Source: Gammaproteobacteria bacterium (GTDB lineage Bacteria > Pseudomonadota > Gammaproteobacteria > JAJPIJ01). Taken from it: a stretch of DNA of 64,000 nt. The stretch is taken from positions 26,207 through 90,206 of the forward strand of contig JAJVHZ010000061.1 in the NCBI GenBank assembly GCA_022072255.1, given 5' to 3'. The stretch's first letter is position 1. Each line of letters starts with the position of its first letter. Of the stretch, positions 1 through 64,000 are shown piece by piece. Both the position numbers and the translations under genes were made by a program. The notes under the pieces are model-generated. The model did not search any database, was not told the origin of the DNA, and saw nothing but the letters and a program-made list of their open reading frames with translations.

Positions 1-245
1 TCGCCGCCCAGGTCCTCACCCCGGTCGATATCGAGCGGCGGTTCGGCATGACCGGCGGACACTGGCACCACGGCGAACTGGCACTCGATCAGTTTCTCAT
101 GCTGAGACCGGCGCCCGGTGCGGCGCAATATGCGACGCCGCTGCCGGGGCTTTATCTCTGCGGCGCCGGCGCGCATCCGGGCGGCGGCGTCATGGGCAGC
201 GTCGGAAGGAACGCGGCCGGCGCGATCCTCAGCGGAGCAGCATGA
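1..245 (+). CDS. NAD(P)/FAD-dependent oxidoreductase (CrtI/phytoene-desaturase-like amine/CH-CH oxidoreductase), 3' end only; 5' end lies outside the window
   Basis: The frame is open from position 1. The C-terminal motif LYLCGAGAHPGGGVMGSVGRNAA is the conserved FAD-binding tail of CrtI-family oxidoreductases. The stop codon overlaps the next start (ATGA). Confidence 0.55.
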   Translation, partial: AAQVLTPVDIERRFGMTGGHWHHGELALDQFLMLRPAPGAAQYATPLPGLYLCGAGAHPGGGVMGSVGRNAAGAILSGAA

Positions 246-1435
246 CGATGAACACCGGGCACTTTCGCACACCGTTGCTGCACACGCCCTTTCATACCCG
301 CCTCGTCGCGGCCAGCACCTGCAACGAGTGGTACGCGTGGAAGGGTTACACGGCGCCGGCGCGGCTGACGGAGGTGGAATTCGAGTACTTCGCAATCCGC
401 AGCAGCGCCTCGATCTTCGACATCACGCCGCTGACGAAGTACCGCATCCGCGGCCCGGACTGCATTGCCTATTTCAACCGCCTGCTGACGCGCGACATCG
501 TCGCGCTGGCGGTGGGTCGGGTCGCGTACTGCCTGTGGTGCGACGACGCCGGGCGGCTCATCGACGACGGCACCCTGTTTCGTCTTGCCGAACAGGACTA
601 CCGGCTCTGCTCGCAGGAGCGGCATTACGACTGGTTGCGGACGTCGGCGCTCGGCTTCGACGTCAGCATCGAGGAGGAGACCGAACATGTCGCTGCGCTG
701 GCCCTGCAGGGCCCGACGTCCTGCGCCGTGCTGAAGGCTCTCGGCATCGGGGCCATCGAGATGCTCAAGCCTTTTCACCTGCTCAACGCCTCCCTGCACG
801 GACGCGATCTCATGATCTCCCGCACCGGTTTCACGGGCGACCTGGGCTATGAGCTGTGGATGCAGCCGGATACCGCCGGCGGCCTCTGGGATGCCGTGAT
901 GGAGGCGGGACGCAATTACGCCATCATGCCGATCGGCAGCGAGGCGCTCGACATGGCGCGTATCGAGGCCGGTTTCATCCAGGCCAACGTCGACTTCGTG
1001 CCGGCGGATCAGGCGGTGCGCCCGGGCCGAGGCCGATCCCCTTTCGAGCTGGGGCTGGCCGGTCATGTGGATTTCCGCAAGGCGAACTTCACCGGCCGGC
1101 GGGCATTGCTGGAGGAACAGCGCCGCGGGTCGCGTTACCAGCTGGTGAAACTGGACATCGACGGCAGCACGCCGGCGAAGGATTCCTTCGTCTACCTTCG
1201 CCGGCGCAAGGTCGTGGGACACGTGACCTCGGCCGTATGGTCGCCTACCGCCAAGACGAACATCGCATTGGCCTCGCTGCAGACTCCTTACGGCACGCAG
1301 GGCGATGACCTATGGGTGGAGATCTACTACAAGCGCGAACTGAAATGGGAACGGAAGATGGCTCGCTGCCGGATCGTGGCGGAGACGTTTTACGATCCGC
1401 CAAGACGGCGGCAGACGCCGGCGGCGAACTATTGA
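242..1435 (+). CDS. aminomethyltransferase-family protein (GcvT fold; DmdA-like tetrahydrofolate-dependent demethylase candidate)
   Basis: 397 aa with GcvT-family motifs (FDITPLTKYRIRG, RTGFTGDLGYELW, a C-terminal barrel). The start overlaps the upstream stop (ATGA). Confidence 0.85.
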   Translation: MTMNTGHFRTPLLHTPFHTRLVAASTCNEWYAWKGYTAPARLTEVEFEYFAIRSSASIFDITPLTKYRIRGPDCIAYFNRLLTRDIVALAVGRVAYCLWCDDAGRLIDDGTLFRLAEQDYRLCSQERHYDWLRTSALGFDVSIEEETEHVAALALQGPTSCAVLKALGIGAIEMLKPFHLLNASLHGRDLMISRTGFTGDLGYELWMQPDTAGGLWDAVMEAGRNYAIMPIGSEALDMARIEAGFIQANVDFVPADQAVRPGRGRSPFELGLAGHVDFRKANFTGRRALLEEQRRGSRYQLVKLDIDGSTPAKDSFVYLRRRKVVGHVTSAVWSPTAKTNIALASLQTPYGTQGDDLWVEIYYKRELKWERKMARCRIVAETFYDPPRRRQTPAANY

Positions 1436-3561
1436 AATCGCCGACGGCGCCCCCGGCGCGGCGTCTGGACGCGTTGTTGCGGCCCCGATCTATCGCAGTC
1501 GTCGGTGCCACGCCTCGCGAAGGTGCCGTCGGCAATCAGACCCTGCGCAACCTGATCCAGGGCGGCTACGGCGGGGCGCTGTACGCGATCAACCCGCGCC
1601 ACCGCGAGATCCACGGGGTTCCCTGTTTTGCCGGCTTCACCGATCTGCCGGGAAAGGTGGAGCACGCGATCTTCACGCTCGGCGACGCGCGCATCGAAGC
1701 AGCCCTCGAGGACGCCATACGTCATGGCGTGCGCGCCGTGACGCTGCTGTCGGCGCTGGTGCTGGACAACGACCGCGATCCGCCCCTGCGCGAACGCGTG
1801 CGGGCACGACTGCGGCGCGCCGGTATCGTCGCCTGCGGCGGCAACGGCATGGGCTTCTGCAATTTCACCGATCGCGTCTGGGCCTACGGTTTCGAGACGC
1901 GGCATCACGGCGACCGCGGCAACGTCGCGCTCATCAGCCACTCCGGGGCCGGCCTGTGCGGCATCCTCGACACCGATGAACGGTTGCGATTCAACCTGGC
2001 GATCTCTCCGGGGCAGGAACTGTCGGTCACGATGGCCGATTATCTCGATTTCGCGCTGGAGCAGCCCGAGACGCGTGTGGTCGGACTGTTCATGGAGACC
2101 GTCCGCGATCCCGACGCCATGATTCGCGCGTTCGAGAAGGCTCGCCGTCGATCGATCCCGATCGTGGCGATCAAGGTGGGGCGCACCGAGATGGCCGCGC
2201 GTCTTGCGGTATCGCACTCCGGGGCGATGGCGGGATGCGATGCGAGTCATGACGCGCTGTTCGATCGTTACGGGATCCAGCGCGTACGCGACATGGACGA
2301 GCTGGCGGCCGCGCTTGTCATGTTCGCACAACCGCACCCGGTCGCGGCCGGAGGTCTGGTAAGCGTTCACGACTCCGGCGGCGAACGACAGTTGCTCATC
2401 GACGTGGCCGCGGAGCTGAAGGTGCCGCTGGCCGAGCTCTCCGCCGACACGGCCGGGAAGCTCGCCGCGAGGCTCGATCCCGGGCTGCCGGCCGTCAATC
2501 CTCTCGACGCCTGGAGCGCCGGCGGCTCGGAGGCGCACAGGACGATCGGCGACTGTTTCGCGACCATGCTGAGTGACTCCGCGGCCGCGCTCGGCGCGGT
2601 GGTGCACGATCGCGTTGCGGACGGGCGCATCTATCCGGGTTACGCCGGCTATCTGCAGCAGGCGCACGCCGCCACCGGCAAACCGGTGTTTCTCGTCGCC
2701 AATCACCAGGGCACCGGCGCGGATCCGCTGGTGACGCAGCTCACCGAAAAGGGCTTCCCGGTGCTGGACGGGCTGGTGCCGTTCCTCGTCGGCGCGCGCT
2801 GCCTCATGGCCTACCGCGACTTCACGCAGCGCGTGCAGTCCCCGCCCCCGGAAGTCGATCCCGCGATCCTCGAGAAGTGGCGGCGGCGACTCGCCAGTGA
2901 AGAGCGGCCGGACGAGGCGACGAGCATGGAACTGCTGGCGGCGGCGGGTCTGCCGATGAACCGGGGCCTGCTGGCGGAGGATGAGTCGGCGGCGGTCGCG
3001 GCGGCGGCGGCGATCGGCTTCCCCGTCGTGGTGAAGACGGCGCGCGCCGATGTCGCGCACAAGACGGAGCTGCGCGGCGTGATCCTCGACGTCGCCGACG
3101 AGGCGGACTGCCGCGAAGCCTATCGCTCGCTCGCGCGGCGGCTGGGCGGGCGCGTGCTGGTTGCGCCGCTGATCCGCGATCCGGGGGTGGAGATGATCCT
3201 CGGGGTGGTCAATGACGCGCAGTTCGGGCCCCTGGTCATGCTCGGCTTCGGCGGCGTCCATGCCGAGGTCCTGCAGGACGTGCGCTTCGCGCTTCCGCCG
3301 TTCGGCGCGGCCACGGCCCGCCGCCTGCTCGACACCCTGCGCATGCGTGCGCTGCTCGATGGCAGCCGCGGCGCGCCGGCGCCGGACATCGACGCATATT
3401 GCCTGGCCGCCGCGCGCCTGTCGGTGATCGCGCATTCCCTGCGCGAGGTGATCGCCGAGATCGATCTCAACCCGGTCATCCTGAGCGCGGCGGGATGCAT
3501 CGCCGTCGACGCCCTGATCGTCACGCGCGCGCGGCCACACCACAGCGGGGCGCGCCCGTGA
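1432..3561 (+). CDS. ADP-forming acyl-CoA synthetase (acetate--CoA ligase family; CoA-binding domain plus ATP-grasp domain)
   Basis: The N-terminal CoA-binding Rossmann domain (SIAVVGATPREGAVGNQTLRNLIQGGYGG) and a C-terminal ATP-grasp domain are present. I chose the TTG at 1432 as start because it overlaps the GcvT stop; the longer ORF from 1312 would overlap the previous gene by 120 nt. Confidence 0.8.
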   Translation: MKSPTAPPARRLDALLRPRSIAVVGATPREGAVGNQTLRNLIQGGYGGALYAINPRHREIHGVPCFAGFTDLPGKVEHAIFTLGDARIEAALEDAIRHGVRAVTLLSALVLDNDRDPPLRERVRARLRRAGIVACGGNGMGFCNFTDRVWAYGFETRHHGDRGNVALISHSGAGLCGILDTDERLRFNLAISPGQELSVTMADYLDFALEQPETRVVGLFMETVRDPDAMIRAFEKARRRSIPIVAIKVGRTEMAARLAVSHSGAMAGCDASHDALFDRYGIQRVRDMDELAAALVMFAQPHPVAAGGLVSVHDSGGERQLLIDVAAELKVPLAELSADTAGKLAARLDPGLPAVNPLDAWSAGGSEAHRTIGDCFATMLSDSAAALGAVVHDRVADGRIYPGYAGYLQQAHAATGKPVFLVANHQGTGADPLVTQLTEKGFPVLDGLVPFLVGARCLMAYRDFTQRVQSPPPEVDPAILEKWRRRLASEERPDEATSMELLAAAGLPMNRGLLAEDESAAVAAAAAIGFPVVVKTARADVAHKTELRGVILDVADEADCREAYRSLARRLGGRVLVAPLIRDPGVEMILGVVNDAQFGPLVMLGFGGVHAEVLQDVRFALPPFGAATARRLLDTLRMRALLDGSRGAPAPDIDAYCLAAARLSVIAHSLREVIAEIDLNPVILSAAGCIAVDALIVTRARPHHSGARP

Positions 3562-5084
3562 ACCTCGCCGCCGCGCGAGCGCTCACCCGGGAGGACTGGC
3601 AGGCGATGACCGCGCGCCTGCGGCCCGAGACGCGTCTGCTGATCGATGGCGCCTTCGTGGAATCGATTGCCGGCGGCGAATTCGAGACCGTCAACCCGGC
3701 CGATGGCAGCGTCCTGGCGACGGTCTCCTGCGCCACCGGCGCCGACGTCGACCGCGCCGTCGCCTCGGCGCGGCGAGCGTTTCGATCCGGATGCTGGGCG
3801 CGCCTGCCGCCGCGTCGACGCATGGAGATCCTGTATCGGTGGTGCGAGCTGATAGCGGCGCAGGCCGCGGACCTCGCGCTGCTGGACACGCTCGACATGG
3901 GCAAGCCCATCGCGGACGCCTTGAACGTCGATCTGCCCGCCGTGATCGACACCGTCCGCTTCATGGCGGAATGCGTCGACAAGGTCGAGGGCGCGGTCAC
4001 CAGCACGGCGGCAGACGTCATGCATTTCGTGCTGCGCGAGCCGCTGGGCGTGGTGGCGGCCATCTCGCCGTGGAATTACCCGTTGCTGATGGCGGCCTGG
4101 AAGGTGGCGCCGGCGCTGGCGGCGGGCAATGCCGTGGTCCTGAAGCCCGCCGAACAGTCACCGCTCAGTGCCCTGCAACTGGCGCGGCTCTTCCTGGAGG
4201 CAGGCGGACCGCCCGGGGTCTTCAACGTCGTGAACGGACCGGGCGAGGTCACGGGCAGGGCGCTCGCACTGCATCCGGAGGTGGCCAAGGTGAGTTTCAC
4301 GGGCTCGACCGCCGTCGGCAAGCTGATGCTGCAGTACGCCGGCCTTTCGAACATGAAGCGCGTGGCGCTCGAGTGCGGCGGCAAGTCCCCGCAGATCTTC
4401 ATGGCCGACACCCCCGATCTCGATCGCGCCGTGACGGCGGCCTGCAACGGCATCTTCGCCAACATGGGCGAGGTCTGCAATGCCGGGTCGAGACTGCTCG
4501 TCGATCGCCGGATACATGAGCAGTTCGTGGACCGGTTCATCGCGGCGAGCGAGCACGCATACCGACCCGGCGACCCCCTGGATCCCGCCACCAGCATGGG
4601 GCCGCTCATCGATCGCGAGGCTCAGCGCCGCGTCCTGGGTTTCATCGAGACCGCTCGGCACCAGGGGGCGCGGCTGCGCTTCGGGGGCGACGTGCCGTCC
4701 GGGCTGGAGGGCGGCGCCTACGTCAACCCCACCCTGTTCACGGGCGTGAACAACGGCATGACGATCGCCCGCGAGGAGATCTTCGGGCCGGTCGCATGCG
4801 TCATCCCGTTCGAGGATCTCGACGCCGCGATCGGCATCGCCAACGACACGATATACGGACTCGCCGCGGGGATCTGGACGCGCGATCTCGCCGCCGCACA
4901 CCGGCTCATCCGCGAGATCGAGGCTGGCGTGCTGTGGGTGAACTGTTTCGACGAGGGCGACATGACCCAGCCCTTCGGCGGCTACAAGCAGTCAGGCAAC
5001 GCCAGGGACAAGTGTTTCGACAGCCTGCTCAGCTACACGCAGACGAAGTCGGCATGGCTTCGGATCGCGCAACCTTCGGGATGA
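3558..5084 (+). CDS. NAD(P)+-dependent aldehyde dehydrogenase
   Basis: ALDH-superfamily motifs are present (FTGSTAVGKLM, the catalytic EC GGKSP context, and the ELGGK-like region LECGGKSPQIF). I chose the GTG at 3558 (GTGA overlap with the upstream stop), which gives a protein of about 509 aa, typical for ALDHs. Confidence 0.9.
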   Translation: MNLAAARALTREDWQAMTARLRPETRLLIDGAFVESIAGGEFETVNPADGSVLATVSCATGADVDRAVASARRAFRSGCWARLPPRRRMEILYRWCELIAAQAADLALLDTLDMGKPIADALNVDLPAVIDTVRFMAECVDKVEGAVTSTAADVMHFVLREPLGVVAAISPWNYPLLMAAWKVAPALAAGNAVVLKPAEQSPLSALQLARLFLEAGGPPGVFNVVNGPGEVTGRALALHPEVAKVSFTGSTAVGKLMLQYAGLSNMKRVALECGGKSPQIFMADTPDLDRAVTAACNGIFANMGEVCNAGSRLLVDRRIHEQFVDRFIAASEHAYRPGDPLDPATSMGPLIDREAQRRVLGFIETARHQGARLRFGGDVPSGLEGGAYVNPTLFTGVNNGMTIAREEIFGPVACVIPFEDLDAAIGIANDTIYGLAAGIWTRDLAAAHRLIREIEAGVLWVNCFDEGDMTQPFGGYKQSGNARDKCFDSLLSYTQTKSAWLRIAQPSG

Positions 5085-5091
5085 GGATTCC

Positions 5092-5913
5092 ATGTCCACA
5101 CTGATCTACACGGTCGACGGTCCGGTCGCGCTGCTGACCCTGAATCGCCCGGAGAAGCTCAATGCCGTCAGCAACCGGATGGTGGCGGAACTGAACGCGG
5201 CGCTGGATCGCGCCGAGGCCGACGGCGCGGTCCGCGCCATCGTCCTCAACGGCGCCGGACGCGCCTTCTCCGCGGGATTCGACCTGGACACCGGGGAGGA
5301 AGGGTCCGGGCGCGACGTCGACGCCCTGCGGCGCATGCTGCGGCGGGATTTCGACGTGATCATGCGCTTCTGGCATTCGCCGAAACCGACGCTGGCGGCC
5401 GTGCACGGCCATTGCCTCGGCAGCGGAATGGAGATGGCGCTCGCCTGCGATCTGACGATCGCGGGTAGCGGCTGCCGGTTCGGCGCCCCGGAGGTGCAGT
5501 TCGGCAGCGGCATCATCACCATGATCATCCCCTGGCTCGTCGGGGCGAAGTTCGCCAAGGAATTGCTGATGGTCGGCGACGATCAGGTGTCCGCCGAACG
5601 TGCCGTGGCGATGGGTCTGATCAACCGCGTGGTCGCCGATGCGGCGGTGCTGGACACGACGCTGGCCATGGCGCGCGACATCGCCACCAATGGTCGCCTC
5701 GCGGTCGCGCTCACCAAGCAGGCGCTCAATCGCAGCTACGATATCATGGGAATGCGCCAGGCGATGGAGCAGGCGCTGGAACTGGACGTGATCGTCGAGG
5801 CGAGCGATACACCGGAGTCACGGGCGTTCTACGACATGGTGGCCAGCCAGGGCGCCAAGGCGGCGATTGCGTGGCGTCGGGCCCGCATCCTCAACTCCTC
5901 GCCGTCGACGTGA
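5092..5913 (+). CDS. enoyl-CoA hydratase/isomerase (crotonase superfamily)
   Basis: 273 aa with the crotonase fold signature (LNRPEKLNAV, AFSAGFDLD, GHCLGSGMEMALACD). GAGGA lies 7 nt upstream of the ATG. Confidence 0.9.
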   Translation: MSTLIYTVDGPVALLTLNRPEKLNAVSNRMVAELNAALDRAEADGAVRAIVLNGAGRAFSAGFDLDTGEEGSGRDVDALRRMLRRDFDVIMRFWHSPKPTLAAVHGHCLGSGMEMALACDLTIAGSGCRFGAPEVQFGSGIITMIIPWLVGAKFAKELLMVGDDQVSAERAVAMGLINRVVADAAVLDTTLAMARDIATNGRLAVALTKQALNRSYDIMGMRQAMEQALELDVIVEASDTPESRAFYDMVASQGAKAAIAWRRARILNSSPST

Positions 5914-5917
5914 ATCC

Positions 5918-7360
5918 ATGAGCACGAACAGGTCGGGGGGTAAAAGGAACGAGCCGGCACCACGGCGCGGCGGCCGGCGCGGTGCCGGTCCCACCGCGGC
6001 CCTCGATCGCCTGCTCGAACTTCACCCGCGGACCGAACTCATCGAGGTGCTGTTCGCCGACATCAACGGCATGCTGCGCGGCAAGCGCGTTGGCCGTGAG
6101 GACTTCCGGAAGGTCTTCGAGCCCGGCGTCAGCCTGCCCGGCGCGACCGCCCTGCTCGACAGCAAGGGCATGACCATCGATGCCATCAGCAATGGCAGCG
6201 CCGACGGCGATCCCGACATGATCTGCCGGCCCATCCCTGGCACCACCGCGGCGGTGCCCTGGGCGATGCGCCCCACGGCGCAGACGATGGTCAGCATGTA
6301 CGGCATCAGGGGCGAGCCCTATTTCGCCGACTCCCGGCACGTGCTGGAGCATGCGATGAGACCACTGGCAAAAATGGGGCTGAGGCCGGTGGTCGCCATC
6401 GAGCTGGAGTTCTACCTGCTCGACGGCGCTGCCGCCGAGACGCCGCGGCCGCGACTGGGTCGGATCCCGGGCACCTCCCTGCCTCAGGACGGTCCGCAGT
6501 ACAACAGCCTCGATGACCTTGCCGACCTCGACGCGTATTTCGCCGACGTGGATGCCGCCTGCCGGGAACAGGATATACCCGCGAGCGCGGCGCTGGCGGA
6601 ATTCGCGCCCGGCCAGTACGAGATCAATCTTCATCACGTCGATGATCCGCTGCTGGCCTGCGCGCATGCCCTGATGCTGAAGCGGGTGGTCAAGGGTGTG
6701 GCGCGCCGGCACGGGATGGGCGCATGCTTCATGGCGAAGCCGTTTGCCGAGAGCGCAGGATCCGGAATGCACGTGCACGTCAGCCTGCTCGATTCCAGGG
6801 GTCGTAACGTCTTTGCGGGCGCGGACGGCGACAGCGGCGGTCTGCCGATCTCCAGGCAACTGCGTCACGCCGTCGGGGGGCTGGTCGCAACCATGGACGA
6901 GGGCATGGCGATCTTCGCACCCAATGCGAATTCCTATCGCCGGATGCGACCTGCCTCGTTCGTCCCGCTGACCCCGAACTGGGGCATAAATCATCGCCGG
7001 CTTGCACTGCGCATACCGCTGGCGGCGGCCAGCGACATGCGGGTGGAGCATCGTGTCGCCGGCGCCGATGCCAATCCCTACCTGGTGATGGCGGCGGTAT
7101 TGGGCGGCATACATCATGGCCTCACGCGGCGTTGCGAGCCGGGGCCGATGGTGCCGGCGGGCGCCGTGATCGATGAGGTCATCACACTGCCCACGCGCTG
7201 GGAGCAGGCCCTCGGCGCATTTGAACGCGGTTCGGTGCTGCCGGGATACCTGGGCGAGGATTTCGCGCGCATCTATGCGATCTGCCGGCGCGGGGAGTGC
7301 GAGCGATTCCATGCCGAGATCGGCCGCCAGGACTACGAATGGTACCTGCGCAACGTTTAG
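5918..7360 (+). CDS. glutamine synthetase family protein (type III / PuuA-GmaS-like gamma-glutamyl-amine ligase)
   Basis: GS catalytic-domain motifs are present (ELEFYLLD, MHVHVSLLD, the NSYRRM-like region). The ATG at 5918 lies 5 nt after the crotonase stop; the upstream ORF extension would overlap the crotonase. Confidence 0.85.
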   Translation: MSTNRSGGKRNEPAPRRGGRRGAGPTAALDRLLELHPRTELIEVLFADINGMLRGKRVGREDFRKVFEPGVSLPGATALLDSKGMTIDAISNGSADGDPDMICRPIPGTTAAVPWAMRPTAQTMVSMYGIRGEPYFADSRHVLEHAMRPLAKMGLRPVVAIELEFYLLDGAAAETPRPRLGRIPGTSLPQDGPQYNSLDDLADLDAYFADVDAACREQDIPASAALAEFAPGQYEINLHHVDDPLLACAHALMLKRVVKGVARRHGMGACFMAKPFAESAGSGMHVHVSLLDSRGRNVFAGADGDSGGLPISRQLRHAVGGLVATMDEGMAIFAPNANSYRRMRPASFVPLTPNWGINHRRLALRIPLAAASDMRVEHRVAGADANPYLVMAAVLGGIHHGLTRRCEPGPMVPAGAVIDEVITLPTRWEQALGAFERGSVLPGYLGEDFARIYAICRRGECERFHAEIGRQDYEWYLRNV

Positions 7361-7399
7361 GATCGGGCCTCGACGCCACCATCATCCGGAGCGAATCGC

Positions 7400-8407
7400 A
7401 TGCGGCACGGTAATGCGGCCGACAACTTCCGCGCGCTCGTCGTCACCACGACGGAGAGCGGTCCCGGCCTCGAGGTGAGGCAGCTGGACCGGGACTTTCT
7501 CATGGAGGGCGACGTCACGATCGCAGTCGATCACTCCACGCTGAACTACAAGGACGGGCTGGCCCTCACCGGCCGGGCGCCGATCCTGCGCGTCTCGCCG
7601 ATGATCCCGGGAGTCGATCTCGCCGGGACCGTGGAGAGTTCGCAGCACCCGGACTACGCGCCCGGGGACAAGGTGGTGCTGAACGGCTGGGGTGTGGGTG
7701 AACGGCATCACGGCGGCTACGCGCAGCTCGCGCGCGTCAGGGGTGAGTGGCTGATCCCGCTGCCGGATCGCCTCTCGACGCGCCAGGCCATGGCCATCGG
7801 CACTGCGGGCTATACCGCCATGCTTTGCGTGACGGCCCTCGAGCGGGACGGCCTGCAGCCGGAATCCGGGCCGGTGCTGGTCACCGGCGCGGCCGGCGGT
7901 GTCGGCAGCCTCGCCGTCGCGCTGCTTGCGGGACGCGGGTACACGGTCACTGCCTCCACCGGCCGCATGGAGGAATCGCCGTATCTGCAGGCGCTGGGAG
8001 CCTCGGCCGTGATCGGGCGCGAGGAGCTTCAGACTCCCGTGAAGCCGCTGGCGAAGGAGCGCTGGGCCGGCGCCGTGGATTGCGTCGGCGGCACGACGTT
8101 GGCCAACGTGCTGTCGCAAACGCGTTATGGCGGCAGCGTGACGGCCTGCGGGCTGGCCGGCGGGATGGACCTGCCGGCGACGGTGGCGCCCTTCATACTC
8201 CGCGGCGTGCATCTGCTGGGTGTCGATTCCGTGATGGCGCCGCGCCAGGCTCGCCTGCGCGCGTGGCGGAGCCTGGCCGCGGAGATCGATCTCGGAAAGC
8301 TGGAATCGATGACGCGCACCATTGCGATCGACGAGTTGCCTGCGGCTGCCGCCGACATGCTCGCCGGCAAGGTTCGTGGCCGTATCGTGGTCGACGTCAA
8401 CGCCTGA
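7400..8407 (+). CDS. yhdH: YhdH/AcuI-family NADPH:acrylyl-CoA reductase (MDR-superfamily quinone-oxidoreductase fold)
   Basis: It aligns essentially end-to-end with E. coli YhdH (TLNYKDGLA, MIPGVDLAGTV, GWGVGE.HHGGYA, TGAAGGVGS, ACGLAGG). Confidence 0.9.
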   Translation: MRHGNAADNFRALVVTTTESGPGLEVRQLDRDFLMEGDVTIAVDHSTLNYKDGLALTGRAPILRVSPMIPGVDLAGTVESSQHPDYAPGDKVVLNGWGVGERHHGGYAQLARVRGEWLIPLPDRLSTRQAMAIGTAGYTAMLCVTALERDGLQPESGPVLVTGAAGGVGSLAVALLAGRGYTVTASTGRMEESPYLQALGASAVIGREELQTPVKPLAKERWAGAVDCVGGTTLANVLSQTRYGGSVTACGLAGGMDLPATVAPFILRGVHLLGVDSVMAPRQARLRAWRSLAAEIDLGKLESMTRTIAIDELPAAAADMLAGKVRGRIVVDVNA

Positions 8408-8431
8408 GCACGGCGGCGCGCAACCGCCTCG

Positions 8432-9691
8432 CTAGATGGCGCGCGTGGGCGGCTGCTCCGGGGGGGAGTCCACCGTCGATTGCAGCCCGCCGGCGGCTTC
8501 GGGCAGCACGCCGCGGGTAATCGGCATCATGCGCGCCACCACCAGCGTCACACCGGCGGCGAGCACGAGCAGCGCGATCGGGAAGGTCCGGGCGTCGAGG
8601 AAATCCATGCCGGCGCCGATCATCACCGCACCGAGGAATCCGCCGAGACACCATCCGGTCACGAGGCTGGCGCTGGCAACCGGCAGCTGCACGCGCCCGA
8701 CGATCTTGCCGGCGAGCGCCAGCGCCGCGCCATAGATGCTGAAGCAGGCGGGGCCGAAGAGGAAGGTGAGCGCGAGCAGGACTCCGGGCTGCAGCAGCTC
8801 GGCCCTCGTCAGTGCCAGCGAATACAGCACGATGTACACGGAAAGTATTCGCATCAGCCTCCTCTCCCCCATCCTGTCGGCGAGGTATCCCAGCGGCAGC
8901 AGCAACACCACCTGCCCCCACACGAACACCGTCAGCGCGAACAGCGAGAGGTGATCGGAATACCCTGCCGTGCGCAGGTAGGGTGTCAGCAGCGACCACG
9001 CGGAATTGTCGAGCGCACCGGTCAGGATCCCCAGAGCGATCACCCAGGGCAGCCGGCGGCCGATCTCGACGAATCGTCGCAGCGATACCGGGTGCTGGCC
9101 GACGCTGGCCTGCCGGTCATCCGGGAGGAAGACAGCCGCCGGGACCGTCGCCACGCACATCGCGGCGGCCGCCACCAGGAAGAATCCGGCCGGTTCCAGA
9201 TGGCCGGCATTGACGATGATCGGCCCGGTGGCGAAGCCCAGCGACTGCACGGAGAGGTACAGGGCATTGATGCGATTCCGCACGGCATGCTCAAAGGCGC
9301 CGTTGATCCACGTCTCCGCCGCCACGTAGAACAGCCCGAAAGCGGCGCCCTGCAAGGTCTCCGCGACCAGCCACAGCCAGAATGCGTCCGGGACGGCCAG
9401 CAACGCAATCGCCACGCCCGAGGCCAGCAGCGCGAGCACCGCGCACACGCGCGTGCCGAGACGCCGGAGCATCTCCGGATAGCGGTGTGAGAAGAAGATC
9501 AGCGACAGTGCCCACATGTTCAACAGCAGCGCCGTGCGTGTGGACGCCGCCTGAAACTCCGCGAGGGTGTTGATCAGCGTGGCGTACGACAGGCTCAGAC
9601 CCGTGTTCGCCACAAAGGCGGTGAACAGCACCCCCACCAGCATGGGAAGCCGGGCGTACCTGTCGGACTGTCTTTCGGTGTTCATGACCAT
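8432..9691 (-). CDS. MFS transporter
   Basis: 419 aa with about 12 predicted hydrophobic helices and MFS loop motifs. It lies downstream of, and on the same strand as, the two Rieske genes. Confidence 0.8.
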   Translation of the reverse strand: MVMNTERQSDRYARLPMLVGVLFTAFVANTGLSLSYATLINTLAEFQAASTRTALLLNMWALSLIFFSHRYPEMLRRLGTRVCAVLALLASGVAIALLAVPDAFWLWLVAETLQGAAFGLFYVAAETWINGAFEHAVRNRINALYLSVQSLGFATGPIIVNAGHLEPAGFFLVAAAAMCVATVPAAVFLPDDRQASVGQHPVSLRRFVEIGRRLPWVIALGILTGALDNSAWSLLTPYLRTAGYSDHLSLFALTVFVWGQVVLLLPLGYLADRMGERRLMRILSVYIVLYSLALTRAELLQPGVLLALTFLFGPACFSIYGAALALAGKIVGRVQLPVASASLVTGWCLGGFLGAVMIGAGMDFLDARTFPIALLVLAAGVTLVVARMMPITRGVLPEAAGGLQSTVDSPPEQPPTRAI

Positions 9692-9779
9692 GCTGGCTGT
9701 CGCCTCGTCGCGCCGGCCGCGGATCCCGCCGGGAAGCCAGGGCGGTCGTCCGGACTCGATTGCGGCCGACGCCGCGTCG

Positions 9780-10976
9780 TCAGGACATGCGTTCGTTGCA
9801 GGCCGCGACGGTGCCGCGCCGTGGCGCTTCCCTCAGCCGGCTGACCGGCAATGTCGCCCGCATCCTGGCCGCATAGGCGCGCAGGCAGATCTCGTTGCGT
9901 CCCAGGATGCCGTCCCTGAAGCTGCTCGAAGTCACGCCCGCCTGCACGCGCTCGATGAGGTCCTTGTCCTCGATGCCGACGCGCCGGTTGATCCGCAGGT
10001 TGAGCGCCCGGGCCGTCCTCATCCCGGCGCGCTCGTCCGGGAAACCATAGGCGGCGTCACGCATCAGCGTCTCGGTCGGCGACAGCGGCAGGAACTGCAG
10101 AAACTCGACCTGGTCCGGGTAGAGGTTGAACGTGAGATTCGGCCACAGCAGGTAATACAGCCACATCCGCCGGTACCTCTCCGGCAGATATTCGACCGCC
10201 GGCAGCACCTTCCTGTAGACGCGTACGCTCAGACCGGCGCGCGGCAGATCCTCCACCGACCCCGACAGGCGGTAGACCGATTCCGTCCTGACCTCCATGC
10301 CGTAGGTGTTCCCGACCAGGCTGTCGAGGCCGCGATGCGCCACCCGTACGTGCAGCGCGTCTATGTAGTTGTCGCTGGCATTCTTCCAGTTCGTCTGGCA
10401 ACGCCGGCCGGAAACGCCTCCGAGCGGTTGCAGGGACTCGATGCGGTAAAGGCGCATCTCGGGCGCCATCGGTGCGGCGCTCTCCGCCAGGTCCATGGGG
10501 CCGCTGGTGAACCGGATGAAGACGAAGCCCAGGAACACGTCGCAGTCGATCGGCACCAGTCCGTAATCACCGTCGTTGATCTGCGGGTATTGAGTCTTGA
10601 ACGGAATGCCCGCCAGCTTGCCCTCGAAGGTGTAACTCCAGGCATGATACGGACAGGTGATGTGGCGTTCGCAGCGGCCGCGATCGCCGTCCAGCAGTCG
10701 CGCCGCCCGATGACGGCACACATTGTGGAACGCGCGCAGCGCTCCTGCTTCGTCGCGAATTACGATCGCGGATTCGCCGAGCAGCGAGAACGTGTGGTAA
10801 TCGCCCGCTGCCGGGATGTCATTGCCGTGGCAGACCAGCTGCCAGGTGCGCATGAAGACCCGTTCGCGCTCGAGCTCGAAGAATTCCTGGTCGTAGTACG
10901 TCCACGCCGGCAGCGTACGGTCGCCCGAATCGTGCTCGGGGGAAGGTGCCGGTTCCACGGGGCGGACGAGGTCCAT
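9780..10976 (-). CDS. Rieske non-heme iron oxygenase alpha subunit (GbcA/Stc2/CntA-like monooxygenase/demethylase class)
   Basis: It has the Rieske motif CRHRAARL...CPYHAW and a mononuclear-iron motif D-x2-H-x4-H (DALHVRVAH). I trimmed the start to MDLVRP (the 50-aa upstream extension has no support). Confidence 0.85.
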   Translation of the reverse strand: MDLVRPVEPAPSPEHDSGDRTLPAWTYYDQEFFELERERVFMRTWQLVCHGNDIPAAGDYHTFSLLGESAIVIRDEAGALRAFHNVCRHRAARLLDGDRGRCERHITCPYHAWSYTFEGKLAGIPFKTQYPQINDGDYGLVPIDCDVFLGFVFIRFTSGPMDLAESAAPMAPEMRLYRIESLQPLGGVSGRRCQTNWKNASDNYIDALHVRVAHRGLDSLVGNTYGMEVRTESVYRLSGSVEDLPRAGLSVRVYRKVLPAVEYLPERYRRMWLYYLLWPNLTFNLYPDQVEFLQFLPLSPTETLMRDAAYGFPDERAGMRTARALNLRINRRVGIEDKDLIERVQAGVTSSSFRDGILGRNEICLRAYAARMRATLPVSRLREAPRRGTVAACNERMS

Positions 10977-11002
10977 GCGTACACCTTGCCGGCGCGTGCG
11001 CC

Positions 11003-12898
11003 TCAGCGCCCCGCCCTCGCCAGAGCCTCGTTGCGCAGCGCCACGCTGCCCGCCGGCGGCGCCTGCAGCAGCATGCAGGCCGGCAGGCGTTCGCGGATCC
11101 AGTCCTGGAAGCGCTTCACGAGACATTCCTTGTCCGAGAGGATGCCCACGTCATAGGCACTGGTCGCCAGCCCGCGTTGCACCGAGTGAGTGAGCAGGTT
11201 GTCCTCGGCCTGCACGCGCATGTTGATGCGGTCGCTCAGGTACCGCGCTGCCCTGGTCTCGCGCCGACCGTCCGGCAGGCCATAGGAGCGGCCGCGCAGC
11301 ATGACGCGCCCGGCGGCCAGCGGGATCATCTGGAAGAAATCCATCTTCTCCGGGAAGAGATCAAGAAAGGTGTTCGGGAACATCGCGTAGTACGTCCAGC
11401 GCGTCTGCATGTGCGCAGGCAGATGTTCATACCTGGGCAGGAGCTTGCGGTACAGGTGCGTGCTCCAGTTCCTGTCGGCCCTCTCACGCATCTCGTGACT
11501 GAGCCGAATCACGCCGGTTCCTGCATATTCACGGTCGTACTGCCTCTTCATCAGTGCGAACAGTCCGCGATGGCCCGACGGAAAGTGGTAGTCCTCGACA
11601 TAGTTCTCCATCCCGTTCTTCCAGTCCATCGCCACCGTCTCTTCCCAGAACCGGCGATCGCTGTATCGATCGTTCGTCGGCACCATGTCGGCCGTGCGGT
11701 AGGTCGCGAACTCCTCCGCGTACGGAGCGAACTGTTCGGCCACCGACGCCCCCCCCGTCCTGATCCGCACGAAAACGAAACCCAGGAACACCTCGCAGTC
11801 GAGGCCCTTGAGGCCGAATCTCGAGGCGTCGTGCTTGCGGAAGCTGTCCGGGGCCGGGAGGCCGTGACGGCTGCCGTCGAGACTGTAGGTCCAGCCGTGG
11901 TAGGGGCAGACCATGCGTCCGGTCTTGCAGTGGCCGCTCTGCCCCTGCACCACGGCATGCGCCCGATGACGGCAGACGTTGTGGAAGGCGCGGATCTCGC
12001 CCTCTTCCCCGCGAACCACGAACAGGCGCTCGTTCAGCAGCTCGAAGGTCACGTAATTACCGGGCTGCGGCATGTCGCTGACATGGCAGACGAGCTGCCA
12101 CGACGGCATGAAGATGTGCTCCTTCTCCAGCGCGAGGAATTCGTCGTTGCCATACACCCACGCCGGCAGCGTGTAGATCAGACCCCCCTGCGACACCGGT
12201 GCCATCGCCTCGGGCTCGCCGGGCAGCGCGCGGGCCTCTTCCCGCGTGGCGGAACCGGCCGCCGGCAGCTCGAATCGCCACGGAAACAGGCTGGCGAGAA
12301 ACGCCTGGCAGCGCCTGCGGGCGGCGGCGCGATCGAACTTCTCCCCCGTGAACATGATCTCCTGCCACAGCTCGTCGACGAGGCCCACCAGTCCATAGGC
12401 GATGGCCTCGGCGTCGAGACGCACGCTGTTCTGGGGGTCGCGGGTCATGCGCTCGCAAAGCTGCAGCACCGTGCGGAAGTAGGCGGCGTCGCGGTCGCCG
12501 CACAGTTGCTGATAGTCCTGTCGGGCGCGTGACTCCGACATGAAGGCGTACCACACGGCCACCTTGCGCGGCTCCGTCAGTTCCGGATCGAGGTTGACGT
12601 CGATGATGTCCAGCAGCGTCTGCGCGGGATCCTCACCGGCATTCTCGAGACAGCGCGCGATCGCCTGTTCGAACTCCTCGGCCACGCTGCGCAAGGTGGC
12701 GAGCAGGAGCGACTCCTTGCTGGTGAAATGAAAATTGACCGTGCCTGCGGTGAGGCCCGCCAGGGCGGTGATCTTGGCGAGCGTCAGGTTGGAGATGCCA
12801 TGCTCGAAGATCGCGGTCATGGTGGCATCGATCAGGCGCTGCTTGCTCTCCGGGATCGGCGTCGATGTTCCCGGCTGACGGTTCTCGACTATGGCCAT
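11003..12898 (-). CDS. fusion protein: N-terminal TetR-family HTH regulator domain (about 210 aa) plus C-terminal Rieske non-heme iron oxygenase alpha subunit (about 400 aa)
   Basis: This is a single uninterrupted ORF. Residues about 20-232 are a TetR fold (helix-turn-helix LTLAKITALAGLTAGTVNFHFTSKESLL plus ligand-binding helices). Residues about 251-650 are paralogous to the adjacent Rieske protein (CRHRAHAV...CPYHGW; EDYHFPSGH). AGGAGA lies 6 nt upstream of the ATG at 12898. An internal Met with a weak GAGG SD at 12205 could also allow a stand-alone Rieske product. Confidence 0.75.
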   Translation of the reverse strand: MAIVENRQPGTSTPIPESKQRLIDATMTAIFEHGISNLTLAKITALAGLTAGTVNFHFTSKESLLLATLRSVAEEFEQAIARCLENAGEDPAQTLLDIIDVNLDPELTEPRKVAVWYAFMSESRARQDYQQLCGDRDAAYFRTVLQLCERMTRDPQNSVRLDAEAIAYGLVGLVDELWQEIMFTGEKFDRAAARRRCQAFLASLFPWRFELPAAGSATREEARALPGEPEAMAPVSQGGLIYTLPAWVYGNDEFLALEKEHIFMPSWQLVCHVSDMPQPGNYVTFELLNERLFVVRGEEGEIRAFHNVCRHRAHAVVQGQSGHCKTGRMVCPYHGWTYSLDGSRHGLPAPDSFRKHDASRFGLKGLDCEVFLGFVFVRIRTGGASVAEQFAPYAEEFATYRTADMVPTNDRYSDRRFWEETVAMDWKNGMENYVEDYHFPSGHRGLFALMKRQYDREYAGTGVIRLSHEMRERADRNWSTHLYRKLLPRYEHLPAHMQTRWTYYAMFPNTFLDLFPEKMDFFQMIPLAAGRVMLRGRSYGLPDGRRETRAARYLSDRINMRVQAEDNLLTHSVQRGLATSAYDVGILSDKECLVKRFQDWIRERLPACMLLQAPPAGSVALRNEALARAGR

Positions 12899-12959
12899 GA
12901 TCACTCTCCTGTCCGAGGCCTGCATGATGATACAGGGACGTCGCGGTGTATTCAATGTC

Positions 12960-12977
12960 CATTCAATTCGTTGAATG
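12960..12977. promoter_or_regulatory. inverted repeat CATTCAA-N4-TTGAATG (candidate TetR-type operator) about 60 bp upstream of the fusion-gene start, flanked by further ATTCA half-sites at 12950-12957 and 12990-12996
   Basis: The arms are perfect 7-bp repeats read directly from the sequence. The position upstream of a TetR-domain gene fits the usual autoregulatory arrangement. Confidence 0.35.
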
Positions 12978-13215
12978 CCTGTTTAGAACATTCATCCAAC
13001 AGTTCGCGACCTCGTCGGGGCCCCTCGGATCCAGGGTACGGCCACAGGTTATCGGTTTGGCAGGTGCCGGGACCGGGGTGTGTGCCCGTGGCTGCGGGCA
13101 TCGCTGCGGGGGCGGAGAGGTTCGGGCGGCGGAGAGAACCTCAGAGATTCTCGAAGATAATATAAAACATAGCTTATTATCAATATAGTATCTGCATTAA
13201 CTAACGTATTTTCGA

Positions 13216-14034
13216 TTACCGGATCTCGGCCGACGCATCAGGTGTGGCGGCCGCAAACAGGCGGAAGAAGTTCTCGGTGGTCTGGCGGGCAAGCACCTCG
13301 ACGGGAACCCCGCGCAGGGCAGCGAGAAACTCCCCGACGTGCCGCACGTAGGCCGGCTGGTTCTCCTTGCCGCGATAGGGCACCGGCGCGAGGTAGGGGC
13401 AGTCCGTCTCGATGAGAAGTCGATCCGCCGGGACTGCGCGGGCGACTTCCTGGAGGGCGCCGGCATTTCGGAAGGTGACGATGCCCGAGAACGAGATGAG
13501 GAAGCCGAGCTCCATCGCCTGGACCGCGGTATCGAGATCCTCCGTGAAGCAGTGCATCACGCCACCCACCTCCGCCGCGCGCTCCTCGCGCAGTATGCGC
13601 AGGGTGTCCGCGCGGGCATCACGGGTGTGAATGATCAGCGGCTTGCCGCATTGCCGCGCGACGTCGATGTGACGGCGGAATCGATCGCGTTGCCAGCCGA
13701 GGTCCCCCCGGGAGCGAAAGTAGTCCAGGCCGGTCTCACCGACGGCGATCGCCCTGGGATGCCGGGCGTACCGGAGCAACTGCTCGCAGGAGGCGTCCAG
13801 ATCGGCCCCGGTATTCGGATGTACGCCCACGGAGGCAAACACGTTCCGGTGCGTCTCGGCGAGTCGTATCACGTCGGGGATCGACTCGATATCGACCGAC
13901 ACGCAGAGGAGGTGTCCCACGCCGTTCTCGGCGGCCTGGCGCAGCACGGATTGCACGCCCGCCTCCGTGCGACCGAGGCCGAGCATGGGGATGTGGCAGT
14001 GGGAGTCGACGAACAGCGCTGGCGTCGCGTTCAT
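13216..14034 (-). CDS. tatD: TatD-family metal-dependent deoxyribonuclease/hydrolase
   Basis: TatD motifs are present (FVDSHCH, HPNTG, AIGETGLDY, IIHTRDA, MHCF, ISFSGIVTF, ETDCPYLAP). I trimmed the start to MNATPALFVDSHCH. Confidence 0.85.
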   Translation of the reverse strand: MNATPALFVDSHCHIPMLGLGRTEAGVQSVLRQAAENGVGHLLCVSVDIESIPDVIRLAETHRNVFASVGVHPNTGADLDASCEQLLRYARHPRAIAVGETGLDYFRSRGDLGWQRDRFRRHIDVARQCGKPLIIHTRDARADTLRILREERAAEVGGVMHCFTEDLDTAVQAMELGFLISFSGIVTFRNAGALQEVARAVPADRLLIETDCPYLAPVPYRGKENQPAYVRHVGEFLAALRGVPVEVLARQTTENFFRLFAAATPDASAEIR

Positions 14035-14117
14035 GCGGTTGCGTGCGGAGACCGGAAACTGCGCGGCGTGCGCCCGGGTCTCTTGGCCACGGCGGCACGC
14101 CTTACGACGACCCGCCG

Positions 14118-14477
14118 CTACATCGTGTGAGTCGCGCGGTCGGACTTCAGGACACCGGCGAGCAGGGTCTCGATCTTGTTGCGCGTGGCGCCCTTGTCGA
14201 GCTCGCTGAACTGTACGCCGATCCCCGCGGTCTTGTTGCCCTGCGCCCCCTTCGGGGTGATCCACGCCACCTTGCCCGCCACCGGCAGCTTCTCCTTGCC
14301 CTCGGGGAGCGTGAGCAGCATGAAGACCTCGTCCCCGAGCTTGTACTGGTTGGGCGTCGGCACGAACAGTCCGCCATTTTTCAGGAACGGCATGTAGGCC
14401 ACATACAAGGCTCCCTTCTCGCGGATGGTCAGCGAAAGGATGCCCTTGCGGGGCGCATTGGGATCAGGGGTGCTCAA
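14118..14477 (-). CDS. pilZ: type IV pilus assembly PilZ-domain protein
   Basis: It closely matches Pseudomonas PilZ (GILSLTIREKGALYVAYMPFLKNGGLFVPT). The tatD-pilZ-holB synteny is conserved. Confidence 0.85.
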   Translation of the reverse strand: MSTPDPNAPRKGILSLTIREKGALYVAYMPFLKNGGLFVPTPNQYKLGDEVFMLLTLPEGKEKLPVAGKVAWITPKGAQGNKTAGIGVQFSELDKGATRNKIETLLAGVLKSDRATHTM

Positions 14478-14497
14478 TGGTATCGGGTCCGTTCAAT

Positions 14498-15466
14498 TCA
14501 GTCCGCCCACAGGAGGGCAAAGTCCTCCAGCATGTCCTGCGCCCGCACGTTCGCACCTGAGGCATGCAGCCGCCATTGTTCGAGCAGCAGCGCGTGGGCA
14601 CGCGTCAGCTTTGACAAGTCTATACGCTCCGCCGTCGTCTGCAAGACCTGATGCAGATCGGCGTGCTGCAGCAGCTCGGCCGGGGCGGCGGACTTGCTCC
14701 GGATCAGATCCTGCAGCAGCGAGACCAGCACCCGCAGGGTCGAGGTCATGTCCAGTGCGGACCATCGCGCCGCCGTCGTAATCGGCTCGGCCTTGCCCGA
14801 CGCCAGCCCGTGCAATTCGACCATCATGCGGCTGCGTTCGGCGTAGACCCCGGCCCGTTCCATCGCCAGTGCGAGCAGCGGGCCGCCGTTGGCCAAACCC
14901 AGGGCGCACTCGGCCGCGATTTCCGCCTTCAGCTGTCCGCGCAGCCACCGGATCTTCCGGGTCCGTTCGCCGCCGAAATCGATGCGCTGGCAGCGGCTGC
15001 GGATGGTGGCCGGCAGCGTCGCCGGGGCATGCGCAACGAGGATCAGCAGGGTTCTTAGCGGCGGCTCCTCCAGTGTCTTGAGCAGGCTGTTGGCGGCATT
15101 GCGATTCATCGCGTCGGCAGGCTGGATCAGCACCACCCGCATGGCCTCCGCCCCGGCCGTGGTCAGGGCAATCTGCTCTATGAGCGCGCGGATCTGGTCT
15201 ATCCTGATCGCGATCGAGTCCTCCTCGGGGGAGACCTGGATCAGGTTCGGATGCGTCCCCGCCTCCAGCAGCTCGCAGCTCCGGCACCGGCCGCAGGCAG
15301 TCCCCGCCGCGGTCGGGCGCTCGCAAAGCAGCACCCTGGCAAAGGCTGCGGCGAACATGCCCTTGCCGCATCCCTGCGGGCCGGTCAGCAGGAGCGCGTG
15401 CGGCAGGCGGCGGCTCTCCGCTGCGGCCTGCAATCGCCTCCAGGCGTGTTCCTGCCAGGGATACAT
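14498..15466 (-). CDS. holB: DNA polymerase III subunit delta prime
   Basis: It has the HALLLTGPQGCGK Walker-like motif and the zinc module CGRCRSC. Confidence 0.85.
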   Translation of the reverse strand: MYPWQEHAWRRLQAAAESRRLPHALLLTGPQGCGKGMFAAAFARVLLCERPTAAGTACGRCRSCELLEAGTHPNLIQVSPEEDSIAIRIDQIRALIEQIALTTAGAEAMRVVLIQPADAMNRNAANSLLKTLEEPPLRTLLILVAHAPATLPATIRSRCQRIDFGGERTRKIRWLRGQLKAEIAAECALGLANGGPLLALAMERAGVYAERSRMMVELHGLASGKAEPITTAARWSALDMTSTLRVLVSLLQDLIRSKSAAPAELLQHADLHQVLQTTAERIDLSKLTRAHALLLEQWRLHASGANVRAQDMLEDFALLWAD

Positions 15467-15473
15467 CGTAATC

Positions 15474-17155
<1,682 letters not shown>

Positions 17156-17162
17156 CGGGCGT

Positions 17163-17996
17163 TCATTCCATTCCCAGTTCCGCCCGCAGGCGCTGCGCCA
17201 GGGGCTGCGAGTCGTATTCCCTGCCTCCCTCGGGTAACAGGATGCGGCGGACCGGCCAGAGGCCGATGAGGGAGTTGGTCAGGAACACCGCGTCCGCCGC
17301 GCGCAGATCGGCCAGCGTCATGCGCCGTTCGATCACCGCTGCGCCGGCGGCGGCGCGCTGCTCGATTATCCGCCGGCGCACGATGCCGGCCACGCCGCAG
17401 CCATCGAGCGGCGGCGTGCGGATCTCTCCGTCGGCGCAAACGAAAACATTGCTCATCGTGCCCTCGACGAGATAGCCGTTGGCATCGAACATCAGTCCCT
17501 CGGCGATGGCCGGGTCGCTCCATTCGCCGCGCGCGAGCACCTGCTCGAGCCGGTTGAGATGCTTGAGCCCCGCCAGGGCCGGATTGCAGCCCAGCCGCAG
17601 CTCGCACAGCCGCACCGTTACGCCCTGCTCGCGGCAGGCAGGCGGATGATCCGGCCAGGGGCTGATGGTCAGGACGCGGGTCGGCGAGGGATGATCCGGG
17701 GGGCGGTAACCTCGCCCGCCGGTCCCGCGGGACAAGACGATCTTGAGCACGAGCGGCCGGTCATCGATCGGCAGTTTCAGGAAATCGTCGAACAACTGCT
17801 CCGGCGCAGGCGGCGGGATGCGCAGTCGTTCGCAGCCCGCCCGCAGACGCTCGACATGAAGGTTCCAGTTCCTCGGCTGGCCGCCGAGGACGGCGATGGT
17901 CTCGAACAGTCCGTCACCGTACTGCAGGCCCCGGTCGTATGCCGAGATGCAGTCAGTCGTTTCGCCGTTCACCACCACGTTGCCCATGGCGGTCAT
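17163..17996 (-). CDS. pabC: aminodeoxychorismate lyase (class IV aminotransferase fold)
   Basis: PabC-like motifs are present (GLQYGDGLFET, the branched-chain-aminotransferase fold). Its position between mltG and fabF is conserved. Confidence 0.8.
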   Translation of the reverse strand: MTAMGNVVVNGETTDCISAYDRGLQYGDGLFETIAVLGGQPRNWNLHVERLRAGCERLRIPPPAPEQLFDDFLKLPIDDRPLVLKIVLSRGTGGRGYRPPDHPSPTRVLTISPWPDHPPACREQGVTVRLCELRLGCNPALAGLKHLNRLEQVLARGEWSDPAIAEGLMFDANGYLVEGTMSNVFVCADGEIRTPPLDGCGVAGIVRRRIIEQRAAAGAAVIERRMTLADLRAADAVFLTNSLIGLWPVRRILLPEGGREYDSQPLAQRLRAELGME

Positions 17997-18020
17997 CTTG
18001 ACCGTCGCGATCAGCGGCGG

Positions 18021-19259
18021 TCAAGGACGTTTGAAGATGAGGGTGCCGTTGGTGCCGCCGAAACCGAAGGAGTTCGAGAGCGTGATGTCCAGTTTCATCT
18101 CGCGTGCCTGGTTGGGCACGTAGTCAAGATCGCACTCGGGGTCCGGCGTGAAGAGGTTGATGGTCGGCGGGGCAACCTGATCGCGAATGGCGAGTATGCA
18201 GAAGACCGCCTCGGCCCCCCCCGCGGCGCCAAGCATGTGGCCGACCATCGACTTGGTCGAACTCATGGCGAGCTTGTAGGCATGGGCACCGAAGACCGCC
18301 TTCACCGCATCGGTCTCCGCCTTGTCGCCGAAGGGCGTGGAGGTGCCATGCGCGTTGATGTAATCGATCTGCTCCGGATTGAGGCCCGCGCTGCGCAGGG
18401 CCAGTCGCATGCAGCGCGATGCACCCTCGCCGCCCGGCGATGGAGCCGTCATGTGGAAGGCGTCGCTGTTGGCGCCGTAGCCGATCAGTTCCGCGTAAAT
18501 CCGCGCGCCGCGGCGCCGGGCGTGTTCGTATTCCTCCAGTACCATCACGCCGGCCCCGTCGCTGAGGACAAAACCGTCGCGGTCCTTGTCCCATGGGCGC
18601 GAGGCTGTTTCCGGACTGTCGTTGCGGGTCGAGAGCGCCTTGGCCGAGGCAAATCCGCCGAGACCCGTTGGCGAGGTCGCCATCTCCGTCCCGCCGGCAA
18701 CCATGACATCGACGTCGCCGTATTCGATGAGGCGAGCGGCATCGCCGATGGAATGGGTACCCGTGGCGCAGGCCGAGACGATCGCGTAATTCGGCCCCCT
18801 GAAGCCGTACTTGATCGAAACGTTGCCGGCGACCATGTTGATGATGTTGCTCGGCACGAAGAACGGGGAGATCTTGCGCGGGCCGCCCTCCAGGAACGAA
18901 CCATAGCCCCGTTCGATACCGGGCAATCCGCCGATACCGGAGCCGATCAGCACGCCGATCCGTTCCGCGTTGGACTCCGTGACCTCCAGGCCCGAGTCGG
19001 TGATCGCCTCGATGGACGCCGCCATCCCGTAGTGGATGAAGGTGTCCATCTTCTTCACGTCCTTGGCCGGAATGAACTTGGTCGCATCGAAGTCCTTGAT
19101 CTGCCCGCCGAAGGTCGTCGTGAAGTCCGAGGCATCGAAGGAGGTGATGGTGCCGATGCCGCTCTTGCCGGCGACGATGTTCGCCCAGGCCGTGGGCACG
19201 TCGTTGCCCACGGGTGCCACCAGTCCCAATCCGGTTACTACCACGCGTCGCTTCGTCAC
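18021..19259 (-). CDS. fabF: beta-ketoacyl-ACP synthase II
   Basis: KAS II motifs are present, including the active-site Cys region [12 protein letters not shown] and the GHxxGAAG His motifs. I chose a GTG start at [12 protein letters not shown]. Confidence 0.92.
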
Positions 19260-19325
19260 CGTGCTGTTCCTGATCGTGAGGATATAGTGCGCTGCAATAG
19301 ATTTCGGTCGAGCAAACAAAAAGGC

Positions 19326-19366
19326 CGCGTCGGGTCCAGCGTCGCGGCCTCGGGGACTGCGTCAGG
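19326..19366 (-). terminator. rho-independent terminator downstream of acpP
   Basis: On the minus strand the sequence reads GGCCGCG-N13-CGCGGCC followed by TTTTTGTTT. Confidence 0.5.
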
Positions 19367-19374
19367 GCCGGTCG

Positions 19375-19614
19375 TTACGCCGATGCATGAGCCTTGACGT
19401 AGTCGATCGCCTGTTGGACGGTCGTGATCTTTTCGGCCTCCTCGTCCGGTATCTCGGTCTTGAATTCTTCTTCCAAGGCCATGACGAGCTCGACGGTGTC
19501 CAGCGAGTCCGCGCCAAGATCGTCGACAAAGGAGGACTCGGTCGTGACCTCCTCTTCCTTCACGCCCAGCTGCTCAACGACGATTTTCTTGACGCGTTCT
19601 TCAATGCTGCTCAT
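19375..19614 (-). CDS. acpP: acyl carrier protein
   Basis: 79 aa containing the [19 protein letters not shown] phosphopantetheine-attachment motif. Confidence 0.97.
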
Positions 19615-19759
19615 AGCGGATTATCCTCCCACTGAATTCGGGTCGCCGGGGAAACGGCGGGCCAGTAGTTTAGAGAAAACTCAACAAGTTGCAAGCAAAA
19701 GATCCCCCGCAAAAACAATCTGATGCGGGCTCAGCGCCCTACGACACTTTTCCATTCGC

Positions 19760-20509
19760 CTACGGCATGTACATGCCGCCGTTCACGTGCAAGGTTTCGC
19801 CGGTGATGTATCCGGCGGCATCGGAGGCCAGGAACGCCACGGCGGCGGCGACATCCTCGGGCGCGCCGAAGCGGCCGAGCGGGATCTGTCCGGCCAGGGC
19901 CGCACGCTGTTCGTCGGTGAGGACGCCGGTCATGTCGGTGACGATGAAGCCGGGTGCGACGGCGTTGACCGTGATGCCCCGGCTTGCGACCTCGCGCGCC
20001 AGCGACTTGGTGAATCCGATCATTCCGGCCTTCGCCGCCGCGTAATTGGTCTGCCCGGCGTTGCCCATCGCACCGACCACCGAGGTGATGTTGATGATGC
20101 GTCCGTAGCGCTGCTTCATCATTCCGCGCACGTATCCCTTGCACAGTCTGAACACCGATGTGAGATCCGCATTGAGGATCATGTCCCAGTCCTCGTCCTT
20201 CATGCGCATCAGCAGGTTGTCGCGGGTGATGGCGGCGTTGTTGACGAGTATGCTGGGGGCGAGTCCGAGTCTCTCGGTTTCCGCCACCAGGCCATCGATC
20301 GCCGCGGGATCGGTGACGTCCAGGCGGAACGCATCTCCGGTGGCGCCGATATCGGCCAGCGAGCGGCGAATCGCCTCGAGCCCCGCCTCGCCCGTCGCGG
20401 TGCCGATCACCCTCACCCCGTCGCGCGCCAGTTCGCGCAGGATGGCGGCTCCGATCCCGCGGCTGGCCCCCGTTACGATCGCGACGCGCTCCGGGCTGGC
20501 TGATCTCAT
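19760..20509 (-). CDS. fabG: 3-oxoacyl-ACP reductase
   Basis: It has the SDR motifs TGASRGIG and NAAIT, and the YAAAKAG catalytic Tyr-Lys. I trimmed the start to MRSASPERVAIVTG. Confidence 0.93.
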   Translation of the reverse strand: MRSASPERVAIVTGASRGIGAAILRELARDGVRVIGTATGEAGLEAIRRSLADIGATGDAFRLDVTDPAAIDGLVAETERLGLAPSILVNNAAITRDNLLMRMKDEDWDMILNADLTSVFRLCKGYVRGMMKQRYGRIINITSVVGAMGNAGQTNYAAAKAGMIGFTKSLAREVASRGITVNAVAPGFIVTDMTGVLTDEQRAALAGQIPLGRFGAPEDVAAAVAFLASDAAGYITGETLHVNGGMYMP

Positions 20510-21450
20510 GCGTTGGTTCCCGAGACGTTGATGGCGGCATCCAGGCTTGCCGGATCGAACACGGGCAGGCACTCCAGATCGGATTCGATCCGCCTGCAGA
20601 GGCCGGCGAGCACCTTGCCGGGGCCGCATTCGATGATCATGCCGACGCCACGGGCACGCAGGAGCTGAACGGTCTGCAGCCAGCGTACCGGCTCGTAGAG
20701 CTGGCGCACGAGGGCCGCGATAATCTCCCCGGAACTGTCGTGCGTCTTCACGTCGACGTTATGTATCACCGGGATCTGTGGCCTGCCCCATGCGACCCGC
20801 TGCAACGCCGCGTGCATCTGTTCCGCGGCGCCCATCATCAGGCGGCAATGCGACGGCACGCTCACCGGCAGCAGGACCGCGCGCTTCGCGCCGGCCTCCC
20901 TGGCGCCCGCGATGGCGCGCTCCACGGCCTCCCTGTGGCCGGCGATCACGATCTGGCCCGGCGCGTTGAGATTCGCGCAACTGACGACCTGTCCATCGGC
21001 GGCCGCGGCACACACCTGCTCCAGCTCCGGCAGTTCCAGGCCCAGCACCGCGGCCATGGCACCCTCCCCCGCGGGGACGGCCGCCTGCATGCATTTCGCG
21101 CGTGCCGCTACCAGGCCGACGGCATCGGCGAAGGCCAGCGCGCCGCTGCAGACGAGCGCCGTGTATTCCCCGAGACTGTGTCCGGCGAGAAACGCCGGAC
21201 GGGTCCCGCCGCTCTCGTTCCAGACCTTCCAGACGGCGACTCCGGCCGCCAGCATCGCCGGCTGCGTGTGCTCGGTCATGTTGAGCTCGGCCTCGGGGCC
21301 TTCCCGCACCAACTTCCAGAGGTCGTAGCCGAGGACCTCGGAGGCCTGGCGAAACGTCTCGCTGACGGAGGCGTAGGCCGCCGCCAGTTCCCGCAGCATG
21401 CCCACCGCCTGGGAACCCTGTCCTGGAAACACGAATGCCGTGGTCATCAT
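20506..21450 (-). CDS. fabD: malonyl CoA-ACP transacylase
   Basis: It has the GHSLGEY active-site motif and FVFPGQGSQ. The stop overlaps the fabG start. Confidence 0.93.
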   Translation of the reverse strand: MMTTAFVFPGQGSQAVGMLRELAAAYASVSETFRQASEVLGYDLWKLVREGPEAELNMTEHTQPAMLAAGVAVWKVWNESGGTRPAFLAGHSLGEYTALVCSGALAFADAVGLVAARAKCMQAAVPAGEGAMAAVLGLELPELEQVCAAAADGQVVSCANLNAPGQIVIAGHREAVERAIAGAREAGAKRAVLLPVSVPSHCRLMMGAAEQMHAALQRVAWGRPQIPVIHNVDVKTHDSSGEIIAALVRQLYEPVRWLQTVQLLRARGVGMIIECGPGKVLAGLCRRIESDLECLPVFDPASLDAAINVSGTNA

Positions 21451-21477
21451 GGATGCAATGAATCGCCGATCGAAGTG

Positions 21478-22446
21478 TCAGTAGCGGAGCAGCGCCGAAC
21501 CCCAGGTGAACCCGCCGCCGAACGCCTCCAGGAGCACTGTCTCACCGCGGCGGATGCGTCCATCGCGTATCGCCACGTCCAGCGCCAGGGGCACGGAGGC
21601 GGCGGAGGTGTTGCCGTGCTCCTGCACCGTCATGACCACGTGGTCCTCGGAGAGCTTCAGTTTCTTCGCGGTGGCGGCGATGATGCGCTGGTTGGCCTGG
21701 TGGGGCACCAGCCAGTCGACGTCGGCCTGCGTCATGTTGTTTGCCGCCAGGGTCTCGTCGACGATGCGTCCGAGCGTATTGACGGCGATCTTGAAGACCT
21801 CGTTGCCCTGCATCTCCAGGTACGGGTAGGAATCACCATCCTCGGTCACGCGTTTGGAGACCCCGGTGGGCACCTGCAGCAGCGCCTGATACTGGCCGTC
21901 GGCGTGCAGATGAGTGCTGAGTATGCCCGGTGTGGCGCTGGCCTGCAGCACCACCGCACCGGCGCCATCACCGAACAACACGCAGGTCTTGCGATCGGTC
22001 CAGTCGACGATGCGCGAGAGCGTCTCCGCGCCGATGACCAGGGCGTTCCTGGCACTGCCGGTCCGGATGAACTTGTCCGCGATGCTGAGCGCGTAGATAA
22101 AACCCGTGCAGACGGCCTGCACGTCAAAGGCGGGGCATCCGTGGATGTCGAGCCGCCGCTGCAGCAGGCAGGCGGTGCTGGGGAATATCTGATCGGGGGT
22201 GGTGGTGGCGACGGTGATGAGGTCGATATCGCCGGCGTTCAGGCCCGCGGCCTCGATGGCGCGGCGGGCCGCGTGCTCGGCGAGATCGCAGGTGGTCTCG
22301 TCATCGGCGGCGACGTGGCGCTTGTGGATGCCCGTGCGTTCCCTGATCCAGGCATCGGTCGTATCCACCATCTTTTCCAGCTCGGCGTTGGTAAGCACCT
22401 TCTCGGGCAGGTATCCGCCCGTGCCGGCGAGTCGCGAATAAGTCAT
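21478..22446 (-). CDS. fabH: beta-ketoacyl-ACP synthase III
   Basis: It has the active-site Cys region [15 protein letters not shown] and the H/N motifs. The start ATG at 22446 overlaps the plsX stop (ATGA). The 562-aa ORF in the track is an upstream extension into plsX. Confidence 0.93.
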
Positions 22447-23465
22447 CCCGTGCTCCGTGCGAGCAGCAGTTCGCCGACCTGATCGGCGATGCGTTCCGGA
22501 ATCTTCTTGCCGGCCTCCACCATCGCCTCTTCGATGGCGGTGAGAAACGACACGTCGTCGGCGCTGCCATGACTCTTGATGACGCTGCCGCGCAATCCGA
22601 GGAAGCTCGCGCCGTTGTATTGACGTGGATCGGCGCGGTCCTTCAGATTGCGCAGCACGGGCCGGGCAGCCAGAGCAGCGAGCTTGGTCCAGAGGCTGCG
22701 GGTGAATTCCTCGCGCGCCATGTCCAGGAGCATCTTCGCGGCGCCCTCCGCGGACTTCAGGGCGATGTTGCCAGAGAAACCATCGCAGACGATGACGTCC
22801 ACCTCGCCCTTGAAGATATCGTTGCCTTCCACGAAGCCGACGTAGTTCAAGGGACTGCGCGCCAGCAGGGCCGCGGCCTCCTTGACGTTCTCGTTGCCCT
22901 TGATCTCCTCCTCGCCAATGTTCAGAAGGGCAACGGTCGGACGCTCCCTGTTCTCCACGGCGCTGGTGAGCACCGCGCCCATGACCGCGTACTGGTAAAG
23001 CTCCTTGGCACTGCAATCGACATTGGCGCCCAGATCGAGCACGTGGCTGTGGCCATGCAGGGCCGGAAGTGCGGCGCAGATGGCGGGCCGGTCGATGCCG
23101 GCCAGGGTCTTCAGAACGAACCGCGCGGTGGCCATCAGCGCGCCCGTGTTGCCGGCGCTCACGCACGCCTGGCAGGTTCCGCTCTTGACCAGGTCGATGG
23201 CCACGCGCATCGAGGAATCCTTCTTGCCGCGCAGGGCCTGTGAGGGAAGCTCGTTCATCTCCACGCGCTGGCTGGCGTGGCGCACGATGAGCCGCTCGCT
23301 CGGGCTCGCGCCGCGGCTACGCAGCCCCTCGCCCACCTCGGCCTGGTCGCCGACCAGGGTGATGGCCAGATCCGGATGGATCTGCAAGGCCTTGAGAGCC
23401 GCCGGAACGGTCGCAGCCGGACCGCGGTCCCCACCCATCGCGTCCACCGCGATATGGATCTTCAC
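22443..23465 (-). CDS. plsX: phosphate acyltransferase PlsX
   Basis: It begins [13 protein letters not shown]. The rpmF-plsX-fabH-fabD-fabG-acpP-fabF synteny is conserved. Confidence 0.93.
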
Positions 23466-23546
23466 CCGAGCAAGAGACTCAGCGACATGTAAGACTGCGG
23501 AGTCGGCGGCGGCCGCCGCGCGGCGGCCGCCACGGTCCGCTGCTTG

Positions 23547-23738
23547 TTATTCGGCCGCCTTTTCGGCGGGTGTTTCCCGGACTTTCTTGCCACGGTAGTA
23601 GCCGTCGGCGCTCACATGGTGACGCCGGTGCACCTCACCGGTCGTCGGTTCGATCGAGAGCGCCGAGGCCGCCAGCGCGTCGTGCGAACGGCGCATGCCG
23701 CGTTTCGAAGGGGTCTTGCGATTCTGTTGCACAGCCAT
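23547..23738 (-). CDS. rpmF: 50S ribosomal protein L32
   Basis: It begins [22 protein letters not shown]. Confidence 0.95.
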
Positions 23739-23775
23739 TTCGGAAGTCTCCTAACCTGATTCCTATACCGACTCG

Positions 23776-24294
23776 TTACTGCCTGTCCTTCAGTGTTGCC
23801 AGGACGGCGAAGGGATTTTCGCGCGCCTGATCCTGTTCCTGCCCGTTCGCCGGGCCCGCCACGGGCAGGCAGGCACCATCCCCGGGCTCGTGCCGTGGGA
23901 TCATGGGCAACTGCAGCAGCAATTCATCCTCCACGATCTCGGCCAGTGACATCTGGCCGCGGGTCACGAACAGCGGCTCGTACCGCTCCGAGGCCGTGTC
24001 GCCTGCCGCGTCTTCCGGAACGAGCTCCAGCGTCGCATCGACTGCCACCGGGGCCGCCATCCTGCCCATGCAGCGCTGGCAGGTCAGCTCCAGCTCCGCC
24101 GTCGCCTCGAGCTTCAGCACCCGTCTGCCCTGCTCGTCCATCCCGAATCGTGCGGTGACGCGCACGCTGGCATCCTCGCTGGCGAGCATCGCCTTCAGCC
24201 GTCCCAGGCGTGCGACCGGCAAGTCTCCGGCCAGCTGCACCGCCGCGTCGGCCAGGTGCAGGGGATCGATGTGCTCCGGGAGCCCCCCGCTCAT
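23776..24294 (-). CDS. yceD: YceD-family (DUF177) large ribosomal subunit accumulation protein
   Basis: 172 aa with a C-terminal CxxC...CxxC pattern (CQRCMGRM...C). It sits immediately upstream of rpmF, as in E. coli. Confidence 0.85.
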   Translation of the reverse strand: MSGGLPEHIDPLHLADAAVQLAGDLPVARLGRLKAMLASEDASVRVTARFGMDEQGRRVLKLEATAELELTCQRCMGRMAAPVAVDATLELVPEDAAGDTASERYEPLFVTRGQMSLAEIVEDELLLQLPMIPRHEPGDGACLPVAGPANGQEQDQARENPFAVLATLKDRQ

Positions 24295-24341
24295 AGGGCG
24301 CGGTATTATATGTCAGCGACTTACTGACAAAAAGACGCCGG

Positions 24342-24965
24342 ATGAAAACTGATTCCGCGCCGGATGCCAAGGCCGCCGCCGCTCGCACCCTGGTGCTCGC
24401 TTCCACCTCACCCTACCGGCGGGCACTGCTGGCGCGGCTCCGCTACCCTTTCCTCACCGCCAGCCCGGGGCTCGAGGAGGTACCGGAGGAGGGGGAATCC
24501 GCCGTGCGGATGGTCACCCGGCTCGCACAGGCCAAGGCCCGGGCGCTGGCGTCCCGGTACCCCGGGGCCGTCATCATCGGATCCGACCAGGTGGCCGTGC
24601 TCGATGGCGTCGCGCTCGGGAAGCCCGGTACTCCCGAGCGCGCCGAACGCCAGTTGCGGGAGGCAAGCGGCCGGCGGCTCGATTTCCTGACCGGCCTGTG
24701 CGTCCTCGATGCGGCGAGCGGGGCCGCGGCCACGGTCTGCGAGCCGTACGCGGTGCATTTCCGTGCGCTGAGCGATGCGGAAATCACCAACTACGTGCGC
24801 CGGGAACAGCCGTACGATTGCGCCGGCAGCTTCAAGTCCGAAGGCCTCGGTGTCGCGCTGTTCGAGCACATGGAGGGCGGCGACCCCACCGCCCTCATCG
24901 GCCTGCCGCTGATCCAGTTGACTCGCCTGCTGCGCCAATTCGGGATCGACGTGCTTGCATCCTGA
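24342..24965 (+). CDS. maf: Maf-like nucleoside triphosphate pyrophosphatase
   Basis: Maf motifs are present (LVLASTSPYRRALL, IGSDQV, KP). The true start may be a few codons downstream of 24342. Confidence 0.85.
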   Translation: MKTDSAPDAKAAAARTLVLASTSPYRRALLARLRYPFLTASPGLEEVPEEGESAVRMVTRLAQAKARALASRYPGAVIIGSDQVAVLDGVALGKPGTPERAERQLREASGRRLDFLTGLCVLDAASGAAATVCEPYAVHFRALSDAEITNYVRREQPYDCAGSFKSEGLGVALFEHMEGGDPTALIGLPLIQLTRLLRQFGIDVLAS

Positions 24966-24995
24966 TCCAGGGCGCGGATTGCGCTCCGGGGCCCG

Positions 24996-25961
24996 TCAGC
25001 GCAGCTGGATCCGCGAGGTCATCGCCTCGGCCATGGTCCGGCCGAGCCGTTTGGCGAACCGATCGAGAACCGGCTCGTGCGGCGTGTAATCGACTATGTC
25101 CTCGGCCTTCACCACGTCGCGGGCGACGTAGCTCGCGCTGCCGAGCGCGTCCACCAGGCCCAGATCGAGCGCCTGTACGCCGGTCCAGATCAGGCCGCTG
25201 AACAGCTTCGGGTCCTTGGCGAGTCGGTCGCCGCGTCCCCGCTTCACGGTGTTGACGAACTGCTCGTGTATCTCCTTGAGCAGGCCGCGCGCATGCTCCA
25301 CCTCTTCCGGCTTGAGCGGTGAAAATGGGTCGAGGAATCCCTTGTCTTCACCGGCCGCCAGCAGCCGGCGCTCGACGCCGAGCTTCTCCATGGTGCCGGT
25401 AAAGCCGAATCCGTCCATGAGTACGCCGATGGAACCCACCACGCTCGCCTTGTCGGCATAGATCTCGTCGGCGGCGGCGGCGATATAGTACCCGCCGGAG
25501 GCGCACATGTCGGTGATCACCGCGTAGAGCTTCTTCTGCGGGTATTTCTCGCGCAGCCGAACGATCTCGTCGTTGATGTAGCCGGCCTGCACGGGACTGC
25601 CGCCCGGGCTGTTGATGCGCAGGATCACCGCCGCGGAGTGCTTGTTCTCGAAGGCATCGCGCAGTGCGCCGACTATGTTGTCGGCGCTCGCCTCGCTGTC
25701 GGCCGCGATGACGCCGTTGACCTCGATGAGCGCGGTGTGGCGTCCGGTGGCCAGCGGCGTACCACCCATTCCGCCCGACTTGAACAGGAACAGGAGCACG
25801 AGCAGGTAGGCGAAGCCGAGCAACTTGAAGAAGATGCCCCAGCGGCGTGCCCGTCGTTGCTCCTCCAGGGCGGCATAGGCGAACTTGTCGATGATCTGTT
25901 GCTGCCAGTTCGGTGCCTGTGGCGTCGAGCCTGGCGGGATGCTCGGATTGTTCTCAGTCAT
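24996..25961 (-). CDS. sppA: signal peptide peptidase SppA (S49 family, 36K type)
   Basis: It has the S49 motif AAVILRINSPGGS, and the catalytic Ser is in MCASGGYYIAAAAD. Confidence 0.85.
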   Translation of the reverse strand: MTENNPSIPPGSTPQAPNWQQQIIDKFAYAALEEQRRARRWGIFFKLLGFAYLLVLLFLFKSGGMGGTPLATGRHTALIEVNGVIAADSEASADNIVGALRDAFENKHSAAVILRINSPGGSPVQAGYINDEIVRLREKYPQKKLYAVITDMCASGGYYIAAAADEIYADKASVVGSIGVLMDGFGFTGTMEKLGVERRLLAAGEDKGFLDPFSPLKPEEVEHARGLLKEIHEQFVNTVKRGRGDRLAKDPKLFSGLIWTGVQALDLGLVDALGSASYVARDVVKAEDIVDYTPHEPVLDRFAKRLGRTMAEAMTSRIQLR

Positions 25962-26965
25962 GGTCTCCTGCGTCCGGCTTTGCGTTTTGTCTCGGCCGCC
26001 GTCGGTGTCGACGGCGTGAGCGCGCGGAGCACGCTCTCCAGTTCCGCCGGCAGGGGTGATTCTACAGTCGCCGCGGCCCCGGTTTCGAGCGGGATCTCCA
26101 GCCGCTGTGCGTGCAGAAACAGTCGCCGCAGCCCGAGGGCGAGCACGCGCCTGTTGAAGGCCTCATCGCCATATTTGTCGTCCCCCGCCACGGGGAAGCC
26201 GGCGTGCCGCGCATGCACGCGGATCTGGTGGGTGCGGCCGGTCCGGAGATCGGCACTGAGCAGACTACAGTCTTGGAACTGCCGACAAAGAGAAAAATGT
26301 GTGATCGCGGCCTTGCCGGCGTGTTGATCGACACGGACCACCGCCTCGCCGCCGGGGCGCACGTCCTTCTTCAGTGACGAGGAGATGGTGCGATCCGGGC
26401 CCTTCCACGTTCCCCGGGCGAGCAGCAGATAGCGCTTGCCGATCCGGCCCTCGCGGAGTTGTTCGTGCAAGCGCCGCAGGCTGCGCATCGATTTGGCGAT
26501 GATGAGGCAGCCGGAGGTGTCGCGATCGAGACGATGGGCGAGCTCCAGGAACTGCTCCGCGCCGCGGGCGTTGCGCAGGGTCTCGATGAGGCCGTAGCGC
26601 AGGCCCGATCCGCCATGGACGGCCATGCCGGACGGCTTGTCGAGTATCAGCATCTGTTCGTCCTCGTACAGGATGCGACCCTCCAGAAACTGACCTCGCG
26701 GGCCGCCCCCCCGGGCCGCCTGCGACTCCGGCTCCCGCCGGATCGGCGGGAGCCGGACGAGATCGGCCTCCGCCACGCGGGTCTCCGGCTTGGCCCGCCG
26801 CCCGTTGATACGGATTTCGCCGCGTCGCAGCATGCGGTAAATGTGACTTTTCGGGACGTTGCCAAGCATGGAGACCAGCAGATTATCGATGCGACGGCCC
26901 GCCTGATCGGCGTCGATCTGCAGGTGACTGACCTCCTCGGTCCGCAACTGCGGTCTCTGGATCAT
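25958..26965 (-). CDS. rluC: 23S rRNA pseudouridine(955/2504/2580) synthase
   Basis: It has an S4 domain and the RluA-family catalytic motif HRLDRDTSGCLIIAK. It is divergent from rne, as in E. coli. Confidence 0.85.
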   Translation of the reverse strand: MIQRPQLRTEEVSHLQIDADQAGRRIDNLLVSMLGNVPKSHIYRMLRRGEIRINGRRAKPETRVAEADLVRLPPIRREPESQAARGGGPRGQFLEGRILYEDEQMLILDKPSGMAVHGGSGLRYGLIETLRNARGAEQFLELAHRLDRDTSGCLIIAKSMRSLRRLHEQLREGRIGKRYLLLARGTWKGPDRTISSSLKKDVRPGGEAVVRVDQHAGKAAITHFSLCRQFQDCSLLSADLRTGRTHQIRVHARHAGFPVAGDDKYGDEAFNRRVLALGLRRLFLHAQRLEIPLETGAAATVESPLPAELESVLRALTPSTPTAAETKRKAGRRRP

Positions 26966-27324
26966 GGGTGGTGCGGCTTTATTGCCGCCGGATGACGCGG
27001 CTGCTATAGTATTCGATGCTGATATTGTACAGCTAACTTAAAGTTTTAATTCGAAATTTGTGCCGGCGGCTCCGGTGCGCCAGGCGGCGAAGCCGCTGGC
27101 GGCGGGAGGCGTGTCGGCGGCGCGGCAGGTGCGTACAGGGCGCATCATGTCAGCGGAACATGCAGGATTCCCGGCATCACCGCAGCGAAAAGCGGTGTTT
27201 ATTGAGGCGCTCCTCCCTCCCGCGTGGGTCAAAATGCCCCGCAGCAGACCCGGCCAGGCTCGACGACAGCCGCCCTGGGGTCAACCGGCTGCAGGGAACG
27301 GGCGCCAGACAGGATTACTACAAA
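26966..27324 (+). promoter_or_regulatory. rne promoter plus long structured 5' UTR (candidate RNase E autoregulatory leader)
   Basis: The rluC-rne divergent gap is 359 nt and is noticeably AT-richer than its surroundings. The long rne 5' UTR that mediates autoregulation in enterobacteria has a comparable length. Confidence 0.45.
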
Positions 27325-29742
27325 ATGAAAAGAATGCTCATCAACGCGACTCATCCGGAGGAGTTGCGCGTTGCGCTCGTCGACGGCCAGAAACTTTACG
27401 ACCTCGACATCGAATCCACCGGCCGCGAGCAGCGAAAATCCAACATCTACAAGGGCCGCATCATCCGGCTGGAACCCAGCCTGGAGGCGGCCTTCGTCGA
27501 CTACGGCGCCGACCGCCACGGCTTCCTGCCTCTTAAGGAGGTCGCCCGCAGCTACTTTGCCGAGACTGCCCAGACCGGCCGCCCGAACATTCGCGAGGCC
27601 TTGCGCGAGGGTCAGGAACTCGTCGTTCAGGTTGAAAAGGACGAGCGTGGGAACAAGGGCGCGGCGCTGACCACCTTCATCAGTCTGCCGGGTCGCTACC
27701 TGGTCCTGATGCCCAACAATCCGAGGGCGGGCGGCGTTTCGCGCCAGATCGAGGGGGCTGACCGCGACGATGCCCGCGACGCGATGAACTCGCTGGTCGT
27801 GCCCGAGGGAATGGGCCTCATCCTGCGCACGGCGGGCGTGGGCAAGGCCGCCGAGGAGCTGCAGTGGGACCTCGAGTACCTGCTCAAGCTGTGGAGCGCC
27901 ATCGACGAGGCCTCGCGTCAGCGCCAGGCGCCGTTTCTCATATACCAGGACCGCGACGTCATCATCCGCGCCATCCGCGATTATCTGCGCGGCGACATCG
28001 GCGAGATCCTGATCGATGACAAGTCGCTGCACGAGAAGGCGCAGGAATTCATGCAGCAGGTCATGCCGAACAACCTGCGCAAGCTGAAGCACTACAGCGA
28101 CAGCATTCCGCTGTTCACCCGGTATCAGATTGAGAGCCAGATCGAATCGGCGTTCGAGCGTGAGGTCAAGCTGCCCTCCGGCGGCGCCCTGGTCATCGAG
28201 CCCACCGAGGCGCTGATCACCATCGACATCAATTCCGCCAAGGCCACGCGCGGCGGGGACATCGAGGAAACGGCGCTGAACACCAACCTCGAGGCGGCCG
28301 ATGAGGCGGCGCTGCAACTGCGGCTGCGCGACCTCGGCGGCCTCATCGTCATCGATTTCATCGACATGATGATCCAGAAGAACCAGCGCCTGGTCGAAAA
28401 CCGGCTGCGCGAGGCGCTCAAGGTCGATCGGGCTCGGGTTCAGGTCGGAAAGATCTCCCGCTTCGGCCTGCTCGAGATGTCGCGGCAGCGGCTGCGCCCC
28501 TCGCTGGTCGAGTTCAGCCACATCGTCTGTCCGCGTTGCAGCGGCAACGGGGCCATACGCAGCGTGGAATCCCTGTCGCTGTCCATCCTCCGGCTCATGG
28601 AGGAGGAGGCAATGAAGGAGTCCACGGCCAAGGTTGTGGTGCAGGTGCCGGTGGACGCTGCAACCTTCCTGCTGAACGAGAAGCGACGCGAGATCTGGCG
28701 CATCGAGGATCGCTACGACGTCTCGGTGATCGTCATTCCGAACATGAACCTGGAGACCCCTCATTACCAGGTGCAACGCATACGCGAACAGGATGCGGGA
28801 CTGGCAAGTCAGACCGAGAGCAGCTACAGGCTGGTCGCACCGGCCGAGCCCGAGGCGGCCGTCGAAGGCACGGCGACGGCGCCGCGGGCGGTGCAGGAGG
28901 AACCTGCGGTAAAGGACATACATCGCCAGATGACGCCGGCCCCCGTCGTCGCGGAGATCGACACGCCGGCCGCGGAGCCGCCTCCCGCAGGCGGCATCGT
29001 CAAACGCGTGCTCGCAATGCTGTTCGGCACCCAGCCGAGGGAGGCGCCGGCTGCGGCGCCCGCGCCCGCACCGCGTCAGGATCGCCCGCCGCCGGCCGGG
29101 AGGCGCGGGCCGCCGCGCCAGGATCAGCGTCGCGAGCAGCAGCAGCGCGACCGACGGGAGCGGCGCGACCAGGGACCGCGGCGCGATCAGGGACCGCGGC
29201 GCGACGACGGTCAGCCACACCGCCCGTCGCCGCAAGGCGGAACCCCGGGTGGCATGCAGCCCCGCCCGGAACAGATGGCCCGCGATCGCGAGGAGACCGA
29301 CGAGGGCGGCGGCGATGAAGCTCGGCGCGGCAGACGCGGCCGGCGCGGCGGGCGCAATCGCAGCCGGCGGCGCGAGGGGGAACGCAATCCCGCGCAGGCT
29401 GCCCAGGGCGCAGCCGCGGCCGAGCGCGAGGACCAGGATGCGAGCGTCGCGATGGCCAATTTCCAGCCGCCGTCGCCGGAGCGGACCGATGAGGGTTCCG
29501 CACACGAGTCGGCGGCCGCCGCGCCGCAGGCAGAGGAGTACGCCCCGGTGCCGGTGGACCACCGCCTGGCGTTCGTGCCGGAGGCCGGGCCCGCCGTGGA
29601 AACCGCCGCCACCGAACCGGTCACCGCTTTCCCGGCACAGCGCACGTTCACCCGCCCCGAACCGGACAGCGAGGCCGCCGCGCCCGCCGTCCACGGCGAA
29701 AGCGCCGCGTCCCAGGGGTCGAGTACCGAGACGCACAGCTAG
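27325..29742 (+). CDS. rne: ribonuclease E
   Basis: The N-terminus is [30 protein letters not shown] with an S1 and catalytic domain. The C-terminal half is Arg/Asp/Gln/Pro-rich low complexity. ATG 27325 is the homology-supported start within a longer ORF. Confidence 0.92.
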
Positions 29743-29786
29743 CATCCCTGAGGCCCGCGCCCGGGGGACAGCGCGCGGCGCAGCTC

Positions 29787-31376
29787 TCAGTGCTCGCGGG
29801 AGTTGCGGAAGGTCACCTCGGGCCATCTCTCCATCGCCAACTCCAGATTGACGCGGGTCGGCGCCAGGTAGGCGAGATTGCCGGCGCCGTCGGTGGCGAG
29901 GTTTGCGTGACATTTCTCCTCGAACTGCTCGAGCTTCGCCGCATCCTCGCAGCCGATCCATCGGGCGACGGCGATGCCTATCGGTTCGAAGGTGCACTCG
30001 ACGCCGTACTCGTGTTTCAGTCGCCAGGCCACCACGTCGAACTGCAGCGCGCCGACCGCCCCGAGGATGAGATCGTTGTTGATCCGCGGCCGGAAGACCT
30101 GGGTGGCCCCCTCCTCGCTCAGCTGCACAAGCCCCTTTTGAAGGGCCTTCATGCGCAGCGGGTCGCGGAGCACGACACGCCGGAACAGATCCGGGGCGAA
30201 ATAGGGTATGCCCGTGAACCTCAGCGTCTCGCCCTCGGTGAAGGTGTCTCCGATTTGGATGGTGCCGTGGTTGTGGATGCCCAGGATGTCGCCCGGCCAG
30301 GCCGCCTCGGCCTGATCGCGGTCCCGGGCCATGAATCGCAACGCGCCGCTGATCGTCACGTCCTTGCCGGTGCGAACCTGGTGGGCTCGCATTCCGTTCC
30401 CGAACCGCCCCGAGCACACGCGCAGGAAGGCGACCCGGTCGTGATGGGCCGGATCCATGTTCGCCTGGATCTTGAATACGAAGCCGCTGAACTTCTCCTC
30501 CTGGGGCTGTACCCTCCGCTCCAGCGCCTCGCGCGGTCGTGGTGGCGGGGCATGCTCGACGAAATAGTCCAGCAGCTCGCGCACGCCAAAACTGTTCAGG
30601 GCCGAGCCGAACAGCACGGGCGTGAGCCGGCCGGCGAGAAATTCCGCCTCATCCGGGAGGTCGCCGGCCCCGCCCAGTAGTTCCAGGGCCTCCTCGAAAT
30701 CCGCCAGCTGCGCTCCGAGCGCCTCGGCAACCGCGGCGTCCTTCAAGTCCGATATCACGTTACCTTCCGCCGCTCCGTCGCCACTGCGCGAGCGGTAAAG
30801 GCGCAAGTGCCCTGCGATGAGGTGATATACGCCGCGGAATCGCGTTCCCGAGCCGATCGGCCAGGTCACGGCGGCACAGCGGATCTTCAGCATCCGTTCG
30901 ATCTCGTCCATCAGATCGAGCGGATCGCGGCTTTCGCGGTCGAGCTTGTTGATGAACGTGATGATCGGGGTATCCCGCATGCGGCAGACTTCCATCAGCT
31001 TGATGGTGCGTTCCTCCACGCCCTTGGCCGCATCAATCACCATCAATGCAGCGTCCACGGCGGTGAGAGTGCGATAGGTGTCTTCGGAGAAGTCCTCGTG
31101 ACCCGGCGTATCGAGCAGATTCATGATGCGGTCCCGGTAGACGAACTGCATCACCGAGGAGGTGACGGAGATGCCGCGCTGCTTTTCGATCTCCATCCAG
31201 TCGGAAGTGGCGTGGCGCGAGCTTTTCCGGCCTTTTACGGTTCCGGCGATCTGGATTGCCCCGCCCAGGAGCAGCAGCTTCTCCGTCAGGGTGGTCTTGC
31301 CGGCATCGGGGTGCGAAATTATGGCGAAGGTGCGCCTGCGTGAGATCTCACGGTGAAGTTCGGACATGATTGACAA
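29787..31376 (-). CDS. prfC: peptide chain release factor 3
   Basis: 529 aa with the GTPase motif [12 protein letters not shown]. Its length matches E. coli PrfC. Confidence 0.93.
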
Positions 31377-31385
31377 CCGATCGTA

Positions 31386-31784
31386 TCAGGACGAATGCGG
31401 CGACTGGCATCCTTCGAGCGTGACCATGGCGATCGAGTACTCGCCCTCGTCGCTCAGGCTCAGGTGACCACGCGTGACGCCGAGATACTCCATCCTTTCC
31501 CGTGCCCCACCGACGAATTCGAGCAGAGGCTTGCCGCGGGGGTCGCTGCCCACGATGATGTCGCGCGCGTGAACGCCGCCGGCGAAGCCGGTTCCGAGCG
31601 CCTTTGCGGCTGCCTCCTTGGCGGCGAACCGCTGCGCCAGGAATTCCGGTTTGCGCCTGGAGCCGGCGAACCGCGGGTACTCGGTGTCATGGAGTATGCG
31701 GCGCGCCAGCCGTTCCCCGTAACGCGCCATCCCCACGCGTATGCGTGCGACGCGCACCATGTCCACGCCTATTCCGATGATCAC
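31386..31784 (-). CDS. acpS: holo-ACP synthase
   Basis: It has the C-terminal 133 aa beginning [16 protein letters not shown] chose a GTG start overlapping the pdxJ stop; the longer ORF in the track is an extension into pdxJ. Confidence 0.85.
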
Positions 31785-32518
31785 CGGCGCGCCTCGACCA
31801 TCAGCCGTTTCATCTCCCGCACGGCCTCCTCCATGCCACTGAGGATCGCGCGTGACACGATCGCGTGACCGATGTTGAGCTCCCGTACCACCGCGATGGC
31901 GGCTACCGGCTGCACGTTGTGATAGGTCAGCCCATGTCCCGCATTGACCTGCAGCCCGCATTGGTGCGCGAAGTTCGCCGCTCCCTGCAGGCGTTCCAGC
32001 TCCGCCCGGTGCGCAGGCGGGTCGGCCGCCGCGGCATAGTTTCCCGTATGCAGTTCGATGGCCGGCGCGCCGCATTCGGCTGCCGCATCGATCTGGCGTT
32101 CGTCGGCATCGATGAACAACGACACCCGGATGCCGGCATCGGCAAGCCGACGGCACGCCGACCGCACCCGGTTGAGCCTTCCGGCGACATCGAGGCCGCC
32201 CTCCGTGGTCAACTCTTCGCGTCGCTCCGGCACCAGGCAGCAGTCCTGCGGTTTGAGCCGGCGCGCGATGCGCAGCATTTCATCCGTCACTGCCATCTCC
32301 AGGTTCAGACGCGTCTGCAGGACCTCTTTCAGCACGGCGACGTCACGGTCCTGGATGTGCCGGCGGTCTTCCCGAAGGTGCACGGTGATGCTGTCGGCGC
32401 CCGCCCGCTCGGCAGCGAACGCGGCGTCGACCGGATCCGGGCAGCGCGCGCGACGGGCTTGTCTGAGCGTGGCCACGTGATCGACGTTAACGCCTAGATA
32501 GATGAATGCGTCGCGCAT
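31781..32518 (-). CDS. pdxJ: pyridoxine 5'-phosphate synthase
   Basis: [15 protein letters not shown] and the full PdxJ TIM-barrel are present. Confidence 0.92.
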
Positions 32519-32610
32519 GAGTCTGGGGGAAGGCAGATGAGAAATTCGGGCGGCGCGAATTGTATCAGTCCGGCGGCTGTCCCGCTCGGGTTTGCGTCCG
32601 GGCGCGCCGC

Positions 32611-33342
32611 TCAGTACTCGTCGAACCAGGCGCGGCTGTGCAGCGGTTTGTCGCCGAGGTGAATCCGGAGCAGGGCACGCAGCAGACGCTTGGCCTCGGC
32701 ACGGTGCAGCGGCGCCGTCAACTGCTCCTCGTTGAGCGCCAGCAGCGTCGCGCCGGAGATCGCGATACCTTCCTCGGGCGCCGCATCCCCATCCCGAACC
32801 GCAATCGGCCCATGCCCGGGAACGTAACGGTAGAGGCGCTCGGGATCGACCGGCCGTGCGGTGTCCGCGTCGCTGACGAGAATGACGCCGTAACCGGCGG
32901 TCTCCAGCAGATGTTTCTCGAATATCCGCAACGTCGGCTCGGCGGCGGCGGGCTCCGCCGCCAGCCGCTCCAGCGCCGCCCGATAACGCGCGTACAGCTC
33001 CGGATGCGCGTCGTTGCGGGGCAGTGCCCTGAGCAGCAGTTCGTTGAGATAGAACGCACAGAGCGCAGTCTGGCCGCTGATGGCGAACGGCTCGCCCGCG
33101 CCCTCCACCTGCACGAGCGTCACCAGCTCGCTACGGCGCGTCGACCATGCGGTCAGGAGCGGACGGAATGGTTGCAGCAGGGCGGCGAGCGGGCTGCCGC
33201 GTCGCGTGACGCCCCTGGCCACCGCGCCGATCCGACCGTGTCGCGCGGAGAACAATTCGACCAGCAGGCTGGATTCCCGATAGCTGCGGCGGTGCAGGAC
33301 GCAGGCCTCGTGCAGTTCAGTCTGCACGCCCCGGGCTCCCAC
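32611..33342 (-). CDS. recO: DNA repair protein RecO
   Basis: 243 aa with an N-terminal OB-fold ([19 protein letters not shown]). Its position in the era-recO-pdxJ block is conserved. Confidence 0.9.
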
Positions 33343-33362
33343 GGCGATTGCGGATGGTGCGT

Positions 33363-34253
33363 TCAGTCGGCGACGTCGATGCCGAGCTGCCGCAGCAAGC
33401 GGCTGTCATCGGACCAATTCTCCTTCACCCGCACCCAGGTCTGCAGGAAGACCTTGCGCCCCAGAAACCGCTCGATGTCGTGGCGCGCCTGTTCGCCTAT
33501 CCGGCGCAGCATACGGCCGCCCTTGCCCACGACGATCGGCTTCTGACCGCTCCTCTCCACCCAGATCGTCGCGGCGATTCGGGTCATCCGCTCGTCGTCC
33601 TTGAATTCATCGATGACGACGCTGGTGGCATAAGGGAGTTCCTCACCCAGCAGCCGGGTGAGTTTCTCGCGGACGATCTCGGCAACGAAGAATCGCTCGC
33701 CGCGGTCGGAGATCTGGTCGCCATCGTAGAGATGATCGCGCTCGGGGAGCAGCGCGGCGATGCACCGGTGCAAGGCATCGATATTGTCTCCACTGCGCGC
33801 GGAGACGGGCACGATGTCATTGAAGGAAAGCTTGCCGGCGAGATTCTCGAGCACGGGCAGCAGCGTCTTCTTTTCCTTGATGAGATCGACCTTGTTCACC
33901 GCCAGGATGACTGGCAGGCCCGCGGCCCTGACCTGCGCGAGCGCATGGTCGTCGGCATCGGTCCACCGGTCGGCCTGCACCACCAGGAGCACCAGGTCTA
34001 CGCCTTCGAGCGCGCCCAGGGCCTCGCGATTCATGGAACGATTGAGCGCCTTGGCGGGGCGCACCTGCAGGCCGGGCGTGTCCACGTACACGACCTGCAT
34101 CTCGTCCTCGGTGTGTACGCCCAGTATGCGTTGGCGCGTGGTCTGGGGCTTGCGGGAAGTGATGCTGAGCTTCTGGCCGAGCAGCCGGTTCAGCAGCGTC
34201 GACTTGCCGACGTTCGGGCAGCCGAAAATGGCAACGATACCGCAACGTGGCAT
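33363..34253 (-). CDS. era: GTPase Era
   Basis: It has G1 GCPNVGKSTL, G3 DTPG and a C-terminal KH domain. The start ATG at 34253 lies directly after the rnc stop. Confidence 0.93.
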   Translation of the reverse strand: MPRCGIVAIFGCPNVGKSTLLNRLLGQKLSITSRKPQTTRQRILGVHTEDEMQVVYVDTPGLQVRPAKALNRSMNREALGALEGVDLVLLVVQADRWTDADDHALAQVRAAGLPVILAVNKVDLIKEKKTLLPVLENLAGKLSFNDIVPVSARSGDNIDALHRCIAALLPERDHLYDGDQISDRGERFFVAEIVREKLTRLLGEELPYATSVVIDEFKDDERMTRIAATIWVERSGQKPIVVGKGGRMLRRIGEQARHDIERFLGRKVFLQTWVRVKENWSDDSRLLRQLGIDVAD

Positions 34254-34254
34254 G

Positions 34255-34935
34255 CTAGTTTCCCCCGGCACTCCGGCCGAGCAGCCGCGCGAGCATGCGC
34301 TCCGCCGCCTGTTGTTCGGCATGCCGCCGGCTGCGTCCCTCGCCGGTGACGGGGGCCAGGGCATCCTCCAGCATGCATTCGACGACGAAATGCTGGTCGT
34401 GCGGATCGCCCTCCACCCGCGTCGTGCGGTATGTCGGCAGCGGCCGACCGCGCGCCTGCAGCCACTCCTGCAGCTCGGTCTTGGGGTCCTTGGTCATCTC
34501 GGCGGCGGACAGGTTCGCGATCCGCCGATCGAGCAGGCGCGTGATCGCGGCACGGCAGGCCTCATATCCGCCGTCGAGATAGATGGCGCCGAGGATCGCC
34601 TCCAGTGCGTTCGCGAGGATGGAGGCCCGGCGAAAACCGCCGCTCTTCAGCTCGCCTTCGCCGAGGCGCAGGTGCGCGCCGAGATCGAGTTCGGCGGCCA
34701 GCTCGGCAAGCGTCTCCTTGCGCACCAGCGCCGCACGCAGGCGGGTGAGCAGGCCCTCATCGGCGTCCGGGAAGCGCCGGTAGACCTCCTCGGCAACGAC
34801 CAGCCCCAGCATCGCGTCGCCCAGGAATTCCAGGCGCTCGTTGTGAGGATATCCGGCACTGCGATGGGTGAGCGCCTGTGTGCACAGGCGCCCGTCGGCG
34901 AATTCGTATTGGAGTGTCGCGGACAGATTGGCCAA
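34255..34935 (-). CDS. rnc: ribonuclease III
   Basis: It has the RNase III signature ERLEFLGDA and a C-terminal dsRBD. Confidence 0.95.
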   Translation of the reverse strand: MANLSATLQYEFADGRLCTQALTHRSAGYPHNERLEFLGDAMLGLVVAEEVYRRFPDADEGLLTRLRAALVRKETLAELAAELDLGAHLRLGEGELKSGGFRRASILANALEAILGAIYLDGGYEACRAAITRLLDRRIANLSAAEMTKDPKTELQEWLQARGRPLPTYRTTRVEGDPHDQHFVVECMLEDALAPVTGEGRSRRHAEQQAAERMLARLLGRSAGGN

Positions 34936-34985
34936 GGCCGCCTCAGCCCTGCGCCTGGGGTCGCCGGGGTCGCGCGGCGGCGTGC

Positions 34986-35387
34986 TCAGGGGGTGTAGGC
35001 CGGGATGGCGATCTGCTTGTCCACCCTGAGGACGACATCGAGCGCGCCCAGGAAAGGAGCGCGGATCTCGTACTTCATGCTCATGGTGCGGCCTTCATTG
35101 TCCTTGTTCTTGGTGACGGTGAAGATCTTCTTCAGGTCCTCCGGGCGGCTGAACTTGTCGACATCCTCGATCTCGAAATGCCGCAGCAGTCGGTACTTCA
35201 TTTCGGACTCGTCGAGCGTGCGGATCTCGGTCTGCGCGGCGAGCGATTGCATCGCCTTCTCGACCTTGAACTTCTCCATGTACAGCGGCAGGAGCTTGAT
35301 GACGACCAGCGCCGCCGCGGCGACGAGCACGCAGTAGAACAACAGTTCCCAAAGACTAAGACCCCGCTGCCGATGTGATAGGTTCAT
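34986..35387 (-). CDS. DUF4845-domain small membrane-anchored protein
   Basis: It has an N-terminal TM helix. Its position between lepB and rnc is conserved in gammaproteobacteria. Confidence 0.6.
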   Translation of the reverse strand: MNLSHRQRGLSLWELLFYCVLVAAAALVVIKLLPLYMEKFKVEKAMQSLAAQTEIRTLDESEMKYRLLRHFEIEDVDKFSRPEDLKKIFTVTKNKDNEGRTMSMKYEIRAPFLGALDVVLRVDKQIAIPAYTP

Positions 35388-35401
35388 CTTGCCCCTCCCC
35401 C

Positions 35402-36226
35402 TCAATGGATACGCTGGCCCAGGCGCCGCCAGTCAATTATATGGTCCTTGTTCTGCAGATCGAAATTCATCCAGATGTAGACCGCCCGGCCGATGAGATT
35501 CTCGTCGGGGACGAAACCCCAGAACCGGCTGTCCCGGCTGTTGTCCCGGTTGTCGCCCATGACGAAGTAGTGCCCTTCGGGGACGATGCTTTCCCCGTCC
35601 ATGGACGGCAGTTGCGGCCGGATGAGGATCAGGTGGTCCACGTCCCCCAGCTTTTCCGTCATCATCGGGTCGCCGTCCTGGTCGGAGCCCGCCCCGGCGC
35701 CGACATAGGTGCCCGCCGGCTCCAGCGTCATCGCCTGGCCATTGACGTAAAGCGTGCGATCCCGGTATTCGATATGGTCGCCGGGCAACCCGACAACCCG
35801 CTTGATGAAGGGTGTCGAAGGGTCCACGGGGTAGCGGAACACGACGACGTCGCCGCGCCGCGGTGAGCCCAGCTCGACGAACTTCTTGTTGAGCACCGGC
35901 AGGCGCAGACCGTAGTTGAACTTGTTCACCAGGATGAAGTCGCCCACCAGCAGCGTCGGCATCATCGAGCCGGAGGGGATCCGGAACGGCTCGAACAGGA
36001 ACGACCGCAGTAGCAGAACGACCAGGAAGATCGGGAAGAACGAGCGCGCGTAGTCGACGATCACCGGCTCGCGGCGCGAGGCCTGTATCGTCCTGTCGTC
36101 GGCGCCTGCCGTGCGCGTCATCGTGGCGCGCTGGCGCCGCGGCGCCAGCACCCATGCATCGGCTGCCCAGATGACACCGCTCGCCAGGGTCAACAATACC
36201 AGCAGCAGAGAGAAGTCGAAGTTCAT
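35402..36226 (-). CDS. lepB: signal peptidase I
   Basis: S26 motifs are present ([16 protein letters not shown], the [11 protein letters not shown] box). It overlaps lepA by 4 nt. Confidence 0.93.
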
Positions 36227-38019
36227 TTTTCCTTGCCTATGCTCAAGACCGCCATGAAGGCTTCCTGGGGGATCTCAACGGTGCCGAATTGCTTCATGCG
36301 CTTCTTGCCCTCTTTCTGCTTCTCGAGCAGCTTGCGTTTGCGGGTGATGTCGCCCCCGTAGCATTTCGCCAGCACGTTCTTGCGCATCGCCCTGACCGTC
36401 TCGCGCGCAATGATGTTCGAGCCGATGGCGGCCTGTATCGCCACGTCGAACATCTGACGCGGGATGAGCTCGCGCATCTTCTCCGCCAGCTCGCGTCCCC
36501 GCCGCTGGGCGTTGTCCTGGTGCACGATGAGCGAGAGGGCGTCGACCTTCTCGCCGTTGATGAGGATGTCGACCTTGACGAGCTTTGCCGGCTGGTGCCG
36601 CAGGAAGGTGTAGTCCATCGAGGCGTATCCGCGTGTGACCGATTTCAGCCGGTCGAAGAAATCGGTGACCATCTCGCTCAGCGGCATCTCGTAGGCGATC
36701 GCGACCTGGCCGCCGAGGTACTGCATGCGCTTCTGCACGCCCCGGCGCTCCGCGCACAGCGTGATGACGTTGCCGAGGTACTGGTGCGGCACCAGGACGT
36801 CGGCCTGGATGATGGGCTCGCGGATCTCCTCGATCTTGTTCACGGGCGGCAGTTGCGCAGGGTTGTCGACCTGCAGTACCTCACCGCCGGCCGTCAACAC
36901 CTCGTAAACCACCGTCGGCGCCGTGGTGATGAGGTTGAGGCCGTATTCCCGCTCCAGCCGCTCCTGCACGATCTCCATGTGCAGCATGCCGAGGAATCCG
37001 CACCGGAATCCGAATCCCAGCGACTGGGAGGTCTCCGGCTCGTACTGCAGGGCCGAATCATTCAGGCGCAGCTTGGCCAGGGCCTCGCGGAAGGCCTCGT
37101 AATCGGCCTGATCGATCGGATACAGGCCGGCGAACACGTTCGGCTTGATGCGCTTGAAGCCGGGCAGCGGTGCCTTCGCCGGTCGGCCGGAGTCGGTGAG
37201 CGTGTCGCCCACGGGCGCCCCGTCGACTTCCTTGATCCCCGCGATTACCCATCCCACCTCCCCCGCCTGCAGCATCTCGCGATCCACCTTCTTGGGCGTG
37301 GAGATCCCCACCCTGTCGACCTCGAAGTCGCGGCCGGTCGACATCACCCGGACCTTCGAGCCTACCCGCAGACTGCCGTCCACGACCCGTACCAGCGAGA
37401 CCACGCCCAGGTAGTTGTCGAACCACGAATCGATGATCAGGGCCTGCAGCGGCCCGTCCGGGTTCCCGCGGGGCGGCGGTATCCGATCGACCAGCACGTG
37501 CAGCAATTCGCGCACGCCCGTGCCCAGCTTGGCGCTTACCCGCACGGCGTCGGTGGCGTCGATGCCGATGATCTCCTCGATCTCCTGGATGACCCGGTCG
37601 GGGTCCGCGGCCGGCAGGTCAATCTTGTTCAGGACCGGCAGCACCGTCAGCCCCTGGTCGACCGCCGTGTGGCAGTTCGCCACCGACTGGGCCTCGACTC
37701 CCTGGGCGGCGTCGACCACCAACAGCGCCCCTTCGCATGCGGCGAGCGAGCGGGAGACTTCGTAGGCGAAGTCCACGTGCCCGGGCGTGTCGATGATATT
37801 GAGCTGGTAGGCCTTGCCGGTGTCGGCCTTGAACCCGAGCGTGACGCTCTGGGCCTTGATGGTGATGCCCCGCTCGCGTTCCAGATCCATGGAGTCCAGC
37901 ACCTGGGACTCCATCTCGCGCTGGGTCAGGCCGCCGCAGATCTCGATCAACCGGTCGGCAAGCGTCGATTTGCCGTGGTCGATGTGGGCGATGATGGAGA
38001 AGTTTCGAATGTGGTCCAT
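36223..38019 (-). CDS. lepA: elongation factor 4
   Basis: It begins [17 protein letters not shown] and is 598 aa. Confidence 0.95.
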
Positions 38020-38095
38020 GCCGGCGCGGGCGTTCGTGTTTCTGGGAGTTTCCGCGCATCCGAACCGCGCGCCCGCCGTCGGGCGGGAGAGCAGA

Positions 38096-38398
38096 TCAAG
38101 GGGTCTCTCGATCGCGCGCCGATTCTAGCGTCTTTGCGGCGCTGCCGGAACCTTTGACACCCAGGTGGCCGATGACCGCACCGGGGTCCAGATGGTAATG
38201 GCAGATCTCGGTCTGCCCGTCGAGCAGTACCGGAACGAGCTCGTCGTAGTGGGAGTGGAGCGCCGCGTGACCGGCCGCGTCGATGTCGATGACCTCGATG
38301 TCGAAGTCGTGCGTGACCTGCAGCGCCTTCAGGGCCCGCAGCATGTCCGCGCAGAGATGGCAATAAGACCGCGAGAGCAGCGTCAGCCGCGGCCTCAC
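38096..38398 (-). CDS. glutaredoxin-like (thioredoxin-fold, DUF836-type) small protein
   Basis: 100 aa with a CxxC motif (SYCHLCADM). It sits between mucD and lepA and overlaps the mucD stop. Confidence 0.6.
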
Positions 38399-39846
38399 CC
38401 CTTGTCGTCCCCGGGGACCTTCAGGGCCAGAAATACCGGCCCGCCGCGCCGCTGTATCAGTACCGGCACCGACTTGCCCGCTGGCAGCTTGTCGACGATC
38501 TCCTTGAACTGCCTGGCGTTCTCCACCTTCTGGTTGTCGACCATCATGATGACGTCGCCCTCGCGGATCCCGGCCTTGTACGCCGGCCCGTCCTCCACCT
38601 CGGTGACGATCACGCCGCGGTCCTCGACCTCGAGCTCATCGCGTTGCTGCCTGGTCAGATCGCTGACCGTGAGCTTGAGCTGACTGTCCGAGCTGCCCTT
38701 GGGCTTGCCCTCGCGGTCACCGAGCATCGGTGCGAGTTCGTCCTCCTTGGGAAGTTCCGCCACGGCGACCTGCAGGGACTCCACCCGGCCGTTGCGCATC
38801 ACCTTGAGGGGGACCGTCTCGCCGATCCGGGTACTGCCGACCAGAGGCGGCAGATCCGAGGAGGTATCGATCGGTCTGCCTGCAAACTCGAGCACCACGT
38901 CGCCGGCCTGTATACCGGCCTTGGCGGCCGGTCCGTCGGGCACCACCTTCGAGACCAGGGCACCGTGCGGCTTGTCCATCTTGAAGGATTCCGCCAGGTC
39001 CTGGGTGACGTCCTGGATGATGACGCCGAGCCAGCCGCGGCTGACCGCACCTTTCTCGCGCAGCTGCTCGTAGACGTTCATCACCACCTCGATCGGGATG
39101 GCGAAGGAAAGTCCCATGAATCCGCCGGTGCGGCTGAAGATCTGGGAATTCACGCCGACCACCTCGCCGTCGAGATTGAACAGTGGCCCTCCGGAATTGC
39201 CGGGATTGATGGCGACGTCCGTCTGGATGAAAGGCGTGTAGTTCTCGTTCGGCAGGCTGCGCCCCTTGGCGCTGACGATGCCGGCGGTTGCCGAGTGGTC
39301 GAATCCGAACGGGGACCCGATCGCGAGCACCCACTCGCCGACCTTCAGGTCTGCGGAACTGCCGACCTTCACCGTCGGCAGGTTCTGGGCGTCGATCCTG
39401 AGCACGGCGAGGTCGCTGCGCTCGTCCGTACCGATGAGCTTGGCCTTGAATTCGCGCCGATCGCTCAACCGCACCATGATCTCGTCGGCGTCCTTGACGA
39501 CATGATTGTTGGTGATGACGTAGCCGTCGCGGGAGATGATGAATCCCGACCCGAGAGACTCCGCCGGCACGTCGCTGCCGAAACCTTCCTGGCCTTCGAA
39601 GAACTTCTTCAGAAAGTCGTGCAGCGGACTGTCCTCGGGGATGTCGGGGATCTTGAAGTCCTTCGGTATGCCAGTCCCCCCCTTCGGACTCGTCGAGGTG
39701 GTTCCGATATTGACTACCGCGGGTCCGTATTCCTCCACCAGTTGCGTGAACTCGGGGAGCGATCGGGCCGCGGACGCGCTCGCCCACGCGTACAGCGTGG
39801 CCGCGGCCAGCACGAACAGGTAGCGTTTGATAGCCTGCATGGTCAC
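38395..39846 (-). CDS. mucD: periplasmic serine endoprotease DegP/MucD (Do family)
   Basis: It has a signal peptide, a trypsin-like domain (GSGFIISRDGYVITNNHVV; GNSGGPL) and two PDZ domains. Confidence 0.9.
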   Translation of the reverse strand: MTMQAIKRYLFVLAAATLYAWASASAARSLPEFTQLVEEYGPAVVNIGTTSTSPKGGTGIPKDFKIPDIPEDSPLHDFLKKFFEGQEGFGSDVPAESLGSGFIISRDGYVITNNHVVKDADEIMVRLSDRREFKAKLIGTDERSDLAVLRIDAQNLPTVKVGSSADLKVGEWVLAIGSPFGFDHSATAGIVSAKGRSLPNENYTPFIQTDVAINPGNSGGPLFNLDGEVVGVNSQIFSRTGGFMGLSFAIPIEVVMNVYEQLREKGAVSRGWLGVIIQDVTQDLAESFKMDKPHGALVSKVVPDGPAAKAGIQAGDVVLEFAGRPIDTSSDLPPLVGSTRIGETVPLKVMRNGRVESLQVAVAELPKEDELAPMLGDREGKPKGSSDSQLKLTVSDLTRQQRDELEVEDRGVIVTEVEDGPAYKAGIREGDVIMMVDNQKVENARQFKEIVDKLPAGKSVPVLIQRRGGPVFLALKVPGDDKG

Positions 39847-39882
39847 TCCCCCAAAAATGATTCGGTCCCCCGCCGGATGCGG

Positions 39883-40884
39883 TCAATGCCTGTTTGCAAG
39901 CACCACGGAGCCGGCGATCTGGCGCACCGTGAGCGGCGGTACTTCGCCCACGACCGTCACCTGATAATTGTCGTTCAATCTGCTATAGGTGTTCACGGCG
40001 CCCACGGCGGTGAAGCCTTCCAGGGAGTCGGCCTTGTCCTTCAGTTTCTCGACGAACACCGATATCGTCGCCAGTCCGTCGGAGAACACGATATGCTCCA
40101 CGGGCGAGTCGCTGGCCGAGAGCCGCTGGATCTTGTATTCGCGTTGCGAAAACCCCTCCGGGACCCACTGGACCAGCCATTTCTGCGCGACGGGCAGTTC
40201 CAGGGACGGGCTCTCCTCGGACCTGCTCTTGTCGAAGGTCGTGAAATTATCGCTGTTCACTGCCGGCCGCAGAAGATCATCGGCGATGGTCGCCGGCAGC
40301 GTCAGTTGGGTGAAGAGTATCTGCTCCAGGATGGTGCCGCGGCTGTTGACGACCTCCGAACGAAGCAGGAGCCGATTCTCGGCGTCGATCCAGAATCGAT
40401 AGCCATAACGAAACGCGCTGCGCGGCAGCACGCCGATTACCCATGCGCGCCGCCCCGCAACTCTGTCCCGTCCGATCAGCTCGAACTGGTAGTTGACCGC
40501 GATCTCCGATGCGGGCTGCCGGAAGCTGGGGAGAAACTTGCGCATGGCGCGCTTCTCGATCATCACCGCGCGGCGGTCGGGCAGATAGCATTTCACCGTA
40601 TCGTTGCTGCGTATGACCTCGCGGGGCGATCCCGAGAGGGAGACTATGCGCTCCTGCTCGCCGTTCTCGTCAGCGCGGTGGATGACGCGCATGCTGTCGG
40701 CGTCCACGCCGCGGCTGTAAACGAACACGCCGTCGTAGTTCAGTTCGCGCGTCGCCCGGGCCATGCTCTCGAACAGGCTCTCCGGAGTGGGATCGCCGCC
40801 CGTCCCGGCCTGGGCGTGCCCGGCGGCCAGCAGCGCGACCAGCCATAACCAGACGCGGCCCCGGGACTTTGCCGTCACCGCCAT
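39883..40884 (-). CDS. rseB: sigma-E factor regulatory protein RseB/MucB
   Basis: It has a signal peptide, the MucB_RseB N- and C-domains, and the expected position in the operon. Confidence 0.88.
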   Translation of the reverse strand: MAVTAKSRGRVWLWLVALLAAGHAQAGTGGDPTPESLFESMARATRELNYDGVFVYSRGVDADSMRVIHRADENGEQERIVSLSGSPREVIRSNDTVKCYLPDRRAVMIEKRAMRKFLPSFRQPASEIAVNYQFELIGRDRVAGRRAWVIGVLPRSAFRYGYRFWIDAENRLLLRSEVVNSRGTILEQILFTQLTLPATIADDLLRPAVNSDNFTTFDKSRSEESPSLELPVAQKWLVQWVPEGFSQREYKIQRLSASDSPVEHIVFSDGLATISVFVEKLKDKADSLEGFTAVGAVNTYSRLNDNYQVTVVGEVPPLTVRQIAGSVVLANRH

Positions 40885-40887
40885 TCG

Positions 40888-41559
40888 CTACTGGTCCGTG
40901 CCGTAACCAACGACCTTGACGTAAGGGAGCACGCCCGGGCTGCCCATCATGGCGCGCTGTTCACTGTAGTTCACGATGTAGCTGTTCAACCTGGACCGCG
41001 CCGAGGGCATCGGCGCGCCGCCGGCTTCGCGGCCGGGCTCGCCCCAGAACGCGTCGCCGGGACCGTAGGCGCCGACCGCACGGAGCGGCTCGTGCGCGGG
41101 AGCCTCGACCAGGGCCGCTGCCGGTGCAAACGGCTGCTGTGCGACGAGCGACGAGCCGGCGGGGAGCGTCGCCGGCGAGGTCGCGATCGCCGCGCCCGGC
41201 GATACGGTCGAGGTGCCCATGTTGCGCACTCCGAAGACCGCCACGGCGGCGACTGTCGCCGCGATCGCAGCCCCTGCCAGCGGCCTTGTCCAGTGCTCGC
41301 GGCGGCGTGCCGGCGACAACACGGTCGGTTCCGCGCCGAGCGCCTGCCGGAGGCGGTCGCCGAACTGCCTGTCGAGGTAGGGCGGCAGTTCCGCGCGCAT
41401 GGCCTGGCCCATGAGGTGGTAACGCGCCCAGCAGGCGCGCATCTCGGGGTCATTGAGGCTGTTTTCAACGGCACGGCGCTCGATCTCCGTGCATGCTCCG
41501 TCCACATACGAGGACAGCTTCAGCAGCTTCTCATCTGTCATAAGTACCCGCCTACTCAA
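40888..41559 (-). CDS. rseA: anti-sigma-E factor RseA/MucA
   Basis: It has the N-terminal anti-sigma domain (LSSYVDGA...WARYHLMGQAMR), a central TM segment and a Pro/Ala-rich periplasmic part. It overlaps the rpoE stop. Confidence 0.75.
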   Translation of the reverse strand: MSRRVLMTDEKLLKLSSYVDGACTEIERRAVENSLNDPEMRACWARYHLMGQAMRAELPPYLDRQFGDRLRQALGAEPTVLSPARRREHWTRPLAGAAIAATVAAVAVFGVRNMGTSTVSPGAAIATSPATLPAGSSLVAQQPFAPAAALVEAPAHEPLRAVGAYGPGDAFWGEPGREAGGAPMPSARSRLNSYIVNYSEQRAMMGSPGVLPYVKVVGYGTDQ

Positions 41560-42130
41560 GTAACGGCTTCAACTGAATGTCTATCGCCTCGCGCGCCCGG
41601 AATATCCGGGAGCGCACCGTGCCGATCGGGCATTCCATCACCTCGGCAATTTCCTCGTAACTCAGACCGTCCATCTCGCGCAGCGTGATGGCGGTTCGCA
41701 AATCGTCCGGCAATCGTTCGATCGTCCGGAACACCGTGTCCCTGATCTGTTCGGTCAGCAGGAGGTTCTCAGGTGTTTCGACCTCATGCTGCAACTCTTC
41801 AATATTGACCTCGCCGTCCTCGCCGTTCCCGCTCAGGTCGACCTCCAGCGGCCGGCGCGACAGCGTCACAAGGTGGTTCTTGGCCGTATTGATGGCAATG
41901 CGGTAGAGCCACGTGTAAAAGGCGCTGTCTCCACGAAAGTTCGGCAGGGCGCGATAGGCCTTGAGGAACGATTCCTGGGCCACGTCCAGCGCCTCGCTGG
42001 GATCGCGGATGTAGCGCGACACGAGCTTGACGATCTTGTGTTGGTACTTGAGGACCAGCAGGTCAAACGCACTCTTGTCGCCACGCTGAACCCTCTCAAC
42101 CAACGGTCTATCCGCGCTGCTGTCGCCCAT
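41552..42130 (-). CDS. rpoE: RNA polymerase sigma factor RpoE (sigma-24, ECF)
   Basis: It has sigma70 region 2 (YTWLYRIAINTAKN) and region 4 (LSYEEIAEVMECPIGTVRSRIFRARE). Confidence 0.95.
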   Translation of the reverse strand: MGDSSADRPLVERVQRGDKSAFDLLVLKYQHKIVKLVSRYIRDPSEALDVAQESFLKAYRALPNFRGDSAFYTWLYRIAINTAKNHLVTLSRRPLEVDLSGNGEDGEVNIEELQHEVETPENLLLTEQIRDTVFRTIERLPDDLRTAITLREMDGLSYEEIAEVMECPIGTVRSRIFRAREAIDIQLKPLLE

Positions 42131-42181
42131 GCGGGCCGTCTCCTTGTATCATCAGCACGGTGCGTACAAGCTCCTGTGGCA

Positions 42182-42211
42182 GTAGACCACTCAGGTGTGA
42201 GTAAGGTTCCA
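42182..42211 (-). promoter_or_regulatory. candidate sigma-E-dependent autoregulatory promoter of rpoE (GGAACC-N17-TCTAC)
   Basis: The minus strand reads GGAACCTTACTCACACCTGAGTGGTCTAC about 50 nt upstream of the rpoE start. It resembles the GAACTT-N16/17-TCTGA sigmaE/AlgU consensus. Confidence 0.35.
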
Positions 42212-42266
42212 TGAGATCTCGGGCGGACGGCCGGAGACCAATCGGCGGATTATCGACGATCTGAAG

Positions 42267-43901
42267 ATGAGCCATCAATACGACCTGGATGTGCTGGTCC
42301 TGGGCAGCGGCGCCGCCGGGCTGAGCACCGCCTTGCGCCTGGCGGAGCGTTATCGCGTCGGGGTGGTCACCAAGAGCGGCCTGACCGAGAGCAATACGCT
42401 GTATGCGCAGGGCGGGATCTCGGCGGTGCTGGACAAGGAGGATTCCGTCGCGTCCCACGTCGAGGACACGATCGACGCCGGTGCGGGGCTCTGCAACCGT
42501 GACGTGGTGCAGTACGTCGTCGAGCGTGGTCATCAATGCGTGCGATGGCTGCAGGAACTCGGGGCGCCCTTCACCACGCATACCGGCGCCGGCGGCCGCA
42601 CCGAAATACATCTCACGCGCGAGGGCGGCCACAGTCACCGGCGGGTGGTGCACGCGGCGGACGCCACCGGCCACGCGGTGGAGACGACCCTGGAATCCCA
42701 CGTTCGCGCCCATCCCAACGTCAAGTTGTTCGAGAACCATCTGGCGATAGATCTCATCCTGGCGGCGAAGCTGGGGCTGGGATACCGGCGCTGCCTCGGC
42801 GCATACGTCTATGACCGCGCCCGCCAGCGGGTCGAGACCTTCAGTGCCCGTTTCACGGTCTTGGCCACGGGCGGGGCGGGGAAGGTCTACCTGTACACGA
42901 CCAACCCCGACGTCGCCACCGGTGACGGGATAGCGATGGCCTGGCGAGCGGGCTGCCGGGTCGCCAACATGGAATTCATCCAGTTTCATCCGACCTGCCT
43001 GTATCACCCCCGGGCCAAGACCTTTCTCATCACCGAGGCCGTGCGCGGGGAAGGCGGCCGGCTGCTGCTTCCCGATGGCGAACCGTTCATGCACCGCTTC
43101 GACCCGCGGGGGGAGCTCGCCCCGCGTGACATCGTCGCGCGCGCCATCGACCATGAGATGAAACGGCTCGGTGCGGACTGCCTCTACCTCGATATCTCCC
43201 ACAAGGACGCGGATTTCATCCGGGAGCATTTCCCCACCGTGCACGGCCGCTGCATGGAGTACGGCATCGACATGACCCGGCAACCCATCCCCATCGTGCC
43301 GGCAACGCATTTCCTCTGCGGCGGCGTTGTGGCGGACATAAATGGCCGCACCGACCTTCCAGGCCTGTACGCCATCGGCGAGGTCGCCTGCACCGGCCTG
43401 CATGGCGCCAACCGCCTCGCAAGCAATTCCCTGCTGGAGTGCTGCGTGATGGCAGCCGCGTGCACGAACGACATCGACGAGGCATTTCCAGGGGCGCCCC
43501 CGCCCCCCGCCCTGCCCCAGTGGGACGAGAGCCAGGTGACTGATTCCGATGAGGAAGTCGTCGTCTCCCACAACTGGGATGAATTGCGGCGGTTCATGTG
43601 GGACTACGTCGGCATCGTGCGCACCACCAAGCGGATGCAGCGGGCGCTGCGGCGCGCGCAGCTCCTGCACACGGAGATCGCCGAATACTACGGAAATTTT
43701 CGTGTCACCAACGATCTCATCGAGCTGCGAAATCTGGTCCAGGTCGCCGAGCTGATCATCCACTCCGCCATGCTGCGCCGCGAGAGCCGCGGTCTGCACT
43801 ATACGGTGGACTATCCTCACCGCGACGACCGGACCTGGCTGCGGGACACCATCCTGTGCGCCGACACGCTGACCTCCACCCGGCGGGCGGCTGCGCTCTG
43901 A
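42267..43901 (+). CDS. nadB: L-aspartate oxidase
   Basis: It has the FAD-binding motif [12 protein letters not shown] and a succinate dehydrogenase/fumarate reductase flavoprotein-like fold. It is divergent from rpoE, as in E. coli. Confidence 0.93.
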
Positions 43902-43937
43902 TCGACCGGTATCGCAGCCGGCCCCTGCCTTTCCGGA

Positions 43938-43957
43938 TCAGGCGGGTGCCCGCCCGG
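43938..43957. repeat. perfect 20-nt GC palindrome GCCCGCCCGGCCGGGCGGGC downstream of nadB (possible terminator or stem-loop; no U-tract)
   Basis: Read directly from the sequence. Confidence 0.3.
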
Positions 43958-44046
43958 CCGGGCGGGCAGGTCAGGCGCCAGGCAGATGTTCTGGCACGGT
44001 TTTCGCAGCCCGGCTGCAAACCGAGCCACCGGCGAGTCAAGGACCA

Positions 44047-45006
44047 ATGAGCCCAACGCTGCAAGCCATTGCCAACAGCCCGAAAATGAGCGCGCCGAAC
44101 CCGCCCGCCGCGGTATCCGAGAAGCACCTGGCCACGCTCGCACAGCGCCCCGCCTCGGCACTGGCGGCATCGACCCTGCACCTGGCCAACCTGCTGCAGA
44201 GCGCGCTGGAGCTCGACAAGCTCATCGAAGTCTTCGCCGAGGAGGTCAACCGCCTGCTGCCGCTGAGCGGCCTGGAGTACGTGAACATGGAAGAGCAGGT
44301 GCGGCTGATGCTGGGCCGGGAAGGCCCGCACTCCAACACCTACGATCTGGTCGTGCTCGACCGGTCCCTGGGGGTGATCTCCTTCCGCGGCGACGAGCCG
44401 CTGGAGGAGGACCAGGTGCACCAGCTCGAGGCGCTCATCTGTGCGCTCGTCTACCCCCTGCGCAACGCCCTCATGTACAAGCGCGCGCTGGATACCGCGC
44501 TGAAGGATCCCGTCACCGGCATCAACAACCGCGCCGCGCTCAATGCGACGATCGATCGGGAGGTCAATCTCTCGCACCGGCATGGCTACGCGCTGTCGGT
44601 GATCATGCTCGACCTCGATCACTTCAAACGCGTCAACGACGAGCATGGCCATCTGGCCGGCGACACCGTGCTGCGGACCGTTGCAGGCCGTATCACCGAC
44701 TGCACCCGCGGCAGCGACATGGTGTTCCGCTACGGCGGGGAAGAGTTCACCGTGGTGCTGAGCAATACGGATATCGACGGCGCCGCACTACTCGCCGAGC
44801 GCATACGCAAGGCGATCGCGGCGATGCCGATAGTCATCGATGATCTCGAGATCTCCGTAACCGTCAGCATGGGTGTGTCGACCCTGGAGGCGGGAGACTC
44901 CGCCGCCACCCTGCTCAATCGCGCCGACGCGGCGCTGTACGACGCCAAGACCGCCGGCCGCAACCGGGTGATGATCCAGACGGGCGCGCATTGCGCCTCC
45001 GGGTGA
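44047..45006 (+). CDS. diguanylate cyclase (GGDEF domain) with an uncharacterised N-terminal sensor-like domain of about 150 aa
   Basis: It has the GGEEF active site (RYGGEEFTVVL), and the RxxD I-site position lies in KRVNDEHGHLAGD. Confidence 0.85.
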   Translation: MSPTLQAIANSPKMSAPNPPAAVSEKHLATLAQRPASALAASTLHLANLLQSALELDKLIEVFAEEVNRLLPLSGLEYVNMEEQVRLMLGREGPHSNTYDLVVLDRSLGVISFRGDEPLEEDQVHQLEALICALVYPLRNALMYKRALDTALKDPVTGINNRAALNATIDREVNLSHRHGYALSVIMLDLDHFKRVNDEHGHLAGDTVLRTVAGRITDCTRGSDMVFRYGGEEFTVVLSNTDIDGAALLAERIRKAIAAMPIVIDDLEISVTVSMGVSTLEAGDSAATLLNRADAALYDAKTAGRNRVMIQTGAHCASG

Positions 45007-45074
45007 TCGCCTGATCGCGGCCTGGCGCGCCGCGCCGCGACCCCTGCGCAACGCGCGTATCGACCAACCCGCCG

Positions 45075-47919
<2,845 letters not shown>

Positions 47920-47988
47920 GCCCCTTCCCTTGCCGCCCCCTCACGGAGCGGTGCCTCTGCACCCTCGGCGCGGAGCGGTGGCGGGAAC

Positions 47989-50900
47989 TCAGCCGGTCGC
48001 CGCCAGGCGTACCGCCTCGTCCATGTTGACCGACACAAGCCGCGACACCCCCGCCTCCTGCATGGTAACACCGACGAGCTGGTCGGCGATCTCCATCGTA
48101 ATCTTGTTGTGGGTGATGAATATGAACTGGATGTCGCGGGCACGCTGCTTGAGCATTTCGCACAGGCGGACGACGTTGGCATCGTCCAGAGGTGCGTCCA
48201 CCTCGTCGAGCAGGCAGAATGGCGCGGGATTCAGCTCGAAGATTGCGAAGATGAGGGCCACCGCCGTCAGTGCCTTCTCGCCGCCCGATAGCAGGTGGAT
48301 CGTGCTGTTGCGCTTCCCCGGCGGACGCGCATTGACCGACACGCCGGTCTCGAGCAGATCCTCGCCGGTCAGTTCGAGCACTGCATGGCCGCCTCCGAAC
48401 AGGGCGGGGAAAAGGGTCTGGAATCCGCTGTTGACCTTGTCGAAGGTCTCCTTGAAGCGCGTGCGCGTCTCACGATCAATCTTCCGTATCGCCTCCTCCA
48501 GGGTGGCGAGCGCCTCGTTGATGTCGGCGAGCTGGCTGTCGAGATAGGTCTTGCGCTCCGCGAGGGTGCTGAACTCGTCGATCGCGGCAAGATTGATGGG
48601 GCCCAGCCGCTGGATCTTCCGGCCGACCTCCGCGAGGCGTTCTTCCCACGCCGCCTCGGCGGCATCCGGCGGCAGCGTCTCGATGACCTGCTCGGCGATC
48701 GCCTCGGCGGCAGCGAGTTGTTCGACGATGCCCTCCAGGCGGGTCTCCAGGCTGCGCGCGTCCAGGCGCGCCTGTTCCAGTTCCTCGCGCCTCTGGCCAG
48801 CTTCGGCCTCGATCGCGTGGCGCTGCTGCTCGAGCGCGCGCAGCCGGGCGTCGGCCTGCTGCAGCGCCTCGCGGGTGCCGTTCAATTCGGCCTCGGCCTC
48901 CAGCCGCTTCGCCAGGGCGGTCTCCCTTTCCGCCTGCAACTGCGCATGGGGCGCGCCGAACCCCTGCAACTGCTCACGAAGATCCGCGACCTGCTGCTGC
49001 AGACGCTCGATCTGTGCGCGGTTGCGGCCGAGCGACTGTTCCAGCGCCGCCCTCTCGGAACGTATCGCCCCGATCTTGGCCGTAAGCGCATGACCCGCGT
49101 CGCGGATGGATTGCCAGCGCTGGCGGGCGGCGGCGACCGCGGCGCGCAGACGCTCGCGCTCCTCGCCGAGCCGTGCGCGTTCGCCCTCGAGGGCATCGCG
49201 CTGTGCGGTTGCCGAGTCCAGACGCTCGGAGCAGGTGGTCAGCTCCGCCGTCTCCTCCTCGATCTGCTCCTCCAGCTCCTGGGATTCCCCGATCAGTTGC
49301 GCGAGACGCTGCGTCGTCTGCTCGAGCCGCGTCTGGCCCGCCGAGACCTCCGATCGCAGTACCGACATGGCCTCCTGCGCGGCAACGAGCTGCCCGCGCA
49401 ACGTTGCCTCGCGCGATTCGAGCGCGACCAGTTGCGTGCGCGTCTCCTCCATCCGCCGCTGCAGTGCATCGATCTCCATTTCGGTGCGTGCCCGGTCTCC
49501 CTGCAGCGACTTCAGCTCCTGCGTGCGCTGCAACAGTCCATCCGTCGCACGCGTGTCGCGGTTGACCTTCACCCAGCCGGCGCCGAGCCACGTGCCGTCG
49601 CGCATGATCACCGACTCGCCCGGCTGCAGAGCCGGAACGGCCCGGCGTGCCGCCTCCAGCGTTTCGGCCGCATAAATACCGTCGAACAGGTCGGTGACCG
49701 GCCACGGGGCCTGGATCTTTTCCGCTAGCGGCGGCAGTTCCACGGCCGGATTTCGACGGGCCTCGTTGCCACTCCGCAGCGACACGTCGAGCGCCGCGGC
49801 GCTGCCCTCTCGCAGCGCCGGCAACTGCTCGAAAAGGGGCTGCAGCGCGGGGATGCAAAGGGCCTGAAGCGGCACCAGCGCCGCGGTTTCCACGGCGCGT
49901 TCCCAGCCGTCCTCGACGCTGATGACCTCGGAGAGCCGAGGCGCCTCGGCCATACCGGTGTCACGCAGCCACTGCACGAGGCCCATCCGGTCGGTGCCGA
50001 GGCTCGACTGCTGCAATGCCTCGAGGGAGGCGATGCGGCCACTCAGCTGCTGGCGCTGCTGGCGTCGCTCATCGAGTTGCGAGGAGACCTCATCGATGGT
50101 CTGGCGCAGCCGGGTCAGTTCGCCGCGCAGCTGCTCGTGTTCGGTATGCAGCGCCGCGTGACTGCCCTGCGTGCCGGTGAATTTTTGTTCCAGCCCGGCC
50201 AGCGCCCCGCGCAGGTTCTCCGGTACCAGCCCCGCCCGCTCCCGGCGCAGCGACTCCGCCCGCTGCTGCGCGACCTCGATGGCGTCCTCGAGGTGTTCAC
50301 GTCGCGTCTGCTCCACGTGCGCCTGCCGCTGTGCATCGGCGAGGCGCTGGTTGAATTCATCCCAGCGGGACTGCCATTCGTTCAGGTGCAGTTCCGCCTC
50401 GACGACCTGCCGGTCTGCCCCCTGTTCCTCCCCGGCGTGGCGGGTCTGTTCCGGCTCGAGCGCGGCCAGCTCCTGCAGCAAGGACGCCAGACGCCGTTCG
50501 TCCTCGGCAATGTGACGGCGCGCCTCTTCCAGTCCGCGTTCGGTGCCGCCGAGCTCCCGCTCCATCGACTGCCGCCGCTCCAGCGCGTGCTGGATCTGCT
50601 GTTCCAGCCGGGCCACCTCGGCGCCGACGCCGTAGAATCGGCCCTGGACGGCATTGAAATGATCGGTGGCGGCGACCTGGGCATCGTGCTGACGGGCGAT
50701 CTCCGCCTCCACAGCGCGCAACGCGGCGGTCGTGGCCTCGACCGCATTGGCGCGCCGTTCGATGTCCTTGCGGTGAACCTCGAGCCGGCCGTTCAGCGAG
50801 CGCCAGCGCAGGGCGTGCAGTTGTGATTGGGTCGCGCGCTCCTCGGCCTTGAGCTCCTGATACCGCTCCGCCGACCGGGCCTGCCGCTGCAGGTGCTGCA

Positions 50901-51513
50901 GCTGCCTGTCGAGCTCCGCGACGATGTCGGTGATGCGGGCGAGATTCTCCTGGGTGTTCTTGATGCGATTCTCCGTCTCCCTGCGGCGCTCCTTGTATTT
51001 CGAGATGCCGGCCGCCTCCTCGAGAAAGGCACGCAGGTCCTCCGGCCTGGCCTCGACCACCCGCGAGATCATGCCCTGCTCGATGATGGAGTAGGAGCGC
51101 GCCCCGATCCCGGTGCCGAGGAAGAGTCCCGTGATGTCCCGGCGCCGGCAGCGGGCGCCGTTGAGAAAATAGCTCGACTGACCATCCCGCCCCACCTGCC
51201 GCTTTACCGAGATCTCGCCATAGGGGGCGTACTGGCCGCCGAGCTTGGCATCGCTGTTGTCGAATATGAGCTCCACGGACGCCTGGCTGACGGGCTTGCG
51301 GGTGCCCGAGCCGTTGAAGATCACGTCCGCCATCGAATCCCCGCGCAGGTGCTTGGCCGAGCTCTCCCCCATGACCCACTGGATGGCGTCGATGATGTTG
51401 GATTTTCCGCAGCCGTTCGGCCCGACGATGCCGCTCAGGTTGCGGCGAAACTCCAGGCTCGTCGGGTCCACGAACGACTTGAATCCCGCGACCTTGACCT
51501 TGTTGATTCGCAT
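47989..51513 (-). CDS. smc: chromosome segregation protein SMC
   Basis: It begins MRINKVKVAGFKSF with a Walker A GPNGCGKSN, long coiled coils, a hinge, and a C-terminal LSGGEKALTAVALIFAIF signature followed by Walker B LLDEVDAPLD. Confidence 0.93.
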   Translation of the reverse strand: MRINKVKVAGFKSFVDPTSLEFRRNLSGIVGPNGCGKSNIIDAIQWVMGESSAKHLRGDSMADVIFNGSGTRKPVSQASVELIFDNSDAKLGGQYAPYGEISVKRQVGRDGQSSYFLNGARCRRRDITGLFLGTGIGARSYSIIEQGMISRVVEARPEDLRAFLEEAAGISKYKERRRETENRIKNTQENLARITDIVAELDRQLQHLQRQARSAERYQELKAEERATQSQLHALRWRSLNGRLEVHRKDIERRANAVEATTAALRAVEAEIARQHDAQVAATDHFNAVQGRFYGVGAEVARLEQQIQHALERRQSMERELGGTERGLEEARRHIAEDERRLASLLQELAALEPEQTRHAGEEQGADRQVVEAELHLNEWQSRWDEFNQRLADAQRQAHVEQTRREHLEDAIEVAQQRAESLRRERAGLVPENLRGALAGLEQKFTGTQGSHAALHTEHEQLRGELTRLRQTIDEVSSQLDERRQQRQQLSGRIASLEALQQSSLGTDRMGLVQWLRDTGMAEAPRLSEVISVEDGWERAVETAALVPLQALCIPALQPLFEQLPALREGSAAALDVSLRSGNEARRNPAVELPPLAEKIQAPWPVTDLFDGIYAAETLEAARRAVPALQPGESVIMRDGTWLGAGWVKVNRDTRATDGLLQRTQELKSLQGDRARTEMEIDALQRRMEETRTQLVALESREATLRGQLVAAQEAMSVLRSEVSAGQTRLEQTTQRLAQLIGESQELEEQIEEETAELTTCSERLDSATAQRDALEGERARLGEERERLRAAVAAARQRWQSIRDAGHALTAKIGAIRSERAALEQSLGRNRAQIERLQQQVADLREQLQGFGAPHAQLQAERETALAKRLEAEAELNGTREALQQADARLRALEQQRHAIEAEAGQRREELEQARLDARSLETRLEGIVEQLAAAEAIAEQVIETLPPDAAEAAWEERLAEVGRKIQRLGPINLAAIDEFSTLAERKTYLDSQLADINEALATLEEAIRKIDRETRTRFKETFDKVNSGFQTLFPALFGGGHAVLELTGEDLLETGVSVNARPPGKRNSTIHLLSGGEKALTAVALIFAIFELNPAPFCLLDEVDAPLDDANVVRLCEMLKQRARDIQFIFITHNKITMEIADQLVGVTMQEAGVSRLVSVNMDEAVRLAATG

Positions 51514-51731
51514 GGCGGCGGAGAATACAAGAATGTTCAACCGCTAAACAAGGCACCGCGGGCCACTGCGTACCCGGCCGATTCGCGGTCGTGGTCCGTG
51601 CGCCGCCGTAGGTGTTTGTGATCGCGGATGAATCCCTCGGCGGGGCCCCTGCATCGGCCCCGTATGCGGCATTTCGGAGCCATGTTATGGTGGGCGCTGA
51701 TGACCCGTCGACGGCGAACAGCAACCGAATC

Positions 51732-52121
51732 ATGAGCACCAGACCCGCCCGGGCCCTCGAGACCTTCGAGAACCCCGCACCCGAGCGCGATTACAGTATT
51801 CACATCCGCATCCCGGAGTTCACCTGCCTGTGCCCGAAGACCGGCCAGCCGGACTTCGCGACGATGGATCTGAGTTACGTCCCGGACCGCCTCTGCGTGG
51901 AGCTGAAGTCGCTGAAGCTCTACATATGGTCGTTCCGCGACGAAGGGGCGTTTCACGAGGCCGTCACCAATCGCATCCTCGACGACGTCGTGCGCGCATG
52001 CACCCCGCGGTTCGCGCGCCTGAGCGCCGCGTTCAACGTGCGCGGCGGAACGTATCCGACCGTTATCGCCGAATACCGCAAGCCGGGGTGGGAACCCGCG
52101 CCCCCCGTGACCCTGAGCTGA
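51732..52121 (+). CDS. queF: NADPH-dependent 7-cyano-7-deazaguanine reductase (type I QueF)
   Basis: It has the QueF motif E(F/L)[12 protein letters not shown] and the catalytic Cys. The ATG at 51732 gives about 130 aa, typical of the unimodular form. Confidence 0.9.
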
Positions 52122-52124
52122 GCC

Positions 52125-52889
52125 GTGCTGGCTGACCTGCTCGGCGGCGCGCGCTACCTGCTGACCGGCCTTCGCCTGCTGTGGCGCCCGCGCGTCCGGG
52201 CCTTCGCGCTCGTTCCCCTGGCCATCAGTGCGATCGTGTTCACAGGCGGCATATGGCTGGCGTGGCACTGGATCGGGGCGCTGACCGAACAGATGATGCA
52301 GCACATCCCGCAGTGGATGGCATGGCTGCGTTACCTCGTCTGGCCCCTGTTCGTGCTGCTCGCACTGGTGTTCGTGTTCTTCGGATTCAATCTGGTCGCC
52401 AACCTTGCAGGGGCGCCGTTCAATGGCTGGCTCGCGGAGGCCGTGGAGATGCATCTCACCGGATCCACGCAGGCCCCGCCGATGACCTGGCAGCAGCTTC
52501 CCGCCGAGATCGGCGCCATCCTGCGCGCTGAACTGCGCAAGCTTTTGTACATCGCGCTCTGGTCGATCCCGCTGCTGCTGTTGCTGTTCATTCCCGTGCT
52601 CGGCCCGGCGCTGTGGTTCCTCTGGGGTGCCTGGACGTTCGCGTGCAACTACGCCGACTACCCCATGGGCAACCACGGAATGAAGTTTCCGGAACAGCGC
52701 CGGCTGCTTGCAGGACGCCGCGCCCTGGCCATGGGGTTCGGAATCGCCTCGCTGTTGCTGACGCTCGTCCCGCTGCTGAATTTTCTCGCCATGCCGGCAT
52801 CGGTGGCGGGCATGACGGCGTTGTACCTGACCGAACTGCGCGCCACGGCGGCAGCGCAAGCGCGCGCCGAATCGCAATTGCGTGGGTAA
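52125..52889 (+). CDS. cysZ: sulfate transporter CysZ
   Basis: 254 aa with 4 TM segments in the CysZ/EI24 family topology. I chose a GTG start. Confidence 0.85.
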   Translation: MLADLLGGARYLLTGLRLLWRPRVRAFALVPLAISAIVFTGGIWLAWHWIGALTEQMMQHIPQWMAWLRYLVWPLFVLLALVFVFFGFNLVANLAGAPFNGWLAEAVEMHLTGSTQAPPMTWQQLPAEIGAILRAELRKLLYIALWSIPLLLLLFIPVLGPALWFLWGAWTFACNYADYPMGNHGMKFPEQRRLLAGRRALAMGFGIASLLLTLVPLLNFLAMPASVAGMTALYLTELRATAAAQARAESQLRG

Positions 52890-52940
52890 CACCTTTCTGG
52901 TAAAAGGACGCACTTAATTTTTGGGCAGGGGGTTAACACC

Positions 52941-53702
52941 ATGGCCGCCAAGAAAAAATCGAAGCCAGCCGGCAAGGCCGCGGGCCGCAATTCCGCGGCC
53001 CGGAAGAAGCCGCCTGCGCGCTCTGCGAAGCCGGCGGCAAAGAAATCCTCACGTCCCTCCGCCGCCCGGGCGCCGCTAAAGAAAAAGAAGGCCTCCGCCG
53101 CTACCAGATCACGGACCGCGCCGGCGAAGGCCCCCGCGAAACCGAAACGTCCGGCACCGGCGCCAAGGAGATCGGCTCCGGTTGCCACTGTCAGGAAACC
53201 TGCGTCGGCGGCCGCCGCGGCCCCGCGCGCCGTGACTACAGGTAAGCCCGTGCCGAGACAGAAGATCGCGCCCGCACCGACCGCGACGGAAACCCCGGTC
53301 GCCCGTCCCGCCCCGTATCAGGCCGCGCGGGGCGAGGAGTACATGAACTCCAACCAGGTTTCCCATTTCCGGCAGCTGTTGATGACCTGGCGTCACGAAC
53401 TGATGCAGGAAGTCGACCGTACCGTGCATCACATGCAGGATGATGCCGCGAACTTTCCGGATCCCAACGATCGCGCCACCCAGGAAGAGGAGTTCGCTCT
53501 CGAGCTGCGCACGCGCGATCGCGAGCGCAAGCTCATCAAGAAGATCAATGAATCCCTGGCGGCGCTGGATGCCGGCACTTACGGCTATTGCGAGATGTGC
53601 GGCGTGGAGATCGGGATCAAGCGGCTCGAGGCGCGCCCGACCGCCACGTTGTGCATCGACTGCAAGACGCTGGACGAGATTCGCGAAAGACAGCGCGCCT
53701 GA
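52941..53702 (+). CDS. dksA: RNA polymerase-binding transcription factor DksA with a histone-H1-like Lys/Ala/Pro-rich N-terminal extension of about 125 aa
   Basis: The C-terminal 130 aa align to E. coli DksA (PYQ...EEYMN, a coiled coil with DxxDxA, and the C4 zinc finger CEMCGVEIGIKRLEARPTATLCIDC). The N-terminal 125 aa are AKKKSKPAGKAAG... repeats. AGGGGG lies 8 nt upstream of the ATG at 52941. Confidence 0.85.
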   Translation: MAAKKKSKPAGKAAGRNSAARKKPPARSAKPAAKKSSRPSAARAPLKKKKASAATRSRTAPAKAPAKPKRPAPAPRRSAPVATVRKPASAAAAAPRAVTTGKPVPRQKIAPAPTATETPVARPAPYQAARGEEYMNSNQVSHFRQLLMTWRHELMQEVDRTVHHMQDDAANFPDPNDRATQEEEFALELRTRDRERKLIKKINESLAALDAGTYGYCEMCGVEIGIKRLEARPTATLCIDCKTLDEIRERQRA

Positions 53703-53708
53703 CAGGCA

Positions 53709-54632
53709 GTGATCTCCGCGTCGCTCGACGCGCGGCATCCGGGCCGGATCAGCGTTTATTGCGGTCGGTTCGCGCCCTCTCCCTCCGGACCGCTACATTT
53801 CGGCTCGCTGGTCACGGCGCTCGCCAGCTACCTGCAGGCGCGCAGCCGCGGCGGTCGATGGCTCGTGCGCATGGAGGACCTCGACACCCCCCGCAATCAG
53901 CCGGGCGCCGCGACGACCATCCTCAGGCAGTTGGACAGCCTTGGTCTGCGCCCCGACGGCGCGGTGCTTGCCCAGAGCACGCGGCTGCGCGCATACCGTG
54001 AGGCACTTGCGGCGCTCGCCGCGCGCCATCTCACGTTCCCGTGCGGCTGTTCACGCCAGGACCTCGGCGAGGCGATCTATCCCGGCACATGTCGCAACGG
54101 GCTGGCGCCGGGACGGCAGGCACGTGCGGTGCGAGTCCGCGTGAGCGGGGAGACGATCGTCCTTCAGGACGAGATACAGGGGGAGTTCCGGCAGCACCTC
54201 TCCCGCGAGGTCGGCGACTTCGTCGTACGGCGGGCCGACAATATCGTCGCGTACCATCTGGCCGTGGTCGTGGACGACGCCTGGCAGGGGATCACCGAGG
54301 TGGTGCGCGGGGCGGATCTGCTGGATTCGACACCGCGACAGATCTATCTGCAGCGACTCCTCGGATTGCCGACGCCGCGGTACGCGCATCTGCCGATCGC
54401 AGCCGATGCGCAGGGACAGAAGCTGAGCAAGCAGACCGGCGCCCGCGCGATCGCCGAAGGCGGGCCGGTACGCACGCTTCATGCATGCCTTGAATACCTC
54501 GGCCAACGACCCGACCCGCGCCTGCAGCGTGCAATGCCGTCGGAGGTGCTCGAGTGGGGTGTCGCGCATTGGGATCTCTCGAAGGTCCCGCGCCGCGCGA
54601 CGATCATCGTGCAGCCCGATCAGGGTCTTTGA
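53709..54632 (+). CDS. gluQ: glutamyl-Q tRNA(Asp) synthetase
   Basis: It is a GluRS catalytic-domain paralog (GRFAPSPSGPLHFGSL; KLSKQ). It lies immediately downstream of dksA, as in E. coli. Confidence 0.9.
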   Translation: MISASLDARHPGRISVYCGRFAPSPSGPLHFGSLVTALASYLQARSRGGRWLVRMEDLDTPRNQPGAATTILRQLDSLGLRPDGAVLAQSTRLRAYREALAALAARHLTFPCGCSRQDLGEAIYPGTCRNGLAPGRQARAVRVRVSGETIVLQDEIQGEFRQHLSREVGDFVVRRADNIVAYHLAVVVDDAWQGITEVVRGADLLDSTPRQIYLQRLLGLPTPRYAHLPIAADAQGQKLSKQTGARAIAEGGPVRTLHACLEYLGQRPDPRLQRAMPSEVLEWGVAHWDLSKVPRRATIIVQPDQGL

Positions 54633-55735
54633 CGACGCATCAGCTCGCGGCGCTCCAGATACGCCCGGCGCGCGATGTTCACATCTTCGAGAAACCAGCC
54701 GAGTTCATCCGGCGTCAGGGCCTGCGGTCCGTCCACCAGCGCCCTGGCAGGCTCCGGGTGAAAGTCGACCAGGACCATATTCGCCCCCGCCACCACGCCT
54801 TGCGCCGCGACGTGCATCACGTCGAGGATTCCGTCGGCGCCTGCCGCGCGGCTGCCCACGGAATGGGAGGGATCGATGCACACGGGCATGCGCGTCAGCC
54901 GCTGTATCACCGGCACGTGCGCGAAGTCCACCATGTTGCGGTGCGGATCGCTGAAATTCGTCTTCATTCCCCGCAGACAGAAGACCACGCGATGGTTGCC
55001 CTCGCTCGCCAGGTATTCCGCGGCGTTGAGGGATTCATCGAGCGTGATGCCGAAACCGCGCTTGATGAGCACGGGAAACCGGCGCTGGCGGCCGACACTC
55101 TTCAGGAGCTCGAAATTCTGCGTGTTGCGCGTCCCGATCTGCAGCATCACCCCCGTCGGGTCGCCCGCCGCGTCGAGCGCCGCACTGATCTCATCGACAT
55201 GATCCTCGTGCGTCACCTCCATGGCGATGACGCGGATACCGTAGGTGCCGGCGAGTTCGAAGACGTACGGCAGGCAATCCTTGCCATGGCCCTGGAAGGA
55301 ATAAGGGCTGGTGCGTGGCTTGTACGCACCCATGCGCGTGCACACCTGTCCGCGGTCACGCAGGGCCTTGAGCATCCGCTCGACGTGCTCGCGCGTACTG
55401 ACCGCACAGAGGCCGGCGAACACGTGCAGGGAGTCCTGGTCGAACCGCACGCCGTTGTACTCGAAGCCGATGGCGCGCGTGTCGCCCTTGTGGCGGCCGA
55501 GGATGCGGTACTCGCGCGAGACACGGACCACGCGATCGACGACCTCGAATCCCTCGATCTCCTTCTGGTCGATCTGGGAAGTGTTGCCGATGAGGTAGAT
55601 CTCGGTGAGCGTCTGCTGGGTGCCGCTGACTTCATGCACCCGGTGCTCGACGTTGGGCAGGCCCGCCAGGTGCGCGAGCAGCCGCTGATACTCCTGGCCA
55701 CTCTCGTCGACGTCCGGTTTGAGGATGACAATCAC
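54620..55735 (-). CDS. 3-deoxy-7-phosphoheptulonate (DAHP) synthase, type I-beta, with an N-terminal ferredoxin-like regulatory domain
   Basis: 371 aa. The N-terminal about 90 aa form an ACT/FL-like domain (MIVILKPD...). A KDSA/DAHP TIM barrel follows (GPCAVS-like LCAVSTRE; KPRTSPYSFQG; IGTRN). Its 3' end overlaps gluQ convergently by 13 nt. Confidence 0.88.
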   Translation of the reverse strand: MIVILKPDVDESGQEYQRLLAHLAGLPNVEHRVHEVSGTQQTLTEIYLIGNTSQIDQKEIEGFEVVDRVVRVSREYRILGRHKGDTRAIGFEYNGVRFDQDSLHVFAGLCAVSTREHVERMLKALRDRGQVCTRMGAYKPRTSPYSFQGHGKDCLPYVFELAGTYGIRVIAMEVTHEDHVDEISAALDAAGDPTGVMLQIGTRNTQNFELLKSVGRQRRFPVLIKRGFGITLDESLNAAEYLASEGNHRVVFCLRGMKTNFSDPHRNMVDFAHVPVIQRLTRMPVCIDPSHSVGSRAAGADGILDVMHVAAQGVVAGANMVLVDFHPEPARALVDGPQALTPDELGWFLEDVNIARRAYLERRELMRRQRP

Positions 55736-55805
55736 GGGCGCATCATTGCGTCGCCCGTGTCAGAGCCGTACGCCGGTGCGCGCCGGCGACCGCGCTGCGT
55801 GACGC

Positions 55806-57743
55806 TCATTTGTTGGCGCGATTGGAGATCAGATCGTCGACGACGCCCGGATCGGCCAGCGTGGTGGTGTCGCCGAGGCTGTCGAGCTCGTTGGCTGCCA
55901 CCTTGCGCAGAATGCGTCGCATTATCTTGCCCGAGCGCGTCTTCGGCAGACCCGGCGCCCATTGAATGACATCGGGGCTGGCAATGGGACCGATCACCTT
56001 GCGAACGTGCGCGACCAGTTCCTTGCGCAGTTCCTCGGTGGCGTCCACGCCCTTCATCAACGTCACATAGGCGTAGATCCCCTGTCCCTTGATGTCGTGC
56101 GGGTAGCCGACGACCGCCGCCTCGGCGACCGAGGGGTGCAGGACCAGCGCGCTTTCGACCTCGGCAGTGCCCATGCGGTGGCCGGAGACGTTGATGACGT
56201 CGTCGACACGCCCGGTGATCCAGTAGTAGCCATCGCTGTCACGGCGCGCGCCGTCACCCGTGAAGTAGGTGCCCGGATACATCCTGAAATAGGTGTCGAT
56301 GAAGCGCTCATGGTCGCCGTAGACAGTGCGCATCTGACCTGGCCACGAGCGCTTGATGACCAGACTTCCGGTGGCGTCGCCATCCAGTTCCACGCCCTTG
56401 TCGTCGACGATGGCCGGCTCGACGCCGAAGAACGGCCTCGTCGCGGAACCGGGTTTCAGCGGCGTCGCGCCGGGCAATGGCGTGATGAGGATCCCGCCGG
56501 TCTCCGTCTGCCACCAGGTATCCATGACCGGGCAGCGGCCATCGCCGACGACCTGGTAATACCACTCCCACGCCTCCGGGTTGATCGGTTCGCCGACGGA
56601 TCCCAGCACGCGCAAGGTCTTGCGGCTGGTGCGCGTCACCCACTCGTTGCCCTGCCCCATCAGCGCCCTGATGGCGGTGGGCGCGGTATAGAAAATGTTG
56701 ACCTTGTGCTTGTCTATCACCTGCCAGAACCGGCCCGCATCGGGATAGGTGGGGACGCCTTCGAACATCAGCGTGGTGGCGCCGTTGCACAGCGGGCCGT
56801 AGATGATATAGGAGTGGCCGGTCACCCAGCCGACATCCGCGGTGCACCAGTAGATGTCACCGTCGTGGTAGTCGAATATGTACTTGTGCGTCATCGCCGC
56901 GAAGAGCAGGTAGCCGCCGGTGGTGTGCAAGACGCCCTTGGGCTTGCCCGTCGAACCGGAGGTGTAAAGGATGAACAGCGGCGACTCCGCCTCCACCGTC
57001 ACTGGTTCGCAGTCCGGCGCGGCACGCTCCATGGCAAGGTGATACCACTGGTCGCGGCCTTCCACCCAGGGGATCTCGTTACCGCTGCGTCTGACGACGA
57101 TGCAGGTATGGACATTCGGGCAGCTGGCAAGCGCCTTGTCGGCATTCACTTTCAGCGGCACGGGTCGACCGCCGCGCATGCCCTCGTCCGCCGTCACGAG
57201 GACCTGGCAATCGGAGTCCAGAATGCGATCTTTCAGCGCGTCCGGCGAGAAACCGCCGAAGACGATCGAATGCACCGCGCCGATGCGCGTGCACGCGAGC
57301 ATGGCAACGGCGGCCTCCGGGATCATCGGCATGTAGATCGACACGCGATCGCCGCGCTGCACGCCGCGGGATTTCAGCACGTTGGCGAAACGACATACCT
57401 CGGCGTGCAGCTGACGGTAGGTGATGTGCTTGTGCTCCGCCGGATCGTCGGCCTCCCAGATGATGGCCACCTGATCGCCGCGTTGCGCCAGGTGCCTGTC
57501 CAGGCAGTTGGTGCTGACGTTCAATTGTCCGCCTTCGAACCATCTGATGTCCGCAGTGTGGAAATCGGCGTTCATGACCCGCGACCACGGTTTCGTCCAG
57601 GTGAGGAATTTCCCGGCCTCCTCCGCCCAGAAGCCGTCGGGGTCGGCCAGCGAGCGTGCATACATGCTCAGATAGCGGTCATTGTCGATATGCGCCCTCG
57701 CCTTCATCTCGGGCGCAACCGGATAGATCTTCTCGGATGACAT
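55806..57743 (-). CDS. acs: acetyl-CoA synthetase (AMP-forming)
   Basis: The N-terminus aligns with Acs ([12 protein letters not shown]...; the [14 protein letters not shown]-binding motif). I trimmed the start to the ATG at 57743, which has an AGGGG SD. Confidence 0.95.
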
Positions 57744-58006
57744 AGCCTTTCCCCTTGGCTGCACGGAGCAGCGGCGTGTTTCTTGTACCGGCATCGGAGC
57801 CTCGGCCGAGGCATCCCCGGGAGACCTTCACTGCCCGACTGTATGGTGTACTGCGCAGCGACGGGGCCGACATGCTCCGCGAGTCATCGGCCACGAAGGC
57901 GCGATCATACGCCGGTCGAGCTCACGTTAATGCTTCGCGGCGGCAACGACAACCATCCCGGCCGGCCGCTGTCGCAGATTGCGACGACGGCACTTGGTCC
58001 GCACGA

Positions 58007-59263
58007 TTACCGGGTTTCGCGAGGCGGTTGCGCCCGCTTCAACCGGCGATAAAGGGTGCTGCGGGCAATCCCGAGCCTGCGCGCCGCGCGACTTATCTCG
58101 CCGCCGCATTGTGCGAGCGTGCGACGGATAAACTCCTCCTCGGTCTCCCGCAGCGACCCCGGTGCAAGGCCCCCAGGCTGTCCTTCGAGCCCGGCATCCT
58201 CCGCCGGCCTCGAGTTCCGAGCGCGCTCGGCGAAAACCAAGGGCGGTATTTCCTTGCGGCGCAGGACCAACAGGTAGCCGGCCAGTCGCCCGCGGTCGTC
58301 GCGCAGCACCTCCAGCCGCAGGGTCAGCGGCACCAGACCATCGATCTCACGCTCCACGGCGCCGTCCGGCACATGCTCGTGCAGGCGCATCCCCTGCAGT
58401 CCGAGCGCCAGCCGTGGCGCCACCTCGATTAGGCGCCGATTACGGATGGCCGCGTCTCCGTCCGATATGGCGGCGAGGCCCGCGGCGTTGGCGTCGAGCA
58501 CGCGGCCGCTGCGGCTCAGCAGGATCAGACCGTCGCCGGGCCATCTGCGCTGCAACTCGAGAAAACGATTGTGCAGATGATCGCGGCGCACCAGTTCGCG
58601 CAACTGCAATTGCTGTTCTACAGCCTGCGCTATCGCGACGGTGAGCCCCATGGTCTCGAACTGCGCGTGGCGCACCGGTCCGGTGATGTCAACCACCCCG
58701 ATGATCTCCCCGGACTCCGGATCGCGAACGGGACTCCCGTAACAGACCCAGGGCTGCCACCCCTGGCAAAAGTGTTCGGTCCCCAGCACGACCTCGGGAC
58801 GGCCCACCTTCAGCGGCGTACCGACTCCGTTCGGCCCCACCACCTCTTCCGCCCACATGCCACCGGGCATGAAGTTGATGCGCTCGAGCCGCTCGCGGGT
58901 GCCGCGCTGTCCGGCCGCGTACAGGATGCGCCCCTTGGCGTCGGCCAGGACCAGTACATGGCCGGTGCCTTGCAGGATGGCCTCGTAGCTCCCGAGAACC
59001 TCGCACCCGACCACCCCCAGGGAGGCCGTATGCAATATCTTTTCGATGGCCTCGGATTCCAGCCGTGAAGGGGCGCGGACGGCCTCGGGGTCGATGCCCA
59101 GATCGCGGCATCGGCGCCAACTGTCGGCGATGACGTTACGGGGCGATCGGGCGCCGAAGTCGCCGGTCGCGACAAATCGCTCCCATGCCGAGGCCACCTC
59201 GCGGTTGGCCTTGACCGGGGCATCCAGGATTGCTGCGAAGGGATCGGAGTTTTCGCTGCCCAT
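58007..59263 (-). CDS. GAF-PAS-Fis-HTH transcriptional regulator (N-terminus like AcoR-type sigma54 activators, but without the AAA+ sigma54-interaction domain)
   Basis: 418 aa. It has an N-terminal GAF-like domain (as in AcoR/EutR-type activators), a PAS-like middle domain and a C-terminal Fis-type HTH (ISRAARRLGIARSTLYRRLKR). No Walker A or GAFTGA motif is present. Confidence 0.7.
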   Translation of the reverse strand: MGSENSDPFAAILDAPVKANREVASAWERFVATGDFGARSPRNVIADSWRRCRDLGIDPEAVRAPSRLESEAIEKILHTASLGVVGCEVLGSYEAILQGTGHVLVLADAKGRILYAAGQRGTRERLERINFMPGGMWAEEVVGPNGVGTPLKVGRPEVVLGTEHFCQGWQPWVCYGSPVRDPESGEIIGVVDITGPVRHAQFETMGLTVAIAQAVEQQLQLRELVRRDHLHNRFLELQRRWPGDGLILLSRSGRVLDANAAGLAAISDGDAAIRNRRLIEVAPRLALGLQGMRLHEHVPDGAVEREIDGLVPLTLRLEVLRDDRGRLAGYLLVLRRKEIPPLVFAERARNSRPAEDAGLEGQPGGLAPGSLRETEEEFIRRTLAQCGGEISRAARRLGIARSTLYRRLKRAQPPRETR

Positions 59264-59459
59264 GGTGGTTGCTTCCGGGATATCCGCCTCAGGCGCTCCG
59301 GCCGTGATTCACGCCGTGTGGTGGTGTCCGCGCCATGATGAGTAGCTTTAACATATCGGCACGCCATTTACGAGGCCAGAGGCAGGCCGTGCGCTCAAGC
59401 CGGACGCCTGGGGGCCGAAAATATCATCAGCCAGCTTGTGGACAGGGGGTTTTCTCACG

Positions 59460-60119
59460 ATGGACAAGACGCGTTGCATCGGTCTGCTGCTCGCCGTCCT
59501 GCTGCCGCTGGCAGCGATGTGCGCCGCTGCAGAAGACTGGGGCCGGGTAGTCGGATTGTTCAGGGACCAGGCCATCGTCGAGGTGGACGGACGGCAACTC
59601 ATCCTGAAGGCAGGCGGCCGCGCCAAGGCAGGCATACGACTGCTGTCCACGGATGGCCAGGAGGCCGTATTCGAGGTCGACGGCAAGGAATTCCGCTATC
59701 GGTCGGGGACCCAGATCGGCAGCAATCGCCTGAGCGGTCCGACCGGCGGCAAGGTCGTGCAGATAGCGCCCGACACGGGCGGGATGTATTTCGTCAGCGG
59801 CGCGATAAACGGCTATGCCGTGCGCTTCCTGGTCGACACCGGGGCAACGCTCGTCGCCATGAACAGGCGAACTGCCAGGCGCCTCGGGATCAATTACATG
59901 CTGGAGGGCGAGGAAGGCGTTTCGCAGACCGCCTCGGGTTATGCAAAGACCTACCTGGTGAAACTGAGTAGGGTGACGGTCGGGGAGATCACCCTTACGG
60001 ACGTGGATGGCGCGGTCATCGACGGCGATCAACCCCTGGAAGTGCTGCTCGGCAACTCCTTTCTGGGACGCCTGAACATGCATCGGGAGGGGCGTCTGCT
60101 GATGCTGAGGACGCATTAG
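59460..60119 (+). CDS. retropepsin-like aspartic protease (TIGR02281 family, clan AA) with an N-terminal signal peptide
   Basis: It has a signal peptide (MDKTRCIGLLLAVLLPLAAMCAAA) and the aspartic protease active site FLVDTGATLVAM. Confidence 0.7.
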   Translation: MDKTRCIGLLLAVLLPLAAMCAAAEDWGRVVGLFRDQAIVEVDGRQLILKAGGRAKAGIRLLSTDGQEAVFEVDGKEFRYRSGTQIGSNRLSGPTGGKVVQIAPDTGGMYFVSGAINGYAVRFLVDTGATLVAMNRRTARRLGINYMLEGEEGVSQTASGYAKTYLVKLSRVTVGEITLTDVDGAVIDGDQPLEVLLGNSFLGRLNMHREGRLLMLRTH

Positions 60120-60540
60120 GGCCGCGCCGCGCATCGCGGTGGTCACCGGGCGGAAGGAAAATCCACCTTCCTGCCCACTCTGGCGAGCGGGCAGGGGAAG
60201 GTGTAAGGGGAGGTCACATTACTGGAGAGCACCGCGGAGCAACCACATCCCATCTCTCTAGTGCGGTGCACAATAAACTTAATCTAATCGCAGTGCAATA
60301 GGCCAGGTTGACGACATTTAGTTTCTGCATCGGAAACAATCATGCAGTCCCTGTTCGTGTAGCGTCCTTGGGCGCTGATCGTAACTCGATTATATTCCAA
60401 GGAGTTTTTGAAGAACTCGGGATGCGCGGGCCAGCGGGCTGCCAGCCACCGAGCCAGGATCGGTCCGTTACGAAGGACCGAGATATTGCTGCAATGCAGC
60501 GATATCATGTATGAACCCCCTGGCTACGACCTGCGTTGGC

Positions 60541-61320
60541 TCAACCCGGCGCGCTGTTCGTGTGTGGAAGAATCCGCAGCTGCGCGAGCGTGTTGCGCCC
60601 GCCCCCGTGAACGTACGCCGAATCGCAGCCCGCGGCGATCAGGCTGAACCCCTGCTCGAGATGCGGACGTATCGCCCGTGGGTCCAGGCCGAAGATGCCC
60701 AACGGCATCTGCCGGCGGGAACACGCGTCACGGACGATCGCGATGGCGGCGGTGACCTCGGCGTGACTCACCTCCCCCATCAGGCCCATGCTCGCGGAGA
60801 GATCGTATGGGCCCACGAATACCGCGTCGATGCCGGCCACCTCAACGATCGACTCGACATTGCGTACGGCATCGATATGTTCCACCTGCACCACAACGCT
60901 GATCTCTTCATTGGCACGCTGCACGTACTCGCCGAAATAACCGCCGTAGCCATGCGCGCGGGCGATCCCTACGCCCCGCGTGCCGGCCGGCGGGTAGCGG
61001 CACCATTGCACGACACGCGCGGCCTGTTCGGCGGTGCTGACCTGCGGGACGATGACCCCGGCGGCACCGATATCCAGCGCCTTCTTGACCTCGATTTCAT
61101 CCGCAAGGGGGATCCGCAGCAGGCAGGGGCATCGGTCCCCGGCCGCCTGGATCATCCGCTGGGCCGTCAGACAATCCAGAGGCCCGTGCTCGCCGTCGAG
61201 GAACAGCCAGTCGAAGCCGACGGCGGCGAGGATCTCCGCGACCTCCGGGGAGGGAAGGCTGACGAGAGTACCGAGCAGCCGGTCGCGCGCCCGCAACCGC
61301 CGCCGAAACGAATGAAACAT
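60541..61320 (-). CDS. HpcH/HpaI aldolase / citrate-lyase beta-subunit-like family protein
   Basis: It has the class II aldolase TIM-barrel motifs of the HpcH/HpaI family (LDGEHGP; the FVGPYDLSASMG region). I trimmed the start to MFHSFRRRL. Confidence 0.8.
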   Translation of the reverse strand: MFHSFRRRLRARDRLLGTLVSLPSPEVAEILAAVGFDWLFLDGEHGPLDCLTAQRMIQAAGDRCPCLLRIPLADEIEVKKALDIGAAGVIVPQVSTAEQAARVVQWCRYPPAGTRGVGIARAHGYGGYFGEYVQRANEEISVVVQVEHIDAVRNVESIVEVAGIDAVFVGPYDLSASMGLMGEVSHAEVTAAIAIVRDACSRRQMPLGIFGLDPRAIRPHLEQGFSLIAAGCDSAYVHGGGRNTLAQLRILPHTNSAPG

Positions 61321-61394
61321 GCTGTCCTTTCTGCCCAGGGTTGCAACTGCCGCGCGGCCCGCGAGTATAGGGGATGACTCCGGCCCGGCCGCAA

Positions 61395-63152
<1,758 letters not shown>

Positions 63153-63237
63153 TGTCTTGTTCCCCTCTGCACCTGAACCGCGAAGTTCCCTCGAGGCGAT
63201 GGCGCGCCCCCGCGCGCCCGGTGTCGCCGCCGGTCCG

Positions 63238-64000
63238 TCAATCCGTCGCGGCGGCGAACTGCCCGAGTCGCACCGGCTGTCGTCGCGCTCCCCAGGCGCC
63301 CGGCGCGCTCTCGAATACCCCCGCGCAAGGCGTCCGGCAGTGCCGGCAGCGGCCGTCCGCCGTCAGTTCCCAGGCGGTCATGCGGTACCAGTCGCGGCCG
63401 ATGAGCAGCGCGCCGCATTCATGGCAGTAGGTGCTGCCGCCAGCCTCGTCGTGGACGTTTCCCGTATAGCAGTAGCGCACGCCGTTGTTCGTCGCGATGG
63501 CCCGCGCGCGCGCCAGCGTGGCCGGCGGTGTCGCCGGCGTATCCATCATCTTCCAGTCCGGGTGAAACGCGCTGAAATGCAACGGGACGTCCACACCCAG
63601 CTCCGATACGACCCACTGCGTCAGCGCCTCCAGCTCGGCGTCGCTGTCGTTGGCGCCGGGAATGAGCAAGGTCGTTATCTCCAGCCACACCCCGGTCTCG
63701 CGCCGCAGGTAGACCAGGGTGTCGAGTACCGGCTGCAGGTGGGCGCCGGTCAGCTTCCAGTAGAACTGGTCATTGAAGGACTTCAGATCGACGTTGGCCG
63801 CGTCGATATGCCGGAAGAGCTCCGCGCGCGGTTCCGGACACACGTACCCGGCCGTGACGGCCACGGTGCGTATCCCCTGCCCGCGGCAGGCATCGGCCAC
63901 GTCCGCGGCGTACTCCATGAACACGACGGGGTCGTTGTAGGTGAAGGCCACGCTGCGGCACCCCAGTGCTCTCGCGGCGTTCGCGATCGTCACCGGCGAG
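63238..64000 (-). CDS. radical SAM enzyme (AmmeMemoRadiSam-system / PflA-like family), C-terminal portion; the 5' end with the CxxxCxxC motif lies beyond the window edge
   Basis: The C-terminal region shows the [11 protein letters not shown]...C.ECG...C..C pattern typical of this family. The ORF runs to the window end with no radical-SAM cysteine triad yet seen. Confidence 0.55.

What the first reader, a model, noticed from the sequence alone, without database searches (positions are those of the whole stretch)
1..8407. Seven-gene translationally coupled operon combining a THF-type demethylase, a gamma-glutamyl ligase, an ADP-forming CoA ligase, an ALDH, a crotonase and an acrylyl-CoA reductase
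The FAD oxidoreductase, GcvT-like, ADP-forming acyl-CoA synthetase, ALDH, crotonase, GS-like and YhdH/AcuI genes are packed head to tail. The first three junctions are start/stop overlaps (ATGA at 242, TTGA at 1432, GTGA at 3558) and the others are spaced 5 to 40 nt. This signals a single co-translated pathway.

Each part has a known context. GcvT-like plus AcuI is the dmdA-acuI pairing of DMSP demethylation in roseobacters. GS-like plus amine oxidase plus ALDH is the Puu-type gamma-glutamylation route. Crotonase plus acrylyl-CoA reductase plus CoA ligase parallels carnitine (CaiCD/A) and acrylate metabolism. I do not know of any described pathway that unites all of them.

A plausible substrate is a methylated onium C3 acid (DMSP, beta-alanine betaine or a related amine). 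It would be demethylated, CoA-activated, beta-eliminated to acrylyl-CoA and reduced to propionyl-CoA.
Basis: partly seen in the sequence, partly recalled or inferred. Interest (0 to 1): 0.75.

Follow-up and report, generated by a model that had tools for sequence, protein, structure and literature searches.

The report
Uncharacterised methylated-amine to propionyl-CoA catabolic operon
The seven genes are real and form the downstream part of a larger, widely conserved but uncharacterised gene cluster in uncultured soil and freshwater Gammaproteobacteria that most likely breaks down a methylated polyamine-like amine through a CoA-bound C3 acid to acrylyl-CoA and propionyl-CoA.

Summary
The gene families, order and tight packing are confirmed. 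The window cuts the operon: 87%-identical relatives have an aminotransferase and two CrtI-family flavoproteins upstream. A BetI-like TetR, an acyl-CoA dehydrogenase and a PotF-like binding protein lie divergently. An MFS transporter and two CntA/GbcA-like Rieske oxygenases lie convergently.

The core (aminotransferase, FAD1, FAD2, GcvT-like, ADP-forming CoA ligase, ALDH, crotonase, GS-like) recurs in the same order in about 40 of 47-52 evaluable species-level loci. All are uncultured Gammaproteobacteria. AcuI is a rare add-on (4 of 80 loci).

Only AcuI passes a curated equivalog cut-off. The GcvT-like protein is neither DmdA nor GcvT; it is closest to the THF domain of TMAO demethylase. The GS-like protein is not GlnA; it is closest to a gamma-glutamyl-amine ligase. 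The CoA ligase's best solved relative is the DMSP lyase DddX, but only marginally (27.6% identity).

The flavoprotein-GcvT-Rieske-transporter module also occurs, without the CoA module, in cultured Alphaproteobacteria.

No characterised pathway was found. Best reading: N-demethylation and deamination of a cationic amine, oxidation to a 3-substituted propionate, CoA activation, elimination to acrylyl-CoA, then reduction. The substrate is unknown.

The parts
1..245 (+). 3' end of 'FAD2', the second of two adjacent CrtI/CrtO-family FAD oxidoreductases (the gene is cut by the window edge)
   Evidence: NCBIfam CrtO/CrtI-family C-terminal match. 96% identical to residues 443-512 of the 524-aa protein L007:7201-8775. 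Pfam Amino_oxidase and NAD_binding_8 on the full-length relatives.
242..1435 (+). Stand-alone GcvT-family (THF-binding aminomethyltransferase-like) protein; the conserved start is probably the ATG at 248
   Evidence: Pfam GCV_T + GCV_T_C. Best NCBIfam and PDB match is the C-terminal domain of TMAO demethylase. Below the cut-offs for GcvT and DmdA. Start-codon alignment.
1432..3561 (+). ADP-forming acyl-CoA synthetase (ACD superfamily, fused alpha+beta); the start is TTG 1432 or TTG 1474/1477
   Evidence: Pfam CoA_binding_2, Succ_CoA_lig and ATP-grasp_5. Best PDB hits: DddX 7cm9 (242 bits), then ADP-forming 4-hydroxybutyrate- and 3-hydroxypropionate-CoA ligases (235 and 232 bits). His262 and Trp361 align with DddX His292 and Trp391.
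3558..5084 (+). NAD(P)-dependent aldehyde dehydrogenase (PuuC/BADH-like)
   Evidence: Pfam Aldedh, 550 bits. NCBIfam PuuC 537 bits and BADH 499 bits, both below their cut-offs.
5092..5913 (+). Crotonase-fold enoyl-CoA hydratase with both catalytic glutamates
   Evidence: Pfam ECH_1. Motifs GSGMEMALACD and GAPEVQFG. Best PDB hit 4k29, function unknown; 3-hydroxypropionyl-CoA dehydratase 5zai is among the next hits.
5918..7360 (+). Glutamine-synthetase-like ATP-dependent gamma-glutamyl ligase
   Evidence: Pfam Gln-synt_C. Below the cut-offs for GlnA, type III GS and gamma-glutamylputrescine synthetase. Best PDB hit 8wwu, which is NpaA1, a gamma-glutamyl-arylamine ligase.
7400..8407 (+). AcuI/YhdH acrylyl-CoA reductase (NADPH)
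   Evidence: NCBIfam equivalog acrylyl_AcuI, 496.2 bits against a cut-off of 440. This is the only protein of the set that passes an equivalog cut-off.
8432..9691 (-). MFS transporter, convergent with the operon; conserved only in the window's close relatives
   Evidence: Pfam MFS_1. Synteny in L001, L007 and L009.
9780..10976 (-). Rieske non-haem-iron oxygenase alpha subunit of the CntA/GbcA type
   Evidence: Pfam Rieske + Ring_hydroxyl_A. CxH...CxxH and HxxxxH motifs are present. For the 87%-clade orthologue in L007, the best PDB hit is carnitine monooxygenase CntA and the best NCBIfam hit is GbcA.
11003..12898 (-). Single ORF that fuses a BetI-type TetR regulator (N-terminal) to a Rieske oxygenase alpha subunit
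   Evidence: Pfam TetR_N, TetR_C_6, Rieske and Ring_hydroxyl_A in one protein. Metal-ligand motifs are intact. Called as one 631-aa gene in relatives. Present in 23 of 52 downstream-complete loci.

Best explanation
Window 1-8407 is the downstream two-thirds of a conserved catabolic island of about 12-15 genes for a cationic, N-methylated, polyamine-like amine. The carbon skeleton ends as a C3 acyl-CoA.

Proposed flow:
1. Uptake by a PotF-type ABC system. In this clade an MFS transporter is also present.
2. Removal of N-methyl groups. CntA/GbcA-like Rieske oxygenases would release formaldehyde. A three-protein unit made of two CrtI-family flavoproteins plus the stand-alone GcvT-like protein would pass the C1 unit to tetrahydrofolate. 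This unit would be a split analogue of heterotetrameric sarcosine oxidase or dimethylglycine dehydrogenase.
3. The HemL/GntE-like omega-aminotransferase converts the primary amine end to an aldehyde.
4. The aldehyde dehydrogenase makes a 3-substituted (amino or onium) propionate.
5. The ADP-forming CoA ligase makes its CoA thioester, as DddX does with DMSP.
6. The beta-substituent leaves, either on the ligase or through the two-glutamate crotonase, giving acrylyl-CoA or 3-hydroxypropionyl-CoA.
7. AcuI reduces the toxic acrylyl-CoA to propionyl-CoA. In relatives without AcuI, the divergently encoded short-chain acyl-CoA dehydrogenase and the crotonase would handle the thioester in a DmdC/DmdD-like way.
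8. The GS-like ligase gamma-glutamylates an amine, either the substrate's free amine or the (methyl)amine that is released.

Shown here: gene families, synteny, AcuI identity, conservation of catalytic motifs.
Inferred: every substrate and the order of the steps.
For: Families and motifs:
- Domain and family assignments.
- AcuI equivalog passed.
- DddX is the best solved relative of the ligase. The phosphohistidine and the cation-pi Trp are conserved (H262, W361, invariant in alignment A1). The 4-hydroxybutyrate-CoA ligase has Val at the Trp position (residue roles from PMC8163506).
- The crotonase keeps both catalytic Glu.

Synteny:
- Canonical order in 71 of 71 loci. Core genes are present in 38-42 of 47-52 evaluable loci.
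- AcuI was recruited next to the ligase in at least three different arrangements: the window clade, L033 and L086.

Methylated-amine signals:
- The Rieske proteins are closest to CntA/GbcA.
- BetI-type TetR domains.
- The GcvT-like protein is closest to the THF domain of TMAO demethylase and to SoxA.
- PurU plus FrmA/FrmB-like genes follow the cluster in L054.

Amine and polyamine signals:
- The binding protein scores 393 bits against PotF with the putrescine-contact residues conserved.
- A PotA-like ATPase lies next to it in at least 31 loci.
- The aminotransferase resembles GntE/HemL.
- The GS-like protein is closest to a gamma-glutamyl-amine ligase.

Independent link to beta-elimination:
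- In Fuscovulum ytuae the orthologous aminotransferase-FAD1-FAD2-GcvT-Rieske-Rieske-ABC operon continues into a PF16867 DMSP-lyase-family cupin.
Against: - No experiment or literature bears on any member of the cluster.
- The ligase scores almost the same against non-onium ligases (235 and 232 bits against 242). It is only 27.6% identical to DddX. DddX Glu432 aligns with Tyr401.
- AcuI is absent from most related loci, so acrylyl-CoA may be a side product or specific to this clade.
- The PurU/Frm adjacency and the cupin adjacency are each seen in one genome only.
- The flavoproteins are closer to C-C desaturases (CrtI, 71 bits) than to known amine oxidases.
- No hydrolase for a gamma-glutamyl amide appeared in the gene-called relatives examined, and no reductase partner for the Rieske proteins was seen in the stretches examined.
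- No abundant natural di-cationic N-methylated C3 amine is known that would explain such a wide distribution in soil and freshwater.
Confidence: 0.4

Rival explanations
1. Catabolism of an N-methylated amino alcohol, such as homocholine or 3-aminopropanol. After demethylation, the transaminase gives 3-hydroxypropanal and the ALDH gives 3-hydroxypropionate. The ADP-forming ligase then acts as a 3-hydroxypropionate-CoA ligase, the crotonase as a 3-hydroxypropionyl-CoA dehydratase, and AcuI as the acrylyl-CoA reductase. This is the canonical reductive route from 3-HP to propionyl-CoA.
For: Each of the last three steps has an exact enzymatic precedent among the hits. These are the ADP-forming 3-hydroxypropionate-CoA ligase 9y43 (232 bits; NCBIfam HydPropCoALig 257 bits), the 3-hydroxypropionyl-CoA dehydratase 5zai among the crotonase hits, and the AcuI equivalog. 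PuuC-type ALDHs are known to oxidise 3-hydroxypropanal (from my own knowledge, not tested here). The Rieske, GcvT and BetI signals fit a choline homologue.
Against: The PotF-like binding protein keeps acidic residues at both ends of the pocket, which suggests a di-cation. The conserved GS-like ligase and the acyl-CoA dehydrogenase have no role in this route. The Trp shared with DddX is not explained. Homocholine is not known to be abundant in nature.
Confidence: 0.17
2. Ordinary (unmethylated) polyamine or diamine catabolism. This would be a Puu/Pau-like route (GS-like as PuuA, flavoproteins as PuuB analogues, ALDH as PuuC, transaminase as PatA/SpuC) joined to CoA-dependent processing of the resulting omega-amino acid or dicarboxylate. 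Examples are beta-alanine to beta-alanyl-CoA to acrylyl-CoA, or glutarate to glutaryl-CoA to crotonyl-CoA. The GcvT-like protein would have a side role.
For: The PotF-like binding protein keeps the putrescine-contact residues, and PotA-like ATPases lie next to it. The best NCBIfam names are PuuC for the ALDH and gamma-glutamylputrescine synthetase for the GS-like protein, although both are below cut-off. Acetylpolyamine amidohydrolase genes lie near related modules in two Alphaproteobacteria. The ligase is paired with an acyl-CoA dehydrogenase in three lineages.
Against: The GcvT-like protein is one of the most constant members (42 of 47 loci). It always follows the two flavoproteins, also in Alphaproteobacteria that lack the CoA genes. 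A THF-binding C1 acceptor has no role with unmethylated polyamines. The CntA/GbcA-like Rieske oxygenases and BetI-type regulators point to methylated or quaternary amines. No PuuD-like hydrolase was seen in the gene-called relatives examined.
Confidence: 0.18
3. DMSP or another sulfonium compound (for example DMSP-amine or S-methylmethionine) is the substrate. The ligase would be a true DddX-type DMSP lyase, or a DmdB substitute. The GcvT-like protein would be a DmdA-type demethylase, the acyl-CoA dehydrogenase and crotonase would act as DmdC and DmdD, the ALDH would oxidise DMSP-aldehyde or acetaldehyde, and AcuI would detoxify acrylyl-CoA.
For: The cluster has the same enzyme types as DmdA, B, C and D plus AcuI. 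DddX is the top solved hit, and His292 and Trp391 are conserved. A DddX-like enzyme only 23% identical to DddX still cleaves DMSP, so low identity does not exclude the activity (PMC13543886). A DMSP-lyase-family cupin sits in the Fuscovulum operon.
Against: The DmdA model scores 136 bits against a cut-off of 410. Identity to DddX is 27.6%, below the >30% criterion of the DddX paper, and Glu432 is not aligned. The transporter is of the PotF type, not the BCCT or betaine type. The record titles of carriers point mostly to soil, lake and mud MAGs, where DMSP is scarce. The Rieske oxygenases and the GS-like ligase have no role with a sulfonium.
Confidence: 0.1
4. This is not one pathway. It is a mosaic of two independent modules that happen to be adjacent: an amine/demethylation module (aminotransferase, FAD1, FAD2, GcvT-like, Rieske, ABC transporter, TetR) and an acyl-CoA module (ligase, ALDH, crotonase, GS-like, acyl-CoA dehydrogenase, AcuI).
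For: The first module occurs without the second in Shinella, Rhizobium, Parasedimentitalea and Fuscovulum. ALDH, crotonase and AcuI are variably present. Seven of the 80 ligase-matched loci show no other cluster gene.
Against: The two modules are fused in one strand with the same order in 71 of 71 loci. The gaps at the junction are small or overlapping. The acyl-CoA dehydrogenase sits on the far side, next to the regulator and the transporter, so the modules interlock. No promoter-like site lies between them.
Confidence: 0.12

Closest known systems
DddX / DddX-like ATP-dependent DMSP lyases with AcuI or AcuH (Psychrobacter sp. D2; Neptunicoccus cionae)
   Same: Same superfamily and domain order as the window's CoA ligase, and the best solved hit. 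The phosphohistidine and the Trp proposed to hold the onium group are conserved. An acrylyl-CoA reductase and a crotonase lie downstream, as proposed for DddX products.
   Different: 27.6% identity. The proposed base Glu432 is not conserved in the alignment. The gene neighbourhood differs (no BCCT transporter, DddB or DddC). The activity is untested.
DMSP demethylation pathway DmdA-DmdB-DmdC-DmdD and the roseobacter dmdA-acuI operon
   Same: Same succession of enzyme types: a THF-dependent GcvT-family protein, a CoA ligase, an acyl-CoA dehydrogenase, a crotonase, with AcuI attached.
   Different: The GcvT-like protein fails the DmdA model (136 bits against 410). The ligase is ADP-forming rather than AMP-forming. 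The dehydrogenase is a generic short-chain type of 388 aa.
Puu/Pau gamma-glutamylation pathways of putrescine and polyamines (E. coli, P. aeruginosa)
   Same: A PotF-type binding protein, a GS-like ligase, a PuuC-like ALDH and a class III aminotransferase are all present.
   Different: All proteins are below the equivalog cut-offs. The oxidases are CrtI-type, not DAO-type PuuB/PauB. No PuuD-type hydrolase was seen in the gene-called relatives examined. The CoA, THF and Rieske components are additional.
Stepwise demethylation of betaines: GbcAB / CntAB / Stc2 Rieske oxygenases, DgcAB / StcD flavoproteins, and sarcosine oxidase or dimethylglycine dehydrogenase with a THF-binding GcvT-like domain
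   Same: Rieske oxygenases closest to CntA/GbcA, BetI-type regulators and a GcvT-like THF protein next to flavoproteins. Alphaproteobacterial versions add an OYE-like NADH:flavin oxidoreductase.
   Different: The flavoproteins belong to the CrtI family and the GcvT-like part is a separate protein. One Rieske subunit is fused to a TetR. The transporter is polyamine-type, not betaine-type.
Routes to propionyl-CoA through acrylyl-CoA: beta-alanyl-CoA ammonia-lyase and acryloyl-CoA reductase of Clostridium propionicum, and 3-hydroxypropionate-CoA ligase / dehydratase / AcuI of Nitrosopumilus and Rhodobacter
   Same: CoA activation of a 3-substituted propionate, elimination to acrylyl-CoA, then reduction. 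ADP-forming 3-HP-CoA ligase and 3-HP-CoA dehydratase are among the close solved hits.
   Different: No homologue of the clostridial lyase or CoA transferase was seen among the cluster genes (not searched for specifically). The context here is amine and demethylation genes rather than carbon fixation or fermentation. The comparison with C. propionicum rests on my own knowledge.

Membership tests
AcuI/YhdH acrylyl-CoA reductase | Score above the curated equivalog cut-off of NCBIfam NF051456 over the full length | tested here: met
   496.2 bits against a cut-off of 440; residues 10-334 match model positions 1-325 of 325.
AcuI/YhdH acrylyl-CoA reductase | NADPH-dependent reduction of acrylyl-CoA to propionyl-CoA | not testable with these tools
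   Needs an enzyme assay.
DddX ATP-dependent DMSP lyase | ACD architecture (CoA-binding, succinyl-CoA-ligase-like flavodoxin and ATP-grasp domains) with the phosphohistidine (His292) | tested here: met
   Pfam domains. H262 lies in AVSHSGA and aligns with His292 in ANAHSGA.
DddX ATP-dependent DMSP lyase | Trp391 and Phe435, the cation-pi residues for the sulfonium | tested here: met
   W361 (NPLDAW) aligns with Trp391 and is invariant in A1. Y404 aligns with Phe435 in a lower-confidence stretch.
DddX ATP-dependent DMSP lyase | Glu432, the proposed catalytic base | tested here: not met
   It aligns with Tyr401. The alignment there contains gaps. A functional DddX-like enzyme also lacks this Glu, so the feature may not be essential.
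DddX ATP-dependent DMSP lyase | More than 30% identity and more than 70% coverage to DddX (criterion of PMC8163506) | tested here: not met
   27.6% identity over 667 aligned positions; coverage about 96%.
DddX ATP-dependent DMSP lyase | DMS and acryloyl-CoA formed from DMSP + ATP + CoA | not testable with these tools
   Needs an enzyme assay.
DmdA DMSP demethylase | Score above the equivalog cut-off of NCBIfam NF009133 | tested here: not met
   136.5 bits against a cut-off of 410.
Glycine-cleavage T protein GcvT | Score above the TIGR00528 / PRK00389 cut-offs and association with gcvH/gcvP | tested here: not met
   156.8 bits against 235.85 and 205.5 against 300. No glycine-cleavage H or P protein appears among the neighbours.
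Housekeeping glutamine synthetase GlnA / type III GS (GmaS) / gamma-glutamylputrescine synthetase PuuA | Score above the respective equivalog cut-offs | tested here: not met
   GlnA 172 against 429; type III 189.8 against 469.6; GGputSyn 201.2 against 650. The catalytic Gln-synt_C domain is present.
Puu/Pau gamma-glutamylation pathway | The complete set PuuA, PuuB (DAO-type oxidase), PuuC and PuuD (gamma-glutamyl-GABA hydrolase) | tested here: not met
   GS-like and PuuC-like proteins are present. The flavoproteins are CrtI-type. No PuuD-like gene appears in the gene and Pfam tables of the four relatives read; the remaining loci were not screened for one.
Canonical crotonase (enoyl-CoA hydratase) | The two catalytic glutamates (rat ECH Glu144 and Glu164 motifs) | tested here: met
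   GSGMEMALACD and FGAPEVQFG. ECH_1 scores 162.8 bits. The motif positions are assigned from my memory of the rat enzyme.
CntA/GbcA-type quaternary-amine Rieske oxygenases | Rieske CxH...CxxH and mononuclear-iron His motifs, and closest similarity to CntA/GbcA | tested here: inconclusive
   The motifs are present in both window proteins. For the L007 orthologue, CntA is the best PDB hit at 116 bits and GbcA the best NCBIfam hit at 122 bits against a cut-off of 670. The proteins are related but far below equivalog level.

The most novel reading that the evidence does not exclude
The cluster encodes an undescribed pathway for N-methylated aminopropyl-type polyamines or their onium acids. Candidates include N-methylated 1,3-diaminopropane units such as those of diatom long-chain polyamines, or beta-alanine betaine and its amine precursor.

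It would contain two new enzyme solutions. The first is a three-component THF-linked N-demethylase built from two CrtI-family flavoproteins plus a free-standing GcvT-like protein. The second is a DddX-type, CoA- and ATP-dependent beta-elimination that releases a (methyl)amine instead of dimethyl sulfide. The released amine would be trapped by a GS-like ligase, and the acrylyl-CoA reduced by AcuI.
Probability: 0.22. Interest if true: 0.8.

Novelty: new variant of a known kind. Interest (0 to 1): 0.6.

Why it matters
If the reading is right, a widespread group of uncultured soil, lake and sediment Gammaproteobacteria carries a dedicated route for a methylated amine whose identity and turnover are not on the map of nitrogen and C1 cycling.

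It would extend DddX-type 'activate, then eliminate' chemistry from marine DMSP to nitrogen compounds on land.

It would also define a new kind of THF-linked demethylase made from carotenoid-desaturase-like flavoproteins.

The demethylation module has 64-68% identical counterparts of its first flavoprotein in cultured strains: Shinella zoogloeoides ATCC 19623, Rhizobium sp. SL42, Parasedimentitalea marina W43 and Fuscovulum ytuae YMD61. The question can therefore be tested directly.

Tried and rejected
- **Literature.** Six full-text searches for the gene combination, beta-alanine betaine or homocholine catabolism, and 3-HP/AcuI with aminopropanol found nothing relevant.
- **Orthologue of the validated DddX-like enzyme.** I tested whether a roseobacter plasmid ligase (Leisingera, 37% identical) is that orthologue, using the published residue numbers His251, Thr351, Trp354 and Trp392. 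The positions do not line up consistently, so no link is claimed.
- **PurU, FrmA and FrmB next to the cluster.** They are found only in L054 among the loci examined, so this is a hint and not a rule.
- **Contexts of more distant FAD1 homologues (37-40% identity).** The Agrobacterium and Sphingobium contexts were unrelated and uninformative.
- **Solved relatives of the acyl-CoA dehydrogenase.** The scores are flat (CarC 164, SCAD 155, MCAD 148 bits), so no substrate inference is possible.
- **Names in the large protein collection.** Names for the ligase and the GcvT-like protein are generic.
- **Rejected readings.**
  - Genuine glycine cleavage, and housekeeping GlnA (cut-offs failed).
  - Carotenoid metabolism for the CrtI-like proteins, because of the context.
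  - A carnitine Cai-type pathway: no CaiB/CaiC-type genes were noted among the cluster genes (not searched for specifically), and the ligase is of a different family.

Full report
**1. Observation**

- the 3' end of a CrtI/CrtO-like flavoprotein (to 245);
- a GcvT-family protein (242 or 248 to 1435);
- a fused ADP-forming acyl-CoA synthetase, ACD (1432-3561);
- an aldehyde dehydrogenase (3558-5084);
- a crotonase (5092-5913);
- a GS-like ligase (5918-7360);
- an AcuI/YhdH reductase (7400-8407).

The tetranucleotides ATGA (242), TTGA (1432) and GTGA (3558) are present. The later gaps are 7, 4 and 39 nt.

Two junctions need a caveat.
- The ATG conserved in relatives is at 248, so the first junction is either a 4-nt overlap or a 2-nt gap.
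- The ACD start is TTG 1432 in the call made on this sequence (P0001), but 15 codons later in 87%-identical relatives.

The ACD/ALDH overlap is conserved. A consensus scan finds no promoter-like site inside the unit and one terminator-like match where 5.2 are expected by chance.

**2. The operon is larger than the window shows**

Exact and near-exact copies occur only on short metagenomic contigs and one MAG. Relatives with 86-88% identical proteins on contigs of 122-155 kb show the whole locus.
- Divergent side: a BetI-like TetR, a short-chain-type acyl-CoA dehydrogenase (ACAD) and a PotF-like binding protein.
- + strand: a HemL/GntE-like class III aminotransferase, two CrtI-family flavoproteins (FAD1, 538 aa; FAD2, 524 aa), the GcvT-like protein, ACD, ALDH, crotonase, GS-like and AcuI.
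- Convergent side: an MFS transporter, a Rieske oxygenase alpha subunit, and a second Rieske alpha subunit fused to a BetI-type TetR.

The window's first 245 bases are the end of FAD2 (96% identity). The convergent genes lie in the window at 8432-12898. From 13.2 kb onwards the window is housekeeping: tatD, holB, mltG, pabC, fabF, fabD, plsX, rne, prfC, and further on era, lepA, ligA and smc. The island therefore ends there.

**3. Recurrence**

An alignment of ACD homologues (A1) retrieved 80 loci from one-genome-per-species GTDB contigs. All are MAGs, mostly Steroidobacteraceae, Lysobacterales or 'Gammaproteobacteria', with 52-61% ACD identity apart from the two close relatives. Judging by their record titles, most come from soil, lakes and mud.

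tblastn with 15 cluster proteins gave these results.
- Among 47 loci with at least 9 kb upstream: GcvT-like 42, FAD1 41, ACAD 41, FAD2 40, binding protein 39, TetR 39, aminotransferase 38.
- Among 52 loci with at least 7 kb downstream: GS-like 41, ALDH 38, crotonase 38, TetR-Rieske 23, AcuI 3.
- Gene order is canonical in 71 of 71 loci that carry at least three of the genes.
- A PotA-like ATPase flanks the binding protein in at least 31 loci.
- Good AcuI homologues occur in only four loci, but in three arrangements: after GS-like (window clade), directly after ACD (L033), and between ACD and the crotonase (L086).
- Minimal versions (L011, L035, L051, L054, L085, L091) keep FAD1, FAD2, GcvT-like, ACD and GS-like, and in most of them also the ACAD, binding protein and TetR. 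They lack ALDH and the crotonase.

**4. What the proteins are**

Only AcuI passes a curated equivalog cut-off (496 against 440).

*GcvT-like protein.* It is below the cut-offs for GcvT (157 against 236; 205 against 300) and DmdA (136 against 410). Its best matches are the C-terminal THF domain of TMAO demethylase (271 bits in NCBIfam; 183 bits for 9q5a) and SoxA.

*GS-like protein.* It fails the GlnA, type III and gamma-glutamylputrescine-synthetase models. Its best solved relative is 8wwu, which is NpaA1, a broad-spectrum gamma-glutamyl-amine ligase.

*ACD.* Its best solved relative is the DMSP lyase DddX (7cm9, 242 bits). The ADP-forming 4-hydroxybutyrate- and 3-hydroxypropionate-CoA ligases are almost equal (235 and 232 bits), and identity to DddX is 27.6%. 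Of the residues the DddX paper names:
- His292 aligns with H262.
- Trp391 aligns with W361. This Trp is invariant in A1, whereas the 4-HB ligase has Val at that position.
- Phe435 aligns with Y404.
- The proposed base Glu432 aligns with Y401.

A 2026 paper shows that an ACD only about 23% identical to DddX, and lacking these residues, still cleaves DMSP. Sequence alone therefore cannot settle the activity.

*Other proteins.*
- The crotonase keeps both catalytic glutamates. Its best solved relative (4k29) has no assigned function.
- The ACAD is generic.
- The flavoproteins match CrtI (71 bits) rather than any solved amine oxidase, though Pfam Amino_oxidase hits are recorded.
- The Rieske protein's best solved relative is carnitine monooxygenase CntA, over its full length. 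Its best NCBIfam name is glycine betaine monooxygenase GbcA.
- The binding protein scores 393 bits against E. coli PotF. It keeps W37, D39, Y40, W244, D247, D278 and Y314, with E185D, S38T and F276W. The list of contact residues comes from my memory of the PotF structural papers.

**5. Two modules, one of them in cultured bacteria**

Searching annotated plasmids and chromids with FAD1 found homologues 64-69% identical across seven records. In the four I opened (Shinella zoogloeoides ATCC 19623, Rhizobium sp. SL42, Parasedimentitalea marina W43, Fuscovulum ytuae YMD61) they sit in operons of the form TetR | FAD1-FAD2-'aminomethyltransferase family protein'. The Shinella sp. PSBB067 and Ensifer adhaerens records were not examined.

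These operons also carry Rieske alpha subunits, a polyamine-type ABC transporter and an aminotransferase. In two cases there is an OYE-like NADH:flavin oxidoreductase as well.

Identity to the gammaproteobacterial proteins is as follows:

| Protein | Identity |
|---|---|
| FAD1 | 64-68% |
| GcvT-like | 50-55% |
| FAD2 | 37-44% |
| TetR | 31-47% |
| Rieske | 38-39% |
| Aminotransferase (Fuscovulum) | 64% |
| Binding protein (Fuscovulum) | 48% |

None of the stretches examined around these operons (12 kb on each side) carries the ACD, GS-like, ALDH, crotonase or ACAD genes.

In Fuscovulum the operon runs on into a protein of the cupin DMSP-lyase family (PF16867, 65.8 bits) and an amidohydrolase.

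Separately, ACD-ACAD pairs recur on a Paracoccaceae plasmid and in Sulfitobacter. A Shinella sumterensis plasmid has crotonase-ACD-hydroxyacyl-CoA dehydrogenase-CrtI-like flavoprotein-GcvT in one operon.

In one gammaproteobacterial MAG (L054) the cluster is followed by PurU and by FrmB- and FrmA-like genes. This is a hallmark of C1 release, but it is seen only there.

**6. Interpretation**

*Amine-processing front end.* The constant trio FAD1-FAD2-GcvT-like is always associated with CntA/GbcA-like Rieske oxygenases, BetI-type regulators, a PotF-type transporter and an omega-aminotransferase. This is best read as a module that removes N-methyl groups and then the amino group. The Rieske enzymes would release formaldehyde, and the flavoprotein/GcvT unit would produce methylene-THF. 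This parallels the GbcA -> DgcAB -> sarcosine oxidase logic for betaines. That reading is an inference from family relationships.

*Back end in the Gammaproteobacteria.* The added ALDH, ACD, crotonase, ACAD and GS-like genes would take the resulting aldehyde to an acid and a CoA thioester.

*Chain length.* Three observations point to a 3-substituted propionyl-CoA that loses its substituent to give acrylyl-CoA:
- the equivalog-level AcuI in this window and its repeated recruitment next to the ACD;
- the Trp shared with DddX;
- the independent coupling of the same front end to a cupin of the DMSP-lyase family in Fuscovulum.

I keep it with one change: the imported compound is more likely a di-cationic amine than the acid itself.

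*GS-like ligase.* It most plausibly gamma-glutamylates an amine. Whether that amine is the substrate or the leaving group cannot be decided. No amide hydrolase was seen in the gene-called relatives examined.

*Rivals.* There are four:
- an amino-alcohol route through 3-hydroxypropionate;
- plain polyamine catabolism;
- sulfonium (DMSP-type) catabolism;
- a mosaic of two unrelated modules.

Each is set out with its evidence in the rival explanations section.

**7. Novelty and verdict**

Every enzyme family here is known, and the general logic (demethylate, deaminate, oxidise, activate, eliminate, reduce) has precedents. The combination has none that I could find. The cluster is common in uncultured Gammaproteobacteria, and two of its parts would be new enzyme solutions if confirmed: the CrtI-type flavoprotein/GcvT demethylase, and an ACD acting on an amino or onium acid.

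I rate it a new variant of a known kind, of moderate to good interest. The substrate is unknown, and the mechanism is held at about 0.4 confidence.

Noticed in passing
window 11003-12898 (- strand): A single ORF fuses a BetI-type TetR regulator (TetR_N + TetR_C_6) to a complete Rieske oxygenase alpha subunit with intact [2Fe-2S] and iron-ligand motifs. It is called as one 631-aa gene in relatives and is present in 23 of 52 related loci. A regulator-enzyme fusion of this kind is unusual and may sense the pathway substrate.
   Followed up: partly
L104 (Fuscovulum ytuae plasmid NZ_CP124537.1) 10641-25098: A cultured alphaproteobacterium has the orthologous aminotransferase-FAD1-FAD2-GcvT-Rieske-Rieske-polyamine-ABC operon. 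It is followed directly by a PF16867 DMSP-lyase-family cupin, an Amidohydro_3 protein and a methyltransferase.
   Followed up: partly
L054 13583-17870 (Pseudomonadales MAG): In this relative the GS-like gene is followed by a Rieske oxygenase and PurU, and then by FrmB-like and FrmA-like formaldehyde-detoxification genes. This adjacency was found in no other locus examined.
   Followed up: yes
window 242-251: In the window, FAD2 stops two codons earlier than in relatives, at the TGA at 243-245. This creates a second, upstream ATGA. The start codon conserved across relatives is the ATG at 248.
   Followed up: yes
L007 1-2106 and window 8432-9691: In the window's clade the PotF-like binding protein is not followed by ABC permease or ATPase genes. 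Instead it is followed by a FadB-like 808-aa hydratase/3-hydroxyacyl-CoA dehydrogenase, and an MFS transporter is present next to AcuI. More distant relatives have the full PotABC-type transporter.
   Followed up: no
window 13216-31385: The catabolic island abuts a classical housekeeping block: tatD, holB, mltG, pabC, fabF, fabD, plsX, a peptidase S49, RNase E and prfC. This suggests insertion of the island beside a conserved locus.
   Followed up: partly
window 61395-63362 (- strand): A 655-aa ORF combines an isocitrate/isopropylmalate dehydrogenase domain with a C-terminal CBS domain, which is an uncommon architecture.
   Followed up: no
window 55806-57827 (- strand): An AMP-forming acetyl/propionyl-CoA synthetase (ACAS_N + AMP-binding) lies 47 kb from the ADP-forming ligase. 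The genome therefore has a conventional short-chain acyl-CoA synthetase as well.
   Followed up: no
L065, L016, L075, L086 (record titles): Contigs carrying the gammaproteobacterial-type cluster at 54-57% identity are labelled Nitrosopumilus sp., Planctomycetota or Enterobacteriaceae MAGs. This is probably mis-binning or misclassification rather than true hosts.
   Followed up: no
L097 (Shinella sumterensis plasmid) 11087-17807: A different operon joins a crotonase, an ACD (34% identical), a 3-hydroxyacyl-CoA dehydrogenase, one CrtI-like flavoprotein (40%) and a GcvT (30%), next to a polyamine-type ABC transporter and BKACE genes. This is a second, independent association of ACD with a flavoprotein/GcvT pair.
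   Followed up: no

Follow-up and report, generated by a model that had tools for sequence, protein, structure and literature searches.

The closest frame for the island described here is the Puu/Pau polyamine pathway (PuuA-PuuB-PuuC-PuuD of E. coli, PauA-D of Pseudomonas, GlnA2/GlnA3 of Streptomyces), and no Puu/Pau cluster with GcvT-like, CrtI-like, ADP-forming acyl-CoA synthetase (ACD), crotonase, AcuI or group V Rieske genes was described in the literature searched. The aniline and 1-naphthylamine systems (TdnQTA1A2B, AtdA1-A5, DcaQTA1A2B, NpaA1) have a glutamine synthetase (GS)-family ligase beside a Rieske oxygenase. In the isopropylamine pathway, IpuC is a gamma-glutamylisopropylamide synthetase and a P450 acts on the gamma-glutamyl amide, an example of an aliphatic amine being glutamylated and the conjugate then oxygenated. 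Group V Rieske monooxygenases (CntA, choline monooxygenase, OxyBAC; GbcA/BmoA, Stc2) are alpha-only, and the characterised members use free quaternary amines, not gamma-glutamyl conjugates (PMC7948474). The DddX/AcuI/AcuH route takes DMSP to acryloyl-CoA and propionyl-CoA, and in a beta-amino acid route of Pseudomonas sp. SBV1 the CoA ligase BvaA is followed by crotonase-family BvaB1/BvaB2, which expel the beta-carbon nitrogen and so yield an enoyl-CoA (PMC4619459).

The window (the whole 64-kb stretch of DNA that was analysed) holds the right-hand two thirds of a roughly 19-kb island, which we take to be catabolic for a cationic polyamine-type amine. Genes were called from codon-position GC and Pfam/NCBIfam scans, and the features of the island are as follows.

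6–233, plus strand: 3′-terminal part of a CrtI/amine-oxidase-like FAD oxidoreductase gene, second of a tandem pair (68% identical over 76 aa to the L041 homologue by tblastn)
242–1435, plus strand: GcvT-like folate-dependent one-carbon transfer protein (Pfam GCV_T, E=2e-54, and GCV_T_C)
1477–3561, plus strand: ACD, DddX-like (CoA_binding_2, Succ_CoA_lig and ATP-grasp_5 domains)
3558–5084, plus strand: PuuC-like aminoaldehyde dehydrogenase (Aldedh, E=6e-165)
5092–5913, plus strand: crotonase, enoyl-CoA hydratase family (ECH_1, E=1e-47)
5918–7360, plus strand: predicted PuuA-family gamma-glutamyl-amine ligase, the GS-like gene (480 aa; Gln-synt_C, E=7e-85)
7400–8407, plus strand: predicted AcuI, NADPH-dependent acrylyl-CoA reductase (NCBIfam equivalog acrylyl_AcuI, 496 bits against a curated cut-off of 440)
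8432–9691, minus strand: MFS transporter, last gene of the convergent operon (MFS_1)
9780–10976, minus strand: Rieske oxygenase alpha Rk1, predicted group V, quaternary-ammonium type (398 aa; Rieske and Ring_hydroxyl_A domains)
11003–12898, minus strand: BetI-type TetR (about 12200–12898) fused to Rieske alpha Rk2 (about 11003–12166) in a single stop-free ORF of 631 aa
12961–12976, no strand assigned: perfect 16-nt palindrome ATTCAATTCGTTGAAT, candidate operator of the TetR::Rieske operon (sole match in the 64 kb)

The plus-strand operon is tightly packed and runs in the order transaminase, two flavoproteins, GcvT-like protein, DddX-like CoA ligase, PuuC-like aldehyde dehydrogenase (ALDH), crotonase, ligase and AcuI. 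The ligase is thus the eighth gene of a conserved operon, which is cut by the start of the window. Both tandem FAD oxidoreductase genes, whose products match Pfam Amino_oxidase and the NCBIfam CrtO-like family, are complete in the relatives L086 and L097. An acyl-CoA dehydrogenase and a FadB-like protein are also encoded upstream.

The ligase is 40% identical to E. coli PuuA, compared with 24% to GlnA, 29% to IpuC, 27% to GmaS, 26–30% to NpaA1/DcaQ and 27–30% to TdnQ-type proteins. Its metal, ATP and glutamate ligands are all intact, while Asp50 and Glu327 of the ammonium site and Tyr397 of the adenylylation site show precisely the replacements seen in PuuA, and its NCBIfam score falls below the GlnA and type III cut-offs. 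Although the best PDB sequence match is NpaA1 (8wwu), the protein lies in the PuuA clade, and on its sequence it is a member of the PuuA family and not a GlnA, a GlnT/GmaS or a TdnQ. Its expected reaction joins glutamate to an amine as a gamma-glutamyl amide at the expense of ATP. The initial annotation had suggested that an amine is gamma-glutamylated and had named clustering with GlnA or GlnT as the first thing that would count against its proposal; the protein sits with PuuA, away from both, and that objection therefore falls away.

The GcvT-like protein and the ALDH, which had been suggested as possibly handling one-carbon and aldehyde products, are indeed co-operonic with the ligase. For the former, the top NCBIfam match (271 bits) is to the GcvT part at the C-terminus of TMAO demethylase, and the protein falls short of the cut-offs set for DmdA (136 bits against 410) and for true GcvT. 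The ALDH and E. coli PuuC share 46% identity over 490 aa, and the top NCBIfam match of the ALDH is PuuC (536 bits, under the family cut-off). What the earlier proposal had not considered is the putative acryloyl-CoA branch to which the DddX-like CoA ligase, the crotonase and AcuI point. The start of the ACD gene is a TTG, placed by analogy with 694-aa relatives; among PDB entries the ACD matches the DMSP lyase DddX best (7cm9, 242 bits), ahead of 4-hydroxybutyrate- and 3-hydroxypropionate-CoA ligases. His292 and Trp391 of DddX (the phosphohistidine and the cation-pi residue) are kept, but Phe435 and the proposed elimination base Glu432 are both replaced by Tyr. AcuI is, by its equivalog score, bona fide. 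The crotonase is a candidate acryloyl-CoA hydratase or beta-aminoacyl-CoA amine lyase; its stop codon lies 4 nt from the ligase start, the two genes adjoin in 19 loci, and in many loci they are spaced by 4 nt or overlap. Unlike the DMSP route, the operon has no BCCT transporter or DddB/DddC context and is built around amine-handling enzymes. The likeness to the SBV1 route (a CoA ligase, then crotonase-family nitrogen expulsion) is a parallel by analogy only; BvaA is an AMP-forming enzyme of the phenylacetate-CoA ligase type, and the CoA ligase here is ADP-forming.

On the opposite strand, a convergent operon carries the two Rieske alpha genes reported in the initial annotation, and their proximity to the GS-like gene is borne out: from the ligase stop (7360) it is 2.4 kb to the nearest Rieske gene, whose 3′ end is at 9780, and the AcuI and MFS stop codons are separated by 24 nt. 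The MFS gene keeps the same position in L086, L088 and L097. The CxH...CxxH residues that hold the cluster and the two-His motif for iron are intact in both Rieske proteins. In the PDB, Rk1 matches CntA best, and the Rk1 motifs (CxH..CxxH; N-Y-I-D-A-L-H....H) include a Tyr at the position of CntA Tyr203, the role of which is taken from PMC7948474. These features (best sequence and fold matches, and the N-Y-x-E/D-x-x-H motif with the clade Va Tyr and bridging carboxylate) place Rk1 and Rk2 among the alpha-only group V quaternary-ammonium oxygenases, CntA-like, with a cation-binding Tyr, and not among enzymes of the aniline-dioxygenase type; the aniline enzyme has Ala in place of that Tyr. They differ from described group V systems in their low identity to CntA and Stc2 (20–25% in Foldseek alignments), in the lack of an adjacent CntB-/GbcB-type reductase gene, in the TetR fusion of one copy, and in having a gamma-glutamyl ligase operon as genomic partner instead of a betaine or carnitine cluster. 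The initial proposal is supported in part; the locus is not a relative of the aniline-dioxygenase systems invoked for it, given the ligase's distance from the TdnQ-type/NpaA1/DcaQ enzymes, the CntA-like alpha-only oxygenases, and a window without the beta subunit, the reductase or the LysR regulator of the reference cluster.

The second Rieske ORF carries an N-terminal TetR domain, which the initial annotation did not mention. All four Pfam domains were found in it, and the same TetR::Rieske architecture occurs in all of the best 120 database matches. The AF2 model (pLDDT 86.6) shows two folded domains joined by a disordered linker (residues 215–228), with TM scores of 0.82–0.85 between the Rieske half and CntA. 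Across 30 homologues, no variation occurs in the HTH residues or in the ligands of the cluster and the iron, and the fusion is a conserved, undescribed family. Among three further homologues, two adjoin the same ligase operon or are some 3 kb away from it; the third (L099) has GATase, ALDH and ornithine/arginine decarboxylase neighbours and no ligase within 8 kb. The fused protein probably represses its own operon until substrate appears. The palindrome ATTCAATTCGTTGAAT lies 63 nt upstream of the fusion ATG at 12898, and a related ATTCA/TGAAT-rich sequence occupies the corresponding position in L086, L088 and L006, consistent with a role as operator. Each operon has its own BetI-like TetR regulator and the palindromes are arranged differently, which argues slightly against simple co-regulation.

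Domain scans and tblastn of the 64 kb agree with the earlier statement that no amidotransferase-like hydrolase, oxygenase beta subunit or reductase is visible. No TdnT-like amidotransferase or PuuD-like protein was found either; neither Achromobacter DcaB, DcaA2 and DcaT nor E. coli PuuD and PuuB, used as queries, had a hit in the window at E<=1e-4, and the ORFs scanned past 13.2 kb belong to housekeeping families or had no match. A Rieske reductase and a gamma-glutamyl hydrolase were likewise not found in a relative of 88–89% identity (L097).

Among the fetched loci that carry a ligase homologue, 18 of 38 operon-type loci (those sharing operon partners) have a Rieske gene no more than 12 kb away, as against 0 of 56 other PuuA-like loci (Fisher p = 4e-9; 1e-7 with near-duplicates collapsed). 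The association noted in the single window is therefore conserved, specific and beyond chance. It involves two independently recruited Rieske lineages, one convergent and one co-operonic, 23–385 nt downstream of the ligase. The latter, non-orthologous lineage directly follows the ligase in at least five marine genomes, and in L024 and L034 (both marine) the order is ligase, Rieske, PuuB-like oxidase, with a TdnT-like amidotransferase added in L024. Several operon-type loci (L013, L033, L036 and L096) have no nearby Rieske gene, and in L095 the gap is 8.7 kb. Polyamine-type neighbours recur: L097 encodes a PotF-like polyamine-binding protein upstream (414 bits), and other loci carry PotF/PotG, an agmatinase above its cut-off, gamma-glutamyltranspeptidase, a PuuB-like oxidase (40% identity), a PuuD-like hydrolase (44%) or a TdnT-like class I amidotransferase (33% to DcaT). 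Compared with Puu/Pau, then, the locus shares the active-site signature of PuuA, the PuuC-like ALDH and the neighbours of its relatives; it departs in lacking PuuB and PuuD, in the fixed operon that holds the ligase with GcvT-like, two CrtI-like, ACD, crotonase and AcuI genes, and in the group V Rieske linkage.

The reading we favour, with about an even chance of being correct, is a Puu-like gamma-glutamylation of a cationic, possibly N-methylated, di- or polyamine coupled to Rieske-catalysed C-N cleavage; the substrate, which possibly carries N-methyl groups or aminopropyl units, and the order of steps are what we infer from the gene content. After uptake of the amine, the ligase would mask one amino group as a gamma-glutamyl amide. 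The Rieske enzymes would bind the nitrogen that still carries a charge and hydroxylate the carbon next to it, and the C-N bond would break as in CntA, giving an aldehyde and a small amine or formaldehyde; this cleavage would stand in for the PuuB step of E. coli. The PuuC-like ALDH would oxidise the aldehyde to the acid, and the GcvT-like protein would pass one-carbon units to tetrahydrofolate. The CoA ligase would then activate a three-carbon acid part, and either this ligase or the crotonase would eliminate the nitrogen substituent to give acryloyl-CoA, which AcuI would reduce to propionyl-CoA; crotonase-family enzymes can eliminate ammonia from beta-aminoacyl-CoA (PMC4619459). Against this scheme stand the operon-type loci without a nearby Rieske gene, the Tyr at the Glu432 position, the lack of a Rieske reductase and of a gamma-glutamyl hydrolase in the window and L097, the preference of known group V enzymes for free quaternary amines, and the separate TetR regulators with their differently arranged palindromes. 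In the isopropylamine precedent, it is a cytochrome P450 and no Rieske enzyme that oxygenates the gamma-glutamyl conjugate.

The same substrate preference would fit an opposite order, possible if rather unlikely, in which the Rieske and flavoprotein/GcvT module first dealkylates a free methylated or quaternary amine, and the ligase then acts on the resulting primary amine or traps the amine that the crotonase releases from a CoA thioester. The BetI type of the regulators points to an effector resembling choline or betaine, the close or overlapping crotonase and ligase genes suit capture of a released amine, and the glycine-betaine pathway demethylates stepwise, with different enzyme types. However, the window has PuuA-like and PuuC-like genes but no PuuB, and therefore some enzyme must oxidise the gamma-glutamyl amine, for which the Rieske pair is the obvious candidate. 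The Rieske gene also lies between ligase and PuuB-like gene in L024 and L034, with the hydrolase gene next in L024.

That only the catabolic island is shared by two independent modules, with TetR::Rieske, Rieske and MFS forming a self-contained carnitine-, choline- or betaine-like oxygenase module and the plus-strand operon serving an unrelated amine or acrylate-type substrate, is improbable. Separate regulators and palindromes, convergent transcription, operon-type loci where the Rieske gene is missing or at least 8.7 kb off, and the L099 locus, with no ligase within 8 kb, would agree with it, but the linkage statistics and the second Rieske lineage inside the ligase operon do not, and even L099 retains a GATase, an ALDH and a polyamine-metabolism decarboxylase.

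There is a slim chance that this is a DMSP/acrylate island, with the GcvT-like protein corresponding to DmdA, the ACD to DddX and the crotonase to AcuH or DmdD, together with AcuI and the ALDH, and with ligase and Rieske genes as passengers. The DddX match and the bona fide AcuI favour it, against which stand the low DmdA score, the unconserved Glu432, the invariant presence of the ligase in the operon, and the polyamine-type neighbours (PotF-like, PuuC-like ALDH, PuuB-like oxidases, agmatinase); moreover, many carriers are Steroidobacteraceae and Lysobacterales MAGs, not marine DMSP specialists. An ordinary glutamine synthetase assimilating ammonia from neighbouring enzymes is scarcely credible, since its complete metal, ATP and glutamate ligands are outweighed by the higher identity to PuuA than to GlnA, the PuuA-type substitutions at Asp50, Glu327 and Tyr397 and the scores under the GlnA and type III cut-offs.

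Under the favoured reading, gamma-glutamylation followed by Rieske cleavage, the ligase and Rieske genes found together in many uncultured bacteria look like an undescribed polyamine-like breakdown route.

Since the window has a G+C content of 66%, genes were picked on the GC content of third codon positions, followed by domain scans. A plus-strand operon with tight packing (intergenic gaps of −4 to 41 nt) runs from the left edge to nt 8407, and faces a convergent minus-strand operon that encodes two Rieske oxygenase alpha subunits.

Genes of the two operons
6–233, +, CrtI/amine-oxidase-like flavoprotein (last 76 codons)
242–1435, +, GcvT-like protein
1477–3561, +, ADP-forming acyl-CoA synthetase (ACD)
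3558–5084, +, aldehyde dehydrogenase (ALDH)
5092–5913, +, crotonase (ECH)
5918–7360, +, GS-family ligase
7400–8407, +, AcuI, above the NCBI equivalog cut-off for acrylyl-CoA reductase (496 bits against 440)
8432–9691, −, MFS transporter (convergent operon)
9780–10976, −, second Rieske alpha, Rk1 (convergent operon)
11003–12898, −, TetR::Rieske fusion, with Rk2 as its Rieske half (convergent operon)

The stops of AcuI and the MFS gene converge 24 nt apart (8408–8431), and the spacer carries a short GC-rich inverted repeat (GGCGG...CCGCC) that could be a shared bidirectional terminator. Past 13.2 kb, the scanned ORFs match housekeeping families (tatD, pilZ, holB, tmk, mltG, pabC, fab genes, rne, lepA, ligA and others) or nothing. 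A strongly AT-rich stretch of ~65 nt (13150–13215), directly 3′ of the tatD stop, could represent a terminator/promoter region or the edge of the catabolic island. A curious feature of the right end is a 655-codon ORF (61395–63362, minus strand) with the unusual pairing of an isocitrate/isopropylmalate dehydrogenase domain and a C-terminal CBS domain.

The window begins inside the plus-strand operon, and the missing 5′ part was read from two relatives, L086 (87%) and L097 (88–89%, GCA_022071965.1). In both, the GcvT-like gene is preceded by two flavoprotein genes in tandem and, ahead of these, by a class III (GntE/GSA-like) transaminase gene. Upstream of the operon and divergent from it are genes for another TetR of the BetI kind, for an acyl-CoA dehydrogenase, for a polyamine-binding protein resembling PotF (414 bits) and for a FadB-like protein. 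The gene order transaminase-flavoprotein-flavoprotein-GcvT-ACD-(ALDH)-(ECH)-ligase recurs at 45–60% ligase identity in genomes of Steroidobacteraceae, Lysobacterales, Woeseiaceae, Halieaceae, Porticoccaceae and other Pseudomonadales. Database proteins belonging to the island number in the hundreds among uncultured Gammaproteobacteria (Steroidobacteraceae, Woeseiaceae, Halieaceae, Porticoccaceae and Lysobacterales). Its genomic surroundings vary by lineage, lying beside amtB-glnK in loci L006 and L101, and beside an EgtB/EgtD-like gene in L088.

The only domain match of the ligase is Gln-synt_C, and it scores under all NCBIfam equivalog cut-offs, including those for GlnA (172 bits, cut-off 429), type III GS (190 bits, cut-off 470) and GGputSyn (201, cut-off 650). 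It was compared with E. coli GlnA and PuuA, NpaA1 and the TdnQ-type DcaQ from naphthylamine/aniline plasmids, IpuC, and a GmaS/GlnT reference whose gene lies between N-methylglutamate-pathway genes. Identity is highest to PuuA (40% over 462 aa, E = 1e-113), and lower to IpuC (29%), DcaQ and NpaA1 (26–30%), GmaS (27%) and GlnA (24%). In a neighbour-joining tree with few references and a weak deep node (61/200 bootstraps), the ligase groups with PuuA and PuuA-like homologues, while GlnA, GmaS, TdnQ/NpaA1 and IpuC fall apart from that group. The metal, ATP and glutamate ligands of GlnA are all retained. The ammonium site is replaced (Asp50 to Pro/Gly, Ser53 to Thr/Ala, Glu327 to Phe) and the adenylylation residue Tyr397 is gone, changes of the same kind as in PuuA. 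The top PDB sequence match is the naphthylamine-glutamylating NpaA1 (8wwu), at a score barely above those of true GS structures. A true GS or GmaS was rejected on identity, tree position and ammonium-site residues, and the protein is predicted to be a PuuA-family gamma-glutamyl-amine ligase that is catalytically competent. The initial annotation had proposed that a GS-like ligase prepares the substrate of the nearby Rieske oxygenases, which requires a protein nearer to gamma-glutamyl-amine ligases than to GlnA/GlnT; the grouping with PuuA (deep node 61/200) and the identities of 40% versus 24–27% bear this out.

Two further features of the ligase genes were observed. The N-terminus (5918–6010) is an Arg/Gly/Pro-rich extension of ~30 aa (MSTNRSGGKRNEPAPRRGGRRGAGP...) that is variable or missing in homologues of 439–487 aa. 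In locus L100 (12746–14126), the ligase is called as a 70-aa fragment with ~1.2 kb uncalled, and a P450 and a molybdoenzyme lie between the fragment and the TetR::Rieske gene; this copy may be frameshifted or decaying.

Rk1 and Rk2 are 40% identical, and the top PDB matches of both are carnitine monooxygenase CntA, then stachydrine demethylase Stc2. The Rieske half of the fusion model aligns to CntA with a TM of 0.82–0.85. Both proteins carry the Rieske CxH/CxxH ligands, the two-His iron motif and the bridging carboxylate, and both are alpha-only, with no beta gene. Group V Rieske oxygenases are oxidisers of quaternary ammonium compounds (Quareshy et al., PMC7948474); in clade Va (CntA, choline monooxygenase, OxyBAC), the residue aligned with CntA Tyr203 is aromatic and forms a pi-cation contact, and in clade Vb (GbcA, Stc2) it is Asn (PMC7948474).

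Motif containing the CntA Tyr203 position
CntA, N-Y-M-E-C-Y-H
Stc2, N-N-R-E-C-Y-H
Rk1, N-Y-I-D-A-L-H
Rk2, N-Y-V-E-D-Y-H
RkB (marine Rieske lineage), N-Y-L-E-C-Y-H
DcaA1 (aniline dioxygenase alpha), N-A-G-D-G-Y-H

Tyr at this position is at least 90% conserved among 30 fusion homologues. By sequence, Rk1 and Rk2 are assigned to group V, including the aromatic residue of clade Va. The motif comparison points to oxygenases built to bind a cationic nitrogen that, by analogy, would hydroxylate the adjacent carbon, and not to ring-hydroxylating dioxygenases; DcaA1 carries Ala where Rk1 and Rk2 carry Tyr, and membership of the aniline-dioxygenase family was rejected. No CntB/GbcB-type reductase lies beside the oxygenase in the window or in L024, L031, L034, L041, L086 and L097, using the class I reductase DcaB as a query that very divergent reductases could escape. 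Near another TetR::Rieske gene (L099:1144–3430) is a row of genes for a third Rieske alpha of 350 aa, for a rubredoxin and for a membrane protein resembling fatty-acid desaturases/alkane hydroxylases, with TetR, GATase, AsnC regulator and ornithine/arginine decarboxylase genes close by.

The initial annotation reported the second Rieske gene but overlooked that it is a single 631-codon ORF (11003–12898, minus strand) with an N-terminal BetI-type TetR domain joined to the oxygenase alpha. In an AlphaFold (AF2) model (pLDDT 86.6), two folded domains, the helical TetR and the Rieske part, are connected by a disordered, flexible linker (residues 215–228). The architecture is found in all 120 of the 120 best database matches (52–100% identity), in independent assemblies and as one ORF in four divergent genomes, and 30 homologues show no variation in the HTH residues, the Rieske ligands or the iron ligands, so it is not an assembly artefact. 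TetR::Rieske is apparently a conserved and undescribed family. In several marine loci (L024:17212–18351, L031:12031–13155, L034:18056–19165 and L036 (c66)), the orthologous TetR domain (51–55% identity) has a GNAT acetyltransferase as its fusion partner in place of the Rieske part, and this TetR lineage seems prone to fusing with pathway enzymes. Neither fusion is described in the literature searched.

A perfect palindrome (ATTCAATTCGTTGAAT, 12961–12976), unique in the window, lies 63 nt upstream of the start of the fusion gene; related ATTCA/TGAAT-rich sequences occupy the same position in relatives, and it is a candidate operator. The window does not include the promoter of the plus-strand operon; its L097 counterpart has TGAATG-N6-CATTCA and lies beside the separate BetI-like TetR, which is 33–37% identical to the fused TetR. 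Both operon promoters have ATTCA/TGAAT palindromes with related half-sites, in opposite arrangement and each beside a different TetR paralogue.

The neighbourhood of ligase and Rieske genes is meaningful: among all loci retrieved, a Rieske gene lies ≤12 kb from the ligase, mostly within 3.2 kb, in 18 of the 38 that share operon partners, and in none of the 56 PuuA-like loci that do not (Fisher p = 4e-9, or 1e-7 with near-duplicates collapsed). Two Rieske lineages take part. TetR::Rk2 is convergent to the operon in the window clade and Steroidobacteraceae, and is 23–35 nt from the ligase in L006, L007, L012 and L101. RkB (25–35% identity to Rk1/Rk2; 277 bits on the GbcA model; PDB matches 3n0q and Stc2) is the same-strand neighbour 23–385 nt downstream of the ligase in Halieaceae, Porticoccaceae and other marine Pseudomonadales. 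Among three further TetR::Rieske homologues, one adjoins the operon, one is ~3 kb away, and one lies instead with GATase, ALDH and ornithine/arginine decarboxylase genes. In the marine loci L024 and L034, the ligase gene is followed by the Rieske gene and then by one for a PuuB-like oxidase (40% identity to PuuB); next in L024 is a class I amidotransferase (33% identity to the TdnT-type DcaT, with no PuuD match), which has a homologous GATase in L034, and a transaminase and an agmatinase follow. PuuA-like loci at 40–46% identity (Xanthomonadales, Alphaproteobacteria) are classical Pau/Puu clusters with a PuuB-like oxidase, PuuD-like peptidase C26, transaminases and PotFGHI-type transporters, and in Woeseiaceae a gamma-glutamyltranspeptidase adjoins the ligase. 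These neighbours embed the ligase family in gamma-glutamyl/polyamine chemistry.

Of known systems, the Puu/Pau gamma-glutamylation pathway comes nearest, but the window is without its PuuB oxidase and PuuD hydrolase: the E. coli queries found no match in the window or in L097, and matches only in more distant loci. A system of the aniline-dioxygenase type was also rejected. Searches by tblastn with DcaT, DcaA2 and DcaB gave no match in the window or close relatives, a TdnT-like gene occurs only in L024 and L034, and DcaQ and NpaA1, at 26–30% identity to the ligase, cluster with GlnA, GmaS and IpuC. The initial annotation was correct in placing a GS-like gene near two Rieske alphas with no amidotransferase, beta subunit or reductase in the window (ORF domain scans and tblastn). 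Its suggestion that an amidotransferase, ferredoxin and reductase lie further upstream does not hold for L097, where they are absent from the upstream genes. The aniline-dioxygenase logic that it proposed may describe how the system works, but membership of that system fails on every defining feature tested. As judged from its genes, the island appears to be new in bringing together a PuuA-type ligase, group V Rieske proteins, a folate module, an acryloyl-CoA branch and a regulator-oxygenase fusion. The cluster is undescribed in the literature searched (for the gene combination, the TetR-Rieske association, and beta-alanine betaine or polyamine routes to acryloyl-CoA).

Polyamines and methylated amines rank among the main forms in which nitrogen and carbon are exchanged in soil, sediment and sea and, to our knowledge, the fate of several such amines after the first gamma-glutamylation is still poorly defined. 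We also know of no case where a PuuA-type ligase, a quaternary-ammonium Rieske, a folate-linked one-carbon module and a DddX-like acryloyl-CoA route act together. The ALDH and E. coli PuuC share 46% identity. As the window has PuuA-like and PuuC-like enzymes but no PuuB, another enzyme must turn the gamma-glutamyl amine into gamma-glutamyl aldehyde. CntA-type chemistry converts R-CH2-N+ to R-CHO and an amine.

From the observed enzyme families and their linkage, we infer the following pathway. The ligase would glutamylate one end of a dicationic diamine, giving a zwitterion with a cationic nitrogen and a carboxylate, like known group V substrates. The Rieske enzyme would then take the place of PuuB and cleave the C-N bond at the opposite nitrogen, which would be charged and perhaps methylated, and the ALDH would act afterwards. 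Possible substrates, as guesses, are N-methylated polyamines, 1,3-diaminopropane or the aminopropyl units of spermidine, and trimethylammonio-alkylamines. Any N-methyl groups might leave as folate-bound one-carbon units, to which the GcvT-like protein, the two flavoproteins and the formyl-THF deformylase genes of some marine loci point.

The ligase and Rieske enzymes probably serve one pathway, but that the Rieske enzymes use the gamma-glutamyl conjugate is doubtful. The reverse order, with the Rieske step preceding glutamylation, uses the same enzymes and is unlikely; the missing PuuB, CntA-type chemistry and the likeness of the zwitterion to group V substrates together favour the order ligase, Rieske, ALDH. 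Less likely again is that the two modules are independent. There is a slight lean towards separate rather than shared control of the two operons, whose regulators and palindrome arrangements differ. Operon-type loci do not all carry a nearby Rieske gene: L013, L033, L036 and L096 lack one within 10 kb, and L095 has one at a distance of 8.7 kb.

AcuI needs a source of acryloyl-CoA. By sequence, the top structural relative of the ACD is the DMSP lyase DddX, then the ADP-forming 4-hydroxybutyrate- and 3-hydroxypropionate-CoA ligases. The functional residues of DddX are the phosphohistidine His292, Trp391 and Phe435 (cation-pi) and the proposed catalytic base Glu432 (PMC8163506). His292 and Trp391 are kept in the ACD, while Phe435 and Glu432 are both replaced by Tyr in an alignment that has an indel at ~425–435. 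A role of the island in DMSP metabolism, although suggested by the DddX likeness, is also of low probability, as Tyr aligns with Glu432 and the GcvT-like protein does not reach the DmdA equivalog cut-off (136 bits, cut-off 410). The DmdR paper (PMC12992908), checked for a possible regulatory connection, does not tie DmdR to this cluster. In the pathway favoured here, the DddX-like ligase and the crotonase could make acryloyl-CoA from a propionate substituted at C3, for instance an N-substituted beta-alanine. There is precedent in crotonase-family lyases that expel ammonia from beta-aminoacyl-CoA (PMC4619459), and the coupling of the crotonase and ligase genes would also fit a ligase that captures the expelled amine. 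The pathway as described rests on comparative genomics, and the case for and against it is evenly balanced.

Taken jointly, the proposal is a tentative one: that a group V Rieske enzyme, replacing PuuB, cuts a gamma-glutamylated aliphatic amine in a widespread, undescribed pathway of the polyamine type leading to acryloyl-CoA, and that TetR::Rieske is a 'trigger enzyme' that would both sense and oxidise the compound. Such a Rieske enzyme would be the aliphatic counterpart of the aniline-dioxygenase logic. TetR::Rieske lends itself to direct testing as a regulator fused with an enzyme of the pathway it controls. If the proposal is true, the substrate range of group V Rieske oxygenases would reach beyond betaines, and there would be a second case, after aniline dioxygenase, of glutamylation readying an amine for a Rieske enzyme. 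It would also provide a new source of acryloyl-CoA, and hence a new role for AcuI outside DMSP metabolism.

Follow-up and report, generated by a model that had tools for sequence, protein, structure and literature searches.

A stretch of DNA of 64 kb (64,000 nucleotides), below called the window, contains on its minus strand a single gene in which a TetR-type repressor is joined in frame to a Rieske oxygenase. The fusion is genuine and conserved, and the fusion family is uncharacterised. The protein is most likely a catabolic enzyme that represses its own synthesis and acts on a betaine- or amine-type compound. With a probability of roughly 60%, we favour a bifunctional protein in which a BetI-type self-repressor is tethered to a CntA-like amine or quaternary-ammonium oxygenase and the synthesis of which would be induced by substrate.

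The open reading frame consists of 631 codons plus the stop codon, it has no in-frame stop codon between the two halves, and GC3 is 0.85 over its entire length. Four Pfam domains, i.e. TetR_N, TetR_C_6, Rieske, and Ring_hydroxyl_A, all exceeded their respective cut-offs, and the AF2 model of the monomer had a mean pLDDT of 91. The ORF and its domains bear out the preliminary description of this DNA, which had reported one uninterrupted ORF encoding both a TetR repressor and a Rieske oxygenase. The gene is organised as follows:

11003-12898, minus strand: CDS of the TetR (BetI-type)-Rieske oxygenase fusion, ATG at 12898 and TGA at 11003-11005
12698-12835, minus strand: TetR_N HTH DNA-binding domain, residues 22-67 (PF00440, 39.9 bits versus a cut-off of 24)
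12284-12628, minus strand: BetI-type TetR_C_6 ligand-binding/dimerisation domain, residues 91-205 (PF13977, 59.2 bits versus a cut-off of 27)
12182-12280, minus strand: flexible inter-domain linker, residues about 207-239 (delimited by pLDDT and conservation)
11840-12103, minus strand: Rieske [2Fe-2S] domain, residues 266-353 (PF00355, 75 bits)
11081-11668, minus strand: Ring_hydroxyl_A catalytic non-haem iron domain, residues 411-606 (PF00848, 113 bits)

For the comparison of genomes, GTDB was used with one genome per species; 456 relatives were retrieved and the best 80 loci were analysed. In all 80, the gene was fused and continued in one frame, which runs counter to the refuting condition of the preliminary description that orthologous loci should always have two separate genes. 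In the protein databases, the best 120 listed homologs, drawn from NCBI, JGI, ENA, and Logan, were all full length, contained all four domains, and were 52-100% identical. One of them, P0001, is an identical protein of 631 aa from an independent assembly, and a 91% identical homolog was found on nine contigs. The two halves have co-evolved (Mantel r 0.87, 0 of 999 permutations). The carriers are Gamma- and Alphaproteobacterial MAGs, from which every member of the family is known; the family has representatives in no fewer than 80 uncultured species of proteobacteria, and the architecture persists down to about 25-35% identity. A single cluster of free-standing close orthologs of the oxygenase half was found (P0121, 59% identical), which shares the neighbourhood and the pathway position of the fusion gene. 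The earlier statement that no TetR-Rieske fusion is known holds true for the literature searched, in which no relevant publication on such a fusion or its gene cluster was found, but not for the sequence databases, in which the architecture is abundant under generic names.

TetR regulators are two-domain dimers, and the repressor half comprises both domains. The proposal of a complete TetR fold was substantiated by the two Pfam domains, by an end-to-end alignment with residues 11-193 of E. coli BetI (28% identity, E 8e-21), and by an all-helical AF2 model with nine helices spanning residues 17-204. The HTH is the best-conserved segment of the whole protein (mean column conservation 0.75), with G34, S36, T39, G48, F56, H57, and F58 being invariant in this region, and the ligand domain contains the conserved aromatic residues W116, Y117, F119, Y129, and W178. 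The pair of TetR_N and TetR_C_6 is shared with BetI, the choline-responsive TetR-family repressor of the bet genes in E. coli. The equivalog level was not reached with either of the two NCBIfam BetI models, TIGR03384 and NF001978 (92.7 versus 201.3 bits and 92 versus 118), and by sequence comparison the repressor half is a BetI-like relative and not a BetI ortholog. In contrast to BetI, it carries a C-terminal oxygenase of 400 aa, and its genomic context is catabolic, whereas that of BetI consists of the betABT osmoprotection genes.

CntA-type oxygenases are alpha3 homotrimers with a head-to-tail arrangement. The oxygenase half was compared with the group V quaternary-ammonium oxygenases CntA, choline monooxygenase, OxyBAC, GbcA, and Stc2. 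Its closest fold match was CntA (TM 0.85 on the target), and stachydrine demethylase was also among the best matches. CntA was also the top sequence match in the PDB (119 bits, covering mainly the N-terminal half), but the identity is just about 23-25%. The equivalog level of GbcA (NF058607) was not reached, the score being 122.7 versus 670 bits and confined to the N-terminal part. Like the group V enzymes, the fusion protein contains the CxH...CxxH motif (CRH...CPYH), a 2-His-1-Asp iron site (ENYVEDYHFPSGH and a later ED), a bridging glutamate, and the tyrosine of clade Va, and a beta subunit is not evident. The Rieske ligands C309, H311, C331, and H334 are invariant in all fused proteins examined. 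In the clade of the present protein, H438 and D566 of the iron site are also invariant, and H443 was found in at least 90% of the members. The residues Y203, E205, H208, and H213 of CntA map to Y433, E435, H438, and H443, respectively. E205 is the bridging glutamate for inter-subunit electron transfer in CntA, and position 203 is aromatic in clade Va (cation-pi) and Asn in the clade Vb demethylases (PMC7948474). In the same clade E435 is invariant, and at least 90% of the proteins have Y433; the equivalent residue is Asn in Stc2 and Asp in other fused clades. One group V feature was not retained: the Cys pair beside the iron site of CntA, C206/C209 (PMC10952381), is replaced by D436 and F439. 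This replacement was counted against the best explanation. Both halves look functional.

The stretch between the two halves had been described as an 18-residue linker, but it turned out to comprise about 30 aa. In the AF2 model its core, residues 215-224, has pLDDT values below 50 and is thus predicted to be disordered, and the pTM of 0.67 does not indicate a fixed interface between the domains. In the family the linker is Ala/Pro-rich, its length varies between 21 and 43 aa, and its column conservation is just 0.36. An internal start codon at 12205 (Met232), which had been suggested to yield a free oxygenase, was not supported, as this Met was found in just 2 of 66 family members and the GAGG motif is only 2 nt upstream of it.

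The signals preceding the gene were the following:

12971-12986: predicted distal BetI-box operator, CTAAACAGGCATTCAA on the gene strand (PWM 18.8 bits)
12951-12966: predicted proximal BetI-box operator, TTGAATGGACATTGAA on the gene strand, overlapping the -35 element (PWM 19.2 bits)
12927-12955, minus strand: sigma-70-like promoter, TTGAAT-17 nt-TATCAT, with the -35 element inside the proximal box (promoter scan)
12905-12910, minus strand: Shine-Dalgarno motif AGGAGA, with a 6-nt spacer to the ATG

A palindromic operator candidate upstream of the gene had been noted before, and it could be refined to these two 16-bp palindromes, which are 20 bp apart. The consensus YTRAAYNNNNRTTBAR occurs in the window just at these two boxes, whereas 0.08 occurrences are expected by chance, and the observed count was reached in none of 100 shuffles. 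Paired 16-bp palindromes at the same distance were found in 56 of the 80 best related loci, and of 126 strong PWM matches in 1.29 Mb of related loci, 122 preceded the fusion gene at a distance of no more than 400 bp. The placement of the -35 element inside the proximal box recurs in 52 of the best 80 loci, mostly as TTGAGT-17/18-TAGAAT, and close relatives exhibit islands of conservation at both boxes, the -10 element, and the Shine-Dalgarno motif. The strong Shine-Dalgarno motif of the preliminary description was likewise verified, and the stretch is conserved as GGACAGGAG in the close relatives L001, L002, and L004. A TTG at 12955 was rejected as an alternative start codon, because it is located upstream of the predicted -10 element, whereas the ATG and its Shine-Dalgarno motif are conserved. 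Thus, a conserved operator, as predicted from these sites, is part of the fusion gene's own promoter.

This operator is of the same type as that of BetI, and both proteins would be autoregulatory, which for the fusion protein is predicted from the sites. In 6 kb of E. coli sequence, the best match to the PWM of the fusion family was TTGATTGGACGTTCAA in the betI-betT spacer, which is the single genomic target of E. coli BetI (PMC5934670). In contrast to the single match in E. coli, the fusion gene has two boxes 20 bp apart. No BetI box was found at the locus of the free-standing ortholog, and the PWM scan of 1.29 Mb found none before the convergent GcvT operon (see below) in any related locus. 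The regulatory reach therefore seems to be confined to the fusion's own gene, and the idea that the fused repressor controls the convergent operon was dropped. The missing box at the convergent operon was also counted against the best explanation.

The neighbouring genes comprise two that follow the fusion gene on the same strand and an operon that converges on them:

9780-10976, minus strand: free-standing Rieske paralog, Rieske2, following the stop codon of the fusion gene after 26 nt (Pfam)
8432-9691, minus strand: MFS transporter (Pfam MFS_1), the end of a probable fusion-Rieske2-MFS operon
242-8407, plus strand: convergent catabolic operon; the ORF limits are mechanical, and several true starts are probably located later
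242-1435, plus strand: GcvT-like aminomethyltransferase (Pfam)
to 3561, plus strand: ADP-forming acyl-CoA synthetase, ACS (Pfam)
to 5084, plus strand: aldehyde dehydrogenase, ALDH (Pfam)
5092-5913, plus strand: enoyl-CoA hydratase, ECH (Pfam)
to 7360, plus strand: glutamine-synthetase-like protein, GS-like (Pfam)
7400-8407, plus strand: AcuI acrylyl-CoA reductase (Pfam; NCBIfam above cut-off)

As had been proposed, the adjacent Rieske gene is a paralog, sharing 40% identity over 385 aa with the oxygenase half. No terminator-like site was found in 8300-13300, and Rieske2 is probably co-transcribed with the fusion gene. Among the best 80 loci Rieske2 is present only in L001-L004, L007, L009, and L067, and the MFS transporter is syntenic only in L001-L004; the three genes form a probable lineage-specific operon. 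The GcvT, ACS, ALDH, ECH, and GS-like genes adjoin the fusion gene in 37-46 of the best 80 loci. Of the NCBIfam annotations of the neighbours, AcuI alone scored above its cut-off and all others below, and these sub-cut-off annotations were counted against the best explanation. Rfam and tRNA scans of the window yielded nothing.

CntA and GbcA usually adjoin a reductase gene. In contrast, the fusion gene has no adjoining reductase of the CntB/GbcB type: a crude motif scan for ORFs with RxYS, GxGxxP, and Cx4Cx2C detected neither a reductase nor a ferredoxin gene, be it in the 64-kb window or up to 10 kb away in 80 loci, and no Fer2/FNR Pfam domains were present among the called neighbours of three loci. 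The lack of a nearby reductase was also counted against the best explanation. With respect to the substrate, AcuI, the 3-hydroxypropionate-CoA-ligase-like ACS, and ECH suggested a C3 acyl-CoA route, the GS-like protein, a PuuC-like ALDH, amine oxidases, and a PotD-like binding protein suggested polyamine-type amines, and a Tdm-like/DmdA-like GcvT suggested the capture of methyl groups. Because these clues diverge, no single substrate was called.

According to the favoured reading, dimers of the repressor half would bind both BetI boxes at the -35 element of their own promoter, so that the fusion protein would shut off its own synthesis; this DNA binding and repression we infer from the layout of the sites. 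In the source organism the downstream genes for Rieske2 and the MFS transporter would be repressed together with the fusion gene. The tether of 21-43 aa would link the repressor to a catalytically competent group V Rieske monooxygenase, for which we likewise infer an electron donor and the oligomeric state. The oxygenase half probably oxidises a quaternary-ammonium compound or an N-alkyl amine by C-N cleavage or N-dealkylation, and its products may feed the GcvT-like protein, the ADP-forming CoA ligase, the aldehyde dehydrogenase, the enoyl-CoA hydratase, and the glutamine-synthetase-like protein of the convergent operon. Induction probably depends on the substrate itself or on a closely related compound, held in the aromatic-rich pocket of the TetR domain itself. 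Presence of the substrate would thus lead to synthesis of the enzyme, and repression would return when the attached enzyme has cleared the substrate. Because TetR proteins form dimers and CntA-type enzymes alpha3 trimers, a hexamer or a larger assembly with several DNA-binding dimers is plausible, and such an assembly would match the tandem operator. The mismatch between dimer and trimer symmetry was counted against the best explanation.

PutA, BirA, and NadR are trigger enzymes, in which one polypeptide comprises a catabolic or metabolic enzyme and a DNA-binding domain through which the gene is repressed by its own product, and the fusion protein pairs an enzyme with a predicted own-gene-repressing domain in the same manner. 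The folds are, however, unrelated to those of PutA, which has a ribbon-helix-helix domain and makes use of its flavin redox state and membrane binding, whereas the TetR domain of the fusion protein has a ligand pocket of its own and is attached through a disordered linker. It is possible, albeit rather unlikely, that DNA binding is controlled in a PutA-like way by substrate occupancy of the oxygenase, the redox state of the Rieske cluster, or oligomerisation. In the tentative version of this idea that we give the same low standing, the oxygenase would serve the repressor as an allosteric sensor of substrate or redox state. TetR dimers and Rieske alpha3 trimers would assemble into a D3-type hexamer, or into a lattice of larger size, that clamps the tandem BetI boxes, and the DNA would be set free once substrate is bound or the Rieske cluster is reduced. 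The tandem operator would suit such a multivalent oligomer, and the persistence of the fusion at about 25-35% identity also speaks for a PutA-like control.

One hint in favour of a coupling of enzyme and repressor comes from four fused proteins that form a small derived clade (P0236, P0277, P0278, and P0279). They have lost the iron triad, with D566 being replaced by R, R, R, and K, respectively, but retain the Rieske ligands and the HTH, which suggests that the oxygenase module was kept for a non-catalytic role; the clade might be a purely sensory descendant. One of its genes is located among genes for TauD/GBBH-like, creatinase, and S-methyltransferase proteins. In the low-GC DNA upstream of two of the genes, the BetI-box scan yielded a weak match for P0278 (14.5 bits, 135 bp upstream) and no match for P0277. 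P0197 was not accepted as a sensor clade, since it is a singleton and its nearest relatives retain the iron triad.

Several results argue against a sensing oxygenase. The linker is long, variable, and predicted to be disordered, the pTM gives no sign of a fixed inter-domain interface, the TetR half has retained its own BetI-type ligand domain, which is complete and contains conserved aromatic residues, and the free-standing ortholog represents an enzyme that works without the regulator. Given the variable Ala/Pro-rich linker and the complete ligand domain, sensing of the ligand by the repressor itself, as in the favoured reading, is the simpler interpretation.

It is improbable that the oxygenase module of this protein is a pseudo-enzyme, acting as a non-catalytic ligand or redox sensor while Rieske2 performs the chemistry. 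Such a role would fit with the missing reductase partner, the paralogous free oxygenase directly downstream, and the existence of fused relatives that lack the iron site, but the clade shows no or almost no variation at any of the metal ligands, at the bridging Glu, or at the cation-pi Tyr, Rieske2 is absent from most loci, and the 59% identical free ortholog occupies the same position in the pathway. Even more improbable is a TetR module that does not bind DNA and functions only in substrate capture or as a solubility or oligomerisation domain. The regulon indeed seems to consist of just the own gene, but the HTH is the best-conserved segment, and the specific pair of BetI boxes accompanies the TetR domain and is missing at the locus of the unfused ortholog. 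A sequencing or assembly artefact, i.e. a missed stop codon or a frameshift that made one reading frame of an ordinary pair of tetR and Rieske genes, has nothing in its favour except the prior for odd architectures in draft sequences, and it was discarded as hardly credible in view of the conservation across genomes (the identical protein of an independent assembly, the homolog on nine contigs, the full-length listed homologs, and the continuous frame in the best 80 loci), the GC3 of 0.85 over the entire ORF, and the co-evolution of the halves.

The computational analyses thus revealed an enzyme and a DNA-binding domain in one polypeptide, with a predicted operator at its own promoter. Rieske oxygenases are, by textbook description, trimers that are regulated in trans, and the joined DNA-binding domain sets the fusion protein apart from the CntA group. 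The conserved union of TetR and Rieske domains is structurally puzzling, since one polypeptide has to accommodate both two-fold and three-fold symmetry. It draws attention to a catabolic gene cluster, so far uncharacterised, of soil and freshwater Steroidobacteraceae and of marine Alphaproteobacteria, and it would be a compact natural case of an enzyme that is predicted to repress its own gene. If the two halves communicate, this would be a new route for coupling iron-sulfur or oxygenase chemistry to transcription, and if it is the oxygenase that senses, the fusion proteins would form a new class of TetR regulators that read out an iron-sulfur enzyme. If the halves do not communicate, the gene would still provide a ready-made unit in which operator, repressor, and enzyme for an amine or betaine are combined and which has potential as a biosensor.

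The TetR and Rieske oxygenase halves are encoded by a single ORF on the minus strand, which extends from an ATG at 12898 to a TGA at 11003-11005 (631 codons plus stop). Its GC3 is 0.85 throughout, typical for the genes of the window (66% GC). Four domains of the fusion protein were called with Pfam, each above its curated cut-off:

Residues 22-67: TetR_N
Residues 91-205: TetR_C_6, BetI-type
Residues 266-353: Rieske
Residues 411-606: Ring_hydroxyl_A

The start signals of the preliminary description, an AGGAGA SD motif (12910-12905), a 6-nt spacer and the ATG, are all present in the sequence. The adjacent free-standing Rieske gene (9780-10976, minus strand) is paralogous, as had been claimed, with 40% identity to the oxygenase half; it is followed by an MFS transporter gene (Pfam).

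The proposal that the fusion is genuine was borne out by database homologs with the same four-domain architecture and by 80 genome loci with one frame. A word-indexed search was performed in 5.8 billion proteins, and all of the 120 matches listed (from NCBI, JGI, ENA and Logan) contained the four domains, with lengths of 598-649 aa, 93-100% query coverage and 52-100% identity. An identical 631-aa protein was found in an independent assembly, and a 91%-identical homolog was seen on 9 contigs. A scan of GTDB genomes, with one for each species, revealed 456 stretches encoding relatives, and the fusion was in a single frame in all of the best 80 of these. The carriers examined were metagenome-assembled genomes throughout, including many Steroidobacteraceae among the Gammaproteobacteria, and Kiloniellales, Rhodospirillales, Hyphomicrobiales and Parvibaculaceae among the Alphaproteobacteria. 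In a 66-sequence alignment, pairwise identities within one half correlated strongly with those within the other (Mantel r 0.87, 0/999 permutations), and a single history is therefore common to both. When the oxygenase half alone was used for an exhaustive search of 50%-identity clusters, the nearest clusters were mostly fused, and about 20 fused representatives were among the top 150, reaching down to 28-36% identity. For three representatives of odd lengths (P0147, P0197, P0236), a Pfam scan confirmed a TetR domain, Rieske and Ring_hydroxyl_A. The one close free-standing ortholog, P0121 (59% identity), is a genuine 407-aa gene (L086:5001-6224) that is translationally coupled to an amidohydrolase (Amidohydro_3) gene. 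It is followed by DUF6632, and its neighbourhood is that of the fusion, and it converges on the same operon for enoyl-CoA hydratase, aldehyde dehydrogenase and acyl-CoA synthetase. On the evidence of the sequences, the fusion is real and conserved.

The regulator half (residues 1-206) can be aligned with E. coli BetI from end to end (28% identity, E 8e-21). It scores far below the BetI equivalog cut-offs, and it is therefore regarded as a BetI-like relative and not as an ortholog of BetI. No segment of the fusion protein is better conserved than the HTH (mean column conservation 0.75), and a nine-helix TetR fold is visible in the AF2 monomer model based on the family alignment (mean pLDDT 91). 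The Ala/Pro-rich linker (residues about 207-239) varies in length from 21 to 43 aa, has a column conservation of 0.36, and its core is predicted by AF2 to be disordered.

In the oxygenase half, the Rieske ligands C309, H311, C331 and H334 as well as the iron-site residues H438 and D566 are invariant in the family alignment, and H443 is found in at least 90% of the members. Carnitine monooxygenase CntA was the best match in a PDB sequence search and ranked first with Foldseek (TM 0.85 on target), followed in both cases by stachydrine demethylase. Marker residues of CntA (PMC7948474, PMC10952381) were mapped by residue alignment. The cation-pi Tyr Y203, the clade Va signature, corresponds to Y433, the bridging Glu E205 to E435, and the iron ligands H208 and H213 to H438 and H443, whereas the Cys pair C206 and C209 is not conserved (D436, F439). 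Because of the invariant ligands, the best match and the mapped markers, the oxygenase half appears to be an active monooxygenase of the CntA-like type, acting on quaternary-ammonium or N-alkyl-amine compounds and forming a new subgroup. Whereas the window's clade has Tyr at residue 433, Asp occupies this position in many of the other fused clades (NDxEGYH motif), and thus the fused superfamily seems to have diversified in substrate.

A 16-bp palindrome (yTrAAy-NNNN-rTTyAr, consensus TTAAATGATCATTTAG), the BetI box, is common to the upstream regions of divergent family members. The boxes usually occur as a pair with a spacing of exactly 20 bp, about 87 and 67 bp before the start codon; exactly two boxes are present in 56/80 loci, and the spacing is 21-23 bp in several alphaproteobacterial loci. 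The window contains:

12951-12966: proximal predicted BetI box (PWM and pattern search)
12971-12986: distal predicted BetI box (PWM and pattern search)
12955 to 12927, minus strand: sigma-70-like promoter TTGAAT-17-TATCAT (promoter scan)

These two boxes are the only occurrences of the degenerate pattern in the 64 kb (chance expectation 0.08). The promoter -35 is located within the proximal box, a layout found in 52 of the 80 loci, and the intergenic DNA has diverged among the window's close relatives, save for islands at the boxes, the -10 and the SD motif. This arrangement predicts autorepression via promoter occlusion. At a threshold of 17 bits, 1.29 Mb of loci yielded 126 matches. Of these, 122 fall in the 400 bp before the fusion gene, and none was found ahead of the GcvT operon. 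Three of the remaining four lie in front of a gene for a PotD/PotF-type solute-binding protein, after which the fusion gene follows. Such boxes lie at L069:8597-8635 and L072:8582-8597, both of alphaproteobacterial type, and their placement suggests that an amine or polyamine-like substrate is taken up under the same control. The E. coli bet locus (6 kb) was also scanned with the PWM. The highest score, 13.7 bits, fell on TTGATTGGACGTTCAA in the spacer between betI and betT, with at most 7.0 bits at all other positions; this spacer is the single genomic target of BetI in E. coli (PMC5934670). At the locus of the unfused ortholog P0121, no box was found (best PWM score 1.8 bits). Thus, the operator and the TetR domain co-occur. 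The TetR half also has a free-standing paralog (L079:20156-20725, 37% identity), with a single box match about 245 bp upstream (L079:19911, 19.6 bits), whereas the fused genes have tandem boxes.

Between tatD and the fusion promoter region lies an AT-rich stretch (13140-13215) within the 66% GC genome. It is partly conserved in the close relatives L001, L002 and L004, and it holds another sequence resembling a promoter, TTGATA-18-TATCTT (13183 to 13154, minus strand). Upstream of the fusion gene, the catabolic module adjoins a core-genome block, a minus-strand housekeeping run (13216-18020: class IV aminotransferase, mltG (YceG), tmk, holB, pilZ, tatD) that is syntenic in L001, L002, L004 and L084.

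At the majority of loci, the fusion gene forms a monocistronic unit, convergent with a conserved operon for a GcvT-like aminomethyltransferase, an ADP-forming acyl-CoA synthetase, an aldehyde dehydrogenase, an enoyl-CoA hydratase and a glutamine-synthetase-like protein, genes that were found again in 37-46 of the 80 loci, although many of these loci are truncated. Pfam gene lists revealed two FAD amine-oxidase-like genes preceding the operon (two loci, three places) and, in one of these two loci, also class III aminotransferases. In the window's own lineage, the free-standing Rieske and MFS transporter genes lie behind the fusion gene, and acuI is added:

7400-8407, plus strand: Zn-dependent dehydrogenase, acrylyl-CoA reductase AcuI (NCBIfam equivalog, 496 bits versus a cut-off of 440)
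242-1435, plus strand: GcvT-like protein (best match TMAO demethylase C-terminal domain, 271 bits, below cut-off)

AcuI, the only neighbour above an equivalog cut-off, was found only in the close relatives L001, L002 and L004; together with the 3-hydroxypropionate-CoA-ligase-like acyl-CoA synthetase and the enoyl-CoA hydratase it hints at a C3 acyl-CoA route. The lower-ranked matches of the GcvT-like protein were GcvT, SoxA and then DmdA, and it may capture the one-carbon unit from oxidative N-demethylation. No reductase or ferredoxin gene was detected near the fusion in Pfam lists of three loci and a crude motif scan of the window and 80 loci. The evidence favours a substrate of the amine or betaine type for the fusion protein.

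The reading with most support is that of a bifunctional enzyme that represses itself: the BetI-like domain would sense a ligand in its own pocket and the flexibly tethered oxygenase would degrade this ligand or a related compound. TetR proteins are dimers whereas Rieske oxygenases are trimers, and a hexamer, in which several DNA-binding dimers would face the tandem boxes, could possibly resolve this symmetry mismatch. The PutA-like mechanism put forward earlier, in which the state of the oxygenase controls DNA binding, seems rather unlikely, but it gains indirect support from an unexpected fused clade (P0236, P0277, P0278, P0279; 38-46% identity to P0236, the query that found them; loci L089:8001-9824 and L090:8001-10001). 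In all four, the Rieske ligands and the HTH are kept and the iron triad is consistently missing (the residues are K/H/Q/Q for H438, S/T/I/H for H443, and R/R/R/K for D566). Two of the four are encoded as paralogs on the same 4.4-Mb contig, and P0278 has TauD/GBBH-like, creatinase and S-methyltransferase genes as neighbours. That a catalytically dead module was retained together with its cluster suggests that its role is sensory or architectural, and the clade probably represents a non-catalytic sensor.

In principle, fusions of an enzyme with a repressor are already known, e.g. PutA, BirA and NadR. Another TetR-enzyme fusion is P0276 (370 aa), a BetI-type TetR (TetR_N and TetR_C_6) fused to a GNAT acetyltransferase. 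A literature search found no description of a TetR-Rieske oxygenase fusion, in agreement with the preliminary description, and no paper on its autoregulatory tandem BetI boxes or iron-site-less descendants; databases carry the proteins under generic names only. By sequence, every part can be assigned to a known family. The fusion, with its predicted self-repression, represents a combination that is new and conserved, and that is built from known kinds.
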